IMG/VR virus record: IMGVR_UViG_3300005805_000058
Span: 26,269 to 90,268 of that record
DNA length: 64,000 nucleotides
From: a virus
Reading direction: 5' to 3' (one strand)
The notes beneath the pieces were generated by a model. It was not told the DNA's origin. It saw only the letters and a list, made by a program, of their open reading frames with translations, and made no database searches. The translations under genes and the position numbers were made by a program. Each line of letters opens with the position of its first letter. Position 1 is the stretch's first letter. Of this stretch, positions 1-64,000 are shown one piece after another.

Positions 1-1
1 G

Positions 2-3000
2 ACTGAAGCTTTTGAAGAAGGTGCACAGTTTGCAATTCAAACTGGAACAGATGCTTTCTTTAACAGAGCATATGAGAACAGAGAAGACATATCTAGCTTC
101 TGGAGTAATCTTGCTAGTGTGTTTGAAGGAACAATGAACGAAGGTATTGAGAAAACTCTTGATACAAAAGAAGGAATGGAAAGTATTCTTATTGGAGGTT
201 TGTCTGGTGGAATACAACAGATTAGAGGAAACGTTAAACAAGAAGGATTTTTTGGAACAGGAGGTGAGCGTGCAAGAAATACAGAAATTGCTCTATCTGC
301 GTTAAATAAAACAGGAACTCAGAAAGTTCTAAAGGATCAAGTGAACTTCTCTGCAATTGCAATTAACTCTCAAAGACTTAGACAAGAAGCAATTGCAAAC
401 AATGATATCCTTTCTGAAAAGGATTATGAAAGAGACTATGCTCTTTCCTACATCATGCCTCGTGTGAAGTATGGTAAAACTGATTCAATTTATGAAGAGG
501 TTGATAACTATGTTCAACAAGCAATGTCTGATGAAGGATTCAATGAACTTAAGAGTGAGGGAATCATTGCTGAAGATGAAACTAGAGAATCATTTATTAA
601 GAGAGCAAGTGGTGTAAAAGAACTGGCAAAGAACACAGAGAAACTATATTCACAAATAAACGACAGATATTCTGCTTATGTAGACAGTAATGGTGATCGT
701 ATATTTTCTGATGCTGTAGTTGATAGAATGGTGTATGCTGCTAGCAAGGTGAGTGATTATGATGTGAGAATACCAGATTTGAATGCCTCTCTCATAACTG
801 CTGGTATAGATACACAATCTGTCTTAGAAGGAATCATTGAAAACAATGAACCTTCAGTGGAAGCAACAAAAGCTGCTTTAGACAAGATAAACGCTATGAA
901 TATTATATCTGAAGAGAAGGACACTCTTAAGAGAGATCTTCAGGATATAATTGAACTGTCTTTGCGTAGAAAGCTCTTTATTGATGATTATGAAGGGATT
1001 AGAAGAAATCCCACTGCATACAAAGAAGTTGATAAGATAGTAGATACAGAAGAACCTGTTGTTGTAAAACAATCAGTTGTATCAGAAGAAACCAAAAGAA
1101 AGAAAACTGTAGAGAAAGAACTTGAGCTTGGTAAGGAATATTCCTTGAAACAAGTTGCAAAGGTTGAGAAGGGTAAGTTACAGCTTGCTCCAAAGATTAC
1201 AGTGATGTCTAAAACTCTTGGTGGAGAATATGAGGTGAGACTTCCTGATGGAACAGAAACATTTCTTAAACCAGAAGAGTTTAAGCAATACCAAGTAACA
1301 GAACAAGAGATTGATCCTAAGCAGATTGAAAGTATTGTAGATGAAGCTATAGACACTGTTCTAGCAAAGAAGAAATATAAGAACATTGATAAGCCAACAG
1401 AGAATAAACTTTCATATGTTAACTCTCTTGGTAATCAAGAACTTCTTAACGATATTGAGAAAGAAGTTGAGAGAAGGTCTGAAGAGCTTATTGCAGAGAT
1501 TACAAAAGAAGATGAACTTGCTGAGCAAGCTAGTTTAACAAAAGCTCTTGAAGAAACATCTGACATTGGTATTCAAACAACTGATATTAATACAGGATCA
1601 TTTGAACCAGATGCTAAGAAAACAGATCAAGAAGTTTTAGATAGTACAAAGCCTCCCGTTGAAGGTTATTCTCAGAAGGAGTCTCTTGCAGAACATCATG
1701 TTCGTGCTAATAGATTTGGAGCTAACTACTATTCTTTCCCTAACAATGAGAACTTCCGTGGTGTTATTGTAACACAGAAGAACGAAGCTCAGGTGGGTGT
1801 GCCTGGACTAATGCAGCATTTGAAGGATAAAGGTAAAGCAGGTGCTCCTGTAGATCCTACAAAAACAATAGCATTAGTGGTAATGGGTATTGATCCTATC
1901 ACTAATGAGAAGTATTTTGTAGGTGTTGATGGTAAAAAACTTGATAAACCCACGCTTGATAACACTATATACCAAACATTTCCTGAAAACCTAACATGGT
2001 CTGGTGGTGATTCTATGTTTAGAGAAGGCACTTCTGAGGATGTTAGAAAAGCTCTTATACAAGATTTTAACAAGTGGAGAGAGAATACATTACTGAATCC
2101 TTCAATAGACTTGTACAAGATACAAGCATCATTTGGTGTTCCTCAATATGAAGGTGAGCTTGATCAAAAGAATGTTTTCCAATTTGACTACACAGCAACT
2201 GTTCCTGTAGAAGATTCTGCACTTATTACAGAAACAGACTTAAGAACTAGAAGAGTGGTGGGTGTTCCCACTACAGACGGTGCTGTTGTGTATGGAACTT
2301 CTACATTTAATGATGTAAAAGGTGTTCCGTTGTTATACACTAAGAATGGACTTGTTAGACTTAACAATAGACAGATTAGCAAGAACGAAGCTTCATTGAT
2401 ATATGATGCAATAGTTAAACTATCTGACAACTTATTCAGAGATGGTAATCTCAAGAGCAACGAATCTGTAATGCTCTACAACTGGCTTAAGTCAGTTATA
2501 TACTGGGGTACTCCTAAAGATGCACAAGGTAATAGAAAGCGTGCTAGATTTAGCAGTGTGTTCTTTGAGAATATGGAACTTATCATGGGTAAGGAAGAAA
2601 AGAAGTTTTCTCTTAAACCCACTGAGCTCAAGAAGAACAAAGCTGCTATTATTGAGGAGCTACAGAAAATGTATAATAACGTAAATTCCACTCTTGTATC
2701 TGGAGGACAGACAAAAGATTGGAACAAGAAATATACAGAAATCACAGCAATCACTCCTGAAGGAATACAAACAAAAGAATGGAAGAACTATCAAACGTTC
2801 CTTCTTTCTGCAAAGAATCCTGATGGTAGTGCAAGAAATGCAAAGACTATTCCTCTCACAACTAGGATTAGACCTTTAAAGAATGCTGAAGATACAAACA
2901 GAAAGGGTATTTATTTCACAGTGATAGATAAGAAGGGTAACACTTCTCAAGAGGTGACACCCACTACCCCTGAGAAAAAGGTGGTTGTAAAACCTGCCAC

Positions 3001-6000
3001 ACCTGAAGAAGCTAAGAAGGAACAACCTGTAAAGCAGTTTGATTTAACAACAAAAGATGCTGAGAATATTTTACCTTCAAAGCTTGGAAATATTCCATTC
3101 AAAGTGGATATTGAAAAGTTCAAAGAAACAGATGGTACACAAGGTATATCTCTTCTTGATCCAGCAACAGATCCTGCATACAAGATAGTGCTAGATAGCG
3201 CAGTTGCAAAACTTGCAACAATACCTAACAGTGGTATTACAGAGGAAACTTCTGATGAAGATGCTATTAAAATAGCTGAGAACATCTTTAGAAACATTGT
3301 TAGAAATGAGGTGAAGAAGCAATTAGCTCCTGCTCCAGCAGTTGAAGGAACTAATTTACAAAACATGGCGCAAGCAGCATCTGCTATAGGAAATGCGCTT
3401 GTTGATAAGTTAATTGAAGAGATTGAAAAAGGAAGTTATTTCTCCAGTAAAAAAGAAGTAGTTGATGAATTATTAGAAGATGCTAGATTAAAAGATTACG
3501 AAGCTGTTCAAACTAGTAAACAGTTTGGAAAAAATACTGTACAAGGATATACTATAGTAAAAAAGAAAAAAGCTCCTGTTGTTACAGATGCTAAAGCTGA
3601 TATAGAAAGAAGAAGGCAAGAAGAACTTAAAAAAGAATTTGGTAGAAATTTAGAACTTGTTAAATCTGAACGAAAACCTGTTATATCAAGAACACCTGAT
3701 TTAGTTAAATTGTCTTCTGATCCAGAAATAGCAGATGCAAGAGCACAAGAAGTTATTGATAAATATAATGCAATCAATGCTAAATATGATGCAGAACTAG
3801 CTGCTTTAGAAGAAACTAAACCTACAGAAGTTAAAGTTGGATCAGAAGTAACTATTAATACTACAGAAAGTTCATTTAAAGTAACATTAAAAACATTTAC
3901 TCAAAAAGGAGATGCTGTTGAACTTTCCTATGTAAATAGATACAATGTACAAATAGGATATAGAGGTAAAGTTAAAGATGGTATTTTATATCCAACAGAA
4001 AGCTTTAATCCTAAGTCTGGATGGAAATCTTTATCTACAGCAACTTATGTTGATATCAATCTTGGCCAAGTGCCTGCAGCAAAACCTGCTGTTGCTCCTA
4101 GTTTACAAGATAGGATTAATCAAAGGAAACAAGCTGGACCTACCAAAAGAGGTAGTGATTTCAGAATGATGCTAGCTCAGGATATGAAGAAGTTCAAACC
4201 TGAGAACTGGAATGATGTTGAAAGATTCCTTAAAGCAACCTATCCAAACATCCCTGTATATAGAGTTAAGAATTACATTGTAGCTGCTAATGGAAGAAGA
4301 GCACACGGTATGTTCCAAGATGGTGCCATCTATCTATCTGAAACTGCAGAAGTGGGTACAGTGTACCATGAGGTGTTCCATGCTATATGGCAAACTCTTA
4401 CTAGTCCTGAAGAACGTGCTAACATTGCTGATGAATTCAGAAGCAGAGAAGGAATGTTCTTTGACAGAGCTAGTTTAAAGAATGTTAAATACTCTGAAGC
4501 TACAGATAAGCAAATAGAAGAAAAGCTTGCTGAAGAACTTAGAGATTATTTCCAAGAGGGTAAGGTTCCACAGAAACCAGCAAAAGCTAAACAATCATGG
4601 ATAGCTAGATTGTTTTCTGACATAGCTAACTTCTTCAAGACATTCTTCACTGGGGAGAATGCTAAATCAAATACAGAGAAACTATTTGCTAAAATAGGTT
4701 CTGGTTATTTCAAACAAGCCACTCCACATGACTCACCTCTATCCTTTGCTAAGAAAGGATTCATTGATGTAGAGAATGTTGTTGGTGGTGAGCTAGCTGA
4801 TTATAGCTTAGATGTATTCACAGGTGAGCAGGTGCATGACTTAGTGCAGCACATGACTTACATCACTGTAAGAGATTTGTTTGAAGAGAACGAAGGATTG
4901 TTTGAGATAACAAAAGAAAAGAAATCTGAGAGATTCAAAAAGCTCCAAGATGAACTTGGTGACTTGATGGCTGATAACATTACAGAGTTGGAAAGAATGG
5001 TAACTGAAGGAGAAACCACTGCTTCAGAAGCTGATATACTGATTGGTCATTATAACAATCTCTATGAGAACATAATAAACGAGTGGGAAGGTTTAACAGA
5101 GAAATTTGAAGAAAATCTCAAAACTTATTCAATTGAGTTTGATGAGAATGATGATATTAACCTAGCTAGTGATGAGAAAGAAAAGGATGGTCCTGGTACA
5201 GATGCTAGAAAGATAGACACAATGAGGAAAACTAACGCTGCTGTAAAGCTGTTGTTAGCTAGTCTTCCTGTTATTAGTCCTAATGGAAGTGAAGCACTTT
5301 CATCTATAGGTGGATATACATTGCTTCCTATGAGTGAAATATTCATGGGTGTTATGAACAATGTTCATAATTCTAGAAGCATGACAGAAATGTTAAATAG
5401 GATTAAGGCTATGGCAGCTGATGATCCTAAATACAGAAAACTGTACAACCGCCTCTCTAAGCTCAAGAATATAAATGAATTAACAGATGAGCATGACTTA
5501 CAACTTCTTGCTGCATTCTGGAGATCATTCAAAAAGCAAAGCCCTGATGTAAAAACTGTATACATCCTTGATAATGGAGACATTGTTGTAGGTGATGCCA
5601 ACTTCACCACTGCGTCTAGACAGGTGAAGGAAGAGTTCTTGAATAGCATAAAAGAAACAATCAGTAAGGGAAGTAAGTATTTTAAGAAAGCTGAGAACGG
5701 TAAGTCTTACATAGGAAATGAGGAAGCTATAAAGGGTGATGTTAAACTTGCTAAGGACAATCTTGCTGCACAAGTTTCCTTTATGAAGGAACTTGGAATT
5801 GAGTTTGATCTAGACAAACTTTCTATTATACCAGAAAGAACAAAGTTTGCTGAGGCGGTGAATGGTATTAGAACCAGTATTGCTGGTGCTAAATCTATAG
5901 TGAGTGTTGGTGGTAGATCATTGAGCATAGACGGACGCTTGCGTGAGCTTGCTGAGATTAAAGCTAAGATGGACAATCCTGAGTTCAGCAGTACATATTA

Positions 6001-9000
6001 CAATGTTAATGGTGAACTTACACAAACATTTATTGGTACAAACGCAGCTAGTGATTTGTATGACATGCTTTCTCAGATAAAGAATCTAAGTGAGCTTGAG
6101 AATACACAATACTCATACCTACTTACAGACAGCTTTGCGAAGAACTCTGTGTTCTTGTATAAGATGTTTGACAGAGAATCAGGTGATCGTATTGCTGATA
6201 CAGAGAACTTGATGAAAACAGGTTATGCTGATGGTATTGTAGATCAAAAGAAAGGTAAACAAATAGAGTCTTCTAGACTTAACCAAAAGCAAAGACTTGT
6301 ACAAGAGCTCAATCTTAATACAGCAGGATACTATCTAAACCTAATTCCTGGAGATGCGTCTATTGGATGGATGCAATACACAGGTAACACTATAGATAAG
6401 TCAGACATCTTAACAAGCTATAAGACTGTACATGACATCTTCAAAGGTTATCTAGAGGATGAGATTGCTCTTGCTAGGGAAAATCGTCCTGTTGTTGAAG
6501 GTAGAAAGTCTGATGAACTTCGTTTCTTCAAGGGCATTCTTGGTGATAAGTTGCAAGCTGACGTATTAGCTCAAGACACTATAAAGGATGTTTATGATGC
6601 TTATGAAAAAGAAATCAATGATGCAATTGATGCATTTATTAACAGACAAGTAGAAAGATTAAAGACAGACTTGTTAGAATATGGTGCATTGGTTCTTGAA
6701 GATAATAAGTATAAGACACAAGAACTTGCTTTTGGTAAAGAAGCAATGAGTGAAGAAGAGCTTAACACAGAACTTGCTGCTCTTTCCATCAACTTTGCCA
6801 TCAACAATATAGAGCTCCACAAACTCCTCTATTCTGATCCATATCAGTATAAGGATGAGCTTAAGCGTACAAAGAGCTTTAACTCTCCACGTCAGTCTAT
6901 TATAAATAGTTCTGATGAGATGAACACTGCACTTAATGTTACGTGGAACAAGTCTTTCAAAGAAGGGGACCCTGGTCATACAAACTTTGATAGAGATTAT
7001 TTTAGAGGTGCAACACTAGAAGACGCAAGTGCTACTAGCGATCTAAAGGATTATAAAATCTTTGAGGAAACAGATGGTGGTGGTATTATTTTACTTAAAG
7101 CACTTCGTAACTTTAAGCTAAGAGCTGGTGAGTGGGATAGTGACCAAGAAAAGCAATACAAATATGATATTGCTTGGGAGAAAAGAGATAAGAAACAAAA
7201 GCTCACAAACTCAGACAAGAATGCACTTAAGAAAGGAAACCCTGGTGTAAAACGTACATACACTCCAATTAAGCCTATTGTTTCTGGTAACAAAGCTAAT
7301 GGTAGATCTTATAATGATGTTGTCCTAGACAAGTTCGCTCTTTATCCATTCTCCTACAGAATCCTAAAAGAGATTAATCCTACATCAAATGCTGTTAAGT
7401 TATATGACAAGATGCAGAAAGAGGATGTTGATTATGCAGTGTTTGCTAGTGGTAGAAAGGTGGGTGCTGAGAATGTATTCCCTCTATACAAAGATGGTAA
7501 GTTTAATGAGGATGATTTTGTTTCTGAAGAGGAAAAGGAAAACCCTCTAGGTCCACAGACAGTGTTGAACATACCATTTGCAATAATGAGTATTCAGTCT
7601 GATGTTCCTTCTAAAGATGAGTCTCTTGTAACCAGAGGTAGTCAGATGACCAAGCTTGTCACTCTTGATATGATGGAAGCTGGTGTACCTATTGATTTCA
7701 AATCTGGAGAAGATTTCAATGCTAGATATGTAGCTTGGAATGCTTTGGATGAGGATGAGAAGATAGCAACATCTGAGCTATATAAAGAAATAAAGAACAA
7801 CCAAGATATTCTTGAAGCATTAGTTGAAGAAGGTGTTAATGAACTCACCAGTGAGTTTGGTCTTACAAAAACTCCTGAAGGATATAAGATTGACAGTATT
7901 GAGAAGGTTGCTGATGCACTTAGAAAAGAAATCACTAAGAGAGAGGTGAATGATAACATCAGTGCTGCTCTCAAAGGATTCAAGAATGGTGATACATTCC
8001 TTGAAGCCACTCCTGCATACCAGCAGATAAGAAACATTCTCTACTCAATTGCTGATAGAGCTGTAATGTCTCCAAAGATGAGTGGTGGTATGAAGGTACA
8101 GATTCCTTCTACCCTTCTTGAAAGTGGTGATAGGATTGTAGCTAAGAACGGTGCTCTTACATCAGATGTTCTTAAGTTCTATGAAAAAGATGGTGAACGT
8201 GTAGCTGAGATTATGGTGGGTAGATGGTTTGAAAGTGATATGTCTGATGAAGAATTATTAACCTACTTGAATGAAACTGAGGAAGGACAAAAGCTTCTTA
8301 AGGGTGTGGCATTCCGTATTCCTACACAGAAACAAAACTCTATTGATGTATTTAAGATAAAAAAGTTCCTTCCTGAGGAATATGGTGATTCTGTGGTGAT
8401 TCCTTCTGCTTTGGTTAAGAAGGTGGGATCTGACTTTGATATTGATAAACTCAACATCTATCTCAAGAATGTAGATGATTCTGGAGCAACACCAAGACTT
8501 ATTCCTTTCCAAGGAACATCAGAAGATGTAAGAAAGAGATTTAAAAATAGAAGAGATTTCAAGAAGTCTCTTGAGAATGGATATATTGAGTCTTTGGAGA
8601 AACTAGTTTCAAATCCTCTCAACTTTGAGAATCTAGTTAAACCTAACTCTGCAGATGATTTAAAAAAGATATCTAAGGATATTGTAAATAAACTTGGACT
8701 GGGTACGTTTGATTACAACGATCCTATTAACATGCTTGACAGAAGATTCATGTCTAGATTACGTCATGCGTTTGTAACAGGTAAGTATGCAATTGGTATT
8801 GCAGCTGTAAACCAAACCAACCACTCTCTGAATCAGCGTCAGCCTATTTATATTGATGTTAATAGAGCTGACTTGTCAAGACAGGATGCAGAATGGCTTG
8901 GTGATGGTTCAATTAAGTTTAGAGAATACAACACAATAGATGTTGATGGTAAGGCTAGACCTACAGTGTCAATGATTAAGAATAAGGCTGGAGATAACAT

Positions 9001-10786
9001 CTCAGATATTCTTGGTCAGATGATTGATGGATATGTGGATATCTCTAAGGATACATGGATTATTGAGATGGGTATCACTCCTAACGTAGCATCTACGTGG
9101 ATGCTTCTTGTAAAGCTAGGCGTACCTGCTGAAAGTGTATCTTATTTCATGAACCAACCTATCATTCGTGATTTCCTTCGTGAGCTTGAGAAGAAAGGAT
9201 CTACGTGGTTGTTTGATGTGAAGTTGATGAAGAGGATGATAATGAAGTATAAGGGTACAGGAATAAGAATCACTGAGATTCCTTCTGACAAAGAGATGCT
9301 TGAGATGATTGGTAAGAAGACTCTCACTGCTGTTGAAAAGACAGAACAGCAATTCATCCTTCGTGAGTTCCTTAAATACGCAAAGATGGGTCAACAGTTG
9401 TTCTATGTAACACAAGGAACCAACTTTGACACTAGCTCATTTAACGATCCATTCTTGTTATCTAAGAAGTTGTATATGCTAGACAAAGCTAGAAATACAA
9501 TATTCTCTTCAGCAGATGGACTACTTGACAACTCCTTCTTAGGAAAACTAAAAGATGGTATTGTTGATGTTAGAGAAGCTATTGCTGAAATCCTTAAAAT
9601 GGATAAGGGTAATGTTAGACAGCTTCTATTAGATGTACTTGCTCCATACTTTGATCAAAACGATAGAGACTTCATAAGAACATCTCAGAGAGCTGTAACA
9701 ACACTTATAGACTGGGCTGTACAAACAGAGAAGAATCTAAATGAGAAGATTGAAGAGTTCCTTCTTTCAAAAGAAAAGAACGTAGCTAAGAGAATCACTG
9801 ACTTCATAAACTCAATCAAGCCTGAAGATCCTATAGCTAACAACCCTGTTGTTAAGAATCTGAAGCCAAACTTTGCTGATCCTCTTGTAGCAGGCGAGGT
9901 TAACAATCTCTATCTGAAGAACAAGACTAACAAGGTGTATGATCAAAACCAGATTATATATGGATTCAAAGAACTTAAGAACTACTTAAAGAGCCAGAAC
10001 AATATTGAGCTATACAATGATTTAGTTACATTGTCTATTCTACAATCTGGTTTGTCACAATCTACAGTATCCTTTACATCTATTCTTCCTTACGATGATG
10101 TAAAAGAAACATACAATGATGTAATTGGTAACTTGTCAGCTAAGGCTAACCTCCAAGATTTCAAGAAATTGAATGTGTTCGAAAGGACATTCTGGAACTA
10201 TGATGATGTAGTTCCTCACAAGGAGGCTGAACGCAGAGTTGATTGGCAGACAGGATTCCCTACATACAATGAGAACATGCTGTTCAGACTAGACATCTAT
10301 AATGCAATGAAGAAGAAAGAACTTCCTATTCTTCTTAGAATACCTGAGAATAGCAAAGAAGCAAACTATGATGTCATTGTATACACATATGAAAAACAAC
10401 TAACTCCTGCAAAGAAAAGAGAAATGAGGCAGGCTGGTGACTATTCATACATAAACAAAGGACTGTTCAAGAAGGTGGGAATGGTTGGTAACAATTTCAT
10501 CTACAAAGCTATTAATGCTTGGGGAGATGGTATATATGCCAAGGAGTTCTACTCTGTTCCACAGAAATCTAAAATAGACAATGGTATATTTAAATCTGAT
10601 GAAACTATCACAGATGCAAAAATAATGTCTTATTTTGGCGTAACTTTGGAAGAACCAATACTAGAAGAAGATGTACCTTTGGAAGAACCTAGTGAGATTG
10701 TTCCTGAGCAAGCTGCAGAACAAAAAACTATAAAACCAGAAGGACTTCCTTCTATTGATGACACTAACAAAAACAATTGTGGATAA
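2..10786 (+). CDS. Giant virion-packaged RNA polymerase / ejection polyprotein of crAss-like phages (5'-truncated, >3590 aa)
   Basis: The frame is open from nt 2 (TEAFEEGAQ...), so the GTG at 119 is not the true start. Motifs: catalytic GSDFDIDKL (8432-8446, the DFDID variant of phi14:2 gp66), RIPTQKQNS, ETDGGG, PIKP, DKFAL.P, and zincin HEVFH (4367-4381). Confidence 0.9.
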   Translation, partial: TEAFEEGAQFAIQTGTDAFFNRAYENREDISSFWSNLASVFEGTMNEGIEKTLDTKEGMESILIGGLSGGIQQIRGNVKQEGFFGTGGERARNTEIALSALNKTGTQKVLKDQVNFSAIAINSQRLRQEAIANNDILSEKDYERDYALSYIMPRVKYGKTDSIYEEVDNYVQQAMSDEGFNELKSEGIIAEDETRESFIKRASGVKELAKNTEKLYSQINDRYSAYVDSNGDRIFSDAVVDRMVYAASKVSDYDVRIPDLNASLITAGIDTQSVLEGIIENNEPSVEATKAALDKINAMNIISEEKDTLKRDLQDIIELSLRRKLFIDDYEGIRRNPTAYKEVDKIVDTEEPVVVKQSVVSEETKRKKTVEKELELGKEYSLKQVAKVEKGKLQLAPKITVMSKTLGGEYEVRLPDGTETFLKPEEFKQYQVTEQEIDPKQIESIVDEAIDTVLAKKKYKNIDKPTENKLSYVNSLGNQELLNDIEKEVERRSEELIAEITKEDELAEQASLTKALEETSDIGIQTTDINTGSFEPDAKKTDQEVLDSTKPPVEGYSQKESLAEHHVRANRFGANYYSFPNNENFRGVIVTQKNEAQVGVPGLMQHLKDKGKAGAPVDPTKTIALVVMGIDPITNEKYFVGVDGKKLDKPTLDNTIYQTFPENLTWSGGDSMFREGTSEDVRKALIQDFNKWRENTLLNPSIDLYKIQASFGVPQYEGELDQKNVFQFDYTATVPVEDSALITETDLRTRRVVGVPTTDGAVVYGTSTFNDVKGVPLLYTKNGLVRLNNRQISKNEASLIYDAIVKLSDNLFRDGNLKSNESVMLYNWLKSVIYWGTPKDAQGNRKRARFSSVFFENMELIMGKEEKKFSLKPTELKKNKAAIIEELQKMYNNVNSTLVSGGQTKDWNKKYTEITAITPEGIQTKEWKNYQTFLLSAKNPDGSARNAKTIPLTTRIRPLKNAEDTNRKGIYFTVIDKKGNTSQEVTPTTPEKKVVVKPATPEEAKKEQPVKQFDLTTKDAENILPSKLGNIPFKVDIEKFKETDGTQGISLLDPATDPAYKIVLDSAVAKLATIPNSGITEETSDEDAIKIAENIFRNIVRNEVKKQLAPAPAVEGTNLQNMAQAASAIGNALVDKLIEEIEKGSYFSSKKEVVDELLEDARLKDYEAVQTSKQFGKNTVQGYTIVKKKKAPVVTDAKADIERRRQEELKKEFGRNLELVKSERKPVISRTPDLVKLSSDPEIADARAQEVIDKYNAINAKYDAELAALEETKPTEVKVGSEVTINTTESSFKVTLKTFTQKGDAVELSYVNRYNVQIGYRGKVKDGILYPTESFNPKSGWKSLSTATYVDINLGQVPAAKPAVAPSLQDRINQRKQAGPTKRGSDFRMMLAQDMKKFKPENWNDVERFLKATYPNIPVYRVKNYIVAANGRRAHGMFQDGAIYLSETAEVGTVYHEVFHAIWQTLTSPEERANIADEFRSREGMFFDRASLKNVKYSEATDKQIEEKLAEELRDYFQEGKVPQKPAKAKQSWIARLFSDIANFFKTFFTGENAKSNTEKLFAKIGSGYFKQATPHDSPLSFAKKGFIDVENVVGGELADYSLDVFTGEQVHDLVQHMTYITVRDLFEENEGLFEITKEKKSERFKKLQDELGDLMADNITELERMVTEGETTASEADILIGHYNNLYENIINEWEGLTEKFEENLKTYSIEFDENDDINLASDEKEKDGPGTDARKIDTMRKTNAAVKLLLASLPVISPNGSEALSSIGGYTLLPMSEIFMGVMNNVHNSRSMTEMLNRIKAMAADDPKYRKLYNRLSKLKNINELTDEHDLQLLAAFWRSFKKQSPDVKTVYILDNGDIVVGDANFTTASRQVKEEFLNSIKETISKGSKYFKKAENGKSYIGNEEAIKGDVKLAKDNLAAQVSFMKELGIEFDLDKLSIIPERTKFAEAVNGIRTSIAGAKSIVSVGGRSLSIDGRLRELAEIKAKMDNPEFSSTYYNVNGELTQTFIGTNAASDLYDMLSQIKNLSELENTQYSYLLTDSFAKNSVFLYKMFDRESGDRIADTENLMKTGYADGIVDQKKGKQIESSRLNQKQRLVQELNLNTAGYYLNLIPGDASIGWMQYTGNTIDKSDILTSYKTVHDIFKGYLEDEIALARENRPVVEGRKSDELRFFKGILGDKLQADVLAQDTIKDVYDAYEKEINDAIDAFINRQVERLKTDLLEYGALVLEDNKYKTQELAFGKEAMSEEELNTELAALSINFAINNIELHKLLYSDPYQYKDELKRTKSFNSPRQSIINSSDEMNTALNVTWNKSFKEGDPGHTNFDRDYFRGATLEDASATSDLKDYKIFEETDGGGIILLKALRNFKLRAGEWDSDQEKQYKYDIAWEKRDKKQKLTNSDKNALKKGNPGVKRTYTPIKPIVSGNKANGRSYNDVVLDKFALYPFSYRILKEINPTSNAVKLYDKMQKEDVDYAVFASGRKVGAENVFPLYKDGKFNEDDFVSEEEKENPLGPQTVLNIPFAIMSIQSDVPSKDESLVTRGSQMTKLVTLDMMEAGVPIDFKSGEDFNARYVAWNALDEDEKIATSELYKEIKNNQDILEALVEEGVNELTSEFGLTKTPEGYKIDSIEKVADALRKEITKREVNDNISAALKGFKNGDTFLEATPAYQQIRNILYSIADRAVMSPKMSGGMKVQIPSTLLESGDRIVAKNGALTSDVLKFYEKDGERVAEIMVGRWFESDMSDEELLTYLNETEEGQKLLKGVAFRIPTQKQNSIDVFKIKKFLPEEYGDSVVIPSALVKKVGSDFDIDKLNIYLKNVDDSGATPRLIPFQGTSEDVRKRFKNRRDFKKSLENGYIESLEKLVSNPLNFENLVKPNSADDLKKISKDIVNKLGLGTFDYNDPINMLDRRFMSRLRHAFVTGKYAIGIAAVNQTNHSLNQRQPIYIDVNRADLSRQDAEWLGDGSIKFREYNTIDVDGKARPTVSMIKNKAGDNISDILGQMIDGYVDISKDTWIIEMGITPNVASTWMLLVKLGVPAESVSYFMNQPIIRDFLRELEKKGSTWLFDVKLMKRMIMKYKGTGIRITEIPSDKEMLEMIGKKTLTAVEKTEQQFILREFLKYAKMGQQLFYVTQGTNFDTSSFNDPFLLSKKLYMLDKARNTIFSSADGLLDNSFLGKLKDGIVDVREAIAEILKMDKGNVRQLLLDVLAPYFDQNDRDFIRTSQRAVTTLIDWAVQTEKNLNEKIEEFLLSKEKNVAKRITDFINSIKPEDPIANNPVVKNLKPNFADPLVAGEVNNLYLKNKTNKVYDQNQIIYGFKELKNYLKSQNNIELYNDLVTLSILQSGLSQSTVSFTSILPYDDVKETYNDVIGNLSAKANLQDFKKLNVFERTFWNYDDVVPHKEAERRVDWQTGFPTYNENMLFRLDIYNAMKKKELPILLRIPENSKEANYDVIVYTYEKQLTPAKKREMRQAGDYSYINKGLFKKVGMVGNNFIYKAINAWGDGIYAKEFYSVPQKSKIDNGIFKSDETITDAKIMSYFGVTLEEPILEEDVPLEEPSEIVPEQAAEQKTIKPEGLPSIDDTNKNNCG

Positions 10787-13700
10787 TGAGTAAATGTTCA
10801 CTTGATATAAGAAAAGACATTATTGATGCAGCAGGTAAAAAACTTGTTGACAAAGGAGCAATTGTTGATGGGAATGTTGGATACTTTCCTAACCCTAACA
10901 AATCTTCTGATGCAATTCTTTCTGTAAATAAAGAATTCAATGATCTTGTTGTAAAAGAAAGTGAAAAAGGTTCTTTCTTTATAGATCCTTCTAATGCTCT
11001 TGTGGACATTTATTTTGAGGAATATAAAAGAAATCTTCCACCAGATGTTTCTCTACAGATTGAAACATTACCAGCACCTGTAGCATCTAAGGAAACTATT
11101 TCTAAGATGAAAGAGGCTGCTAAGCAGATGGGTATTAGCATTGAGGACTTAGCTGATTATGCTAAGAAGACAGGACTAGATATCAACTCTGTAAACGGTG
11201 TGGCTGATTTGGCTAGAGGATCTGTAGCTATAGCTCTTGGTAGAGAAGATGTAGCTCTTACAGAGGAGATTGTGCACATAGCTAGTGCTATTATAGAGCA
11301 AGTGAATCCAACTCTGATGACTAAGATGATTGCAGAGATTGGTAAATACGATGTATACAAACAAGTATTTGATCAGTATAAAGACAACAAATACTATCAA
11401 CTTCCTGATGGCAGACCAAACATTCGTAAGATTAAGAAGGAAGCTGTAGACAGATTAATTGTAGAAAAGATTATTGAGCAGTCTGAAGGAAACGCAGAGT
11501 TCCCTAGTAAGAAAGAAGTTGAAGAAAGAAACCTAGCTCAAAGATTATGGGATGCTATTCTAGACTTCATCAAATCTTTATACAACAAAACAAATGTTGA
11601 TCTATTTGGAGAAGCTGCTACAGCAATCTCTGAAGGAGCTGTAGGAGGTACAACAGCTGATATTATTGGAGCTGAAGTGTTCTTACAGATTGATAATGAG
11701 CAAGTTAACAAGATCTATGATACAATTGTAGACAGAGATAGTAGATTAGTCTTGAATCCAAAAACTGCTGGAGACAAAAGACACTACTTGTTTGATGGTA
11801 AAAGAGTGGCTCTATCTGTTACAGAAAAGACAAAGGGTAAAGATCACAATGAGCGTAGTGAGTTTGATAAGAAACAAGATGATTATAAACAAGAATGGGG
11901 ACTGGCTGGACATGGGTTTATTGAAAACACGCTTATCAATGATATGTTTGATAAGGATGGTTATGCTAAAGCTGAGTTCACAAACACTTCTTTAGATACA
12001 CCTTTAAATGAAACTATACAGAAAGGCATCAGATCTTATCTAGAGGAACTAGTTAGATCTTATGCTCCAGGTACAAGATTCCTTGTAGAAAGAAAGGCTG
12101 TGAATGATAAGGTGAAAGGAATGATTGCTTCCACAATAGACTTGATAGCTATTGAGCCTGTTGTTAAAGAAGATGGTACAAAGGATATGAAGGTGGATGT
12201 GTACGATTGGAAGTTTACCAACTTTGACAAAACTACCAACGAAGATATTCCTTTCTATAAGCAGAACGAATGGAAAGCACAGATGGGTGAATACACCAAG
12301 ATGTTGTACAACTATGGTGTTAAACCAAACCAGCTCAGAAGAACAAGAATGATTCCTTTTATTGCCAATTATGACAGAGCAATTAAAGGAGATAAGAACA
12401 GTAAGCTCATGCTTAAGTCTTTAGAGATTGGTAAGTTTGATAGCTTGAAAGAAACTAAACTCTATCTACTTCCTGTTGCATTAGATACAGAGTCTACAAA
12501 TGTAAAGAAGGTGGATGAGCTTAAAGCTTCATTACAAAATCAATGGGAGAAGCTTTACAAGAAGCCTGTTAGTCCTGAAGAGAAGTTCCAAAAGAACATA
12601 CAATTGAACGAGCTTTCTAAAGCTATACGTTCATTACATATGAAGCTTGACTTTGCTCCTTTGTATAATGTAGGAGCTACTTTCCTTGACAGAGCTAAGA
12701 AAGCATTTGAAGAGTTTGAGAACATAGACTACTCAGGTCTTACACAAGATGATATAGCCACTAAGCTTGGAGAACTCCTTGAGTTCAAAGCAAGTGCTGA
12801 GAAGTTTGCCAATCTAGATGATACATATCTTTTTGTCACTCCAAAGGATAAGATGAATGACGAAGAGAAAAAGGTGTTTGATAATCTATCAAAGCTGTCT
12901 GATTCTACAGACAGAATGATTGATAGAATTGAGGAGCTTCAAAAAGACTTTGTTGTACAATATGCTCTTAAACAAGGAGTTACAACAGAGAAAACTAAAA
13001 TGAATATTCTCAACGCTGAGAGAGAACTTGACTTCATTGCTAAAACATTCCTTGAAGGATCTAAGCTTTCTTCTAGAGTGATAAGACTTGCGTCTAATAC
13101 AATCCTCAAAGCAAGAAACCTTGTAGCATTGAAAACCAGTGAGATGGTGGCTGAGCTAAGTCCTTTATTGATAGATCTTGAGAAAGAAGCATCTACCAAA
13201 GGTGTGAAAGCTTTTGACATGATTGGTAAGGTGGAAGGAGATCAATTGTCTCTTGTTAAGAAGATAGACAAGAGTTTCTGGAACGAGATATCAAAAGCAA
13301 AGGCTGACAACAATAAGAAGTTCTTCCTTGATAACATGGATGTTGAGGAGTATAGAAAGCGTGCAAAGGAAGCTATAGCTGCAGGAACAAGAGAACTAGA
13401 ACTTACAAAGTTCTCATCTGATCCTGAGAAAGATTCTGATATAAGAGAATACAGAATCAAAAAACTTAGAGATTCTTTAGACATTGATAGTGAAAGCTTT
13501 AATGGATATGATGGGTATCAGTTTGCCTATCTATTCAATAGGTCTATGAATGAAGAACAACATTATTCAAAAGACTATGAGGAACTTAAAAAGAATCCAG
13601 CAGCATTTAAAGTGTGGCAGTTCTTCACTAGACTAAATGAGATGGGTAGAGAAATGGGCTACCTTGATCAAAAAGGATTATCGTTCTTCCCACTTGTAGA

Positions 13701-15666
13701 AGCCACTATGGTGGATAAGCTTGCTCAAACTAAAGACTTTGCAGGTGAGTTAAAAGACTTGTACAAAGACTTGTACACTACAAAGGATTATGAAGACATT
13801 TCATTTTCAAAGATTGATCCAGAAACAGGTAAGCTCAAGAAAACTATTCCTAGATATTTCACTAGAACAGAAAGAAGTGTAGAGCAATTGTCTAAAGACC
13901 TCACTAAGATTGGACCATTGTGGATAAAGTCTTTGTTAGAATATGATGCAAGACAGAGCATGGAAGCTATGCTTCTTACAATGCATGCTGTTGAGAAAGC
14001 AAAAGGTCACATTATTCTTGAGAACAACAAGATTGTTTATGACCAGAGTGGTGATCCTAGAGTGAGTAAAGATTCTAATAAGAATGCTGACATACTTGAG
14101 AAGATAAATGATGACTACCTATATGGACTAGGAGAGAACCTTGATTCAATAGGAAACATTGCTATTGGTAAGGTGGGAGAGCTTTCAGGAAAAACAGCAG
14201 AACAACGAGAGAAAAGAACAGTGAATATAAAAAAAGGATTGGAGAACTCAAACGCTCTAATGCAAGCTCTTGCTGTAGGTTTAAAGTTTGCTGTAGCTAT
14301 TCCTAACTACTTTGGTGTAAACTTCCACGCATTCATCAATGCTGGTAACTTCTACACCTTTAAAGAGTTCCAGAAAAAGAACATGCAAGTCACTACTGGT
14401 GTAGGACTAAGTACAACTGATAAAGCTCTTCTAGATACGTTAGTTCCAATTAATGAGGATATTGCTAAAGAGGAACAAAGAAAGCTAGCCAAGAAGCAAG
14501 GATATTTGAAATATCTAAGTACATGGTCATTAATTGATGTTGCCATGATTACTAACTCTTGGCCAGAGAGAAAGCTTCAGTATGCTAATGCATTGGCTTT
14601 CAATGAGAACTCTATGGTGGTGGATGGTAAGATTGTTAACATCCGTCAGTATCTAAGAACTAAGGATAGAGCTGATAAATATAAAATGTCTGTAGAAGAA
14701 AGACGTAATCTTGAGGACACATTTGAAAATAGAGTGAAAGAACTACAGGAAACCAAGTCTCTTTCTAAGGTGGCTAAGGTGGAGAATGACAGACTTGTAA
14801 TCCCTGATGTTAGTCAAGAGGAACTTGCTGCCTATCGTACAAAGGTGATTGAGTTTGGTAGAACCTTGAACGGTCAGATGAGCTTGGATAACAGAGCTGA
14901 TTATAGAAGAGATACTATTCTGAAGTCATTTATGATGTTCAAGAACTGGATACCTAAACAAGTTTCTCAACGTACATTAGACATCCAAAAGAACAATGAA
15001 CTTGATGAGTGGGAGTACGGTAGAATGAGGGTGTTCTTCAAGACATGGTCAAGACTTGCTAACTATAACATATTCAAAATCAAGCACATACTAGCAGGTG
15101 ATGAGGAAGGATTGAGAATATTGGATGAGATATTAGAGGAGAAAAGAAGAACATATAAAGAGAAAACTGGTCAGGAGTTAGAAATAACAGACGAGGAGTT
15201 TTATGATTTGATGAGAGGAGAACTCTCTAGAGCTGTGAAGGAACTAGGATTGTTATTTGCAACAATGGCATTGATTATAGCTGCAAAAGCTGCCATTCCT
15301 CCAGAGGACGAAGATCCTATCACTGCCAACAAATATAAGTTCTACATAAAGCTTATGACAAAGATAGAGGATGAACTTGCTTTCTATTACAGCCCTCTTT
15401 CTTTTGAGAGTGTAACAAAGGGAAGTATTTTCCCAGCACTTGGTATTGCTACAAAAGCATCAAAAGCAGTGAAAGATCTTGGTAGAGAGGTGCAGGGAAC
15501 CATTACAGGTGATGAACAGCTTACAGAAAAAGCTCATCCAGTTAGAAGATTCCTTGATCTTATTCCTGGTCCTTCTCAGTTCCAACAGGAGATCTTACCA
15601 CTGATTGATCCAGAGCTAGCTAAGGAAATGGGCATCAGAGTGACAGCTGAACCAAGGAGACAATAA
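10786..15666 (+). CDS. Large ejection/cargo-type virion protein with a PD-(D/E)XK nuclease-like domain
   Basis: The ATG at 10786 overlaps the upstream TAA (TAATG). It has a degenerate zincin-like EEIVH, a RecB-like IDLIAI...VYDWK...Q...Y motif and a hydrophobic segment near the C-terminus. Its position next to the vRNAP matches crAss-like phages. Confidence 0.7.
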   Translation: MSKCSLDIRKDIIDAAGKKLVDKGAIVDGNVGYFPNPNKSSDAILSVNKEFNDLVVKESEKGSFFIDPSNALVDIYFEEYKRNLPPDVSLQIETLPAPVASKETISKMKEAAKQMGISIEDLADYAKKTGLDINSVNGVADLARGSVAIALGREDVALTEEIVHIASAIIEQVNPTLMTKMIAEIGKYDVYKQVFDQYKDNKYYQLPDGRPNIRKIKKEAVDRLIVEKIIEQSEGNAEFPSKKEVEERNLAQRLWDAILDFIKSLYNKTNVDLFGEAATAISEGAVGGTTADIIGAEVFLQIDNEQVNKIYDTIVDRDSRLVLNPKTAGDKRHYLFDGKRVALSVTEKTKGKDHNERSEFDKKQDDYKQEWGLAGHGFIENTLINDMFDKDGYAKAEFTNTSLDTPLNETIQKGIRSYLEELVRSYAPGTRFLVERKAVNDKVKGMIASTIDLIAIEPVVKEDGTKDMKVDVYDWKFTNFDKTTNEDIPFYKQNEWKAQMGEYTKMLYNYGVKPNQLRRTRMIPFIANYDRAIKGDKNSKLMLKSLEIGKFDSLKETKLYLLPVALDTESTNVKKVDELKASLQNQWEKLYKKPVSPEEKFQKNIQLNELSKAIRSLHMKLDFAPLYNVGATFLDRAKKAFEEFENIDYSGLTQDDIATKLGELLEFKASAEKFANLDDTYLFVTPKDKMNDEEKKVFDNLSKLSDSTDRMIDRIEELQKDFVVQYALKQGVTTEKTKMNILNAERELDFIAKTFLEGSKLSSRVIRLASNTILKARNLVALKTSEMVAELSPLLIDLEKEASTKGVKAFDMIGKVEGDQLSLVKKIDKSFWNEISKAKADNNKKFFLDNMDVEEYRKRAKEAIAAGTRELELTKFSSDPEKDSDIREYRIKKLRDSLDIDSESFNGYDGYQFAYLFNRSMNEEQHYSKDYEELKKNPAAFKVWQFFTRLNEMGREMGYLDQKGLSFFPLVEATMVDKLAQTKDFAGELKDLYKDLYTTKDYEDISFSKIDPETGKLKKTIPRYFTRTERSVEQLSKDLTKIGPLWIKSLLEYDARQSMEAMLLTMHAVEKAKGHIILENNKIVYDQSGDPRVSKDSNKNADILEKINDDYLYGLGENLDSIGNIAIGKVGELSGKTAEQREKRTVNIKKGLENSNALMQALAVGLKFAVAIPNYFGVNFHAFINAGNFYTFKEFQKKNMQVTTGVGLSTTDKALLDTLVPINEDIAKEEQRKLAKKQGYLKYLSTWSLIDVAMITNSWPERKLQYANALAFNENSMVVDGKIVNIRQYLRTKDRADKYKMSVEERRNLEDTFENRVKELQETKSLSKVAKVENDRLVIPDVSQEELAAYRTKVIEFGRTLNGQMSLDNRADYRRDTILKSFMMFKNWIPKQVSQRTLDIQKNNELDEWEYGRMRVFFKTWSRLANYNIFKIKHILAGDEEGLRILDEILEEKRRTYKEKTGQELEITDEEFYDLMRGELSRAVKELGLLFATMALIIAAKAAIPPEDEDPITANKYKFYIKLMTKIEDELAFYYSPLSFESVTKGSIFPALGIATKASKAVKDLGREVQGTITGDEQLTEKAHPVRRFLDLIPGPSQFQQEILPLIDPELAKEMGIRVTAEPRRQ

Positions 15667-15679
15667 ACTGGTTTCTATA

Positions 15680-15690
15680 GCTATATTATG
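15680..15690 (+). promoter_or_regulatory. GCTATATTATG motif (candidate phage late-promoter element), copy 1
   Basis: This exact 11-mer recurs in the intergenic region at 40404-40414. Confidence 0.35.
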
Positions 15691-15708
15691 TCTAAAACTT
15701 TCTTCTAA

Positions 15709-15741
15709 GTCATTGAAAATCATTTAAAACAATTAACTTTG
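15709..15741 (+). promoter_or_regulatory. Bacteroidota sigma-A-type -7 element TAACTTTG with upstream GTCATTGAAAATCA box
   Basis: TAACTTTG at 15734-15741, 5 nt before the ATG at 15747. The same architecture occurs at 42341-42374. Confidence 0.6.
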
Positions 15742-15746
15742 TAACT

Positions 15747-15956
15747 ATGCGTATTGCCACAATTTGCCCAACGTGTGCCACACAGATTAACTCTGTGTGC
15801 GTAATTTATGATGGTGAATATCTTGCTAACATAGATGTAGCTCCAGGAGATACCCTTGAGGAGATCCTAGCTAAAATCAATGGTAGCTGTGCTTGCACAA
15901 CTACTACTACAACTAGCAGTTCAACCACCACAACAACTACTACTATAGCACCATAA
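15747..15956 (+). CDS. Small Cys-rich protein with poly-Thr tail; paralogue of the fibre N-terminal anchor
   Basis: CPTC..INSVCVIYDGEYL..I...DTLEEILAKI aligns with the fibre start C...CP..LNSTCVFYEGANL..I...DNLQTALQKI. It ends TTTTTTSSSTTTTTTTIAP. Confidence 0.8.
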   Translation: MRIATICPTCATQINSVCVIYDGEYLANIDVAPGDTLEEILAKINGSCACTTTTTTSSSTTTTTTTIAP

Positions 15957-15966
15957 CTTAATATAC

Positions 15967-18900
15967 ATGGAAGTTACTTGCGGAGCCACCCCCTGTCCAG
16001 TTATACTGAATAGCACCTGCGTATTTTACGAAGGTGCTAATCTCGTTTATACAGGCATTAACACTAATGACAATCTTCAAACTGCTCTACAGAAAATAGA
16101 TGCTAAGTTTCAAGATGCTGGTATAGGTTATATATTTCAGAACGGTATTATTCAAACAGCACCTGGTCAACCTGTAAAGTTGGGAGGATCGTTGGTTGAG
16201 AACACCATAATCAACAGTGCTGGCTACACATTTGAACTTACAGGTACTATTGAGTCTGCTGCATTCATCACCTCTGGAGGAACCTCAAGTGACTTTGTTA
16301 AGGGTGATGGTTCGTTAGATTCCACATCATATCAGCCTGCTGGTAACTACATCACAGGTTTGACAGGTGATGGTACAGCATCTGGTCCAGGTAATGTTCC
16401 TTTTACATTAGCTACAGTTAATGCTAATCCAGGAACTTATGGATCATCTACACTAATCCCTGTTGTAACAGTTAATGGTAAGGGATTGGTAACCAATGTC
16501 ACCACTACAGCTATAAGTGTTCCTTCTGGAACCATCATCTTACAGGGTGATGTGTCAGGTGTTGGCACTACAGGTGTGCCCCTAACAACCACGTTAGCAA
16601 CAGTTAATGCTAACGTTTATGGTGTTAACACTCCTCTTAAGTTTGCTGTAAATGCTAAAGGACTAGTTACATCAGCTGCTCCTCTTACAGCTGCTGACAT
16701 AATAACTATTCTTGGTTACACCCCTGTGCCTAGCACTAGGACAATAACCATCAATGGTGTTACATATGATTTGTCAGCTAACAGAACATGGAGCGTAGGA
16801 ACTGTAACAAGCGTTCAGCTTTCTCTTCCTTCAGCATTCTCAGTGACCACCCCTCCAATCACTTCCTCAGGAACAATAAACGTTGTTGCTACAGGTACCT
16901 CTGCTCAATACATCAGAGGTGATGGTACTATTGGTAACTTCTCAGTGGGCACCTCAGGAACCAGTGGTACGAGTGGTACATCCGCTACAAGTGGCACAAG
17001 TGGCACTACAGGAACCAGTGGATCTTCTGGTACATCTGGTACGAGTGCTACATCTGGTACATCAGGTTTATCTGGTGACAGATTTGCTACAACCTCCTCA
17101 GACACCTTCACACTTGGAAATGCTGGAACATTAACAGTGGATCCAGCATTGTCTTACACAGTGGGACAATCTATTGTTGTTGCATTTGATGCAACCAACT
17201 ATCAAGAGTGTGTGGTGATATCTTACAACTCAATCACAGGAGCATTACAATTTGGTGCTCCAAGCCTCACAGTTGGATCAGGAACTTATTCAGCTTGGGT
17301 TGTAAACTTGGATGGTGCAACTGGTGGTGATGGTTCTAGTGGTACATCTGGTACTACAGGAACTTCAGGCACTAGTGGAACAAGCGGTACATCAGCAACA
17401 AGTGGTACTTCTGGAACCTCTGGTACAACAGGTACGAGTGGTAGCAGTGGTACTAGTGCTACAGATGGTACATCAGGAACTAGTGGTACAACAGGAACTA
17501 GCGGTACAACTGGTACAAGTGGTACAACAGGTACCTCTGGAACCAGTGGTAGCAGTGGTTCTTCTGGATCATCAGGCTCTAGTGGAACAAGTGCAACTGA
17601 TGGTACAGGAGGAACCTCTGGTACTTCTGGCACAACAGGTAGTTCTGGAACAAGTGGAACTACAGGCACTAGTGGTACGTCTGGATCTTCTGGAACTGAT
17701 GGTACATCTGGTACAAGTGGTACAAGTGCCACTAGTGGTACGTCAGGCACAACAGGAACATCTGGAACTAGTGGTAGTACAGGTACATCAGGTACATCAG
17801 GAACATCAGGAAGTAGTGGTACCTCTGCAACAGATGGTACTGGTGGTACAAGTGGTACTAGCGGAACTTCAGGAAGTAGTGGAACTACAGGTACATCAGG
17901 TACTAGTGGTTCGTCAGGTACAAGTGCCACAGATGGAACTTCAGGTACATCAGGCAGTACAGGAACTAGCGGCACAAGTGGAACTAGTGGAACTAGCGGA
18001 ACAACAGGTACTTCAGGTACATCTGGTTTGTCAGGGGATAGGTATGCCACTACATCAAGCACAACATATACATTACAAAACCCTGGTAATACAGGTACAA
18101 TCACTGTAGATCCATATTTGGCATATACAGTGGGTCAGTCTATTATAATTGCCTACGATGCAACTAACTATCAGGAAGCTGAGGTGACCTCATACAACTC
18201 TGGTACAGGTAGTTTGTCATTCACCACTGTTACAAAGGTGGGAAGTGGAACTTATTCTTCATGGCAGGTAAACCTTGACGGTGCTACAGGTGGTAATGGT
18301 ACAGATGGTACCTCAGGTACTAGCGGTACCTCTGCTACATCAGGCACTTCAGGTACGTCTGGTTCTAGTGGCACAAGTGGAACAACTGGTACTTCAGGTA
18401 GCAGTGGTACATCAGCTACTAGTGGAACTTCTGCAACATCTGGTACTTCTGGAACTACAGGAACTTCTGGAACCACTGGTACAAGTGGAACTAGTGGCAC
18501 AACAGGTACTAGTGGTACGACAGGAACATCTGGTTCCTCAGGTACTAGTGCTACATCAGGAACTTCAGGAACAAGTGCTACGGATGGCACTGGAGGAACA
18601 AGTGGAACGAGTGGTACTACAGGAACCTCAGGTAGTAGTGGTACATCAGCCACATCTGGTTCATCAGGTACATCTGCAACTTCTGGCACCAGTGGAACAT
18701 CTGGAACAAATGGTAGTGCAGGTACTAGTGGCACCAGTGGTACTACAGGTACTAGTGGCACGTCAGGAACTAGTGGTACAGCAGGTAGCCCAGGTACATC
18801 AGGTACGTCAGGTACAAGCGGAACTACAGGTACAAGTGGAACATCTGGTACTAATGGATCAGCAGGTACTAGTGGAACAAGTGGAACAAGTGGAAGTAGT

Positions 18901-21900
18901 GGTACAAGTGGTACAAACGGAACAGGTGGCACTTCAGGTACTACAGGTACTAGCGGTACGAGTGGAACAACTGGTACAAGTGGTACTAGTGGAACATCTG
19001 GTACTAATGGTACAGGTGGAACCAGTGGTACTACAGGTACATCAGGAAGCTCTGGTACAAGTGGTTCAAGTGGAACCTCAGGTACAACAGGCACCTCAGG
19101 TACATCTGCTACCAGTGGAACAAGTGGTACGACAGGAACTAGTGGAACTAGTGGTGCAAATGGAACAAACGGTACAAGTGGAACAAGTGCTACATCTGGA
19201 ACTAGTGGTTCGAGTGCAACCTCTGGCACAAGTGGTACAACAGGAACAAGTGGTACGAGTGGCACTAGTGCTACAAGTGGCACGTCTGGTACTAGCGGCA
19301 CTACAGGTACTAGTGGTTCAAGTGGTAGCTCTGGCACATCTGCAACTAGTGGTACATCAGGCACCACAGGTACAAGTGGCTCATCAGGAACATCTGGCAC
19401 CACTGGTACATCAGGATCTTCTGGTTTGAGTGGAGATAGATTTGCTACAACATCTTCTTCTACATACACACTACAAGCTGCAGGAAATACAGGAACAATC
19501 ACTGTGGGAACAGGACTTGCCTACACTGTAGGTCAGTCTATCATCATAGTGTATGATATAAATAATTACCAAGAAGCAGAGGTGACATCTTACAATCCTG
19601 GTACAGGATCTCTTAGCTTTAATACTATTACACAAGTGGGTTCAGGAACTTATAGTTCTTGGACAGTGAACCTAGATGGTGCTACAGGAGGTGATGGATC
19701 AAGTGGTACAAGCGGTACAACTGGTACATCTGGAACTTCAGGCACATCAGGTACAACAGGCACTAGTGGGTCTAGTGGTACAAGTGGAACCACTGGCACA
19801 TCTGGAAGTTCTGGATCTAGTGGTACATCTGCTACATCAGGAACATCTGCTACATCAGGTACTTCTGGCACTAACGGAACAGGAGGAACAAGTGGTACAT
19901 CTGGTACAGCTGGAACATCTGGTACATCAGGAACCACAGGAACTAGTGGCACAAGCGGAAGCAGTGGTGTGAATGGTACAAATGGTACGAGTGGAACTTC
20001 TGGCTCTAGTGGTACAACAGGTACGTCTGGTACAACAGGTACAAGCGGATCAAGTGGTACAGCTGGAACAAGCGGTACTAGTGGCACTACAGGCACAAGT
20101 GGTACAAGTGGTACTAATGGAAGTGCTGGTACATCAGGTACAAGTGGTACAACAGGCACTTCTGGTACTTCTGGAACTAGTGGTACTAATGGCACAGGTG
20201 GTACATCTGGCACATCAGGCACTAGTGGAACCACTGGAACTAGTGGTTCATCAGGAACCAGTGGCACTTCTGGAACTACAGGTACATCTGGCACTAGCGG
20301 TTCTAGTGGAAGTTCTGGTTCTTCAGGTACATCAGTAGCTGTAGCAGGAACACAAGAATACATTGTTAAGTTTACATCAGCTACAACAATTGGTGACAGT
20401 CTCACTTGTCAGAAAGCCAATGGTGATCTTTGTGTTAACTTAACAGGTGGAGTTGGTGTAGATGTTGGTAAAGGTGGTGGATCTGTTGCTACAAATACAG
20501 CTATTGGTAATAGTGCATTAGTTAATAATACAACAGGTACAAGTAACTTAGCCGTAGGATATAAAGCACTTTGTTCAAACACAATAGGAGGTGCAAACAC
20601 AGCAATAGGTGTCTCTAGCTTAACAAGTAATACAACAGGAGCTAGTAACACTAGTGTTGGTGTAAGCTCAATGACTGGTAATACAACTGGTACACAAAAC
20701 TCAGCATTTGGTGCAAATGCTCTTAGATGCAATATTACAGGTATACTGAATGTAGCTGTAGGATTTAATGCTTTATTTGCCAATACAGGAGGTATTAGAA
20801 ATGTAGCAGTAGGTAACAGTGCTTTAGGAAATAACACAATTGGTACTAACAACACTGCAGTAGGAGATTATGCTTTATTAGCAAACACAACTTCAAATAA
20901 TACTGCAGTTGGAAATAACGCATTGAGATGTAACACTATAGGTACACGTAATGTTGCCGTGGGTGTTAATGCTTTACTTTCAAACACTACAGGAAATAAC
21001 AACACGGCAATAGGATATCAAACCATGTGTGCAAACACATATGGTTTTAACAATACATCTATAGGACATGGTGCTTTACGTAATAACACAACAGGCACTC
21101 AAAATACAGCTGTAGGTTTACATGCTTTACAATGTAGCACAACAGCAAACTGTAACACAGCTTTAGGTTTCTATGCACTTAGAGTGAATACAACAGGTAG
21201 TCAGAACACTGCTGTAGGGTGGTGTGCCTTAGTGTCTAACCTTGGTGGTACACACAACGTAGCTGTTGGTATCAATGCACTAAGAAGTAACACTTATGGT
21301 TTAAGAAACGTAGCTGTTGGTGAAGGTGCATTAACTTCTAACTTAGGATCTTATAACGTGGGTGTAGGTAGAGCAGCTCTTTCTGCAAACACCACAGGTA
21401 GTGGTAACGTAGCGGTGGGTAGAAATGCAGCAGCTTCTAACACAATAGGGTTTGGTAATGTGGCTGTGGGTGATCAATCATTGGCAAATGCAACTACAGC
21501 TTGCTATAACACAGCTGTAGGTTCTACAGCACTACAAGCAACAACAACTGGTGCAAACAATACAGCTGTAGGATTCTGTTCACTTAGAAATAACACTACA
21601 GGAGCTGGTAATGCAGCAGTTGGTAGAAGTTCATTACAATCAAACACAATTGGTTTTAGTAATGCGGCTTTAGGTTCCTACTCATTATACAAAAACACAA
21701 CAGGTCAAAGTAACACAGCCGTTGGAGCAAGTTCTTTAGAAAATAATACAACAGGTATTAGAAACGTTGCTGTAGGTAGTTTAGCATTACAACAGAACAT
21801 AATAGGTAGCAGTAATACTGCTTTAGGTTTTTCAGCTTTACAATGTAACACAACTTCAAACAACACTGCAGTTGGTTTCTGTACACTTAGATCAAATACC

Positions 21901-24900
21901 ACTGGTACACAAAACGTATCTGTAGGTTCTGAAACATTAAGAGACAACACAATTGGTAGTTATAACGTAGCTTTTGGTATAGGTGCACTAAGATATAACA
22001 TTTCAGGGTGTAGGAATACAGCTCTAGGTCATTTAGCTTTACAAAATAACACTGTATCAAATAACACAGCAGTTGGTACTTGTGCTTTAAGAGCGAATAC
22101 AACAGGTGTTAACAACACAGCAGTTGGTCATCAGTCCTTAGCAGTAAACACAACAGGTACAACCAACTCAGCCTTTGGTACTAATGCTTTATTGTATAAC
22201 ACAACGGGTACAGCAAACGCAGCTTTTGGTTCTTCAGCATTATGTAAAAATACTATAGGTGGATGTAATACAGCAGTGGGTGTTGGTAGTTTAGGTAACA
22301 ATAGTACAGGTATTGTTAATACTGCTGTTGGTGCTAATGCGCTTCTTAATAACACAATAGGTATAGAAAATACTGCATTAGGCTTTGATGCATTGAGAGC
22401 TAATACCACTGCAAATGATAATACTGCAGTGGGCGTATGTGCATTAAGAGCAACAACAACAGGAGGTCTTAACACTGCTTTGGGTGCTAATGCACTCCTA
22501 GTTAACACAACAGGTTGTCAAAATGTAGCAGTGGGTGTTAACGCACTTGGAAACAATATAACTGGCATTAATAGTACTGCCGTAGGTACAAGTGCTTTAC
22601 AATTTAACACAGTATCAAACAACACGGCACTTGGTTTCAGTGCATTATGCTCTAATACAACAGGTACTGGTAATACAGCAGTAGGTGCAGTGTCTTTACT
22701 TTCAAACACAACAGGATATAACAACACTGCAATAGGCTGGTGTTCACTAAGATTAAATACTATTGGAAGTAGTAATACAGCTCTTGGTGTTGGTACACTG
22801 AGAACTAATACAACAGGTAATTGTAATTTAGCAGTTGGAAACTATAGTATGCAAGCTAATACTACAGGCTTTAGAAACGTGGCTTTAGGTCTATTTAGCT
22901 TGTTCTGTAACAGAACTGGTGCTGCAAACGTAGCAGTAGGATTGTGTTCTCAGTTTAGTGGTTATTCTAGTGTAGACAACGTAGCACTAGGTAATTACAC
23001 TTTACAAAGTAACGTAACAGGTATAAGGAATACAGCAGTAGGTAATGCAGCACTCTTTGGTAACTTAGCAAGCAATAACACTGCTGTTGGTTACAATGCA
23101 ATGAGATGTAACACTACAGGAGGTTTTAATACAGCTTTAGGACTCTGCACACTCAGAGCTAATACAATAGGTATATCTAACGTAGCAATAGGACACGCAG
23201 CTTTAAGAGACGGTACTGTAGTATCTAATAACATTGCTATAGGACAATACTCTCAAGTATTTAGTACAGCATGTAATAATACATCTGTTGGTCATAGAAC
23301 ATTGTATGCAAATACAACAGGATGTTATAATGTAGCAGTAGGTAGGTGTTCATTAGCTAGCAATACTATAGGCGTTCTTAATACTTCAGTAGGAGCAAAT
23401 TCACTTCAATTTAATACTACTGGAGCTAGTAATACTGCAGTAGGTACCTCTACACTTACTTTTAATACTACAGGTACACTTAATACAGCCGTAGGTAGGA
23501 GTGCTTTACAACAAAATACGATAGGGTTTGGAAACACAGCGGTAGGTACTTATTCATTATTTAATAACACCACTGGTAACTGTAATACAGCTGTAGGTTT
23601 ACAAGCTCTATGTGTTAACACTACAGGTCAACAAAATACAGCTGTTGGACAAGGAGCTCTTAGGTTAAACACAATAGGAGATAGTAACGTAGCTGTAGGT
23701 ACTGTTGCTTTATTTAATAATACAACAGGACAGAGCAATACAGCCGTAGGTGCTTTAACACTCTGTTTAAACACAATAGGTAGAAGTAACGTTGCAGTGG
23801 GTACATTAGCACTTCGTGCTAATACAGCATCTTATAACACTGCTGTAGGATATTCAGCTTTAAGATCTAATACAACAGGAAACGTAAATACGGCAGTTGG
23901 ACTTTGTGCATTAGTAGCTAATACAATAGGTATAAGAAACACAGCAGTCGGTTCATTAGCTTTAAATGCAAATACTACAGGTAATTTTAACACTGCAACA
24001 GGATATAAAGCATTAAATGCTAATACAACAGGGTATGGAAACATTGCCATAGGCTCAGGTGCAATGAGAGATGGAAATGGTGGAAATCAGAATGTTGCTA
24101 TTGGTAGATATTCAATGCTTAGTAACACAGGATATAATAACACGGCTGTTGGTACAAGAACTTTGTATTTGAATACAACAGGTAATAGAAACACGGCTGT
24201 AGGTTTCTGTGCGTTAAGAAGTAACACGACAGGAATAAGAAACGTAGCTATTGGCTATAATGCTCTAGGTACAAATACAGCAGGAACATGTAACACTGCT
24301 ATTGGCGAAAGCACTTTAATAGCAAATACCACTGGTATTAGAAACATTGCTATTGGTACTAGAGCAGGTGCAGGTGTAACTGTAAATAGTACTATTGCAA
24401 TAGGTGAAGCTTCGATGGGTTCAGCTGCAGGTGCAATAAATACTATCGGTATAGGTACGGATACTTTGAGATATAACACTGGAGCAGGTAATGTTGCAAT
24501 TGGTCATTTAGCTCTTGCACCTAATACTACTGGAAATAGTAATACTGCTATTGGTACTTGCGCATTAAGGTGTAACACAATAGGTACAGAAAATACATCA
24601 CTAGGTTTCTGTACATTATTCTCCAACACAACAGGCAATTGTAACACTGCAATTGGTAGTTTAACTTTAAGATGTAACACAACAGGAGCTAACAACACAG
24701 CTGTTGGTAGAGCTGCACTAGCCGCAAATATAACAGGTATTGGAAACACTGCTATTGGATACAAATCATCACAAAGTAATACAGCTGGATTATATAACAC
24801 ATCAGTAGGTAACTACTCATTAGCTAATAACTTAGCGTCATATAACACAGCAGTTGGTAATAGGGCTCTAAGAACCAATACAACAGGTTCAGTTAACGTT

Positions 24901-27900
24901 GCTGTTGGCTTTTGTGCTATGGCAGCTAACACAATAGGTACTAGAAACGTTTCTGTAGGTGCAGGTGCACTTCAAACTAATACAACAGGTAATGATAACG
25001 TTGCTGTAGGTAATTATGCTTTGTTAATTAATTCAGTAGGTGGTCAGAACGTAGCAGTGGGTAGAGGTGCTTTGAGATATAATACAGTTTCTACTAACAC
25101 AGCAGTGGGTAGTAGAGCTTTATATTGTAATACAACAGGTAATGGTGTTGCTATTGGATATAAAGCTTTGTTTAATAATACAATTGGTACTTCAAATACA
25201 GCAGTCGGTTTTTGTGCATTAACAGCTAACACTACAGGTCGTCAAAATGCAGCAGTAGGATTTAATGTACTATTGGCTAATACAACAGGTGTCTACAATA
25301 CAGGATTAGGAAATTGTGCTTTAGTATGTAACACAATTGGTGGTAGTAACACTGGTGTAGGCTTTAGAGCTTTGTTTAACAACTTAACAGGTTGTTACAA
25401 CATGGGCTTTGGTGAAGATGCTTTAAATGCCAACACAGCAGGATCTAACAACGTAGCTATTGGTAAATCCGCTTTAGGAACTAATACAGTATCAAACTTA
25501 ACAGCAGTTGGATCTAGTGCTTTAAGAGCAAACACTACAGGTACAAACAATACAGCCGTAGGTTTTGAAGCTTTGAGATATAACACAACAGGTAATCAAA
25601 ACACTGCTCTAGGCAATCTAGCTCTAAGACAGAACACTACAGGTTCTTACAACATATCTATAGGTACTTGTTCAATGAGGAACAACACTGTTGGTCAATC
25701 AAACGTAGCTATAGGTAGACTTGCTTTGTATGGAAATACAATTGGTAATGGTAACATAGCTATTGGTTGTAGAGCTCTAACATCAAACACAACAGCAGAA
25801 AACAATACAGCTGTTGGTGCAAACGCATTAAGAACTAATACCACAGGTGTATTTAACATAGCTATTGGTTCATCTGCATTATGTCTCAATGATGTAGGTG
25901 GTCGTAATGTTGCTGTTGGATATGGTTCATTACAAGTTAATACAGCAACTGGTAATACTGCTCTTGGTTTTAGAAGTTTAGTTGGTAATACTACAGGTAC
26001 TGGTAACACAGCAGTAGGATACTGTTCATTAGGAGCAAATACAATAGGTACTAATAACACAGCAGTTGGCGTTAGAGCTCTTCTTGCAAATACGACAGGA
26101 GAGCATAACACAGCAATTGGTCAGTGTGCTTTATTGTCAAATACAATTGGAAACAGTAATGTAGCAGTAGGTCATAGAGCATTAATGTGTAATACTACAG
26201 GCGCGAGTAACGTAGCAGTAGGTAGGTATAGCTCATACTCAAATACAGTAGGTACAAATAATACTTCATTAGGTCATTTTAGTCTATTATGTAACACAGC
26301 ATCAAACAACACAGCAATAGGTTTCTGTACTTTAAGGACTAATACCACTGGTACATATAATGTGGCAATAGGACACCGTTCTTTAGGCTTAAACACTACA
26401 GGAACTAGTAATAACTCTCTTGGTGCATTTTCTTTATTTAGAAATACTACAGGTGTAGGTAATGTAGCAATAGGTACTAGTGCATTAGAATTTAATACAG
26501 TTGGAGTTTGTAATATTGCTATTGGAAATGCTGCTCTATATTCAAATGATTCAGGAAATAACAACACTGCTATTGGAATATTTGCACTACGAGCTAACAC
26601 AGCATCTAACAATACAGCAGTAGGCTTTTGTGCGTTGAGATTTAATACTACTGGTACATACAACGTAGCAGTTGGTAGAAATGCTTTACGAGATAATACG
26701 ACAGGTGTTCGAAATACTGCATTAGGAAGTAGTGCGTTAGCTCCTAACACAACAGCGTCTGATAACGTTGCGTTAGGATTTCAAACGTTAGTAAGTTCAG
26801 TAACTGGAGGATGTAATGTAGCAGTAGGATCAAATTCTCTTGTATATAATACAGGAGGTTCAAATAATACAGCTGTAGGTCATCAATCACTATTCTGCAA
26901 CACAGCATCAAATAACACAGCAGTCGGTTTTTGTGCATTAAGAAGTAATACAACAGGATGTAGAAACACAGCTGTAGGATACCGTACGTTAACAACAAAT
27001 ACAATAGGCTATAGAAACGTTGGTGTAGGTGATAGAGCACTTTTTGCAAATACAACAGGTAATGACAACAATGCAGTAGGTGTTTATGCTCTATTCTGTA
27101 ATACAACAGGTATAAGAAACGTAGCAATAGGAACTGGAGCCATGTTTAACAACATAGGCGGTAGTTTTAATATGGCAATGGGCTTTAACTCGCTATGTAC
27201 AAACACAGCAGGTAGTAATAATATAGGAATAGGTTTCTATGCTTTAGGTTCTAACACAGCATCTAACAACGTAGCTGTAGGATTTTGTGCATTAAGAAAC
27301 AATACAACTGGTACAAGTAATGTAGCGGTAGGATTTAGAGCATTAATAAATAATACAACAGGTCTTGTAAACACTGCTTTAGGTAATAATGCAGCCCAAG
27401 GAAATACTACAGGTTACAACAACACTGCTTTAGGTAGTGAAGCTTTAAAATACAATTCAGTAGGTCTTAGTAACACCGCTGTAGGTTCTTCTGCTTTGTT
27501 AAATAATACCGCTTCTAATAATACAGCTATTGGTGCTAGTGCATTAGCATGTAACACTACAGGTACTTGTAATACAGCTGTTGGTATAGCAGCATTAAGA
27601 AGTAATACCACTGGTATTGTAAATTCAGCTTTTGGTTCTCAAGCTCTATATAGTAATACAACAGGATATTCAAACTCAGCATTTGGACAAGGTGCTTTAA
27701 GATGTAACGCTACAGGTGTCAACAACACAGCTGTAGGTAGAGAAGCAATGCAGTGTAATGTAAACGGTAGGTGTAATGTAGCTGTAGGTAATCTTGCGCT
27801 AAGTTGTAATATTACAGGATGTAACAATACAGCTATAGGAGTTTATTCTTTATTCTTAAATACAGCATCTAATAACACGGCAGTTGGTTTCTGTTCATTG

Positions 27901-30900
27901 AGAAATAATACTACTGGAACATTTAATACCGCTGTAGGACATTTAGCATTACGCTCTAATACAACAGGTGCTTGTAATACAGGTGTTGGATATTTAACTT
28001 TATTATATAATACTGGAAATAACAATACAGGACTAGGAACTTCAGTATTAAGATATAATACAACAGGGATAAACAATACAGCAGTAGGTACAGCTGCGTT
28101 ATTTTCTAATACCTTTGGAGAAAGAAACACTGCAGTAGGGTATGCTACTTTAGCTTGCAATACAACAGGTATTTCTAATGTAGCTGTAGGTTCTAGTGCT
28201 CTTCGTTTAAATACAATAGGAATTGATAACGTAGCTGTGGGTAGTGGTGCTCTCAACTGTAACACTACTGGTAATTGTAATATAGCAGTTGGAGGTGGTG
28301 CTTTATACTTTAACACTACAGGTACTAATAACATTGGTGTAGGTAGAGCTGCTCTTTCAAGAAACACGTACGGTAACTTCAATACAGCGTTAGGTTATCT
28401 TGCAATGTTCTGTAACACAACTGGTGTTAATAACGTAGCTATTGGACGTGCTGCTATGAGAGTAAACCTCAATGGTTGTAATAACGTTGCGTTAGGTAAC
28501 GTAGCATTATGTAGTAACACCACTGGTAATTATAACGTTGCAATTGGTAGCTGTGCATTATTTTCTTCTAACTTTGGTTCAACATCTGCAAGCGCAAATG
28601 TTGCTGTTGGTTATAGATCATTAGCAACTAACACTACAGGTGGATGTAACACAGGTTTGGGTACAAGAACTCTTGAATCAAACAGCACAGGTACAAGTAA
28701 TACGGCTATTGGTATATGTTCTTTGAGACTCAACTCAATTGGTTTCAATAACACTAGTGTTGGTGCTAACTCAATGGTGTTTAATACGACAGGTGCTGGT
28801 AATACAGCAGTGGGTGTATCTGCTCTTAGGACTAATACAATAGGTGCAGGTAATACAGCAGTGGGAGTTACAGCATTGTTTGGTAATACAACTGGTGGTT
28901 GTAATGTAGCTATTGGTAACAATGCAATGAGACTAAACACTGTAGGTACTAGTAACGTTGCAGTGGGTTATCTTTCTCTTTATGCTAACACAGCCTCAAA
29001 TAATACAGCTATTGGTTTCTGTTCTTTAAGGAATAACACAACAGGTACAGATAACATAGCTGTAGGCTGTGGTGCTTTAGCAACAAACACAACAGGTGTA
29101 TCAAACACAGCTGTAGGTCTAAATGCATTAAGATATTCAACAGCCTCAAATAATACAGCAATTGGTCATAGATCTTTGTGGTCTAATACCACAGGTACCA
29201 ATAACACAGGTGTTGGTTTTTGTTCATTAGGAAGCAACACAATAGGAGTTAATAACACATCAGTAGGACAAAGTGCTCTAAGAAGTAACACAACAGGAAA
29301 CTTTAACACAGCTATTGGTGATCAAGCATTATGTAAAAATACTACTGCTTCAAACAATACAGCTTTAGGAGCAGCAGCATTATATACTAATACAACTGGA
29401 TGCAAAAATACAGGACTTGGTAGAGCTGCATTAGAACAAAATATTGTAGGTAATTATAACACAGCAGTAGGTCATTATTCTTTGCAACTCAATATAGCAT
29501 CAAACAACACAGCAGTTGGTTTTTGTGCTTTAAGAAATAACACTACAGGTACACTTAACGTTGCAATAGGAGTTAATTCTTTATGTGCTAATACTACAGG
29601 TTATCAAATAACTGCTGTAGGTGTTAATGCTTTAAAAAACAATACAGTATCATATTCAACTGCTTTTGGTTGGGGTGCTTTAGCAGCTAATTCGATAGGT
29701 ACAAACAATACAGGTATTGGTAGAGCAGCTTTATATGCTAACACTTCAGGTGCTTGTAACACAGCAGTTGGTAATAATACATTACTTTGCAATACAATTG
29801 GAGTAAATAATACAGCATTAGGTACATTTGCTCTTTGTACTAACACAGTATCTAATAACACAGCTATAGGTTTTAGTTCATTAAGACTTAACACTACAGG
29901 TACCAATAATACAGCAATTGGTAGTCAGGCAGGAGGTGGTAATACTACAGGTAACAGTAACGTATCTCTAGGTTACAAAGCACTCACTTCAAATCAAGTG
30001 GGTAACAATAACGTAGCTATAGGTGCTTGTTCTCTAGCATTAAATACTGCTACAAATAACACTGCTATAGGCTACTTTAGTTTAAGAGCTAATACAACAG
30101 GTACAAATAACACTGCTTTAGGTATAAATGCATTATGTGCTAATACAAGTGCTACTGATAACACAGGTATTGGATTTGGAGCATTAAGAAATGCTACTAC
30201 AGGTTGTCGTAATGTGGCAGTAGGTGCTTATTCTCTTGGAACAAATGTAACAGGTATCTATAATGTTGCTGTAGGTAGAGCAGCTTTGTTTAATAGTACC
30301 GTAAGTGGGTTAGTGGCAGTGGGTGGTAATGCACTTAGATCTAATACCACAGGAGTTGCAAATACTGCTATAGGTAGTGATGCTTTGTATTCAAATGTGG
30401 TAGGAGTAAATAATACAGCATTAGGATATAATTCATTAAGATCAAATACAGCATCTAATAATACGGCTATTGGATTCTGTTCTCTCAGAGCTAATACAAC
30501 AGCAATAGCTAATACGGCTGTAGGTGCTTGTGCTCTACTTAGCACCACTACAGGATCTAATAACGTAGCGTTAGGTACAAGTGCTCTTAGACTGAACACC
30601 ACTGGTGAACGTAACATTGCAATTGGTGTAAATGCACATTGTACAAGTACAATAAACTACAACAACGTAGCTATTGGTCATGCTTCTCTAAGATCTAATT
30701 ACGGTACATACGCAAATAATAACACAGCTGTAGGTGCTTACACGTTGTATGCAAACACTACAAATTCATCAAACTCAGCGTTTGGTGCTAGTGTTTTGAA
30801 ATGTAACACAGCTTTTGGTAACTCAGGCTTTGGTAGTGCAACGCTTCTTGCTAACACAACAGGTACATGTAACTCAGGATTTGGTCTAGCAGCTCTTAGA

Positions 30901-31599
30901 TTTAACACCACTGGTGGAGATAACACGGCTATGGGTGCGTGTGCTTTGTATTGTAACACAACAGGGGGCCTTAATACAGCACTAGGTGGTTGGGCATTAA
31001 GATGTAATACTACAGGGGGACAAAATACAGCTGTAGGATTTAGTGCTCTTTTAACAAATGTTACAGGAATAAACAACGTAGCTGTTGGTTTTAATGCACA
31101 ATGTAGTGTAAACGCAAGTCTTGTAAATACAATAGCTGTTGGTTGTGGTGCAAACACTAGTGCTAATAACAATCACACTGTTTGGGGTAACTCAGGACAC
31201 ACATGTCATTGTATTTGGGGAACTTGGACAGACCAATCTGACTGCAGGGATAAAACAAACATCAAGACTCTTCCTGATTCACTTGGTTTACAGTTTGTTA
31301 AGAAACTCAGACCAGTTGTATTTAACTGGGATTTCAGAGATAGATATGTTAGAGAGTGTGGATTTGAATATGGTAAGAAAGACGGAACACTTGTAGGTGA
31401 TAAAGAACAATACGGACTTATTGCTCAAGAAGTTAAGTCAGTTATTGAGGAATTAGATGTTAAGTTTGATGCTCTTGGATACACTGAAGAACATGATGCT
31501 TACAGATTAGCTTACGATCACTTCATTCCATCTTTGATTAAAGCTGTACAAGAGTTAGAAAAAAGAGTGAGTGATCTAGAAGAAAAGTTGGATAGTTAA
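15967..31599 (+). CDS. Giant tail fibre / adhesin (5210 aa) with C-terminal Peptidase_S74 intramolecular chaperone
   Basis: In order: Cys-rich N-anchor, VTVNGKGLVT-type fibre repeats, G-T-S triplet stalk, ~14-aa NTAVG repeats, then SDCRDKTNI...KLRPV.FNW...YGLIAQEV...LIKAVQEL (31237-31599). Confidence 0.9.
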   Translation: MEVTCGATPCPVILNSTCVFYEGANLVYTGINTNDNLQTALQKIDAKFQDAGIGYIFQNGIIQTAPGQPVKLGGSLVENTIINSAGYTFELTGTIESAAFITSGGTSSDFVKGDGSLDSTSYQPAGNYITGLTGDGTASGPGNVPFTLATVNANPGTYGSSTLIPVVTVNGKGLVTNVTTTAISVPSGTIILQGDVSGVGTTGVPLTTTLATVNANVYGVNTPLKFAVNAKGLVTSAAPLTAADIITILGYTPVPSTRTITINGVTYDLSANRTWSVGTVTSVQLSLPSAFSVTTPPITSSGTINVVATGTSAQYIRGDGTIGNFSVGTSGTSGTSGTSATSGTSGTTGTSGSSGTSGTSATSGTSGLSGDRFATTSSDTFTLGNAGTLTVDPALSYTVGQSIVVAFDATNYQECVVISYNSITGALQFGAPSLTVGSGTYSAWVVNLDGATGGDGSSGTSGTTGTSGTSGTSGTSATSGTSGTSGTTGTSGSSGTSATDGTSGTSGTTGTSGTTGTSGTTGTSGTSGSSGSSGSSGSSGTSATDGTGGTSGTSGTTGSSGTSGTTGTSGTSGSSGTDGTSGTSGTSATSGTSGTTGTSGTSGSTGTSGTSGTSGSSGTSATDGTGGTSGTSGTSGSSGTTGTSGTSGSSGTSATDGTSGTSGSTGTSGTSGTSGTSGTTGTSGTSGLSGDRYATTSSTTYTLQNPGNTGTITVDPYLAYTVGQSIIIAYDATNYQEAEVTSYNSGTGSLSFTTVTKVGSGTYSSWQVNLDGATGGNGTDGTSGTSGTSATSGTSGTSGSSGTSGTTGTSGSSGTSATSGTSATSGTSGTTGTSGTTGTSGTSGTTGTSGTTGTSGSSGTSATSGTSGTSATDGTGGTSGTSGTTGTSGSSGTSATSGSSGTSATSGTSGTSGTNGSAGTSGTSGTTGTSGTSGTSGTAGSPGTSGTSGTSGTTGTSGTSGTNGSAGTSGTSGTSGSSGTSGTNGTGGTSGTTGTSGTSGTTGTSGTSGTSGTNGTGGTSGTTGTSGSSGTSGSSGTSGTTGTSGTSATSGTSGTTGTSGTSGANGTNGTSGTSATSGTSGSSATSGTSGTTGTSGTSGTSATSGTSGTSGTTGTSGSSGSSGTSATSGTSGTTGTSGSSGTSGTTGTSGSSGLSGDRFATTSSSTYTLQAAGNTGTITVGTGLAYTVGQSIIIVYDINNYQEAEVTSYNPGTGSLSFNTITQVGSGTYSSWTVNLDGATGGDGSSGTSGTTGTSGTSGTSGTTGTSGSSGTSGTTGTSGSSGSSGTSATSGTSATSGTSGTNGTGGTSGTSGTAGTSGTSGTTGTSGTSGSSGVNGTNGTSGTSGSSGTTGTSGTTGTSGSSGTAGTSGTSGTTGTSGTSGTNGSAGTSGTSGTTGTSGTSGTSGTNGTGGTSGTSGTSGTTGTSGSSGTSGTSGTTGTSGTSGSSGSSGSSGTSVAVAGTQEYIVKFTSATTIGDSLTCQKANGDLCVNLTGGVGVDVGKGGGSVATNTAIGNSALVNNTTGTSNLAVGYKALCSNTIGGANTAIGVSSLTSNTTGASNTSVGVSSMTGNTTGTQNSAFGANALRCNITGILNVAVGFNALFANTGGIRNVAVGNSALGNNTIGTNNTAVGDYALLANTTSNNTAVGNNALRCNTIGTRNVAVGVNALLSNTTGNNNTAIGYQTMCANTYGFNNTSIGHGALRNNTTGTQNTAVGLHALQCSTTANCNTALGFYALRVNTTGSQNTAVGWCALVSNLGGTHNVAVGINALRSNTYGLRNVAVGEGALTSNLGSYNVGVGRAALSANTTGSGNVAVGRNAAASNTIGFGNVAVGDQSLANATTACYNTAVGSTALQATTTGANNTAVGFCSLRNNTTGAGNAAVGRSSLQSNTIGFSNAALGSYSLYKNTTGQSNTAVGASSLENNTTGIRNVAVGSLALQQNIIGSSNTALGFSALQCNTTSNNTAVGFCTLRSNTTGTQNVSVGSETLRDNTIGSYNVAFGIGALRYNISGCRNTALGHLALQNNTVSNNTAVGTCALRANTTGVNNTAVGHQSLAVNTTGTTNSAFGTNALLYNTTGTANAAFGSSALCKNTIGGCNTAVGVGSLGNNSTGIVNTAVGANALLNNTIGIENTALGFDALRANTTANDNTAVGVCALRATTTGGLNTALGANALLVNTTGCQNVAVGVNALGNNITGINSTAVGTSALQFNTVSNNTALGFSALCSNTTGTGNTAVGAVSLLSNTTGYNNTAIGWCSLRLNTIGSSNTALGVGTLRTNTTGNCNLAVGNYSMQANTTGFRNVALGLFSLFCNRTGAANVAVGLCSQFSGYSSVDNVALGNYTLQSNVTGIRNTAVGNAALFGNLASNNTAVGYNAMRCNTTGGFNTALGLCTLRANTIGISNVAIGHAALRDGTVVSNNIAIGQYSQVFSTACNNTSVGHRTLYANTTGCYNVAVGRCSLASNTIGVLNTSVGANSLQFNTTGASNTAVGTSTLTFNTTGTLNTAVGRSALQQNTIGFGNTAVGTYSLFNNTTGNCNTAVGLQALCVNTTGQQNTAVGQGALRLNTIGDSNVAVGTVALFNNTTGQSNTAVGALTLCLNTIGRSNVAVGTLALRANTASYNTAVGYSALRSNTTGNVNTAVGLCALVANTIGIRNTAVGSLALNANTTGNFNTATGYKALNANTTGYGNIAIGSGAMRDGNGGNQNVAIGRYSMLSNTGYNNTAVGTRTLYLNTTGNRNTAVGFCALRSNTTGIRNVAIGYNALGTNTAGTCNTAIGESTLIANTTGIRNIAIGTRAGAGVTVNSTIAIGEASMGSAAGAINTIGIGTDTLRYNTGAGNVAIGHLALAPNTTGNSNTAIGTCALRCNTIGTENTSLGFCTLFSNTTGNCNTAIGSLTLRCNTTGANNTAVGRAALAANITGIGNTAIGYKSSQSNTAGLYNTSVGNYSLANNLASYNTAVGNRALRTNTTGSVNVAVGFCAMAANTIGTRNVSVGAGALQTNTTGNDNVAVGNYALLINSVGGQNVAVGRGALRYNTVSTNTAVGSRALYCNTTGNGVAIGYKALFNNTIGTSNTAVGFCALTANTTGRQNAAVGFNVLLANTTGVYNTGLGNCALVCNTIGGSNTGVGFRALFNNLTGCYNMGFGEDALNANTAGSNNVAIGKSALGTNTVSNLTAVGSSALRANTTGTNNTAVGFEALRYNTTGNQNTALGNLALRQNTTGSYNISIGTCSMRNNTVGQSNVAIGRLALYGNTIGNGNIAIGCRALTSNTTAENNTAVGANALRTNTTGVFNIAIGSSALCLNDVGGRNVAVGYGSLQVNTATGNTALGFRSLVGNTTGTGNTAVGYCSLGANTIGTNNTAVGVRALLANTTGEHNTAIGQCALLSNTIGNSNVAVGHRALMCNTTGASNVAVGRYSSYSNTVGTNNTSLGHFSLLCNTASNNTAIGFCTLRTNTTGTYNVAIGHRSLGLNTTGTSNNSLGAFSLFRNTTGVGNVAIGTSALEFNTVGVCNIAIGNAALYSNDSGNNNTAIGIFALRANTASNNTAVGFCALRFNTTGTYNVAVGRNALRDNTTGVRNTALGSSALAPNTTASDNVALGFQTLVSSVTGGCNVAVGSNSLVYNTGGSNNTAVGHQSLFCNTASNNTAVGFCALRSNTTGCRNTAVGYRTLTTNTIGYRNVGVGDRALFANTTGNDNNAVGVYALFCNTTGIRNVAIGTGAMFNNIGGSFNMAMGFNSLCTNTAGSNNIGIGFYALGSNTASNNVAVGFCALRNNTTGTSNVAVGFRALINNTTGLVNTALGNNAAQGNTTGYNNTALGSEALKYNSVGLSNTAVGSSALLNNTASNNTAIGASALACNTTGTCNTAVGIAALRSNTTGIVNSAFGSQALYSNTTGYSNSAFGQGALRCNATGVNNTAVGREAMQCNVNGRCNVAVGNLALSCNITGCNNTAIGVYSLFLNTASNNTAVGFCSLRNNTTGTFNTAVGHLALRSNTTGACNTGVGYLTLLYNTGNNNTGLGTSVLRYNTTGINNTAVGTAALFSNTFGERNTAVGYATLACNTTGISNVAVGSSALRLNTIGIDNVAVGSGALNCNTTGNCNIAVGGGALYFNTTGTNNIGVGRAALSRNTYGNFNTALGYLAMFCNTTGVNNVAIGRAAMRVNLNGCNNVALGNVALCSNTTGNYNVAIGSCALFSSNFGSTSASANVAVGYRSLATNTTGGCNTGLGTRTLESNSTGTSNTAIGICSLRLNSIGFNNTSVGANSMVFNTTGAGNTAVGVSALRTNTIGAGNTAVGVTALFGNTTGGCNVAIGNNAMRLNTVGTSNVAVGYLSLYANTASNNTAIGFCSLRNNTTGTDNIAVGCGALATNTTGVSNTAVGLNALRYSTASNNTAIGHRSLWSNTTGTNNTGVGFCSLGSNTIGVNNTSVGQSALRSNTTGNFNTAIGDQALCKNTTASNNTALGAAALYTNTTGCKNTGLGRAALEQNIVGNYNTAVGHYSLQLNIASNNTAVGFCALRNNTTGTLNVAIGVNSLCANTTGYQITAVGVNALKNNTVSYSTAFGWGALAANSIGTNNTGIGRAALYANTSGACNTAVGNNTLLCNTIGVNNTALGTFALCTNTVSNNTAIGFSSLRLNTTGTNNTAIGSQAGGGNTTGNSNVSLGYKALTSNQVGNNNVAIGACSLALNTATNNTAIGYFSLRANTTGTNNTALGINALCANTSATDNTGIGFGALRNATTGCRNVAVGAYSLGTNVTGIYNVAVGRAALFNSTVSGLVAVGGNALRSNTTGVANTAIGSDALYSNVVGVNNTALGYNSLRSNTASNNTAIGFCSLRANTTAIANTAVGACALLSTTTGSNNVALGTSALRLNTTGERNIAIGVNAHCTSTINYNNVAIGHASLRSNYGTYANNNTAVGAYTLYANTTNSSNSAFGASVLKCNTAFGNSGFGSATLLANTTGTCNSGFGLAALRFNTTGGDNTAMGACALYCNTTGGLNTALGGWALRCNTTGGQNTAVGFSALLTNVTGINNVAVGFNAQCSVNASLVNTIAVGCGANTSANNNHTVWGNSGHTCHCIWGTWTDQSDCRDKTNIKTLPDSLGLQFVKKLRPVVFNWDFRDRYVRECGFEYGKKDGTLVGDKEQYGLIAQEVKSVIEELDVKFDALGYTEEHDAYRLAYDHFIPSLIKAVQELEKRVSDLEEKLDS
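16948..20334 (+). repeat. Gly-Thr-Ser collagen-like triplet repeat region interrupted by three ~88-aa modules
   Basis: Long (G-T/S-S/T)n runs with scrambled synonymous codons. The modules lie at 17065-17328, 18025-18294 and 19423-19692. Confidence 0.95.
20494..31170 (+). repeat. ~14-aa NTA(V/I)GxxALxxNTTG repeats (YadA-head/Hep_Hag-like beta-roll), about 250 units
   Basis: Visible directly in the translation. The unit count is estimated as ~3560 aa divided by 14. Confidence 0.9.
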
Positions 31600-31610
31600 T
31601 TAAAAGTTGG

Positions 31611-31618
31611 TAGTTTTG
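31611..31618 (+). promoter_or_regulatory. -7 promoter element TAGTTTTG
   Basis: Matches TAnnTTTG and lies 4 nt before the ATG at 31623 that starts the modification cluster. Confidence 0.5.
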
Positions 31619-31622
31619 CAGA

Positions 31623-32279
31623 ATGCGTAAAGTATTGATAGGCACTCCTTCATACGATGGGAGAATAGATGTTTGGTTTGCAAACAGCTTGGTTTCTACA
31701 GTGAAAATGTCCTATGAAAAGGACATACATGTTCACGCTATATACACAAGCTATGATTCTCTCATACAAAGAGCTAGGAACTCTCTCTTTAGACTTGCTC
31801 TACAGGGGGGATATGATGACCTATTCTTTATAGATAGTGATGTTGAATGGGAACCTGAATGGTTCTTTAGGCTTCTTGAAAGACCAGAACCTATTGTGGG
31901 ATGTGCTCTCATCAAAAAGGCTGAGAATGAAGGATATACAGTGAAGCTAGTGAACAAAAACTTGAAGTGGTCTAATGATAAAAAGCTCTTAGAAGTGGAT
32001 GGTGTGGGCACAGGCTTTATGAAGGTGAGTAGATTTGCTTTGGAAAAGCTATGGGAGATGAGTGATAAGTATATGTCAGAAGGTGAGGAGCACAGAATGA
32101 TTTGTGACATTCGTGTAGAGAATGGAGATTTGATTAGTGAGGATTATATTGTGTGCAGGAAGTGGCAAGACTTAGGATATAAGATATGGCTTGATCCAAC
32201 AATCACCATCAACCATATTGGTATTAAGAAATACAAAGGTGATTTTAATGCGTTCATAAAAAAGAACGGATATGTTTGA
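31623..32279 (+). CDS. GT-A fold glycosyltransferase (GT2-like)
   Basis: Motifs LIGTPSY, I.RARN, FFIDSDV (DxD), GTGFMKV and SEDYIVC. Confidence 0.8.
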   Translation: MRKVLIGTPSYDGRIDVWFANSLVSTVKMSYEKDIHVHAIYTSYDSLIQRARNSLFRLALQGGYDDLFFIDSDVEWEPEWFFRLLERPEPIVGCALIKKAENEGYTVKLVNKNLKWSNDKKLLEVDGVGTGFMKVSRFALEKLWEMSDKYMSEGEEHRMICDIRVENGDLISEDYIVCRKWQDLGYKIWLDPTITINHIGIKKYKGDFNAFIKKNGYV

Positions 32280-33177
32280 CAAACCAATGGGAGGCACAGA
32301 GCTCATGTACAATGAGCTAATGCGCAGATTACCAGATAGTTACAAAGAGAAGTTTTCTATATTTAACTACATATCACAGGCAGACTTTTCTAAAACCACA
32401 GTGTATTGGAACCAGTTGTCATATGATCAACAGGGTGTACAGTGGTTGTCAGACAAGAAGAACATAGACATGATTGATCATTTTGTCTTTGTTAGCTACT
32501 GGCAAGCTGAGAAGTACAGACAGATATTTGGCATTCCTGGATACAAAACAACTGTTATACAGAATGCTTGTATTGGTGTTCCTGATGTCACACGTAACAA
32601 TGATGTTATTAGGATGTGTTATACATCCACTCCATACAGAGGACTAGATGTTCTCATAGAGGCTTGGGATAAGTTAAACCCCAAGAACTGTGAGCTGCAC
32701 GTGTTCTCGAGCTGTAAGATATACGGTCCTGATTTTGCTCATACAGAGGAACCTAAATACACTGACCTGTACAATAGGTGTCTCAATACAAAAGGGATTG
32801 TATACAGAGGATCAATAGCTAATGATGAGCTTAGGAAAGAACTTCCTACGTTTGACATATTAGCCTATCCAAACACCTTTGAAGAAACCTCATGCATAGC
32901 TGTTATAGAAGCTTTGAGTGCAGGGTTGAGAGTGGTGACTAGCTCCTTGGGAGCATTACCAGAAACTTCAGAAGGTTGGGCTCGCATCTATCCCTATCTA
33001 ATGGATAAGGACAAACACGCTGAAGTGTTTGCTTCTGTTCTAAAGGAGGAGATGGAAGCTGTAGGAACCATCAACCTACAACTACAAAAAGAAATCTATG
33101 CTCCAAGATGGAGCTGGGATGCAAGAATAAACCAATGGATAAACTTTTTAGACACATTAACCCCAAAACAGCTCTAG
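32272..33177 (+). CDS. GT-B glycosyltransferase (GT4-like)
   Basis: Motifs GGTE, YTSTPYRGL, and ETSCIAVIEA (EX7E) followed by GALPE. Confidence 0.85.
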   Translation: MFDKPMGGTELMYNELMRRLPDSYKEKFSIFNYISQADFSKTTVYWNQLSYDQQGVQWLSDKKNIDMIDHFVFVSYWQAEKYRQIFGIPGYKTTVIQNACIGVPDVTRNNDVIRMCYTSTPYRGLDVLIEAWDKLNPKNCELHVFSSCKIYGPDFAHTEEPKYTDLYNRCLNTKGIVYRGSIANDELRKELPTFDILAYPNTFEETSCIAVIEALSAGLRVVTSSLGALPETSEGWARIYPYLMDKDKHAEVFASVLKEEMEAVGTINLQLQKEIYAPRWSWDARINQWINFLDTLTPKQL

Positions 33178-33737
33178 ATATTGGAGCACATGTAGGACAA
33201 TTTACAAGGAGCTTGTTGAAACAGTTTCCTAATTGTCAGGTGATTATGGTGGAGGCTAACCCAAAGTGTGAACCACACCTACAGAACACAGGGGTGAAAT
33301 ATGAAATGGTGGCACTCTCTGATTTTAATGGAGTGGCTAACCTATATATAGAGAACAATGATGAATTAGGAACTGGTGCTTCCTTATACAAGGAAAACAC
33401 AAATTGGTACAGTGAGGGTAAGAAACAAACTGTAACAACAAAACGCCTAGATGATTGTAATTATTTTGATGGAGCCCCAATAGATTTGATAAAGATGGAT
33501 GTGCAGGGTTCTGAATTAGATGTAGTGAGAGGTGGTTTAAATACAATAAAAAATGCTACCTTTGTGATGATGGAAACTTCTCTTCTACAATACAACCAAG
33601 GAGCTCCTTTGATTGATGCTGTAGTGGAGAGAATGATTAGTTTAAACTTCTGCATGTGGGATATTGTTGAATATCACAAGCTTTCAGACGGAACAATTTT
33701 CCAATTAGATATATTATTTAAAAACTTAAAACAATAA
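33135..33737 (+). CDS. FkbM-family SAM methyltransferase
   Basis: Motifs LDIGAHVG, VEANP and LIKMDVQGSELDVV.G. The ATG at 33135 is preferred over 33108. Confidence 0.85.
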   Translation: MDKLFRHINPKTALDIGAHVGQFTRSLLKQFPNCQVIMVEANPKCEPHLQNTGVKYEMVALSDFNGVANLYIENNDELGTGASLYKENTNWYSEGKKQTVTTKRLDDCNYFDGAPIDLIKMDVQGSELDVVRGGLNTIKNATFVMMETSLLQYNQGAPLIDAVVERMISLNFCMWDIVEYHKLSDGTIFQLDILFKNLKQ

Positions 33738-33744
33738 TAGAGCC

Positions 33745-34095
33745 ATGAAAATGCTATTTGCTAAGATTAATCCAGTTGCTGAGATCCCTGAGATGGAATC
33801 TCCTTTCGAGTATGTTGTAAAACAAGCTGACTACCTTACAGCTGTTGCTTCTCCCTATCGCTTAGGTGCTGAAGAAGTGAACTTCAGTCTCATCTATGGA
33901 ACAGCTACATTTGATGCTGAAGGAAACATGGAAACATTTACACGTTTGCTTGGTGGATCACTTACACTTGGTGCTCCTTACATTCAAGAATGGGGTATTG
34001 ATGATTCTGTAATCCTTGAAACAATCTGTGAACAAGTGGGTACAGAAGCTATTGAGTTCATCGAGGGTGATCCAAAGGACTTCAATCCATTCTAA
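33745..34095 (+). CDS. Acidic hypothetical protein (possibly fibre-associated)
   Basis: Clean ORF in the operon with strongly biased codon use; no recognised motif. Confidence 0.6.
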   Translation: MKMLFAKINPVAEIPEMESPFEYVVKQADYLTAVASPYRLGAEEVNFSLIYGTATFDAEGNMETFTRLLGGSLTLGAPYIQEWGIDDSVILETICEQVGTEAIEFIEGDPKDFNPF

Positions 34096-34119
34096 TTTAC
34101 AAACAAAACCAACGACATA

Positions 34120-34941
34120 ATGGTAAAGAAGATATTCTACAACAGCTCTCTTCCAAGAGCTGGAAGTACACTTATTCAGAATATTCTAGCACAGAATCCA
34201 CTAATACACTCTACACCAACCTCTGGTATATTTGAGCTGTACATGAATGCTCGTAACTATTTCTCTAATGGAATAGAATTCAAAGCACAAGATCAGCAAC
34301 AAATGGAGAATGGGTTTAAGGGGATGTTGAAAGATGGACTGTATGGATTTTACAATGCTATAACTGATCGTCCTTATGTCATAGAAAAGTCTAGGGGATG
34401 GGGGATGGAGCGTGAGTTCATTCATGCTTTTGATCCCAACCCCAAGATTATTTGTATGATTAGGGACATACGTGCTATATATTCATCATTAGAGAAGAAG
34501 TATAGACAGAATCCTCTTGTTGACACAAACATTGCTAACTGGGGTAACTTAACAGGTACCACCACAGATAAGCGAATGATTGTATGGTCAAACAATCCTC
34601 CTATTGGTCCAGCCCTGGACAGGTTATACCAGACACTTGTAGCTGGTACACATCAACACATTCTATTTATTAAGTTTGAAGAGCTATGTGCAGATCCTGA
34701 TACACAATTAAAACGTGTGTATGAGTATCTGGAGCTCCCTTATTTTGAACATGACTTCAAAAACATCCAACAGTATTCTGTAGAGGATGATAAATGGTAT
34801 GGTATATTTGGTGACCACATCATCCGTGGAGAACTTAAACCTGTAAAGGATGACTATAAAGAAGTGTTAGGTCCTAATGCTTGTAAGATTATAGAGGATA
34901 GTTACATGTGGTTCTTTAATGATTTTGGATATAAAATTTAA
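34120..34941 (+). CDS. PAPS-dependent sulfotransferase
   Basis: 5'-PSB loop SLPRAGSTL, 3'-PB motif IRDIRAIYSS, and IKFEELCADP. Confidence 0.85.
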   Translation: MVKKIFYNSSLPRAGSTLIQNILAQNPLIHSTPTSGIFELYMNARNYFSNGIEFKAQDQQQMENGFKGMLKDGLYGFYNAITDRPYVIEKSRGWGMEREFIHAFDPNPKIICMIRDIRAIYSSLEKKYRQNPLVDTNIANWGNLTGTTTDKRMIVWSNNPPIGPALDRLYQTLVAGTHQHILFIKFEELCADPDTQLKRVYEYLELPYFEHDFKNIQQYSVEDDKWYGIFGDHIIRGELKPVKDDYKEVLGPNACKIIEDSYMWFFNDFGYKI

Positions 34942-34944
34942 CGT

Positions 34945-35898
34945 ATGAACGTAGGATATAAAACCGACACAGAGGTACAGGAAACAGAGAAGTTCACTGT
35001 ACTAGAAGACAGATCTAAAGAAAGTGATAAGTATGTAGTGTGGCACATTGAGGGAGGGCTAGGAAAGAACATAGCTGCCACAGCGTTGATTGAGGATGTT
35101 AACAAACGCTATCCTGATAGGAAGCTCGTAATGGTGGTATCATACCCAGAGATTTTTCTGAACAATCCCCACATACACAGAGTGTACAGAGTGGGTATGA
35201 CATCTTATTTCTATGATGACTACATCAATGGTAAGGACACCATCATATTCAGACATGAGCCTTACTTCCAGAGTGATCACATCATGAAGAAGAAACATCT
35301 GATTCACAACTGGTGTGACCTGATGAATTTAGAATACAAGGAACAACTTCCTATATTCTATCCAAACGCTGTACAGAAAGGAATGGTGCATGCATTCATG
35401 CGTGAGAAACCCATCCTACTTATACAGACTAACGGTGGTGCTCTTAACAGCAACATGTCCTACTCATGGACAAGAGACATGCCTTTCTATGTAGCTATGG
35501 CTATTGCTGAGAGATATGCAAACTCCCATCACATTATACAGGTGACACGTCCTAACACACCTCTAATCCCTGGAGCTGAACAGTTCTTCCATCAGATGAC
35601 TAACTTTGAGCAGTTCTCAATGATAGCAGCTTCTGACAAACGTGTATTGATTGATTCTTCTCTACAGCACGCATCTGCAGCCATGGGATTGAGATCTACA
35701 GTGTTATGGATAGGAACATCTCCTGTCAACTTTGGATATAACATACACAATAACATTGTGGCAAATCCTCCAAAGGGTACAAACAAGTTGATTGATTCTT
35801 ATATATTTGACTATTCGTTTGAAGGTACACCTCACGAGTGTCCATATAATGACTTGACAGAAATGTTTAATGTGAATGAAATAATAAAATCAATATGA
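34945..35898 (+). CDS. GT-B glycosyltransferase (GT9/heptosyltransferase-like)
   Basis: N-terminal GGLGKNI loop and IDSSLQHASAAMG...VLW (DSxxxHxAAA). Confidence 0.7.
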   Translation: MNVGYKTDTEVQETEKFTVLEDRSKESDKYVVWHIEGGLGKNIAATALIEDVNKRYPDRKLVMVVSYPEIFLNNPHIHRVYRVGMTSYFYDDYINGKDTIIFRHEPYFQSDHIMKKKHLIHNWCDLMNLEYKEQLPIFYPNAVQKGMVHAFMREKPILLIQTNGGALNSNMSYSWTRDMPFYVAMAIAERYANSHHIIQVTRPNTPLIPGAEQFFHQMTNFEQFSMIAASDKRVLIDSSLQHASAAMGLRSTVLWIGTSPVNFGYNIHNNIVANPPKGTNKLIDSYIFDYSFEGTPHECPYNDLTEMFNVNEIIKSI

Positions 35899-36365
35899 TA
35901 ATAGTGTTGTTTGGGCAGCCACATTGTGGTAAATCAACTCTAGCCAAAGAATTAGAAATGTCTAGAGTGTTATATGGAGCAGTGAACATTGATGGTGATG
36001 AGCTTAGGAAGTTGTTTGTAAACACAGACTACAGCAGAGAAGGAAGACTTAGAAACTTGAATAGGGCTAGTGACATTGCTACATACCTAAACCATATGGG
36101 TGATGATGTTATCCTATCTCTTGTCTATCCTTACAAAGAAGCTAGAGACTATTTAAACAGTTTATGCAAGGATGTACATTGGATCTATCTCACTTACGAA
36201 GGTGAGAGAGGAAGAGAGAACTTTCATGTGAAAGACTTTGATGTTCCAACAGATGAACGTATATTGCACCTGGATACATCAAAGATGTCTCCATTTGATT
36301 GTGTAACTGAAATACTTAAATATGCAAAACTATCTAGCAAAAGCAACAGCTCCATCATCTTCTAA
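35895..36365 (+). CDS. cysC: Adenylylsulfate (APS) kinase
   Basis: P-loop GQPHCGKSTLA, IDGDELR and DYSREGRLRN. Confidence 0.75.
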   Translation: MIIVLFGQPHCGKSTLAKELEMSRVLYGAVNIDGDELRKLFVNTDYSREGRLRNLNRASDIATYLNHMGDDVILSLVYPYKEARDYLNSLCKDVHWIYLTYEGERGRENFHVKDFDVPTDERILHLDTSKMSPFDCVTEILKYAKLSSKSNSSIIF

Positions 36366-36720
36366 CTCAAAGAAGTATGCAATGTTTATTGGAAGATGGC
36401 AACCTTGGCATTCAGGTCACAGGTGGTTAATTGACCAAGCCCTTAATGAGGGTAAACATGTTTTGTTATGTATTAGAGAAGTGGAACCAGATGAGAAGAA
36501 TCCCTGGACACCTGGACAAGTTTTATTAAATTTAGCAAATGAACTGGAAGAACTGGTGGAATCAGGAAGACTCAGAATTATTACTATTCCTGATATTGAA
36601 TCTATTAACATTGGTCGTGGTATCGGTTATGATGTCATAGAACACATACCACCTCAAGACATACACGATATATCTGCTACAAGAATTAGAGAACAAATGA
36701 AAGCAGAGGGTAAGTTATGA
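36322..36720 (+). CDS. HIGH-superfamily nucleotidyltransferase (candidate minimal sulfate adenylyltransferase)
   Basis: GRWQPWHSGH (HxGH) and ISATRIR motifs; the gene overlaps cysC. Confidence 0.7.
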   Translation: MQNYLAKATAPSSSNSKKYAMFIGRWQPWHSGHRWLIDQALNEGKHVLLCIREVEPDEKNPWTPGQVLLNLANELEELVESGRLRIITIPDIESINIGRGIGYDVIEHIPPQDIHDISATRIREQMKAEGKL

Positions 36721-36941
36721 TAGTAGAAACAAAAAGACATATAGCCAAAACTATAAGCTACCGCATTATAAGCACACTGATTGGTGTGCTTACTATGTTT
36801 GTAGTGACAGGATCTATAAAAGCAGGAGCTGCATTTGGTGCAGCTGAGCTTTTATGGAAGCCCATACAATATTACATCCACGAACGTATTTGGTATAAGT
36901 GGGTTAGATATGGCCTAAGAGCGCAAAAACAACCTGACTAG
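36717..36941 (+). CDS. DUF2061-like small membrane protein
   Basis: KRHIAKTISYR...YYIHERIW pattern with hydrophobic segments. Confidence 0.75.
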   Translation: MIVETKRHIAKTISYRIISTLIGVLTMFVVTGSIKAGAAFGAAELLWKPIQYYIHERIWYKWVRYGLRAQKQPD

Positions 36942-39900
36942 CGTCTATCTTCCTATGGCATTCAAACTGCCTATCTGTTCCTTTGTGAACAGGACACCAA
37001 TCCCAATCTCCTGCATCAAATCTATATTCAGGTTTATTCCAGCATCCGTGACACACGTTTGTGTTATCTATTCTGATGCATTTAAACTCATGGTCAGCAT
37101 CTGTAAAGTTGCTAATCATCACCACCTTTTTGTTCATAGCCCAAGCTAACCAGCTCAGTCCACTAGATAGTCCTATGAATAGATGACTGTGATGAATGAC
37201 ATTCATGGTGTTCTCCATGGATGTATCTTCTATTTGCTCACAGTTGTCAAAAGGATTCTTCTCCTTAGATACATTTATCACTCTGTATCCCTTCTCATGC
37301 AGGAAGTTGATTACTGCCTGCCATCCCTCTTTGGTCCAGAACTTACAGCCAGATGTAGAATTAGTGGCTATTGTAATATACTTACCGTATGGATTATCAC
37401 TAGCATCAAAATCAATTCTTGGTTTAATCTCTTGATAATCAACGCCCAAGATGTTTGTTGCTGTTTCTTGTAGGTTAACTGTGTTACAAAGCTTGGGCTC
37501 TCTATCACTGTCATAAAACCAACCCACATTGTACATACCCATGATGTTGTTAACTACAGATCCTGGATTGACAAATTCAATCTCTGGATAGACATTCTTG
37601 AATAGGAAGTTTTTGAATGTGCTCACTATTACATGGCAGTTATGTTTCTTCTGAAACTCTAGAACATATGGCATCCATGCTATTGTATCTCCCAGTGACT
37701 TGCTGTCAAAAGCTATGTACACACGCTGGTTCTCATAGTTGAGAGTGTATTCGTAATACAGCTCTTCATCTTTCCACACCTTTATAGTCCACTTAGTATA
37801 CCAGCTTCTATTAAGCTTCACCCAGTGATTAATTTTTATCTTGTTCTCGTAGTGACACACACCCTGTTCATCGTAGAATCTAACAGTGAACAAGCTCTTT
37901 GAATTACCGTTGATTTCTAAGAATGGTGCATTTACAAAGTGATGATTGATTATAATGGTTTCTTTATCAGGTTGTGGAGGTCTGCTTATAACATCCTTGT
38001 ATAGCTCAATGTGCTTCTTAGCAAACTCCTGGTTCTGTCCTTCAGGAATAGTGTATGCTACACCAGTGATCGATCTCACCTGTTCTTCTAACTTCTCAGG
38101 CTTTAGATCTATAATATATTGTGTAAACATATTCCCATACTGAGGAAGGTTACGAGCTATAATTGGTAAGCCATACCCTATAGCTTCTCTAAGCACTAGA
38201 GGATTACATTCAAATGTGCTGTTAAATAAGAATACATCTGCAGCTGCCATGAATGCACCTACATCATCACGCTCTCCCCATACATGCACATTAGGTGGTA
38301 AGTCTTTCATAATGGGCTCCCAATAAGATTGAAAGTTCCCAGCTTGGTTACCTACAAAGTGGAAATGTACATCTGGCATTTGTCTAGCTAGCTCTACAGC
38401 TTCTCCTTGATTCTTACCAGGTGTCCATAGTCCTACATTAAGAACATGTGCACCAGCTCCTAAATCTATAGGAGCACTATGCTTCTTCTCAATAGGAAAC
38501 TCTATCACCTCTTTCCTAGAGGGCATGTTTTTGAATGTCTCTAGGTGATAGGGAGTACAGAAAGCATACGCATCTGGATGATAACGTTTCTCAATGTCTG
38601 GTTTGAATATAATGTTGTGACAGGTCTCAACCACTCTCCATGTCCTATCTGCAGTGTACAAAGCTTGTCTAAGTGATTCTGGCCAGTTATTATGACCATC
38701 TTCTACCATCTCCTCTACATGTACAACATCTACAGCATGTCTATTGATGATGTTCATTAGCTCCATTTTGTCCTCTTCTAACGTGTAGAAGTGGTGAGCT
38801 AGTTGCTTTATCTGATTCTTCTGTACAACATAATGATCACTGTGGTTGGCATATTCCACCACTACGATTTGCGAATTGCTAAATTCTAGGAGAGTTTGTA
38901 TTCTTTTCAAAAGGAATGCAGGCATACCACCTGTAGATAAGTGGGGGGCTAGGAACAGTATAGTTAGTTTGTTCTTCTGACGCTCTATCATCCTGTACAT
39001 AGTGACAGCATCTTTCTCTCCGTGATAGAACATTAGCTCATTAGTATGCGCTGGTGTAGCTATAAAGTGGTCTATGTGGTTCTTATAGCCAACAAACTGT
39101 ACATTGTTCACTCTGTCTAATGATCCATTTATGTATATGTACGGTAGACCATCTAGTTGTTTGTGCTTCCAGAGAAGAACGTTAGCTATAGTTTCTTCGT
39201 GATAGGGAGCATACCACTGAGGATTCTGGAGCACCTTGGGATGGTTGCACATCCACCACCAGTTGTCAAGGAATTCTTGACACCACTCACCTGCTACAAA
39301 GTATCCTGTTTGTCTATACTTATCTCTAACATGTTGATCTACACCAAAGAGCTCACAGGCTGGATGCTCAAGTGTACCAGACAGATTGTTTCTGTCAATA
39401 GCACCACCTCTTCCGTTGATAATCATCCATTCGTAAATACCTTCTGTGAAATATGGATGGGTAGATTTCACTGGGAAGTAGTCAAATATCCTATCCACAT
39501 ATTTAGTGGCTACACTGTCACTATCTATATAGGCTACAGTTTTGGCATAATTCAGGGCATCTTTTACAATTAACGGACGCTGTATTAGGATGTTGTAAAT
39601 ATCTACACTAGTCCTGTCAATATACTTCTGCTGGGGAACGTCCTTTATTTTACAACTCCAATTGAACACAATAGCCTCATCAAGCTCTATGTCTGAATCA
39701 AGCATGTAGACAATTATAGGAAGCTCACTAAAGCTCCTGATGGAATTTATACAGGCTTGTACAGTGTCAGCATAGCTCTCTGTAGCATATAGAACATAGG
39801 CTTTTTCAAACCGTAAATCTTTGTTTACGTAATACCCATACCACTGATTGTCATATAGTTTGACAAGCCCCTTATATCTAGACATCATCACCTCTGGTGT

Positions 39901-40320
39901 TAGGTCATCCTGGTGGTGGGTTTCATACTCATTCCCATATTCTGCCCCATCTTGAGGCATCATATATGGCACAGCTATTAGAAACCTCTTGTCCATCATC
40001 TCAAAATCAAAGATGAGATCTACAGCTTTGTCAGCAGGTATGTGCTCTAGAACATCTCCTAGGATGATGAAGTCGTAAGGAGCAACATCAAACTCTAAAA
40101 TGTCTCCAACATAAACATTGTCATACTTATCACGTAGATTGAACTGGTGGACATACGGTTCCCATATCTCTAGGGCATCCATTCTATATCCAAGATCTCT
40201 AAGTAGCTGAGAATAAGTGCCCTGACCTGGACCAACATCCAGTATGCGCTTGCTTGTAGGAACATTGTTTATGAACCACTCTTTGATTTCAGGTTTGAAA
40301 TAGGAATAACTGTTTGGCAT
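36904..40320 (-). CDS. Four-domain glycan enzyme: SAM methyltransferase + GT-A + GT4 + TibC/Aah-like autotransporter O-heptosyltransferase domain
   Basis: MTase: LDVGPGQG. GT-A: YIDSDS. GT4: STGGMP and ECNPLVLREA. TibC/Aah-like: SLGDTIAW, FIGLSSGLSWLAWA, and CHGCWN...WCP...FEC (four-Cys iron finger). Confidence 0.85.
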   Translation of the reverse strand: MPNSYSYFKPEIKEWFINNVPTSKRILDVGPGQGTYSQLLRDLGYRMDALEIWEPYVHQFNLRDKYDNVYVGDILEFDVAPYDFIILGDVLEHIPADKAVDLIFDFEMMDKRFLIAVPYMMPQDGAEYGNEYETHHQDDLTPEVMMSRYKGLVKLYDNQWYGYYVNKDLRFEKAYVLYATESYADTVQACINSIRSFSELPIIVYMLDSDIELDEAIVFNWSCKIKDVPQQKYIDRTSVDIYNILIQRPLIVKDALNYAKTVAYIDSDSVATKYVDRIFDYFPVKSTHPYFTEGIYEWMIINGRGGAIDRNNLSGTLEHPACELFGVDQHVRDKYRQTGYFVAGEWCQEFLDNWWWMCNHPKVLQNPQWYAPYHEETIANVLLWKHKQLDGLPYIYINGSLDRVNNVQFVGYKNHIDHFIATPAHTNELMFYHGEKDAVTMYRMIERQKNKLTILFLAPHLSTGGMPAFLLKRIQTLLEFSNSQIVVVEYANHSDHYVVQKNQIKQLAHHFYTLEEDKMELMNIINRHAVDVVHVEEMVEDGHNNWPESLRQALYTADRTWRVVETCHNIIFKPDIEKRYHPDAYAFCTPYHLETFKNMPSRKEVIEFPIEKKHSAPIDLGAGAHVLNVGLWTPGKNQGEAVELARQMPDVHFHFVGNQAGNFQSYWEPIMKDLPPNVHVWGERDDVGAFMAAADVFLFNSTFECNPLVLREAIGYGLPIIARNLPQYGNMFTQYIIDLKPEKLEEQVRSITGVAYTIPEGQNQEFAKKHIELYKDVISRPPQPDKETIIINHHFVNAPFLEINGNSKSLFTVRFYDEQGVCHYENKIKINHWVKLNRSWYTKWTIKVWKDEELYYEYTLNYENQRVYIAFDSKSLGDTIAWMPYVLEFQKKHNCHVIVSTFKNFLFKNVYPEIEFVNPGSVVNNIMGMYNVGWFYDSDREPKLCNTVNLQETATNILGVDYQEIKPRIDFDASDNPYGKYITIATNSTSGCKFWTKEGWQAVINFLHEKGYRVINVSKEKNPFDNCEQIEDTSMENTMNVIHHSHLFIGLSSGLSWLAWAMNKKVVMISNFTDADHEFKCIRIDNTNVCHGCWNKPEYRFDAGDWDWCPVHKGTDRQFECHRKIDASQVVFALLGHI

Positions 40321-40327
40321 AAGCTAA

Positions 40328-40358
40328 CAAAGGTAAAAAAATATTTGGTAAATTCAAA
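40328..40358 (-). promoter_or_regulatory. Bacteroidota sigma-A promoter for the four-domain GT
   Basis: On the minus strand: TTTG (40358-40355), 19 nt, TACCTTTG (40335-40328), then 7 nt to the ATG. Confidence 0.75.
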
Positions 40359-40375
40359 GAAATTGCTTAGTTTTG
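40344..40375 (+). promoter_or_regulatory. Bacteroidota sigma-A promoter, divergent and overlapping the previous one
   Basis: TTTG (40344-40347), 20 nt, TAGTTTTG (40368-40375). Confidence 0.7.
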
Positions 40376-40403
40376 TTACGTAAAGTGTACTCTTTCACTT
40401 AAT

Positions 40404-40414
40404 GCTATATTATG
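40404..40414 (+). promoter_or_regulatory. GCTATATTATG motif, copy 2
   Basis: Identical to 15680-15690; lies upstream of the lysis genes. Confidence 0.35.
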
Positions 40415-40422
40415 CTACAGCT

Positions 40423-40456
40423 CACCGTTTATTTCCCCATAAAACGGTGTTTTTTT
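40423..40456 (+). terminator. Intrinsic terminator-like hairpin in the lysis-operon leader
   Basis: CACCGTTT / AAACGGTG stem followed by T7. Confidence 0.7.
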
Positions 40457-40491
40457 CTTTAAAATTCTTAATCAATCACACGTCTAATGTA

Positions 40492-40803
40492 ATGGAAAAT
40501 CAAGATTATTTCAGAAACGAATTGAACAGCATGGACCACAGACTTAATGACCTAGAGGAAAAGATCGACTCTATTGATGAAAAACTTACACAAGTGATTG
40601 ATGCAATCCTTGGGAACAAACTAACCAAATCTGGTGGCTTTACAAAAGATCTAGAAGCACTTAAGGAAAAGATTAGCCTTATTGAAAGGAAACAGGACAA
40701 GTATGATGAGTTTAAAAAGCGCATCACTTGGACTATAGGAATTATTATAGGCATAGGATTACTTATACAATACATAACCACTGTATACTCAAATGTAAAA
40801 TGA
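40492..40803 (+). CDS. Coiled-coil protein with C-terminal TM helix (holin/XhlA-like lysis protein)
   Basis: ATG at 40492 (MENQD); heptad pattern, then ITWTIGIIIGIGLLIQY; upstream of the amidase. Confidence 0.6.
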   Translation: MENQDYFRNELNSMDHRLNDLEEKIDSIDEKLTQVIDAILGNKLTKSGGFTKDLEALKEKISLIERKQDKYDEFKKRITWTIGIIIGIGLLIQYITTVYSNVK

Positions 40804-40997
40804 AGTTTGGCTGGAAACAATATTGGAAACCCACACCCCTAATGGTAAGAAAGCTTGCAGACGCTGTGTTTGCAACCACCACTTGTATAGGTAGTGCTGC
40901 TACGTTTGACAATGAGTCAAAGATGGGTGTCACCATCATCATCATAGGGTTTATAGCCAAGACTGTCTCTAACTTTTTCTCAGAAGAAAACCAATAA
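40800..40997 (+). CDS. Putative two-TM holin
   Basis: MKFGWKQYWKPTP start at an ATGA overlap; two hydrophobic segments; 65 aa. Confidence 0.6.
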   Translation: MKFGWKQYWKPTPLMVRKLADAVFATTTCIGSAATFDNESKMGVTIIIIGFIAKTVSNFFSEENQ

Positions 40998-41000
40998 TAT

Positions 41001-41609
41001 ATGAAAATTACAAACATCCTGCTCTTAGCAATCATTGCTCTTTTGTTAGTGACCATCTTCCAATACAAGAAGATTAGGGATATAGAAGCTCTACCAACCA
41101 AGACAGACACTGTGGTGGAGATTATAGAGATACATGACACTATCAAAGCCCCTGGTAAAATCAAGTTTGTTAAAGGTGAGACAGATACACTGTGGCTCAC
41201 AGAGATTGAATACATGCCTGATCCAGACCATGAGAAACTCTTACGTCAATACATGGCTCTTGGTGCTAAACACTTTGCAAAGAACTCATTTGAAACTAGG
41301 TTTCCTGTAGGAGAATATGGCTCAGCTATCATCAGAGACACCATCATGGAGAACAAACTAGTAGGCAGTGGATTAGAACTGGATGTAATCTTTCCAACCA
41401 AAATTGTTACCGTTAGACATCCTGCTCCCCCTGTAAGTCAGGTGTACATAGGAACATCCCTCACTGGAGATAAGAAAGATTTCATCAACAGTGTGAACGT
41501 TGGAGCTCTGTATAAAGATAAGAAGGACAGAGTTTTTGGTGTTTCTGTAGGATATAATGGAGCTGGTCATCTTCAATATGGCATATCTTCATTTGTTAAA
41601 ATCAAGTAA
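41001..41609 (+). CDS. Membrane-anchored spanin-like lysis protein
   Basis: N-terminal TM/signal, TDT/HDT strand motifs and C-terminal amphipathic beta-strands; lies between the holin and the endolysin. Confidence 0.55.
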   Translation: MKITNILLLAIIALLLVTIFQYKKIRDIEALPTKTDTVVEIIEIHDTIKAPGKIKFVKGETDTLWLTEIEYMPDPDHEKLLRQYMALGAKHFAKNSFETRFPVGEYGSAIIRDTIMENKLVGSGLELDVIFPTKIVTVRHPAPPVSQVYIGTSLTGDKKDFINSVNVGALYKDKKDRVFGVSVGYNGAGHLQYGISSFVKIK

Positions 41610-41611
41610 AC

Positions 41612-42157
41612 ATGTCTAGAAAAATATTCCTTTCGGCTGGTCATGGTGGTACAGACAGTGGTGCTGTAGGTAATGGGTTCATTGAGAGAGATCTCACCAT
41701 TGATCTCAGAAACCATATAGCTAGAGAACTTAAAGCTCTGGGTATAGTGCCATCTATAGACAGTGATAGGAATGCTCTTTCTCAAACCCTTGCATGGTTA
41801 AGAGGGAAGTTTGCTAGCAAAGATATTCTACTAGACCTCCACTGGAACGCTTCATCAAATCCTGAAGCCAAAGGATCTGAGGTGATCATCCCAGACATAG
41901 CTTCACAGTTTGAAAAAGACCTTGCTAAGGCTCTCCTGAAGGTGTTTACAGAGTTGGGATTTAAAGACAGAGGAGTGAAGCCTGAGGCTTTGACAGCTAG
42001 AAAGAAGCTTGGGTGGATGAGACCTAACGCAGAAAACGTACTCATTGAGGTGTGTTTCATCAGCAACATTACAGACATGAAGCTTTATGAAGCCAACAAG
42101 AAGAACATTGCTAAAAGAATAGCCAACATATTAAACCAGTATAGTAAATTACCCTAA
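41612..42157 (+). CDS. Endolysin, N-acetylmuramoyl-L-alanine amidase (Amidase_3)
   Basis: Zinc-site motifs LSAGHGG.D.GA, IERD, DLHWNA and LIEVCFISN. Confidence 0.92.
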   Translation: MSRKIFLSAGHGGTDSGAVGNGFIERDLTIDLRNHIARELKALGIVPSIDSDRNALSQTLAWLRGKFASKDILLDLHWNASSNPEAKGSEVIIPDIASQFEKDLAKALLKVFTELGFKDRGVKPEALTARKKLGWMRPNAENVLIEVCFISNITDMKLYEANKKNIAKRIANILNQYSKLP

Positions 42158-42159
42158 CC

Positions 42160-42288
42160 ATGGCAAAAGCAAAAGTAGCAGGTGAGTCTAGAAAGCTCAC
42201 ATTTGGCAAACGTAAGAAGGGAAAAGCCCAGAAATCTAGAGGTCCGAAAGACAAGCACATAAAGAAGTATAGAGGACAGGGAAAATAA
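42160..42288 (+). CDS. 42-aa highly basic protein ending KKYRGQGK (not in ORF track)
   Basis: Translated by hand: MAKAKVAGESRKLTFGKRKKGKAQKSRGPKDKHIKKYRGQGK. Confidence 0.75.
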   Translation: MAKAKVAGESRKLTFGKRKKGKAQKSRGPKDKHIKKYRGQGK

Positions 42289-42340
42289 TCAATTTGATTA
42301 GAGTGGATTTAATTGACTTAGTTAACCAAATTTAACATAG

Positions 42341-42374
42341 GTCATTGATAATCAAAACTTATTGTATACATTTG
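42341..42374 (+). promoter_or_regulatory. GTCATTGATAATCA box plus -7 element TACATTTG
   Basis: Same layout as 15709-15741; 6 nt before the ATG at 42381. Confidence 0.6.
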
Positions 42375-42380
42375 TAAATT

Positions 42381-43091
42381 ATGCCAATACCATCAAAACA
42401 AATAGGCTGGAGCACACAGGATAATCTGTTGTGGCAGATCGCTAAGCAAATGGAGCAAACTGGTTGTCAGCTCTGTACGCTTAATGATAACATCCAAACT
42501 ATTACAGGTACTAGTGGTACATCTGGCAGCTCAGGAGTTTCTGGTACATCAGGAACCACTCCTACATTCCCTCTACCGTTAGTGTATGGGTTATTTGCTC
42601 AGACAGCTAACAGTACGCCTGTAACAGGCACTACAGTAGAAACATCAATTATCAATGGTGGTGTGGGCACTCTCACTGTAGGAGCTAACCAGTTTAGTGT
42701 TGGAGATAGCTTTAGAGGTGACTTTGGAGGGGTGTTGAGTGCTGCTAACAATCAAACTATTAGAGTTAAAATAAAGGCTGGGTCAGTGATTCTTGCAGAT
42801 AGTGGTAACCAAAACATTACAAACATCACAAATGATGTTTGGACATTGTCTATCAACTTTACCATTAGACAACTTGGTGCTGCTGGAGTGGCATCAATTG
42901 TTAGTTTAGGACACTTCAACTATGCAAAAACAGTGAACGCTGTTGTAGAAGGCTTTTCTTTTAATACAATTAACAGTACCACATTTGACACCACAATTAG
43001 TAACACACTAGATGTTACAGTGCAATGGGGTAGTAATAACGCTGGAAACAGTATATACAGCGATATATTTGTACTAAATAAAATATATTAA
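42381..43091 (+). CDS. Putative virion decoration protein: N-anchor, short GTS stalk, beta-rich C-domain
   Basis: IPSKQIGW...CQLC anchor, then GTSGTSGSSGVSGTSGTT, then a Thr/Asn/Gly-rich domain. Confidence 0.65.
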   Translation: MPIPSKQIGWSTQDNLLWQIAKQMEQTGCQLCTLNDNIQTITGTSGTSGSSGVSGTSGTTPTFPLPLVYGLFAQTANSTPVTGTTVETSIINGGVGTLTVGANQFSVGDSFRGDFGGVLSAANNQTIRVKIKAGSVILADSGNQNITNITNDVWTLSINFTIRQLGAAGVASIVSLGHFNYAKTVNAVVEGFSFNTINSTTFDTTISNTLDVTVQWGSNNAGNSIYSDIFVLNKIY

Positions 43092-43092
43092 A

Positions 43093-43245
43093 ATGGCAAT
43101 ACCAAGTAAACAGATAGGTTGGGGTACAACAGAGAACTTGTTATGGCAGATTGCAAAGCAACTGGAGGGCATCTCTTGTCAGCTTTGTGATTTGAATAAC
43201 AACTTCACCACCACAACCACCACTACAACTGTAGCTCCTGAATAA
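43093..43245 (+). CDS. 50-aa poly-Thr paralogue of the 42381 N-anchor (not in ORF track)
   Basis: Translated by hand: MAIPSKQIGWGTTENLLWQIAKQLEGISCQLCDLNNNFTTTTTTTTVAPE. Confidence 0.85.
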   Translation: MAIPSKQIGWGTTENLLWQIAKQLEGISCQLCDLNNNFTTTTTTTTVAPE

Positions 43246-43274
43246 GGAATAACAAAACCAACAAAACTACATAT

Positions 43275-44291
43275 ATGAAGGATCTTAAATTCATCTGTGC
43301 ACAGCCAGATGATACCTACTACACATGGCAAGTGCATCTTTGGTTAGAGAGTTTAAAGAACATAGGACATTCAGACAAAGCTATTATCCTGGTTTTCACT
43401 CCCTCCTTTAGAGAGAAGAACACTAAGTGGGATCAGATTGTCAGCCTCTATCCAGAAGCTGAGTTTGTGTTTTACAAAGATGAAGATAAGATTAGCAACC
43501 TACTAGGAATATATATTCCTGTCTTACGCCCTTATGTACTCATGAGGTATTTCAGAGACAACCCACAGATGGTTAGTAAGGCAGTGTTCTACTGTGACAG
43601 TGATATATTGTTTACAGAGAAGTTTGACCTAAGCCCATTCATAGATGATGATGTGTGCTATTTGTCAAACACGAACAGCTATATAAACGCTTCATATTTT
43701 GATAGTAAGATTAAAGATGTCAAGCCTGAAAAGCTTGATGTGTATAAAACAAGAGATGTTCTGGCTGAACTAACTAGTCTTGTGGGAATCACTAGACAAG
43801 TGGCAGAAGATAACAATGATCACTCTGGAGGAGCTCAATACTTGTTGAAGAACATAGGAGCTAGCTTCTGGGAAAAGGTGATTAACGATTGTCTTGTCAT
43901 CAGAACCTATCTAAGTAATATAAACAAGGAGTTTTTTGAAAGCGAGAGCAAAGGGTTTCAGTCATGGTGTGCAGATATGTGGGCTGTGTTATGGAACCTA
44001 TGGCTAAGAGATCAAGAGACAAAAGTGATTCCAGAACTGGAGTTTGCTTGGAGCTCAGACAGGATTGAGAAGCTTGAGAAAACAACCATCCTTCATAACG
44101 CAGGGATAGTTGCTAACACTCAGGGTGATATACCCACCTTCTACAAGGGCTTATATCACGCTGGTAAGGATCCTTTCTCAGATGCACATCTCACAGAGGT
44201 GTTGAATAATGAGAAGAGCAAGACGCTCTGTAATCATTACTACCTAACAAAGCTATTTGAAATTAAAAACAAATATAATTTAAACTATTAA
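43275..44291 (+). CDS. GT-A glycosyltransferase, possibly peptidyl-O-glycosyltransferase (SGT1/HPAT-like)
   Basis: DxD motif FYCDSDI. N-terminal C...YYTWQ and C-terminal WCADMWA recall the YxxWQ and WxxEMY motifs of plant SGT1/HPAT enzymes. Confidence 0.6.
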   Translation: MKDLKFICAQPDDTYYTWQVHLWLESLKNIGHSDKAIILVFTPSFREKNTKWDQIVSLYPEAEFVFYKDEDKISNLLGIYIPVLRPYVLMRYFRDNPQMVSKAVFYCDSDILFTEKFDLSPFIDDDVCYLSNTNSYINASYFDSKIKDVKPEKLDVYKTRDVLAELTSLVGITRQVAEDNNDHSGGAQYLLKNIGASFWEKVINDCLVIRTYLSNINKEFFESESKGFQSWCADMWAVLWNLWLRDQETKVIPELEFAWSSDRIEKLEKTTILHNAGIVANTQGDIPTFYKGLYHAGKDPFSDAHLTEVLNNEKSKTLCNHYYLTKLFEIKNKYNLNY

Positions 44292-44293
44292 TT

Positions 44294-44512
44294 ATGGCCA
44301 CAATTGACAAACGCCCTCTCAAAGCTTATGTACGCTTTGACGGTACTGGGAGAATCGTTCCCAGCAGCCTGATTTTAAGAAGAAAGAAGCCCAAGGTTGG
44401 TAATTGGGTGGAGATTCCAGCATATGAGTGCTGCAATCCTACCACTAGCACTACCACCACTGCAGCTCCTACCACCACAACAACAACCACCACTGAGGCT
44501 CCTCCTCTATAA
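44294..44512 (+). CDS. Small protein with ECC motif and poly-Thr tail (tandem paralogue 1)
   Basis: LKAYVRFDGTGR...KPKVGNW.EI.AYECCNPTTSTTTTAAPTTTTTTTEAPP. Confidence 0.85.
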   Translation: MATIDKRPLKAYVRFDGTGRIVPSSLILRRKKPKVGNWVEIPAYECCNPTTSTTTTAAPTTTTTTTTEAPPL

Positions 44513-44523
44513 ACTAATACTAT

Positions 44524-44739
44524 ATGGCAAGTAATAAAAGATTGTTAAAAGCATTTGTACGTTATGATGGTACAGGACGCTTAATCGCTGGTTCTCTCAT
44601 TCTTCAGGCTAAGAAGCCTAAGGTGGGTAACTGGCAGGAAATTGATGCTTATGAGTGTTGTAATCCTACAACATCTACAACAACTACAGCAGCTCCTACA
44701 ACTACCACCACTACAACCACAGAGCCTCCAATTATATAA
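44524..44739 (+). CDS. Small protein with ECC motif and poly-Thr tail (tandem paralogue 2)
   Basis: Closely similar protein to 44294-44512, with diverged synonymous codons. Confidence 0.85.
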   Translation: MASNKRLLKAFVRYDGTGRLIAGSLILQAKKPKVGNWQEIDAYECCNPTTSTTTTAAPTTTTTTTTEPPII

Positions 44740-44748
44740 ACTAACAAA

Positions 44749-45153
44749 ATGGCAAAATCATTATTCCCTCAGGAGATGTTGTCTAGTGGAGAGCTAGGGC
44801 TGGAAAGCATTGCTTCTAAGCTTACACACTTCCACGAGCAGTTACATCTATTACACTGGCAGACAACTAGTTACGCAGAGCACCAAGCTCTAGGAGGATT
44901 GTACGATTATGTACATGATTTCAAAGATGGTGTAATTGAGAAGCTTATGGGCTACACAGGCAAACGTCCTGGTGCTTATAAGATTGATCCTTTGGGAAAT
45001 AGTAATTCTACGGCTGTTGTAAGTGAACTAATGTCTTTCGCATCTAGCTTAAAGAGCTATGCTGAAAGCAATGGATATCATGATATATCAAACCTTGCTG
45101 ATGCTCTATCTGGAGAAGCAGCTAAAACTAAATATCTCTTAACCCTGTCCTAA
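44749..45153 (+). CDS. Ferritin/Dps-like protein (DUF5856-like)
   Basis: LHWQTTSYAEHQAL...D...E.LMG and terminal K..YLLTL. Confidence 0.75.
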   Translation: MAKSLFPQEMLSSGELGLESIASKLTHFHEQLHLLHWQTTSYAEHQALGGLYDYVHDFKDGVIEKLMGYTGKRPGAYKIDPLGNSNSTAVVSELMSFASSLKSYAESNGYHDISNLADALSGEAAKTKYLLTLS

Positions 45154-45440
45154 TGAAGTTATACAAAAGGTTCTTTCCTGCTGTTGTGCAAGATAATGAA
45201 CTGGCGTACTTTGCTCATTTACAGGGTGTAATAGATTCTGTGGATGAGCTTTCTATTTTGGAAGTGACTAAGAATCCTACATCATTGCATTTTAGACTAG
45301 CCCCTAGCTTGCCTAAATATAATGAGCTTCTATTGGAAGAGATATTAAAACTTCATAATATGTTGCAGATACAGCTCAGCCTCTCTAAGAGTATAAAGAG
45401 CTCAGCAACAATTGTTTTTGAAATAAATTTGGATAATTAA
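45153..45440 (+). CDS. Hypothetical protein
   Basis: TAATG-coupled ORF in the operon. Confidence 0.65.
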   Translation: MKLYKRFFPAVVQDNELAYFAHLQGVIDSVDELSILEVTKNPTSLHFRLAPSLPKYNELLLEEILKLHNMLQIQLSLSKSIKSSATIVFEINLDN

Positions 45441-45484
45441 ATTAATTTTCTCATCTTTGTAAGTAAACCAAAAAATAAAATAAA

Positions 45485-45760
45485 ATGGAAAAAGTAAATG
45501 AAACTCCTCAGGTAGCAGAAACTCCAACTTATGACCCAAACAAGAAGTACACATGGTCACCAGAAGATGCATTTGTATTGTCTGGTAATGAATTTGGTGT
45601 ATTATTGAACACTCTTCGTGCAATCCTTGGCACAGCTGAAGCTCAACGTGTTTTGCTTGCAGACAGAGCAAACAGTGTAATTGAGAATGCATTTGGTAGA
45701 GCTGTAGAAATGGGTGTTGCTAAAGAAGTGGTAGAAGAAGAACAAAACTCCTCTTTATAA
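45485..45760 (+). CDS. Hypothetical acidic protein
   Basis: A-rich leader; near-consensus promoter TTTG-N20-CATCTTTG at 45428-45459. Confidence 0.7.
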   Translation: MEKVNETPQVAETPTYDPNKKYTWSPEDAFVLSGNEFGVLLNTLRAILGTAEAQRVLLADRANSVIENAFGRAVEMGVAKEVVEEEQNSSL

Positions 45761-45927
45761 TGAAAAAAGAAATGATCAAACGTAAGGATGGTTCTATTTC
45801 ACAACGTGGTTTGTGGGATAACTTGAGGAGCAAAGCAGCTCAGAATAAGAAAACTGGTGCTAAACCTAAGGCTCCTACAAAAGCTATGTTAGCTCAGGAG
45901 AAAAAGATCAAAGCTAAAGGAAAATGA
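45760..45927 (+). CDS. 55-aa Lys-rich protein (not in ORF track)
   Basis: MKKEMIKRKDGSISQRGLWDNLRSKAAQNKKTGAKPKAPTKAMLAQEKKIKAKGK; TAATG and ATGA overlaps on both sides. Confidence 0.75.
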   Translation: MKKEMIKRKDGSISQRGLWDNLRSKAAQNKKTGAKPKAPTKAMLAQEKKIKAKGK

Positions 45928-46541
45928 CACTAGCTATTAGTAGTGAAAATAAACAGAAATACTTCTCTGAGAAACAAAAAGGAGGAGTTGTTTATAAAAT
46001 TACTAATGAGGTAGATGGTAAGTTCTATATAGGAAGTACAAACAATCTGATAAAAAGGTATTACACTCACATCCACGATATACGTTCTGGTAAAAACACA
46101 TGTGTAAAGTTAATCAGGGCAGTGAATAAACATGGAGAGAATAACTTTAAGTTTGAGATTGTTTGTGAATGTCCTACTGAGGAGATTCTTAAAACAGAAC
46201 AAGAGTACATAGACAATCTTAAGCCACATTACAATGTAGCTAAGATTGCTGGTAGTAATCTTGGGATAAAGAGAACTGAAGAGGTTAAGCGTAAGAAATC
46301 AGTTTCTCAAAAGGAGAATTGGAAAGATGAAGCTTATAGGAGTAAACACCTAGAAAACTTATCAAAGAACTGGAAAGCTGGTTCTAATCATAAACTGGCT
46401 AAACTTACAGAAGAACAGGTCATTGAGATTAAGAAACATCTAGTAAATGGTCTTCTTCCTAAACAGGTTGCAGATAGTTTAAAAGTAAGTTATCACTCTG
46501 TAAAAGACATTCACAGAGGAAAAACTTGGAAACATATTTAA
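45924..46541 (+). mobile_element. Free-standing GIY-YIG homing endonuclease
   Basis: GVVYKITN...FYIGST...R, then EQEYID...YN, a NUMOD3-like segment and a C-terminal KLTEEQV...HTH...GKTWKHI. Confidence 0.85.
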
Positions 46542-46558
46542 GTTTAAAAAAGAAATAA

Positions 46559-46909
46559 ATGGCAAAGGTTAAGAAAGCCCAAGCTGGCTTAAAGGCTTCT
46601 AACAAACGTGTAGGACCTATTGATCCTCAGGGTGCTTGGACAAAGGTGCAAGAAAGCACAATTGCTGGTAAGCGCACACCTGTTAGTCTTAAGAAGGACA
46701 AGGAACTAGGTGCTACATCTATGGCTAAGAGTGGTGGTAAGTGGATTCAGAAGGCTATTAAGAAGCCTGGAGCTCTACGTGCACAACTTGGTGCTAAGCC
46801 TGGTAAACCCATCCCTGCTGGTAAGCTTGCTAAAGCTGCTAAGGCTAAGGGTAAGTTGGGTCAGCGTGCACGTTTGGCAGTAACTTTAGGTAAAATGAAA
46901 AAGAAATAA
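46559..46909 (+). CDS. Lys/Ala-rich basic protein
   Basis: KWIQKAIKKPGALR...RARLAVTL domain after MAKSGGK. Confidence 0.8.
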   Translation: MAKVKKAQAGLKASNKRVGPIDPQGAWTKVQESTIAGKRTPVSLKKDKELGATSMAKSGGKWIQKAIKKPGALRAQLGAKPGKPIPAGKLAKAAKAKGKLGQRARLAVTLGKMKKK

Positions 46910-47322
46910 TGGCTTCTATCAAGAAACTCTTGAAGGATGCCCCTAGAATGCGCAACTCTATGCCCCGTAAGGCAATGAGAGGCGATTCTGTACCTGCCAT
47001 AAAAGGTGCTATCACTCCTGTTCCTAATGGTCCTCTTGTTAAAAAGAAAGGACCTTATGCAGGATCTACACTTAAAACTGGTGGTAAGGTGAAGGTGAAT
47101 GCTGGTGGTGAAAAACATGTAGTGTATAAAGCTACAAAGAAAACATCTAAAGCTAAACCTGGAGACATTATAGTGAACCATCCTACTAAAGACAAGGGTA
47201 AGTGGGACACTATCAACCTCACAAAAATTGGTAGAGCCAAGACAGTTAAACAGGGTGTGGCTTCTACAAAGAAATGGCACAGAGACAATCCTGATTATAA
47301 GTACAAAGGCAAAAAGAAATAG
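46909..47322 (+). CDS. Lys-rich basic protein
   Basis: TAATG-coupled ORF containing LKTGGK. Confidence 0.75.
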   Translation: MASIKKLLKDAPRMRNSMPRKAMRGDSVPAIKGAITPVPNGPLVKKKGPYAGSTLKTGGKVKVNAGGEKHVVYKATKKTSKAKPGDIIVNHPTKDKGKWDTINLTKIGRAKTVKQGVASTKKWHRDNPDYKYKGKKK

Positions 47323-47324
47323 CT

Positions 47325-47627
47325 ATGGCAACTGTTAAAAAAGTCATGAAAAGCGGTGGAAGCACACCAGCTTGGACTCGTTCTGAAGGTAAAGATCCAA
47401 AAGGTGGACTTAACCGTAAAGGTGTTGCCTCTTATAGAAGGGAAAATCCTGGATCTAAGCTTAAGATGGCAGTAACCACACCTCCTTCAAAACTTAAAAA
47501 AGGATCTAAGGCTGCCAAAAGAAGAAAAAGTTTTTGTGCGAGAATGTCAGGAGTTAAAGGTCCTATGAGAAAGCCTAATGGTAAACCAACTAGAAAAGCA
47601 TTAGCGTTAAGAAAATGGAATTGCTAA
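47325..47627 (+). CDS. Basic protein, DUF6321-like
   Basis: AWTRSEGK.P.GGLN.KG...RRKSFCARM.G...ALRKWNC. Confidence 0.75.
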   Translation: MATVKKVMKSGGSTPAWTRSEGKDPKGGLNRKGVASYRRENPGSKLKMAVTTPPSKLKKGSKAAKRRKSFCARMSGVKGPMRKPNGKPTRKALALRKWNC

Positions 47628-47646
47628 CAAATAAAACTTATATAAA

Positions 47647-48048
47647 ATGAGAGTTAAAAAAGCCCAAGCAGGCATAGCTAAAAAGAAAGCTGTTGTGGAT
47701 TCAGTGGACAGCGAAATGTTTCCTGGTAAGAAGGTTGCTATAAAAGATATTCGTAGAGGACCATACATCAGTGAAACTAAGAAGACTGTTGTTAAAAAGA
47801 AAATGAAAGATGGTGGTAAGTCATTCCCTGATTTGAACAAGGATGGTAAGATTACCAAAGCTGATATTCTTAAAGGTCGTGGTGTTATTAAGAACGGTGG
47901 TAAGTTGAAGAAGGCTAAGTCTGGTGCTGCTTTAAAGAAGCAAGCTGCTACAGCTATTGCCATGAAGAAAGCTGGTAAGTCACCTAAGAAGGCTATGGGT
48001 GGAATGAAGATGATGAAGGGTGGTGGTAAATGTAAATACGGTTGCTAA
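47647..48048 (+). CDS. Lys-rich basic protein with EF-hand-like loop
   Basis: FPDLNKDGKITKADILKGRG and repeated KxGG motifs. Confidence 0.75.
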   Translation: MRVKKAQAGIAKKKAVVDSVDSEMFPGKKVAIKDIRRGPYISETKKTVVKKKMKDGGKSFPDLNKDGKITKADILKGRGVIKNGGKLKKAKSGAALKKQAATAIAMKKAGKSPKKAMGGMKMMKGGGKCKYGC

Positions 48049-48185
48049 TGAAATCAGGAAAACCACAAAAGGCTCCTAAGGTGAAGAATCCTCGTCCGAA
48101 GGACAATTACATGAAGGAAGCTGATACAAAGCTGCGTCTTAAGAGTAAGATGTGGCCTATGAAACAAAAACGTCTATCAAAATAA
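48048..48185 (+). CDS. 45-aa basic protein (not in ORF track)
   Basis: MKSGKPQKAPKVKNPRPKDNYMKEADTKLRLKSKMWPMKQKRLSK; TAATG overlap; ends just before the terminator. Confidence 0.7.
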   Translation: MKSGKPQKAPKVKNPRPKDNYMKEADTKLRLKSKMWPMKQKRLSK

Positions 48186-48187
48186 AG

Positions 48188-48214
48188 AAAGCCCCTAATT
48201 ACAGGGGCTTTTTT
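48188..48214. terminator. Bidirectional intrinsic terminator at the convergence of the two gene blocks
   Basis: AAAGCCCCT-AATTAC-AGGGGCTTT followed by TTT, with an A-run on the other side. Confidence 0.9.
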
Positions 48215-48215
48215 A

Positions 48216-48758
48216 TTATACGTTCTTTATTCCCCAGAAATATAAATCCTGTGGCCATGTTGTTCCTTGAGCTGTCTCAAAGGAATATCTAGAGAACTGA
48301 TTCATATCAATTATATTAACAATGTCTTTCACTGTTAAATTCATATAATAATCATTGTCTAATGTAGATGTAAATGGACTATCCTTGGGAGTGGTTCTTC
48401 TTGTACCGTGTTCAGGTCTACCTGTTGTAGCACATGTAAACAACAGTAGTCCACCTGGCTTTAGTAGATCTATGGCATTCTGAATTGTCAAGTTCCAAAA
48501 CTCATCGTGCTCAAAGCATTCAGAAGAAATCACAACATCAAAAGGATTTGCATCCTTGTATTCATGTCCTCTACACACAACATCAACATTCCTACCTGCT
48601 CCTATATCCACTCCTACATAAGTGTAGTTGGTGAAGAGATATCTGTTGTTACCATTGATGTCTAATGATCCAATGTCTAACACTCTGCAGTTTTTAAACT
48701 TGTCAGGAAATCTATACCTGACAGCAGACATGTAGTTTTGTTGTTCTGGATGTGCCAT
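48216..48758 (-). CDS. Class I SAM methyltransferase (glycan-associated type)
   Basis: Motifs VLDIGSLDING, FDVVIS.ECFEHD and LLKPGG. Confidence 0.85.
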   Translation of the reverse strand: MAHPEQQNYMSAVRYRFPDKFKNCRVLDIGSLDINGNNRYLFTNYTYVGVDIGAGRNVDVVCRGHEYKDANPFDVVISSECFEHDEFWNLTIQNAIDLLKPGGLLLFTCATTGRPEHGTRRTTPKDSPFTSTLDNDYYMNLTVKDIVNIIDMNQFSRYSFETAQGTTWPQDLYFWGIKNV

Positions 48759-48761
48759 TTT

Positions 48762-49508
48762 TTACTTCTTGTTATAGTTTTTAAGAATCTCTGAATAGGG
48801 TCTGTTCCACTTAGGAACAAGATTGACAACACCTGTAGGTATTTGTCCTCTCACTCTCTGAGCTTCTACATAAGCAGAATGTCTCTGTATAGCGTTAGGA
48901 CGTGAAGCATCATCTGTACCAAGCCCACTCATGTGATAGCCTCTACCACCCCACATATAGAACCAACTCACTTCATCATCAGGAGGAGCTGCATGCACAA
49001 CACCACCCTTAGCATGTATAGCTTGTACAAAGGTCATGTCATATCCTGCATTCTCAAGAGGATGTCCGCCAAGCTCTTCCCATATCTTCTTTGTATACAC
49101 AATACCAGAGTTACCCAGTCCTGTAATAGCTTCAATCTTATCACCATTAAAGAGCACACCCCTACTCCATTGTAAGAGATTGGCATCCTGTGCAAAGTAT
49201 TTGTAGATGTTACTCATGTGATTGGGCATAGCTACGTCATCATCATCCCATACAGCTATTAGTTCTCCATTACAATGCTCCAGAGCAAAGTTCTCTTTGT
49301 CTCCAATTGTAGGAAATGTCTCTTGCACATTGATAATCTTCACCTCAGGATGATCAAACACAAGGGTTTGTAGAGGATAGTCATTAACAATAATCATCTC
49401 CTTTGGACCAGGATAGTCTTGCTGTAAGAAGGAATGTAGAGATTCTTCTAGGAAATGCACCCTACCATAAGTGATGCACTTAGCACTAATTAATGGAAGT
49501 GAGCTCAT
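48762..49508 (-). CDS. GT2 glycosyltransferase
   Basis: Motifs ITYGR..FLEESL.SFL.QDY, IIVND and AVWDDDD. The ATG at 49508 is preferred. Confidence 0.85.
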   Translation of the reverse strand: MSSLPLISAKCITYGRVHFLEESLHSFLQQDYPGPKEMIIVNDYPLQTLVFDHPEVKIINVQETFPTIGDKENFALEHCNGELIAVWDDDDVAMPNHMSNIYKYFAQDANLLQWSRGVLFNGDKIEAITGLGNSGIVYTKKIWEELGGHPLENAGYDMTFVQAIHAKGGVVHAAPPDDEVSWFYMWGGRGYHMSGLGTDDASRPNAIQRHSAYVEAQRVRGQIPTGVVNLVPKWNRPYSEILKNYNKK

Positions 49509-49788
49509 AGAATCGTTTTGCATCTTCTGGTTCTAGATAGATTTCACTCTGGAATGTGTTACGCTGTCTCTTAACACCCTTCACCTTGTTAGTTCTGATG
49601 TCTACATCAGGAACCTCCTGAGCTATCTCACGAAAGTCATCTAACACTACAAGCGCACGTCCATCCTCAATACCAAGACTTCTCACCACCTTACTCATGT
49701 TAAAGCTGTCTCTGAATTCATTGTACACAGGATTCTCTGGTGTACCACTTTTTAACTCTTTACGAGTGTAGAAAAACTGATTTCTCAT
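49486..49788 (-). CDS. Hypothetical protein
   Basis: ORF overlapping both neighbours in the operon. Confidence 0.7.
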   Translation of the reverse strand: MRNQFFYTRKELKSGTPENPVYNEFRDSFNMSKVVRSLGIEDGRALVVLDDFREIAQEVPDVDIRTNKVKGVKRQRNTFQSEIYLEPEDAKRFYELTSIN

Positions 49789-50177
49789 TTTATATCGTAT
49801 TTGGTTTTTAATAAATCACGTCTTCTGTTCACCTCTTCATACTTGTACATATCCTTTTCAACATTATCATGTTCTTCTAGCGTCAATAGGATGATGTTCT
49901 CCTCATCATATGCAGCTTCAGGATGTTTATCCTTAGGAAGGATGTGATGAAAGAACACTGACAAAGGCTCATCACCTAGCTTCTTACCACTAATCTCAGA
50001 AAAATGTATCCTTTTCTTCCATATCCAAAGGAAAAAGCTTCTCATTTCATCATCTTCTTTCCTCTTCTGGTACATCTTTACAAGTGTGTTTTCTGTAGGT
50101 AGGGGCTTTCTAGGCTTATGCTTAAAGCAATATTCACCTTCACAGTTTCTCCCACATATTTTACATTTTGATTTCAT
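49785..50177 (-). CDS. HNH-like nuclease
   Basis: N-terminal CKIC..C..C..H and SEISG...FHHILPK..HPE...NIILLT.EEH. Confidence 0.65.
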   Translation of the reverse strand: MKSKCKICGRNCEGEYCFKHKPRKPLPTENTLVKMYQKRKEDDEMRSFFLWIWKKRIHFSEISGKKLGDEPLSVFFHHILPKDKHPEAAYDEENIILLTLEEHDNVEKDMYKYEEVNRRRDLLKTKYDIK

Positions 50178-50413
50178 TTCACCTTGTTATAAGTTTTGAA
50201 TTTAGACCTAGTGTTGTACATGTCAATCAAGAAATTGATCTTCTCCTTCCATTCATTGTACACCTTCTTCTTGCGCTTGTCTATCTTATCACCCTCTTCA
50301 AAGAGTTTCTCAATTTCATCATGTAATTCCACAAGATTAAGATATTGCTTCTGGAACAAATTTAGTTCATTTTCTTCAATATCTAGGATGATGCTAGTAT
50401 TCTTTTTCTGCAC
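50174..50413 (-). CDS. Hypothetical protein
   Basis: ORF in the operon; start uncertain. Confidence 0.55.
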   Translation of the reverse strand: MQKKNTSIILDIEENELNLFQKQYLNLVELHDEIEKLFEEGDKIDKRKKKVYNEWKEKINFLIDMYNTRSKFKTYNKVK

Positions 50414-50786
50414 GGTAAAGTTTTTCTTCTATAAACAATAATAGATATTCGTAAGGTAGTTTACCTCTTTGGTTTGGACCAGGTAAGTAATAAGACACAA
50501 TTGAATCTAACCACCGATCATCTATGTCCATCAATAGAACATACCTATCTGTATAATGGTTCCATCTGTAATAATACTGTCTTATAATGGAGAATGGATG
50601 GTCCTCTAGATAGAGGCTGTAATTAATAACACTGTTATCTTTCTGCCACCCATATCTCTCATACTCCAGTCCCCCATCCACCATAGCATTCCCACAAGAA
50701 CAATGCTTGAAGTCATGCGTATGGTAGCTCTGTATAGTGTCATCGCATAGATTACAATATACAGCGTTATAGATGAGGTGTTTCAT
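50394..50786 (-). CDS. Zn-ribbon phage protein
   Basis: NAVYCNLCDDTIQS.H.HDF..CSCG...VDGG. Confidence 0.7.
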   Translation of the reverse strand: MKHLIYNAVYCNLCDDTIQSYHTHDFKHCSCGNAMVDGGLEYERYGWQKDNSVINYSLYLEDHPFSIIRQYYYRWNHYTDRYVLLMDIDDRWLDSIVSYYLPGPNQRGKLPYEYLLLFIEEKLYRAEKEY

Positions 50787-50789
50787 AAA

Positions 50790-50939
50790 CTAAGCTTTGG
50801 TCATTAAAGAAGTTAACCAAGTCTTGGCAGCTGTAAGAGTGGTGAAGTTCTTGCTCATTCGCTTTCCTTTCACCCACTTTCTTGCTCTGTAAGTTCCATT
50901 GGTTGTCTTGTAAATGTTTGTCCATGTTGTCCTTTTCAT
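50790..50939 (-). CDS. 49-aa basic protein, AP2/integrase-arm-like DNA-binding fold (not in ORF track)
   Basis: MKRTTWTNIYKTTNGTYRARKWVKGKRMSKNFTTLTAAKTWLTSLMTKA. Confidence 0.55.
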   Translation of the reverse strand: MKRTTWTNIYKTTNGTYRARKWVKGKRMSKNFTTLTAAKTWLTSLMTKA

Positions 50940-50960
50940 ATTTATTGGTTTTTGATTACA

Positions 50961-51398
50961 CTATTTAATACCAGTGGATCCAAACCCACCTTCACCTCTT
51001 TTTGATGTAGATAGGTCATCCACTTCTTCAAACTCCACCTGATGTACAGGTTCAAAGTAAATCTGTGCTATTCTATCTCCTACACCATATGGAAACTGCG
51101 TATAGTTGTGTATGGGTGTAAATATACACATCCATTCTCCTCTGTAATCAGCATCAATGATGCCTATAGAGTTGTTCATAACCCAATGGTATTTAGTGAG
51201 ATTGCTACGTGGAACAATTACACCTCTCCAGCCTTCAGGGATTTCTGTCATAAACCCAAGCCCCACCTTTGCTTTTGAACCATCGTAAGTTACAGAGTTT
51301 GCGTACACATCATAACAAGCAGCGTGAAAGCTCCCCTTTACAGGAAGCTTCACGTTACTGTTGGTTTTTCTAAATTTCACTTTCAACATCTTCTTCAA
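50961..51398 (-). CDS. dut: Trimeric dUTPase
   Basis: Motifs AACYD, PRS, GIIDADYRGE, RIAQ and RGEGGFGSTG. Confidence 0.95.
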   Translation of the reverse strand: MKKMLKVKFRKTNSNVKLPVKGSFHAACYDVYANSVTYDGSKAKVGLGFMTEIPEGWRGVIVPRSNLTKYHWVMNNSIGIIDADYRGEWMCIFTPIHNYTQFPYGVGDRIAQIYFEPVHQVEFEEVDDLSTSKRGEGGFGSTGIK

Positions 51399-52404
51399 CT
51401 TTAATTTCAGTTTGCTTAATCTTGTTTACTATTGTGTTCTTGATCTCTTCGTAAAATTCTGGATTGTCAATGATCATCTTCTTAAACTCCTCTAGGTCAT
51501 ACTTAACATCATTAAATGTCATTGTCTTACCATACTTACGCCCCACCTCAAACTCATTAATCAAATCAAGAATCTCACCCACCTTATCAATACCCTCACC
51601 ATACACAATCTCAAACTGGGATAGTCTATAAGGAGGACACATCTTGTTCTTGGTGGCTTTCACCTTTGTAATATTACCGTAGGTTACATCACCTTCTTTT
51701 GCAAGACTCTTGCTCACCTCGATTCTACAATCTGAATAAAACTTCAATGCATGTCCACCTTGAGTTGTTGTAGGATTACCAAACATTACACCAATCTTCT
51801 CACGATACTGACTGATAACAATCAAGCACACATTGTTTGTAGATAGAGCACTCTTAAGTTTTGGATAGGCATTACTATTTAGTCTAGACTTGTGACCGAT
51901 AGTGCTATCACCCACCTCACCATCAAGTTGCTTCTTAGGAATCAATGATGAATCTGAGTCAATAATCACAAGATCAACGTCACCAGTGTTAATCATTTCC
52001 ATAGCAATGTTAAAACCTTCCTCACCGCAACTAGGCTGAGCAATCAATAACTTGGTTGTATCTACACCTAGTTGTTGGAAGTAGTTCTTATCTACAGCAT
52101 GCTCGCCATCTATATAGAGCACAGTACCACCTTTCTTCTGACACTCTGCCACAGCGTGACCACAAATAGTTGACTTACCTGTACCTTCCCATCCCATGAG
52201 TTCATACATCTTACCCTTCACAAACCCACCAGTTCCCAATGTCACATAATCAAACCCAATAGATCCTGTGCTAATTACATCATAATTACCCTCAGTCTTT
52301 GAGTCTAATGTAAGGATTGTACCTACACCATACGCTTTGTTTAATTTGTCTAATGCTTCCTGAAATTTGTTTGTTGTTGTTGATTCTTTACTAGCTTTTG
52401 CCAT
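51370..52404 (-). CDS. recA: RecA-family recombinase
   Basis: Walker A GWEGTGKST, plus YIDGEHA.D, SQYREKIGVMFGNP and GGHALKFY. Confidence 0.95.
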   Translation of the reverse strand: MAKASKESTTTNKFQEALDKLNKAYGVGTILTLDSKTEGNYDVISTGSIGFDYVTLGTGGFVKGKMYELMGWEGTGKSTICGHAVAECQKKGGTVLYIDGEHAVDKNYFQQLGVDTTKLLIAQPSCGEEGFNIAMEMINTGDVDLVIIDSDSSLIPKKQLDGEVGDSTIGHKSRLNSNAYPKLKSALSTNNVCLIVISQYREKIGVMFGNPTTTQGGHALKFYSDCRIEVSKSLAKEGDVTYGNITKVKATKNKMCPPYRLSQFEIVYGEGIDKVGEILDLINEFEVGRKYGKTMTFNDVKYDLEEFKKMIIDNPEFYEEIKNTIVNKIKQTEIKVEEDVESEI

Positions 52405-52417
52405 ATGATTCTTTTTT

Positions 52418-52449
52418 CAAATATACAAAATTATTTTCTCTGGGCCAAA
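52418..52449 (-). promoter_or_regulatory. Bacteroidota sigma-A promoter of recA
   Basis: On the minus strand: TTTG (52449-52446), 20 nt, TATATTTG (52425-52418). Confidence 0.75.
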
Positions 52450-52456
52450 AATAAAT

Positions 52457-52488
52457 AAAAAAAAGCCCCAATGTAGAAACACCAGGGC
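52457..52488 (-). terminator. Intrinsic terminator
   Basis: GCCCUGGUG/CAUUGGGGC stem with G-U pairs, followed by U8 on the minus strand. Confidence 0.75.
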
Positions 52489-52506
52489 AAAAATCGAAAA
52501 CTGGAA

Positions 52507-54536
<2,030 letters not shown>

Positions 54537-54565
54537 AAAAATTTGTATTATTTGGTTAAAAAATG

Positions 54566-54592
54566 AGGGGTTGTAAATTTACTACAACCCCT
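54566..54592. terminator. Perfect 10-bp hairpin upstream of nrdJ
   Basis: AGGGGTTGTA-AATTTAC-TACAACCCCT with flanking A/T runs. Confidence 0.65.
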
Positions 54593-54619
54593 TTTAATAA
54601 CCAAGACATTTCAAAAATT

Positions 54620-54874
54620 CTATCTAACTAGTCTTCTTATTTTCATACCAAGATCTGCATCATCTATAGCTGTATTAACCAAGTTGGTTATTTCAGCATT
54701 CTGTGTCAGAAGCTTCTCGATATAGAGCGTAGCATCTTGTAATTCTTGTTGAAGATGTAATAGATAGTTATCCTTATTGTTTTGTTGTAATGTGGTGTTG
54801 TATTTCTCTATTCCCACAGAGCTTCTCTGTTGAAACTTAGCAACCACCTGGTCCACTATTGGGTCTGTGTGCAT
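54620..54874 (-). CDS. Small all-alpha NTP pyrophosphatase-like (MazG-like) protein
   Basis: R..VGIEKYNTTL...HLQQELQDATLY pattern. Confidence 0.55.
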   Translation of the reverse strand: MHTDPIVDQVVAKFQQRSSVGIEKYNTTLQQNNKDNYLLHLQQELQDATLYIEKLLTQNAEITNLVNTAIDDADLGMKIRRLVR

Positions 54875-55221
54875 AACTTGTCATTTAATAACTGAATCAT
54901 AACTGTAACAGCAGCTGTATCACATTCCTTTCTAGAGGAGAATGGTCCAACCTTTGAATAATTGTTGATTGTGTAATGGAATGCTCCTTCTAAATACGAT
55001 ACATTAGCATAGAATCCATAACTGTCAAACACATCAAACAGGTTTCTGGGAGAAGCCTCTAAAATCTTTGCAATCTTGTCATTATCAACACCTTGTGCTC
55101 TGACAAAATCTTTAAAGTTTTCAGGTAGCTTGTCATCATTTAACCCCTCTAGCATTTTCTCTAGATAGTAGGATACAATCACCTTAGCTGCCTCTGGATA
55201 CTTTTCTAATAGTTCTAACAT
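54856..55221 (-). CDS. Hypothetical protein
   Basis: ORF in the operon. Confidence 0.7.
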   Translation of the reverse strand: MLELLEKYPEAAKVIVSYYLEKMLEGLNDDKLPENFKDFVRAQGVDNDKIAKILEASPRNLFDVFDSYGFYANVSYLEGAFHYTINNYSKVGPFSSRKECDTAAVTVMIQLLNDKLCTQTQ

Positions 55222-55421
55222 GGTTCATTATTTTTTAAACGTTCTGCTCTTTCAGCCCACCAGTCTCTCTCATACTTAATCTCTGATACAGATATGGCAT
55301 CACCCATGTCCATCTCTTTATATTGAGCATCATATTTCTCACTCTCAAGCTGACAAAATATAATGGCTTGGTGTAAGCCATATTCATAAAGCACTTTTTG
55401 TAAAAACTCTTCGTTATACAT
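55215..55421 (-). CDS. Hypothetical protein
   Basis: The ATG at 55421 (MYNEEF) is preferred. Confidence 0.6.
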   Translation of the reverse strand: MYNEEFLQKVLYEYGLHQAIIFCQLESEKYDAQYKEMDMGDAISVSEIKYERDWWAERAERLKNNEPC

Positions 55422-55965
55422 ACTCTTTAATTTTATCAATGTTTAATGTTTCGTTTTCTTCTATAAATCCTTGCCAAACTTCCATACTGTCATCAAACTC
55501 TACACCAAGTTTATCCTCCCAATATTTACGCAAATCTTCTGTTCTGTTGAATATACGATATTGAAGGCTTATTTCATCCTTGTGTAATCCGTTCTTCTTT
55601 ATCTTGATCACCTTAGGAAACATGGATTGGAATTCCTTAGAAGTTTTAGAATACTTACCAAGCTTAACCAGACCGAAGTCTTTCTTAAATTTCTTGTTAA
55701 GTTCATAAACAAGTACAACAAACCCATCCTCATAATCATAATCATCTATTATGGCTGTAGTTCTCTCATACTCATTGTCTAGAAACTCTTTGAACTGATC
55801 CAACTTCTTAGGACAGAAAAGGAGATATACAGCATTTTCATACTGTACCTCTCTCCTGCTGTCACTAACATAAGCATTAATAAACTCATTGTCCTTCAGA
55901 CTATCCCTATTAATACTTAAGGTTGGCACCATAAATATGCTGCTAATTGTTTTCTTCAACTCCAT
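55414..55965 (-). CDS. Hypothetical replication-region protein
   Basis: 183-aa ORF in the operon. Confidence 0.75.
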   Translation of the reverse strand: MELKKTISSIFMVPTLSINRDSLKDNEFINAYVSDSRREVQYENAVYLLFCPKKLDQFKEFLDNEYERTTAIIDDYDYEDGFVVLVYELNKKFKKDFGLVKLGKYSKTSKEFQSMFPKVIKIKKNGLHKDEISLQYRIFNRTEDLRKYWEDKLGVEFDDSMEVWQGFIEENETLNIDKIKEYV

Positions 55966-55966
55966 T

Positions 55967-57013
55967 TTATCCTTTTATGTTTACTAATCCTCCTTGCTCA
56001 TAGCTTTTTCTAGAAATATCCCAAACGTTGTTTGTCAAAGCCCAATCTAAATCCATAACAAGTTCTTCAACACCTGAGTATCTTCTACCCTTGTGTTCAA
56101 ATCCTTCGTAAGCATTCATGATATCATCACCATCTAGTGTGTAAATCAATGGATTGTAATAGTTTGTGCTGTCACAAACAATAAACCTTGGAAATTCTAT
56201 CTTGTAATCATCAAGAGCTTTCTCTTTGGCAAAGTATTTAGCAGCCTGCCAATACAAGAATGCCTGAATATATGCCCTACGATAGAGATAGTATTCTTCA
56301 TAGAAGTTCTCTACAGCCCAGACACATTTCAAATCATACACCTGTACTGTTCGCTGTTCGTGATCAACGATCACCTTGTCCATCATGCTCTTAAACTTGA
56401 GCTCCCCAACCTTGTAGTTTTCCACTTGCAGCTGGTTGTACACACTATACCTAACACTACTTACAAGATTAACAACTTCCTTAGTGACAAAGTTGTTTCT
56501 TAGCTCTTCCACTATCTTTTCAGCGTTTGATACATCCTCTGTAGTGATTACCGTGAGACCTTTAGACTTAACTGTCCTCATCTCATTGTAATAAATCTCT
56601 GCATCAGATCCAACAAACTTGCTGATGACAGCATCAAACTTAATCTTGAATCCACTCTCAGCGTATGCATCCTTTGCAATCTCTTCGAATGTTCTACTGA
56701 CATTACCAGCCTCATCTGTAGCTTCTTTTGTAAATCTATACAAAGCTTCTACAAACGCTAGCATTAGTCCTGTAGGAGCAGAAAGACACACAGACATATA
56801 AAATCTGTTGTCAAACTCTTCTGGTTCCAATAGTAGGGTTTCTACAATCCTACCTGTTGTAGCAGCTGCTGTATCCTTATCATCTACAGATTCACCAAGT
56901 ATATACTTTCGGTGGTACTTTCTTCTATCAAAGGAAAAGTCTTTCAAGCTGCTAGAGCTGTCTAAATTAATGGCTCTATAATTAGCCTCTGTTTTAGTCT
57001 TTCCGTCTATCAT
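55967..57013 (-). CDS. PD-(D/E)XK exonuclease (ExoVIII/DUF3799-like)
   Basis: S.SSLK, G...E..LLEPEEF, and KSMMDKVIV...YDLK...YIQAFLY. Confidence 0.8.
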   Translation of the reverse strand: MIDGKTKTEANYRAINLDSSSSLKDFSFDRRKYHRKYILGESVDDKDTAAATTGRIVETLLLEPEEFDNRFYMSVCLSAPTGLMLAFVEALYRFTKEATDEAGNVSRTFEEIAKDAYAESGFKIKFDAVISKFVGSDAEIYYNEMRTVKSKGLTVITTEDVSNAEKIVEELRNNFVTKEVVNLVSSVRYSVYNQLQVENYKVGELKFKSMMDKVIVDHEQRTVQVYDLKCVWAVENFYEEYYLYRRAYIQAFLYWQAAKYFAKEKALDDYKIEFPRFIVCDSTNYYNPLIYTLDGDDIMNAYEGFEHKGRRYSGVEELVMDLDWALTNNVWDISRKSYEQGGLVNIKG

Positions 57014-57305
57014 CTGGTTGGTTTTTTAAAAAGTCTGTATTAAATTTAGCACCTTTTGGAAGAACACCTGTTCTTTCTCTCTTGATGTTGTGGTAGGCAG
57101 TCACTATGCTGTCATACATTTTCCTCACTTCCATAGGAACTCTCCTAAAGAACCATCTAATCTCCACTTCATAATCACCTCCCACAGGATCAATCAACCA
57201 GAACTTGTGCTTCTCACCATCTAGTTCTACATATCCTTCATACCATGTTTCTGTGAATGCTGGAGTTTTCTCAACAGCAATTGTCACTTGTCTTTCATTT
57301 TCCAT
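56994..57305 (-). CDS. Hypothetical protein
   Basis: ORF in the operon. Confidence 0.65.
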   Translation of the reverse strand: MENERQVTIAVEKTPAFTETWYEGYVELDGEKHKFWLIDPVGGDYEVEIRWFFRRVPMEVRKMYDSIVTAYHNIKRERTGVLPKGAKFNTDFLKNQPDDRRKD

Positions 57306-57486
57306 TTTCTATTTTCATTTCTCCTTTCTGTAATAATGCGTTTAAATCAAGTTGATTTTCTTGTATAAACTTCCATTTTATTTCATCTATTTCCCAATCA
57401 CCAGTCAGTGTTGGATAGAATTCAAAGAACATACCACTATTCAATACCTGATCGTAGTATTCTTTTGTTGCTTTTTTATTTTCCAT
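57295..57486 (-). CDS. Hypothetical protein
   Basis: The ATG at 57486 (MENKK) is preferred. Confidence 0.6.
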   Translation of the reverse strand: MENKKATKEYYDQVLNSGMFFEFYPTLTGDWEIDEIKWKFIQENQLDLNALLQKGEMKIENGK

Positions 57487-57868
57487 TTTTCTCTTGTTTT
57501 GTTTTAACATCATGACAAGATGTGCACAAACATTGCAAATTATCCACCTCACAGAACAATCTTTCTACAAAACCTGGTAGGTCTTGTGCAGAATTAAGAC
57601 TTCCTGCTGGGCAAATATGATCCACATTAATCTTCTTTTCAGGGAACCATTTCTCACAATGAGCACATTGGTATTCAAACTTCTGTCTCTTATTAGGTCC
57701 TTTGTAAGGTCTGCGAGCGTTCATCTTTGTCTGTGTAATAGGCTTCCACCATCTAGATTTCTGTCTAAGTGCACTTCTGATAAAGCTCCAGAATGCTGAT
57801 TCTGTCATTGTACCAGCATTACGTGTTTTTACCACTCTTGGCTTTTTAGCTGCTGCTTTCTTCCTCAT
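57476..57868 (-). CDS. HNH endonuclease
   Basis: YQCAHC...VDHI.P...NLQCLCTSCH..KT. The ATG at 57868 is preferred because the longer start lies inside a hairpin. Confidence 0.8.
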   Translation of the reverse strand: MRKKAAAKKPRVVKTRNAGTMTESAFWSFIRSALRQKSRWWKPITQTKMNARRPYKGPNKRQKFEYQCAHCEKWFPEKKINVDHICPAGSLNSAQDLPGFVERLFCEVDNLQCLCTSCHDVKTKQEKNGK

Positions 57869-57882
57869 AATCAATAATTTAT

Positions 57883-57925
57883 AAAAAGGGAATGTCACAA
57901 AGTTACGAATAATTGTGACACTCCC
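57883..57925 (-). terminator. Intrinsic terminator after rIIB with embedded -7 element
   Basis: GGGAGUGUCACAA/UUGUGACAUUCCC stem followed by U5; TAACTTTG at 57905-57898. Confidence 0.75.
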
Positions 57926-57932
57926 TAATTTA

Positions 57933-59399
57933 TTATTGAATAGTGCTCACTCTCTTAGAAAGCGTGTTCTTCATTTCTTCCAAAGAAGCTGCAATGGTCT
58001 CAATTTGAGCATGCGTCATTGCTGGAATGTTGAACTGGTGCTTAGAAGCCTCTATAACAAATCCATTCTTAGCCTTGTCAGCAAGATTTTGCAATTCACG
58101 AATTGCGTAATCCTCATCTAGCTCAAGGGTATCAAAGTCTAGATCATGTAGAATTGTTGTAGATTCTTCTGTAGGAACAGTCATGATTGGCAAATACTCA
58201 TAGCATCTACCCTTTAGTTCACCTATACCCACAACCTTCATAGGGTTGATAAGAATAAGAACAGAAGTGTCACCACATCCTACATAGTTGATATGATCAG
58301 CTGTAAAATGCAAACCTGCATGTCCACAATCTGCCCTGTTCCAGTTACACTGTTCTGGAGGCATGTTAGTCACTTTACCCACACGAATATCAAATGTACG
58401 TGTATGAGCATCTGTGAAACGATTCTCCTTCCTATTAGGCAAATCTAGATACAGCTCTGTAAGATTACCAATGTGTTCTCCGTAGTCCACTGTATCAGTT
58501 TTTGGAATTTCACCATCTCCATCACAAATATCACAGCAATCATCATACATATCATAACCACTACCAGAGCACGCATAACACTCTTCTGTATCAGACAAAA
58601 CACTACCGTGGATAAAGGTATACTGTCCATCTTTTAGATACACTTCATAGTTATCTGGGCTCTTCTTCCATACAGCCTTCACTTTGTTGTAAGCATTACT
58701 TACAAACTGTACAAACTCTGTACCACCGTGAAGCGTAACTACATTCCTAAGAGCTACGAAGAAACCCTGTTTGGTGATTCTAAAGCTATTTTTATTGAGG
58801 AAATCATAAAGGTCATTAGCAACTTCTGCTCTTGGATTAAGGCAGCACCACATAAAGAACCTCTTAAGAGCTTGATATTCTTCATCTTTTGCAAGAGCTG
58901 CTTGCAAATCTCCAAATCCTGTGAAATAACCCACTCTATCAACCACCTGAATAAACTTCTCAACTAACAATTGAGGAATAGTTCTACCAGTTCCAGCTAG
59001 CTTAACAGAACCATCTTCAATCTCAAAATCAGCTAGTCCTTCTAGCTTTTTAATTCCTTGCTGAACAGCTTTGATACGAGCTATCTCTGCTTCCACTCTT
59101 CTTCTTTCCTCCACAACTTCTGCTGTAGAGCAAATGTTGTGCAATGTAGCTTCTGTTGTTGCATTTACAGCCCTATAATAATCATCATCTGTAGCGTTTG
59201 ACTTGCTAAGAATAGATCCATTACGAAGAACAATTGTCAATACATCATTCACCAACTTAATGTTGATGTACGGTTTTTCTGTTACCACCTCCTCAACATC
59301 CTCCTGCTCCATCAATTTGTCAATCTTGTTAGAAATTGCTTTCTCTACAGCGTGTTCAATCTTGCTCTTGAACCACTGCATGCTTAGAAACTTACTCAT
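57933..59399 (-). CDS. rIIB: rIIB-like protein with inserted CxxCxGxG zinc finger
   Basis: Follows rIIA. Motifs LNP....DLY.FL...ITKQGFFVA.R, C..GLH and INP.KVV......KGRCYEY. Confidence 0.75.
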   Translation of the reverse strand: MSKFLSMQWFKSKIEHAVEKAISNKIDKLMEQEDVEEVVTEKPYINIKLVNDVLTIVLRNGSILSKSNATDDDYYRAVNATTEATLHNICSTAEVVEERRRVEAEIARIKAVQQGIKKLEGLADFEIEDGSVKLAGTGRTIPQLLVEKFIQVVDRVGYFTGFGDLQAALAKDEEYQALKRFFMWCCLNPRAEVANDLYDFLNKNSFRITKQGFFVALRNVVTLHGGTEFVQFVSNAYNKVKAVWKKSPDNYEVYLKDGQYTFIHGSVLSDTEECYACSGSGYDMYDDCCDICDGDGEIPKTDTVDYGEHIGNLTELYLDLPNRKENRFTDAHTRTFDIRVGKVTNMPPEQCNWNRADCGHAGLHFTADHINYVGCGDTSVLILINPMKVVGIGELKGRCYEYLPIMTVPTEESTTILHDLDFDTLELDEDYAIRELQNLADKAKNGFVIEASKHQFNIPAMTHAQIETIAASLEEMKNTLSKRVSTIQ

Positions 59400-59425
59400 T
59401 TGTTTTGTTTTAAACTTTTAAAATT

Positions 59426-59448
59426 GGGAGGAACATTACATTCCTCCC
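59426..59448 (-). terminator. Hairpin between rIIA and rIIB
   Basis: GGGAGGAA/TTCCTCCC 8-bp stem with a weak U-tail. Confidence 0.5.
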
Positions 59449-59456
59449 TGTGCTAA

Positions 59457-61754
59457 CTAAATTAATTCTTCTATTTCTGATTCTGCCACTGGAGCTACAA
59501 CCTCATCATTAAAACGAATATTGTAATGCTTCCAGTCTATGCGTTGTTTGTAATACTTGAATAGGTCACGGATTGCATCAGTCATACCATCATTTATGCT
59601 ATAACTGCTAGAAGCTTGGAATACAGAATTAATGAACGGAAGTCTTTCAAAGATGCTCTTTACATCTAAATAGAGAGGATAGATAGACATGTCAAACAAC
59701 TTGTCTGCTTCAGCCACTTCTAACATAGTTTTGTAAAGTGCATCACTTCCATTAAAATAATTCTTGCTTGAATATAGTTCAAGCATTTTCATTTTGTTGT
59801 ACAGATCAACAGAAATCTGTTCCATTCTTTCCATTTTGTTAAATACAGATCTGTAATTAGACATTAGCTCTCTAATCAAATAACCTGTCACCACTCTTCT
59901 AAATGCAATGTGTTTACCTTCCATAAATTTATCTATATGTATCCAGTTATGTAAATCAATATCCTTCAAACGGTTAAGTTCTCTTTCAGAAAACACTATA
60001 AACTTCACCTTTTTCTTTGGAAATGCTGCAAACATCAAATCAAATCTTGATGTGCTTGTAGCAGGTCCATAAACTGTCAAATAAGAAAGCTTATGTGCAT
60101 CTTTCATCTGAACTACATGAGGAACAAACTTACAATTCTGATTACCTACAGCTCTCTCTAGAGAATCAGCAAGTTTACCTGTCACTTCTCCTTCAAGTTT
60201 CTGTCTTCTTTGTTTAGGACCACCACCATTGCTACCAACTGTGGCTTTCTTCCTAGAAAGAACAAACTGCTGAGGCACTACATAATTGTCCAAATCTATG
60301 AATCTAGAAACAATGCGAGATTGCATATCCTGGAACTCCTTAATTACATTTCTCCACTCATCCTTAGAAAACTTCCAGAGCTCAAGGATTTTGTAATAGC
60401 TATCAAAACCACTAGTTCTATCTTTAGAACTACCAAGTTTGTAAGATTTCACCTTCTTTACAATATACTCAGTGTGTCCTGTCTTGTTTAGGCTCTTTAG
60501 ATATTCCTTCTTAATACCACTAAGTCTGTCTGTATAGACATACATAATCATATCTGGATGTGAAACCTTATCTGCAAGTCTTGTCCATCTACCTCCCTTA
60601 CACCATTTGCCTCTATACACTTCATTCACTATTGAATACTCACCAAGAAGATATTCCTTGAGAGTGCTATAATATTGAACAGTGTGATAATTAAGACCTT
60701 TCACTTTTGGAGAAGCAAAAGGAATTGTAGCAAATGATTTCAAATTATTGACATCAACATTACCACCATCATTAAGCTTAATATACTTGCTATGAGAACG
60801 ATAGTGATCAATAGCTTCGAGAATATTATCTGTATCCTTTACAGATTCGTTATACTTCTCTACAAAATAGTTAGCTATGTCTCTAATCTTGTTCATTATA
60901 ACAATCATAGCTTCCTTAGTGTAACGAAGAGATTCTCTGTTTGGTGTAGGAAACACACCATCAGTGAGTCCTAGTCTAATGGCAATAGGAAAACGAATTA
61001 CATCAATTCCTAACTTCTTGAAATCCAATGGATAATACACATTATCTAAACAAACATGCAAATCACCATTTGATGCAAGTTCACTAAACTGGAACAATTC
61101 ATTTCTATAAATAACGAAGTTGTTATCTATACCATCAACATTGAAATAAACATTCTCAAAGTAAGCTAGCTGTTCCCTAATCTTTGTCTGGAAAGAATAT
61201 CTATCACTCCACTTAACAGGAACAATTATCTTAACACCGTTTCTCTGTGTAGTGGGAGTTTCATAAAGAAGATCGATTGTGTTAACATCTTCTCCTTCAT
61301 ACATCATATATTTACGCTCAACACCATTCTTTCTAGCCACAAAATAGAAGCTAGAAGAATAAGCAAGTGGAGCCTTGAAACCTAAGCCCATCATACCAAG
61401 CTCGTTGGCTGAATCACGCTTGGTAGACTTACCATATTTACTAATAATGTTCTTAACATCATCAGCATCTAAACCAATACCAAAATCCTCTACAGTGAAC
61501 TCATAGTTGTTATTATCAGCAGCAATCTGAAAAGATACAACAATTGGATCTGTGGTCCCAGCTCTTCTATGACTATCCAGTGCATTTGATGCACACTCAC
61601 GGACAGTAGAGCCTATATCATCTGAATACAGATTCTTACTTAACATCTGCATCAATATCTGTGCAGAATCTAAGTCAAGGGACATACCAATTGATTCCTG
61701 TGTTTGCTCTCCTTCCTGAAGGATGTGTGATTGTGTTTGTTTTTCTAGTATCAT
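59457..61754 (-). CDS. rIIA: rIIA-like protein (GHKL ATPase N-domain)
   Basis: Motifs LYSD....VRE..SNALDSH, EDFGIG, GKSTKR, GMMGLGFK and PNRESLRY. Confidence 0.88.
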   Translation of the reverse strand: MILEKQTQSHILQEGEQTQESIGMSLDLDSAQILMQMLSKNLYSDDIGSTVRECASNALDSHRRAGTTDPIVVSFQIAADNNNYEFTVEDFGIGLDADDVKNIISKYGKSTKRDSANELGMMGLGFKAPLAYSSSFYFVARKNGVERKYMMYEGEDVNTIDLLYETPTTQRNGVKIIVPVKWSDRYSFQTKIREQLAYFENVYFNVDGIDNNFVIYRNELFQFSELASNGDLHVCLDNVYYPLDFKKLGIDVIRFPIAIRLGLTDGVFPTPNRESLRYTKEAMIVIMNKIRDIANYFVEKYNESVKDTDNILEAIDHYRSHSKYIKLNDGGNVDVNNLKSFATIPFASPKVKGLNYHTVQYYSTLKEYLLGEYSIVNEVYRGKWCKGGRWTRLADKVSHPDMIMYVYTDRLSGIKKEYLKSLNKTGHTEYIVKKVKSYKLGSSKDRTSGFDSYYKILELWKFSKDEWRNVIKEFQDMQSRIVSRFIDLDNYVVPQQFVLSRKKATVGSNGGGPKQRRQKLEGEVTGKLADSLERAVGNQNCKFVPHVVQMKDAHKLSYLTVYGPATSTSRFDLMFAAFPKKKVKFIVFSERELNRLKDIDLHNWIHIDKFMEGKHIAFRRVVTGYLIRELMSNYRSVFNKMERMEQISVDLYNKMKMLELYSSKNYFNGSDALYKTMLEVAEADKLFDMSIYPLYLDVKSIFERLPFINSVFQASSSYSINDGMTDAIRDLFKYYKQRIDWKHYNIRFNDEVVAPVAESEIEELI

Positions 61755-62068
61755 TACATTAAGTTGTAGTGTTTTAAAATATCAATTGCTTTCTCGTATT
61801 CTTGTATGTCTTCTTGGTTATATAGCACCTCTGGATTTACTTTCATCACTCTATATTTTACGTTTTCTCCATGTACATATCCTTTGTAAAACTTTGGTCT
61901 TCTATTGTTTTCCATAGCTCTATTATGCTGATAGATTATACTATTAGGCATATAGTATTGTACTGTGCCTCTACCATATCCTGCAAATAATCCAAATAGC
62001 ATACCACTTCCATAACCAACAATAATAGGATCACCTATCTTTAGTGTTCCTCCATATTTAAGTTCCAT
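61754..62068 (-). CDS. Hypothetical protein
   Basis: The ATG at 62068 (MELKYGG) is preferred; TAATG-coupled to rIIA. Confidence 0.65.
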   Translation of the reverse strand: MELKYGGTLKIGDPIIVGYGSGMLFGLFAGYGRGTVQYYMPNSIIYQHNRAMENNRRPKFYKGYVHGENVKYRVMKVNPEVLYNQEDIQEYEKAIDILKHYNLM

Positions 62069-62078
62069 GTTTTTCGAT

Positions 62079-62795
62079 TTAAAATGGCGTATCATTTAGC
62101 CATGAGATTTCAAAATTGTTATTGTCTTTTAGCACCTTGTTCACCTTTCTGAAGGTTCCTTCTGTATTCCAATCTGTGTTCTTGTAAGAAGCACTGGCTG
62201 GATGACTCACTGCAAATGTCCATGCAAAAGGATTGGTGTATTTCTTATACCTAGAAGCGTCCTTACCTAAGAAGATTATAGGAACACCGCTTGGAGAAAT
62301 AACCTCTTCAAATACATACTTGGTGAACGGTTCCCACAAATCAATATGAGAACCAGCTTTATTTGCTTCTGTTGTAAGAGCTGCGTTATACATCAGCACT
62401 CCCTGAGTTGCTAAATAGGAAACATCAGGATCTTTATGATATTTTAAGTTCAGTCCATCATAAAGCTCTTTCTCTATTCCTTCATAGAACTTATCAAGAG
62501 AGGGTTGAAGCCTGCCTGTAACTGTACATCCCATAAGAAGACCGTCTGCCACAGCTTCACCATTAACAAATGTGTGATAGGGGCACATGCCTAACATAAC
62601 AACCTTTAGGTTGTCTAAGGATGTCTCTTTGAAGCATCTAAATGTAACAGAAGAAAGAGGGGCTATTTTCTTGCCCCTCTTTGATTCCTTTTTGAGAAAT
62701 TCATAAATAGCATCACATTCAGCACTTTCTACAAATGGTCGCATTTTAACATGCCAGCTCTCGTGAAACTGATCTTTGAAGTTTTCCCATTTCAT
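62079..62795 (-). CDS. ung: Family-1 uracil-DNA glycosylase homologue with altered catalytic motif
   Basis: LKVVMLGMCPY (cf. GQDPY), ADGL, QPSL, QGVLMYN.ALT, GSH..W..FT and HPAS. Confidence 0.8.
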   Translation of the reverse strand: MKWENFKDQFHESWHVKMRPFVESAECDAIYEFLKKESKRGKKIAPLSSVTFRCFKETSLDNLKVVMLGMCPYHTFVNGEAVADGLLMGCTVTGRLQPSLDKFYEGIEKELYDGLNLKYHKDPDVSYLATQGVLMYNAALTTEANKAGSHIDLWEPFTKYVFEEVISPSGVPIIFLGKDASRYKKYTNPFAWTFAVSHPASASYKNTDWNTEGTFRKVNKVLKDNNNFEISWLNDTPF

Positions 62796-62798
62796 AAA

Positions 62799-63608
62799 TT
62801 AAAACATTTCTAATTGTGTAAAGTCTTCATCATCATTAGATAAAGCCATAAATGTATTAGCCACTAGTGCAGGAGATTCCTGTACATCTGTAAATGCTCC
62901 TGAACCATCAACAAAGAACTTGTGAGCTCTCATGTGACTACTCATCCAATCAATAGGATGTGTTTCCTTCATAGCAAATGTGGTGTAATTGTAAAGTTCC
63001 CACATGCTGTCTGGAGCCCCATAATCATGTGTTGGGGAGTTAAGCTCACGACTAATGATGTTAAGCTGTGTAGATGTAATAAACTGCTCTTCTAACATCA
63101 TTCTACCAATAAGCTCAGCTTTAGTGCGCTTGGTGAGCTCTATTTGTTTCATTTGATCACGCTCTGTCTGCATAGTGGTGAAAGCATCACCTGCAGCTTT
63201 GATATACTCAGTGATGGCATTTGGTGTGAATTGTTGAATTGAACCCTTGTGAGGCTTCTTGAATGCACCCATATCACCATGCACCATACCGTTTTGGCAA
63301 ATGAATATTCTAGCACCGATAGCAAACTTAAGACTGAGTGTCTTATTGTAGCTATTCTGCCAGCCAATTTGTAATTGCATTTCTTTATCAGCTACATTGC
63401 TGATACTAAATCTACCGTTTGCCACTTGACCACCTGCTGCACAAGAATAAATCTCCTTGTCTAAACTAAATCCAGCTTGGTGGATTGACTCTAATGTCAA
63501 ATCAATAAGCTGTTGGTGTGTAATGGGCTTGTATGTCTTTGTTTCTACAGGAACATCTGCTTTTAATAGCAATTCCCTAGTTGTGTTATAAACAACATTT
63601 TTTGTCAT
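62799..63608 (-). CDS. DUF932-like phage protein
   Basis: YKPITH, GWQNSYNK...GARIFICQNGM and WELYN..T. Confidence 0.7.
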   Translation of the reverse strand: MTKNVVYNTTRELLLKADVPVETKTYKPITHQQLIDLTLESIHQAGFSLDKEIYSCAAGGQVANGRFSISNVADKEMQLQIGWQNSYNKTLSLKFAIGARIFICQNGMVHGDMGAFKKPHKGSIQQFTPNAITEYIKAAGDAFTTMQTERDQMKQIELTKRTKAELIGRMMLEEQFITSTQLNIISRELNSPTHDYGAPDSMWELYNYTTFAMKETHPIDWMSSHMRAHKFFVDGSGAFTDVQESPALVANTFMALSNDDEDFTQLEMF

Positions 63609-63757
63609 GATTGTGATATTTTAATGTTAAAACCAAGATAGTTACTCAATATACCTTCTAAGAGCTCTATACCTATGCATTCAATCTCATCTCCTTCAGT
63701 GGTTTGTAACCACTCAGTTTCAGATTGAATAGCTTCTATAAGCTGTTGTACATTCAT
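63605..63757 (-). CDS. 50-aa acidic hypothetical protein (not in ORF track)
   Basis: MNVQQLIEAIQSETEWLQTTEGDEIECIGIESLEGILSNYLGFNIKISQS; ATGA overlaps on both sides. Confidence 0.65.
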   Translation of the reverse strand: MNVQQLIEAIQSETEWLQTTEGDEIECIGIELLEGILSNYLGFNIKISQS

Positions 63758-63915
63758 AATAAACCTTTTTTGATTAGATGTTCTTTAATGGCATCCATAC
63801 CATGTGCTTTGGCTAGATCAGCCCAATCTTTAATTCCTTCTTTTAGATACTTACGTGGAACATTAGCATACCCAAAATCAAACAGCTTTGTAATCTGCTG
63901 ACTATTCTGTACACC
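63754..63915 (-). CDS. C-terminal end of a TOPRIM DNA primase (partial)
   Basis: GVQNSQQIT..F....N.P......GIKDWADL is a primase-type KD..D terminus. The sequence further upstream does not look like primase. Confidence 0.55.
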   Translation of the reverse strand, partial: GVQNSQQITKLFDFGYANVPRKYLKEGIKDWADLAKAHGMDAIKEHLIKKGLL

Positions 63916-64000
63916 AATCACAGAACCTGCACCAATAATTAAAGGTGCAACAAAAGCACCGAGTCCGGCAGTTCCTAATCCTAATGCCCCAGCACCAAGC

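Follow-up and report, generated by a model that had tools for sequence, protein, structure and literature searches.

A predicted GT-A glycosyltransferase encoded among poly-threonine mini-proteins of an uncultured phage is a candidate for the O-glycosylation of threonine tracts

Why should a phage keep a sugar-transferase gene directly among small genes whose products end in runs of threonine? The question is raised by a 64,000-nucleotide stretch of DNA (the window) taken from an uncultured phage genome of ~115 kb, in which the ORFs were found exactly in the order that a sequence-only reading of the window had described: a poly-Thr mini-protein, an enzyme and two poly-Thr paralogs (Table 1). 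We consider it probable (roughly 75%) that this enzyme puts the first sugar on the threonine hydroxyls of the phage's poly-Thr tracts, the mini-proteins being the nearest acceptors.

Table 1. ORFs and gene regions discussed in the text, with their positions in the window.
Feature	Position	Strand	Description
Candidate acceptor	15747-15956	+	69 aa; Cys-rich N-terminal part and poly-Thr/Ser tail; lies between two giant ORFs
Glycan-gene context	31623-36720	+	weak GT2-like ORF, GT4-type ORF, FkbM methyltransferase, sulfotransferase, APS kinase, small nucleotidyltransferase
Multidomain enzyme	36904-40320	-	1138 aa; methyltransferase, GT4-type domain, TibC/Aah-type protein O-heptosyltransferase (Pfam)
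Fibre-like protein	42381-43091	+	236 aa; type A N-module, Gly-X-Y stretch, jelly-roll head of ~170 aa
Mini-protein, predicted acceptor	43093-43245	+	50 aa; type A N-terminal helical module, eight Thr, then VAPE
Sugar-transferase ORF	43275-44291	+	338 aa; soluble GT-A glycosyltransferase, phrog_4417
Mini-protein, predicted acceptor	44294-44512	+	72 aa; type B N-module of ~45 aa ending in ECC, poly-Thr tail
Mini-protein, predicted acceptor	44524-44739	+	71 aa; paralog of the 72-aa ORF

The 338 residue product of the sugar-transferase ORF matched the profile of phrog_4417, a PHROGs family of unknown function, with a convincing E-value (1.3e-54, 186 bits; residues 4-305 on profile positions 1-272 of 293). 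Its AF2 model (pLDDT 97.5) consisted of a single Rossmann-like alpha/beta/alpha domain, most of which could be matched to solved GT-A enzymes, and on this model the protein is a GT-A fold glycosyltransferase, as the sequence-only reading had called it. The three motifs on which that reading relied were all present (CAQPDDTYYTWQ near the N-terminus, DSD at residues 108-110 and WCADMWA at 231-237) and proved to be conserved: among 67 diverse relatives D108, D110, H274 and K291 were invariant and Q229 and D234 nearly so, and the Asp-x-Asp and the His were also invariant in 72 further relatives. The DxD comes after strand E103-107, just as the metal/nucleotide-sugar motif of a GT-A enzyme is expected after the fourth strand; the first strand begins at residue 4, and there was no hydrophobic segment at the N-terminus in either the sequence or the model. 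Relatives of the enzyme are fused to other domains, these being GT2, GT6, GT7C, GT25, methyltransferase, O-FucT and GlcNAc-transferase domains.

Among solved structures the fold was closest to retaining GT8-type enzymes, its neighbors including glycogenin (among the top matches), LgtC, LARGE1 and XXYLT1. GT8 enzymes are retaining and have a catalytic His and Lys in a C-terminal HxxGxxKPW-like motif, and these fold neighbors, at ~10% identity, suggest a retaining mechanism for the phage enzyme. Among them are GT8-type enzymes that act on proteins, i.e., glycogenin, the Skp1 alpha-galactosyltransferase (6mw8) and GlyE of the pneumococcal serine-rich-repeat system (5gvv). Glyco_transf_8 (CAZy GT8) gave no match to the 338 residue protein at E ≤ 1, and was not among the Pfam families of the 67 relatives nor among the 25 of 33 families listed for the 72 others, so the likeness to GT8 is one of fold. 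Searches of the 338 residue protein against Pfam identified no family at E ≤ 1, NCBIfam gave nothing meaningful, and neither phmmer nor a sequence profile identified a relative among solved chains.

Kinship with the plant peptidyl glycosyltransferases HPAT and SGT1 (GT95/GT96), which had been proposed from the motifs, was not confirmed. The HPAT model PF23452 did not match the 338 residue protein at E ≤ 1 or the six-frame translation of the phage genome at E ≤ 10, and among 147 relatives it gave two weak matches (best E-value 0.012; the curated cut-off of the model is 23.9 bits), both within the set of 67; there were none among the 72 further relatives or eight named phage homologs. PF23452 was also blank in five homolog-bearing and 401 Bacteroidota genomes, as it was in 14 control genomes, so that these blanks say little. 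Of the 30 named clusters that lay nearest in a language-model look-up (Atlas), 22 had PF23452 on 10-58% of their members, which we take as a lead and not as a test; it was the commonest family among the look-alike Atlas clusters, and stood out in two Atlas look-ups only. Plant HPAT and SGT1 resemble the phage enzyme in its predicted role, as they initiate the O-glycosylation of repetitive, extended protein segments (extensins), and GT95 is predicted to be GT-A-like (PMC8476585). HPATs, however, are held in the Golgi membrane as type II proteins (PMC8012813), whereas the phage enzyme is soluble and lacks an N-terminal anchor, and the predicted acceptor of the phage enzyme is Thr, as opposed to the Hyp or Ser of the plant enzymes. 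A search of the mostly open-access literature found no paper on HPAT-like enzymes in phages.

Within the window, at least seven Thr in 10 residues occurred in just four of the 370 ORFs of at least 35 residues, and three of the four fall in the 1.65 kb that surrounds this gene for the enzyme (the other is the 69 residue candidate acceptor), an arrangement that exceeds chance. The 72 and 71 residue paralogs have the common tail S-TTTT-AAP-TTTTTTTT-E. As the Thr runs use a mixture of ACA, ACC and ACT codons, and as this tail is identical but differently encoded in two genes with 77% nucleotide identity (over 120 nt), we conclude that the runs are selected as protein and did not arise by DNA slippage. 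The 236 residue fibre-like protein, encoded upstream, also belongs to the cassette; its N-terminal 35 residues are common to it and the 50 residue ORF, and this type A module is possibly a virion anchor. BclA of the Bacillus anthracis exosporium has a collagen-like GXT stalk that is O-glycosylated on Thr, and a TNF/C1q-like head; the fibre-like protein has six Gly-X-Y triplets (GTS, GTS, GSS, GVS, GTS and GTT), and its structure match to BclA was weak, with a Z that common arrangements also reach. Upstream of the window, the same genome encodes poly-Thr linkers in an 1811 residue protein (four linkers; E-value of 2e-106 to a virion structural family) and in two other ORFs, and thus the three neighboring mini-proteins are not the sole candidate targets.

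The synteny survey that the sequence-only reading had suggested was carried out on 80 related IMG/VR loci (5135 ORFs), and it identified 174 poly-Thr ORFs, all 174 of which were no more than 2.5 kb away from the enzyme gene. This zone makes up 52.7% of the bases in these loci; every poly-Thr ORF listed was on the strand of the enzyme. At a strict threshold 78 of the 80 loci were positive. One locus (L072) had the enzyme and no Thr run within 6 kb, and another (L049) had only a short TTSTTTT run. By the pattern used, a type A module with a Thr run (44-65 residues) was found upstream of the enzyme gene in 59 loci; type A poly-Thr ORFs of any length were found in 65, and type B poly-Thr ORFs in 69. 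Both modules also bear large C-terminal domains in relatives. The type B module occurred 123 times, with 82 distinct sequences, and a profile built from the latter matched nothing in Chryseobacterium phage MA9V-3 or the loci of Firmicutes phages, which indicates that the N-modules of the acceptors are lineage-specific.

The pairing of enzyme and Thr tract extends to other phage lineages. A strict scan (at least eight Thr or Ser in 10 residues) identified tracts near the enzyme homolog in six of eight named phages, and the ORFs directly upstream of the enzyme gene in the remaining two were found, when read, to have T-rich C-terminal tails, bringing the total to all eight. All 80 Enterococcus-type loci contained poly-Thr ORFs; in almost every case the run formed a C-terminal tail, and the tailed proteins had the size of capsid (about 325-400 residues) or tail-tube proteins (about 200-220 residues). 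For the tail-tube protein we used a profile to compare homologs of that of bIL285 (41-100% identity) in 69 loci with adequate flanks: 13 had both the tail and the enzyme (these 13 being 97-100% identical to one another), 56 had neither, and none was discordant. Loci within each group are related, so that perhaps six to ten lineages, and not hundreds, represent independent events. In temperate phages, the enzyme gene was located within the head and tail modules and not in those for lysogeny or replication. Our search of the literature, again mostly open-access, identified no paper on phrog_4417 enzymes or poly-Thr tags in phages of Firmicutes or Bacteroidota.

The enzyme-substrate cassette put forward from the gene order is therefore well supported by genome comparisons across several unrelated lineages of phages, and the Bacteroidota peptide clusters described below add to this. 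From the fold and the co-occurrence we infer that a soluble, metal-dependent (DxD) GT-A enzyme would add the first sugar to threonine hydroxyls in poly-Thr tracts, and that this glycosylation would take place in the cytoplasm of the host, either ahead of virion assembly or in the course of it. The flanking mini-proteins, each with a short conserved N-module and a Thr run, would be the nearest acceptors; as one of these N-modules also heads the neighboring collagen-like fibre, the mini-proteins probably attach to the particle and expose a tail that is glycosylated. The poly-Thr linkers of larger virion proteins in the same genome are probably modified too. Other transferases, methyltransferases and sulfation genes of the phage may extend or decorate the glycan, for which the genes of the glycan-gene context could provide the tailoring, and the glycan would serve in shielding or in adhesion.

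That the enzyme instead extends a glycan, adding the second sugar after the first has been put on the Thr runs by the TibC/Aah-like domain of the 1138 residue protein or by a host enzyme, is in our view unlikely. It is true that a TibC/Aah-type O-heptosyltransferase domain (TIGR04414, 274.9 bits against a cut-off of 200) is encoded 3 kb away, and that many of the fold neighbors (LgtC, LARGE1 and XXYLT1) act on sugars and not on proteins; however, enzyme and Thr tail come and go as a pair in small Firmicutes phages, which supports an initiating role, and the annotation around the enzyme gene of bIL285, at this one locus and in that vicinity, names no other glycosyltransferase. The 1138 residue enzyme may itself extend the glycan, or be a second initiating enzyme. 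We also think it quite improbable that the mini-proteins are free glycopeptides or glycan primers, either serving, as glycogenin does for glycogen, as small carriers of a glycan that is then employed elsewhere, or released like the bacterial GG-leader peptides, rather than parts of the virion. They are just 44-72 residues long, glycogenin is among the top fold matches, and bacterial relatives of the enzyme are found in clusters for exported peptides, all of which would suit such a role, but a leader or export signal is missing from the mini-proteins of the phage, the type A module recurs at the start of a collagen-like fibre that has a globular head, types A and B carry large C-terminal domains in relatives, and in other phages the capsid and the tail tube would supply the acceptors.

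Secreted bacterial proteins often contain poly-Thr and Pro-Thr linkers, and we counted this in favor of the view that the enzyme modifies a non-protein target, for example bases of the phage DNA or a polysaccharide on the host surface (by way of serotype conversion or receptor masking), and that the Thr runs are merely flexible linkers nearby. According to PMC12619734, DNA glucosylation and serotype conversion are the best-known activities of phage glycosyltransferases, which would favor the same view. A non-protein target is nevertheless highly improbable given the absence of discordance at the 69 tail-tube loci, the clustering of all 174 Thr-run ORFs at the enzyme gene, the position of the temperate-phage gene in head and tail modules, the lack of a membrane segment in the enzyme and the precursor peptides that adjoin the bacterial relatives. 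On these grounds a DNA-modifying or serotype-converting role was rejected.

The closest known system is the virion glycosylation of mycobacteriophages. In Che8 and its relatives (Freeman et al. 2023, Cell Host Microbe 31:1216), according to PMC11256854 and PMC12619734, phage glycosyltransferases glycosylate the C-termini of the phages' own capsid and tail-tube proteins in the host cytoplasm, with a glycan shield as the proposed role. The likeness is at the level of gene content, i.e., a phage-encoded transferase together with acceptor tails on virion proteins. The enzyme family appears to differ, judged by the organism breakdown of tblastn records alone (E ≤ 1e-5), in which 77 phage records matched the enzyme and none was under Mycobacterium; the hosts are Bacteroidota and Firmicutes rather than Mycobacterium, and the predicted acceptors are marked by a Thr run that is nearly pure. 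In addition, the nearest predicted acceptors in this phage are dedicated mini-proteins and fibre linkers, as against the tail-tube tails of mycobacteriophages, although a capsid tail may also be present here, in a 385 residue ORF with a T-rich tail. If the enzymes do modify Thr tags in the way proposed, sugar-coated virions would be common and not a mycobacteriophage curiosity, the coated phages including those of Enterococcus, Lactococcus, Staphylococcus and Lactobacillus as well as abundant environmental phages of Bacteroidota. This would bear on phage therapy (antibody recognition, clearance and stability), on dairy phage biology and on the adhesion of phages to mucus or polysaccharide matrices, and a minimal system of one enzyme and one short tag could possibly be useful as a portable glycosylation tag.

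A broader proposal, which we regard as speculative and rather doubtful, is that phrog_4417 represents a widespread and unrecognized family of Thr-tag O-glycosyltransferases, a prokaryotic and viral sister of GT95/GT96, with which phages of Bacteroidota and Firmicutes would coat capsids, tail tubes, fibres and mini-proteins, and Bacteroidota, through chromosomal copies, would make an undescribed class of glycosylated, disulfide-rich GG-leader peptides. Beside the chromosomal Bacteroidota form of the enzyme (~520 residues), poly-Thr ORFs were found at only three of 80 loci, and the enzyme family is thus not tied to pure Thr runs. Glycocins such as sublancin and glycocin F are GG-leader, disulfide-bonded, glycosylated bacteriocins made by SunS-type GT2 enzymes; the Bacteroidota clusters are like them in having Cys-rich GG-leader peptides nearby, and differ in transferase family and phylum. 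A new class of glycosylated peptides may be encoded in these bacterial clusters. GG-leader peptides whose cores are rich in Thr, Ser and Cys were found at 39 of the 80 Bacteroidota chromosomal loci (a raw count for these loci, obtained with a leader-peptide model that was itself derived from 21 of them) and at none of 240 phage loci, and 48 of 51 of these peptides were encoded on the strand of the enzyme. The partner genes beside some of the Bacteroidota homologs encode, along with the Cys-rich GG-leader peptides, a C39 peptidase-VKOR-thioredoxin protein and GT2 enzymes.

When the ORFs were read, the gene order proposed by the sequence-only reading was borne out: a poly-Thr mini-protein, the enzyme and two poly-Thr paralogues follow one another on the + strand. 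The tail common to the 72- and 71-aa paralogues reads S-TTTT-AAP-TTTTTTTT-E. Among 370 window ORFs of at least 35 aa, four contain at least 7 Thr per 10 residues; three are the neighbours of the 338-aa gene, and the other is a 69-aa ORF at 15747-15956. The Thr runs are encoded by a mix of ACA, ACC and ACT codons, and the tails of the paralogues, identical as protein, have a nucleotide identity of only 77% across 120 nt, so the runs are maintained by selection at the protein level. The 236-aa ORF at 42381-43091, directly 5' of the 50-aa ORF, is also part of the cassette; its first ~35 residues are those of the 50-aa ORF. A Cys pair (CxxC, CC or CxC) is located within 10 residues 5' of the Thr run in all three module kinds of the window: the short N-terminal type A module of the 50-aa ORF, type B (ending in ECC) of the two paralogues, and that of the 69-aa ORF. 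It may be a candidate disulfide, metal site or S-glycosylation site; Cys beside Thr-rich stretches is also seen in bacterial leader peptides.

Features of the window and of the upstream part of the phage genome (G000, locus L329)
Feature	Position	Strand	Basis or remark
Mini-protein, 50 aa, C-terminal end with eight Thr	43093-43245	+	ORF reading
Enzyme, 338 aa	43275-44291	+	ORF reading
Mini-protein, 72 aa, paralogue of 71-aa ORF	44294-44512	+	ORF reading
Mini-protein, 71 aa, paralogue of 72-aa ORF	44524-44739	+	ORF reading
Cys-pair/Thr-run sites	43177-43203, 44420-44440, 44650-44670, 15880-15900		window
1138-aa ORF: methyltransferase, GT4-type domain, TibC/Aah-type protein O-heptosyltransferase domain	36904-40320	-	TIGR04414
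GIY-YIG/HNH-type homing endonuclease	45924-46541		phrog_314, E 5.6e-26; inserted amid Lys-rich small proteins 3' of cassette
1811-aa protein, four poly-Thr linkers in last 300 residues	G000 9340-14775		outside window, upstream
385-aa ORF, T-rich C-terminal tail	G000 2073-3230		outside window, upstream
167-aa ORF, internal Thr run	G000 14806-15309		outside window, upstream

Pfam searches identified no family for the 338-aa protein at E≤1, and no solved relative was found by sequence. The protein matches phrog_4417 ("unknown function") with an E-value of 1.3e-54; our literature search found no paper on this enzyme family. A word-indexed search returned 2629 family members at E≤1e-3, and among the matches listed none of 120 had a Pfam domain or a name beyond "hypothetical protein"; at 50% identity the family has 771 representatives. 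Seven residues (Y80, D108, D110, Y136, F257, H274 and K291) do not vary across a set of 67 diverse full-length members, and the equivalents of the DxD motif (D108/D110) and of H274 are likewise invariant in 72 others, most of them fusions. An AlphaFold2 model from the 67-member alignment (pLDDT 97.5, pTM 0.94) matched glycogenin first in a Foldseek search of the PDB (E 7.9e-7, TM 0.46-0.49 on the query); WbbM, GT6 enzymes, XXYLT1 and UGGT ranked below it. A search independent of Foldseek gave the Skp1 alpha-galactosyltransferase (Z 14.1, rmsd 3.7 A over 216 aligned residues), glycogenin (Z 14.0, 3.9 A over 231), UGGT (Z 13.7), LgtC (13.5), WbbM (13.2), GlyE (12.9), LARGE1 (12.5) and PBCV-1 A64R (11.1). 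The top matches among predicted viral structures were uncharacterised phage proteins and Orf49 of Lactobacillus phage LP65, with viral GT8-like enzymes next. The model and these searches uphold the earlier assignment to the GT-A enzymes, the nearest solved neighbours of the predicted fold being retaining transferases, several of them protein-acting; by sequence the protein belongs to none of the families of these neighbours. Among relatives with fusions, the added domains are of methyltransferase, GT2, GT6, GT7C, GT25, radical-SAM/SPASM, O-fucosyltransferase and GlcNAc-transferase type, partners that fit a glycan-building role. One library representative, P0266 (1369 aa), combines an O-fucosyltransferase, a Skp1-type GlcNAc-transferase (PF11397), an F5/8 type C domain and the enzyme domain (residues 766-1038).

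The proposal that the enzyme is kin to plant HPAT/SGT1 (GT95/GT96) remains unproven. The Pfam HPAT model did not match the 338-aa protein and touched only 2 of 147 relatives weakly (best E 0.012); on the Bacteroidota genomes searched it found nothing, with control genomes equally silent. In an Atlas look-up of the 30 nearest named clusters, its family, PF23452, was listed for 22, on 10-58% of their members, and DUF7164 for 6. PMC8476585 gives a predicted GT-A-like fold for GT95 and, as a 2021 prediction, a new fold for GT96, and PMC8012813 relates GT95 to GT96 and describes HPATs as type II Golgi membrane proteins. An N-terminal hydrophobic segment is absent from the 338-aa enzyme. We regard the plant kinship as possible, at clearly less than even odds.

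The synteny survey suggested with the sequence-only reading covered related loci, other phages and tail-tube loci. Of 80 IMG/VR loci from related phages, whose enzyme is 67-85% identical to the 338-aa protein, 78 contain poly-Thr ORFs (at least 7 Thr per 10 residues). All 174 such ORFs (of 5135) map no further than 2.5 kb from the enzyme gene, a zone comprising 52.7% of bases, and all those listed are on its strand. The two exceptions are L049, where the run is shorter (TTSTTTT), and L072:5461-7455, the sole related locus with the enzyme gene and no Thr run at all; in L072 the type A mini-ORF is shortened to 32 aa and the type B protein passes from ECC directly into a folded domain. Nearly all poly-Thr ORFs open with a conserved N-terminal module, of which there are a few kinds (by patterns 91 type B, 66 type A, 4 type C and 13 unassigned, the last resolved by eye into 7 type A variants, 5 type B-like and 1 unclassified), and the segment 3' of the Thr run spans zero to several hundred residues.

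More diverged homologs, all below 60% identity, were identified by tblastn in 77 phage records, with hosts including Lactobacillus, Enterococcus, Staphylococcus, Lactococcus, Clostridium and Chryseobacterium. Scanning 8 of these records at a strict threshold (at least 8 Thr or Ser per 10) showed tracts in 6; in the two negatives, phiCTP1 and ENFP1, the ORFs immediately 5' of the enzyme gene have T-rich C-terminal tails. In phiFL1A the enzyme gene follows the annotated major tail protein, whose C-terminal end is a long Thr/Ser run. All 80 Enterococcus-type loci have poly-Thr ORFs, nearly all as C-terminal tails on proteins of capsid or tail-tube size. For a presence/absence comparison we took 80 loci encoding homologs of the bIL285 tail-tube protein at 41-100% identity and excluded 11 with short flanks (1 with tail and enzyme, 10 with neither); the remaining 69 comprised 13 with both Thr tail and enzyme, 56 with neither and no discordant case. 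As the 13 positives are near-identical to each other, they reflect one or two events in evolution rather than 13 separate ones. Overall, some six to ten separate lineages show the pairing. Linkage and presence/absence lend comparative support to a cassette of an enzyme and its poly-Thr substrates, with the sugar transfer itself a prediction. The nearest known system is mycobacteriophage virion glycosylation, as cited in PMC11256854 and PMC12619734; compared with it, phrog_4417 is another enzyme family, with other hosts and another acceptor signature.

The enzyme family also occurs outside phages: a ~520-aa form with an additional C-terminal domain is chromosomally encoded in Chitinophaga, Pedobacter, Mucilaginibacter, Sphingobacterium and others; of 107 confirmed stretches, 80 were retained. 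Poly-Thr ORFs are rare beside this form (3 of 80 loci). A leader profile built from 21 of these 80 loci identified 51 GG-leader peptides in 39 of them, counts taken at enzyme loci alone; the same profile found no peptide in 240 phage loci. The peptides are mostly 50-100 aa long, 48 of the 51 share the strand of the enzyme gene, and their cores (11% each of Gly, Ser and Thr, 9.5% Cys) are often Ser/Thr-rich at the start. In a Sphingobacterium locus (L150:1804-9707) the genes around the peptide encode a C39 peptidase-VKOR-thioredoxin protein, a thioredoxin and two GT2 enzymes, and a Pedobacter locus (L090:2144-6713) has a weakly LanC-like neighbour. Loci of this kind may be gene clusters for glycosylated, disulfide-rich peptides, and the leader-peptide neighbours support a peptide-acting enzyme.

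As to candidate acceptors, the 236-aa protein has 3967 homologs, many with Pfam collagen repeats at the place of the six Gly-X-Y triplets of the window copy. Across the family, the N-module is fixed, the Gly-X-Y stalk is highly variable in length (none to ~30 triplets), and the jelly-roll head, with weak likeness to TNF/C1q and BclA, is conserved. The N-terminal module common to the 50-aa and 236-aa proteins suggests that the mini-protein would occupy the larger protein's docking site and show only its Thr tail. Upstream of the window, the 1811-aa protein matches a virion structural family (E 2e-106).

The window makes up the final 64 kb of an IMG/VR record of 90 kb, whose completeness is estimated at 78%. 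Its + strand block contains giant ORFs, glycan enzymes, an endolysin and the poly-Thr cassette, and its - strand block rIIA/rIIB, a ribonucleotide reductase and a UvsX-like recombinase. The 20-nt leaders of the starts at 42381, 43093, 43275, 44294, 44524 and 44749 are A/T-rich, with no Shine-Dalgarno-like purine run. Genes of Bacteroidota typically start without such a run, and its absence is compatible with a host from this phylum. Other glycan-related genes of the phage encode a GT4-type ORF, an FkbM methyltransferase, a sulfotransferase and an APS kinase. In the 1138-aa ORF, the O-heptosyltransferase domain scores 274.9 bits against the TIGR04414 cut-off of 200, and a further segment with DSD was seen by eye at about residues 170-450.
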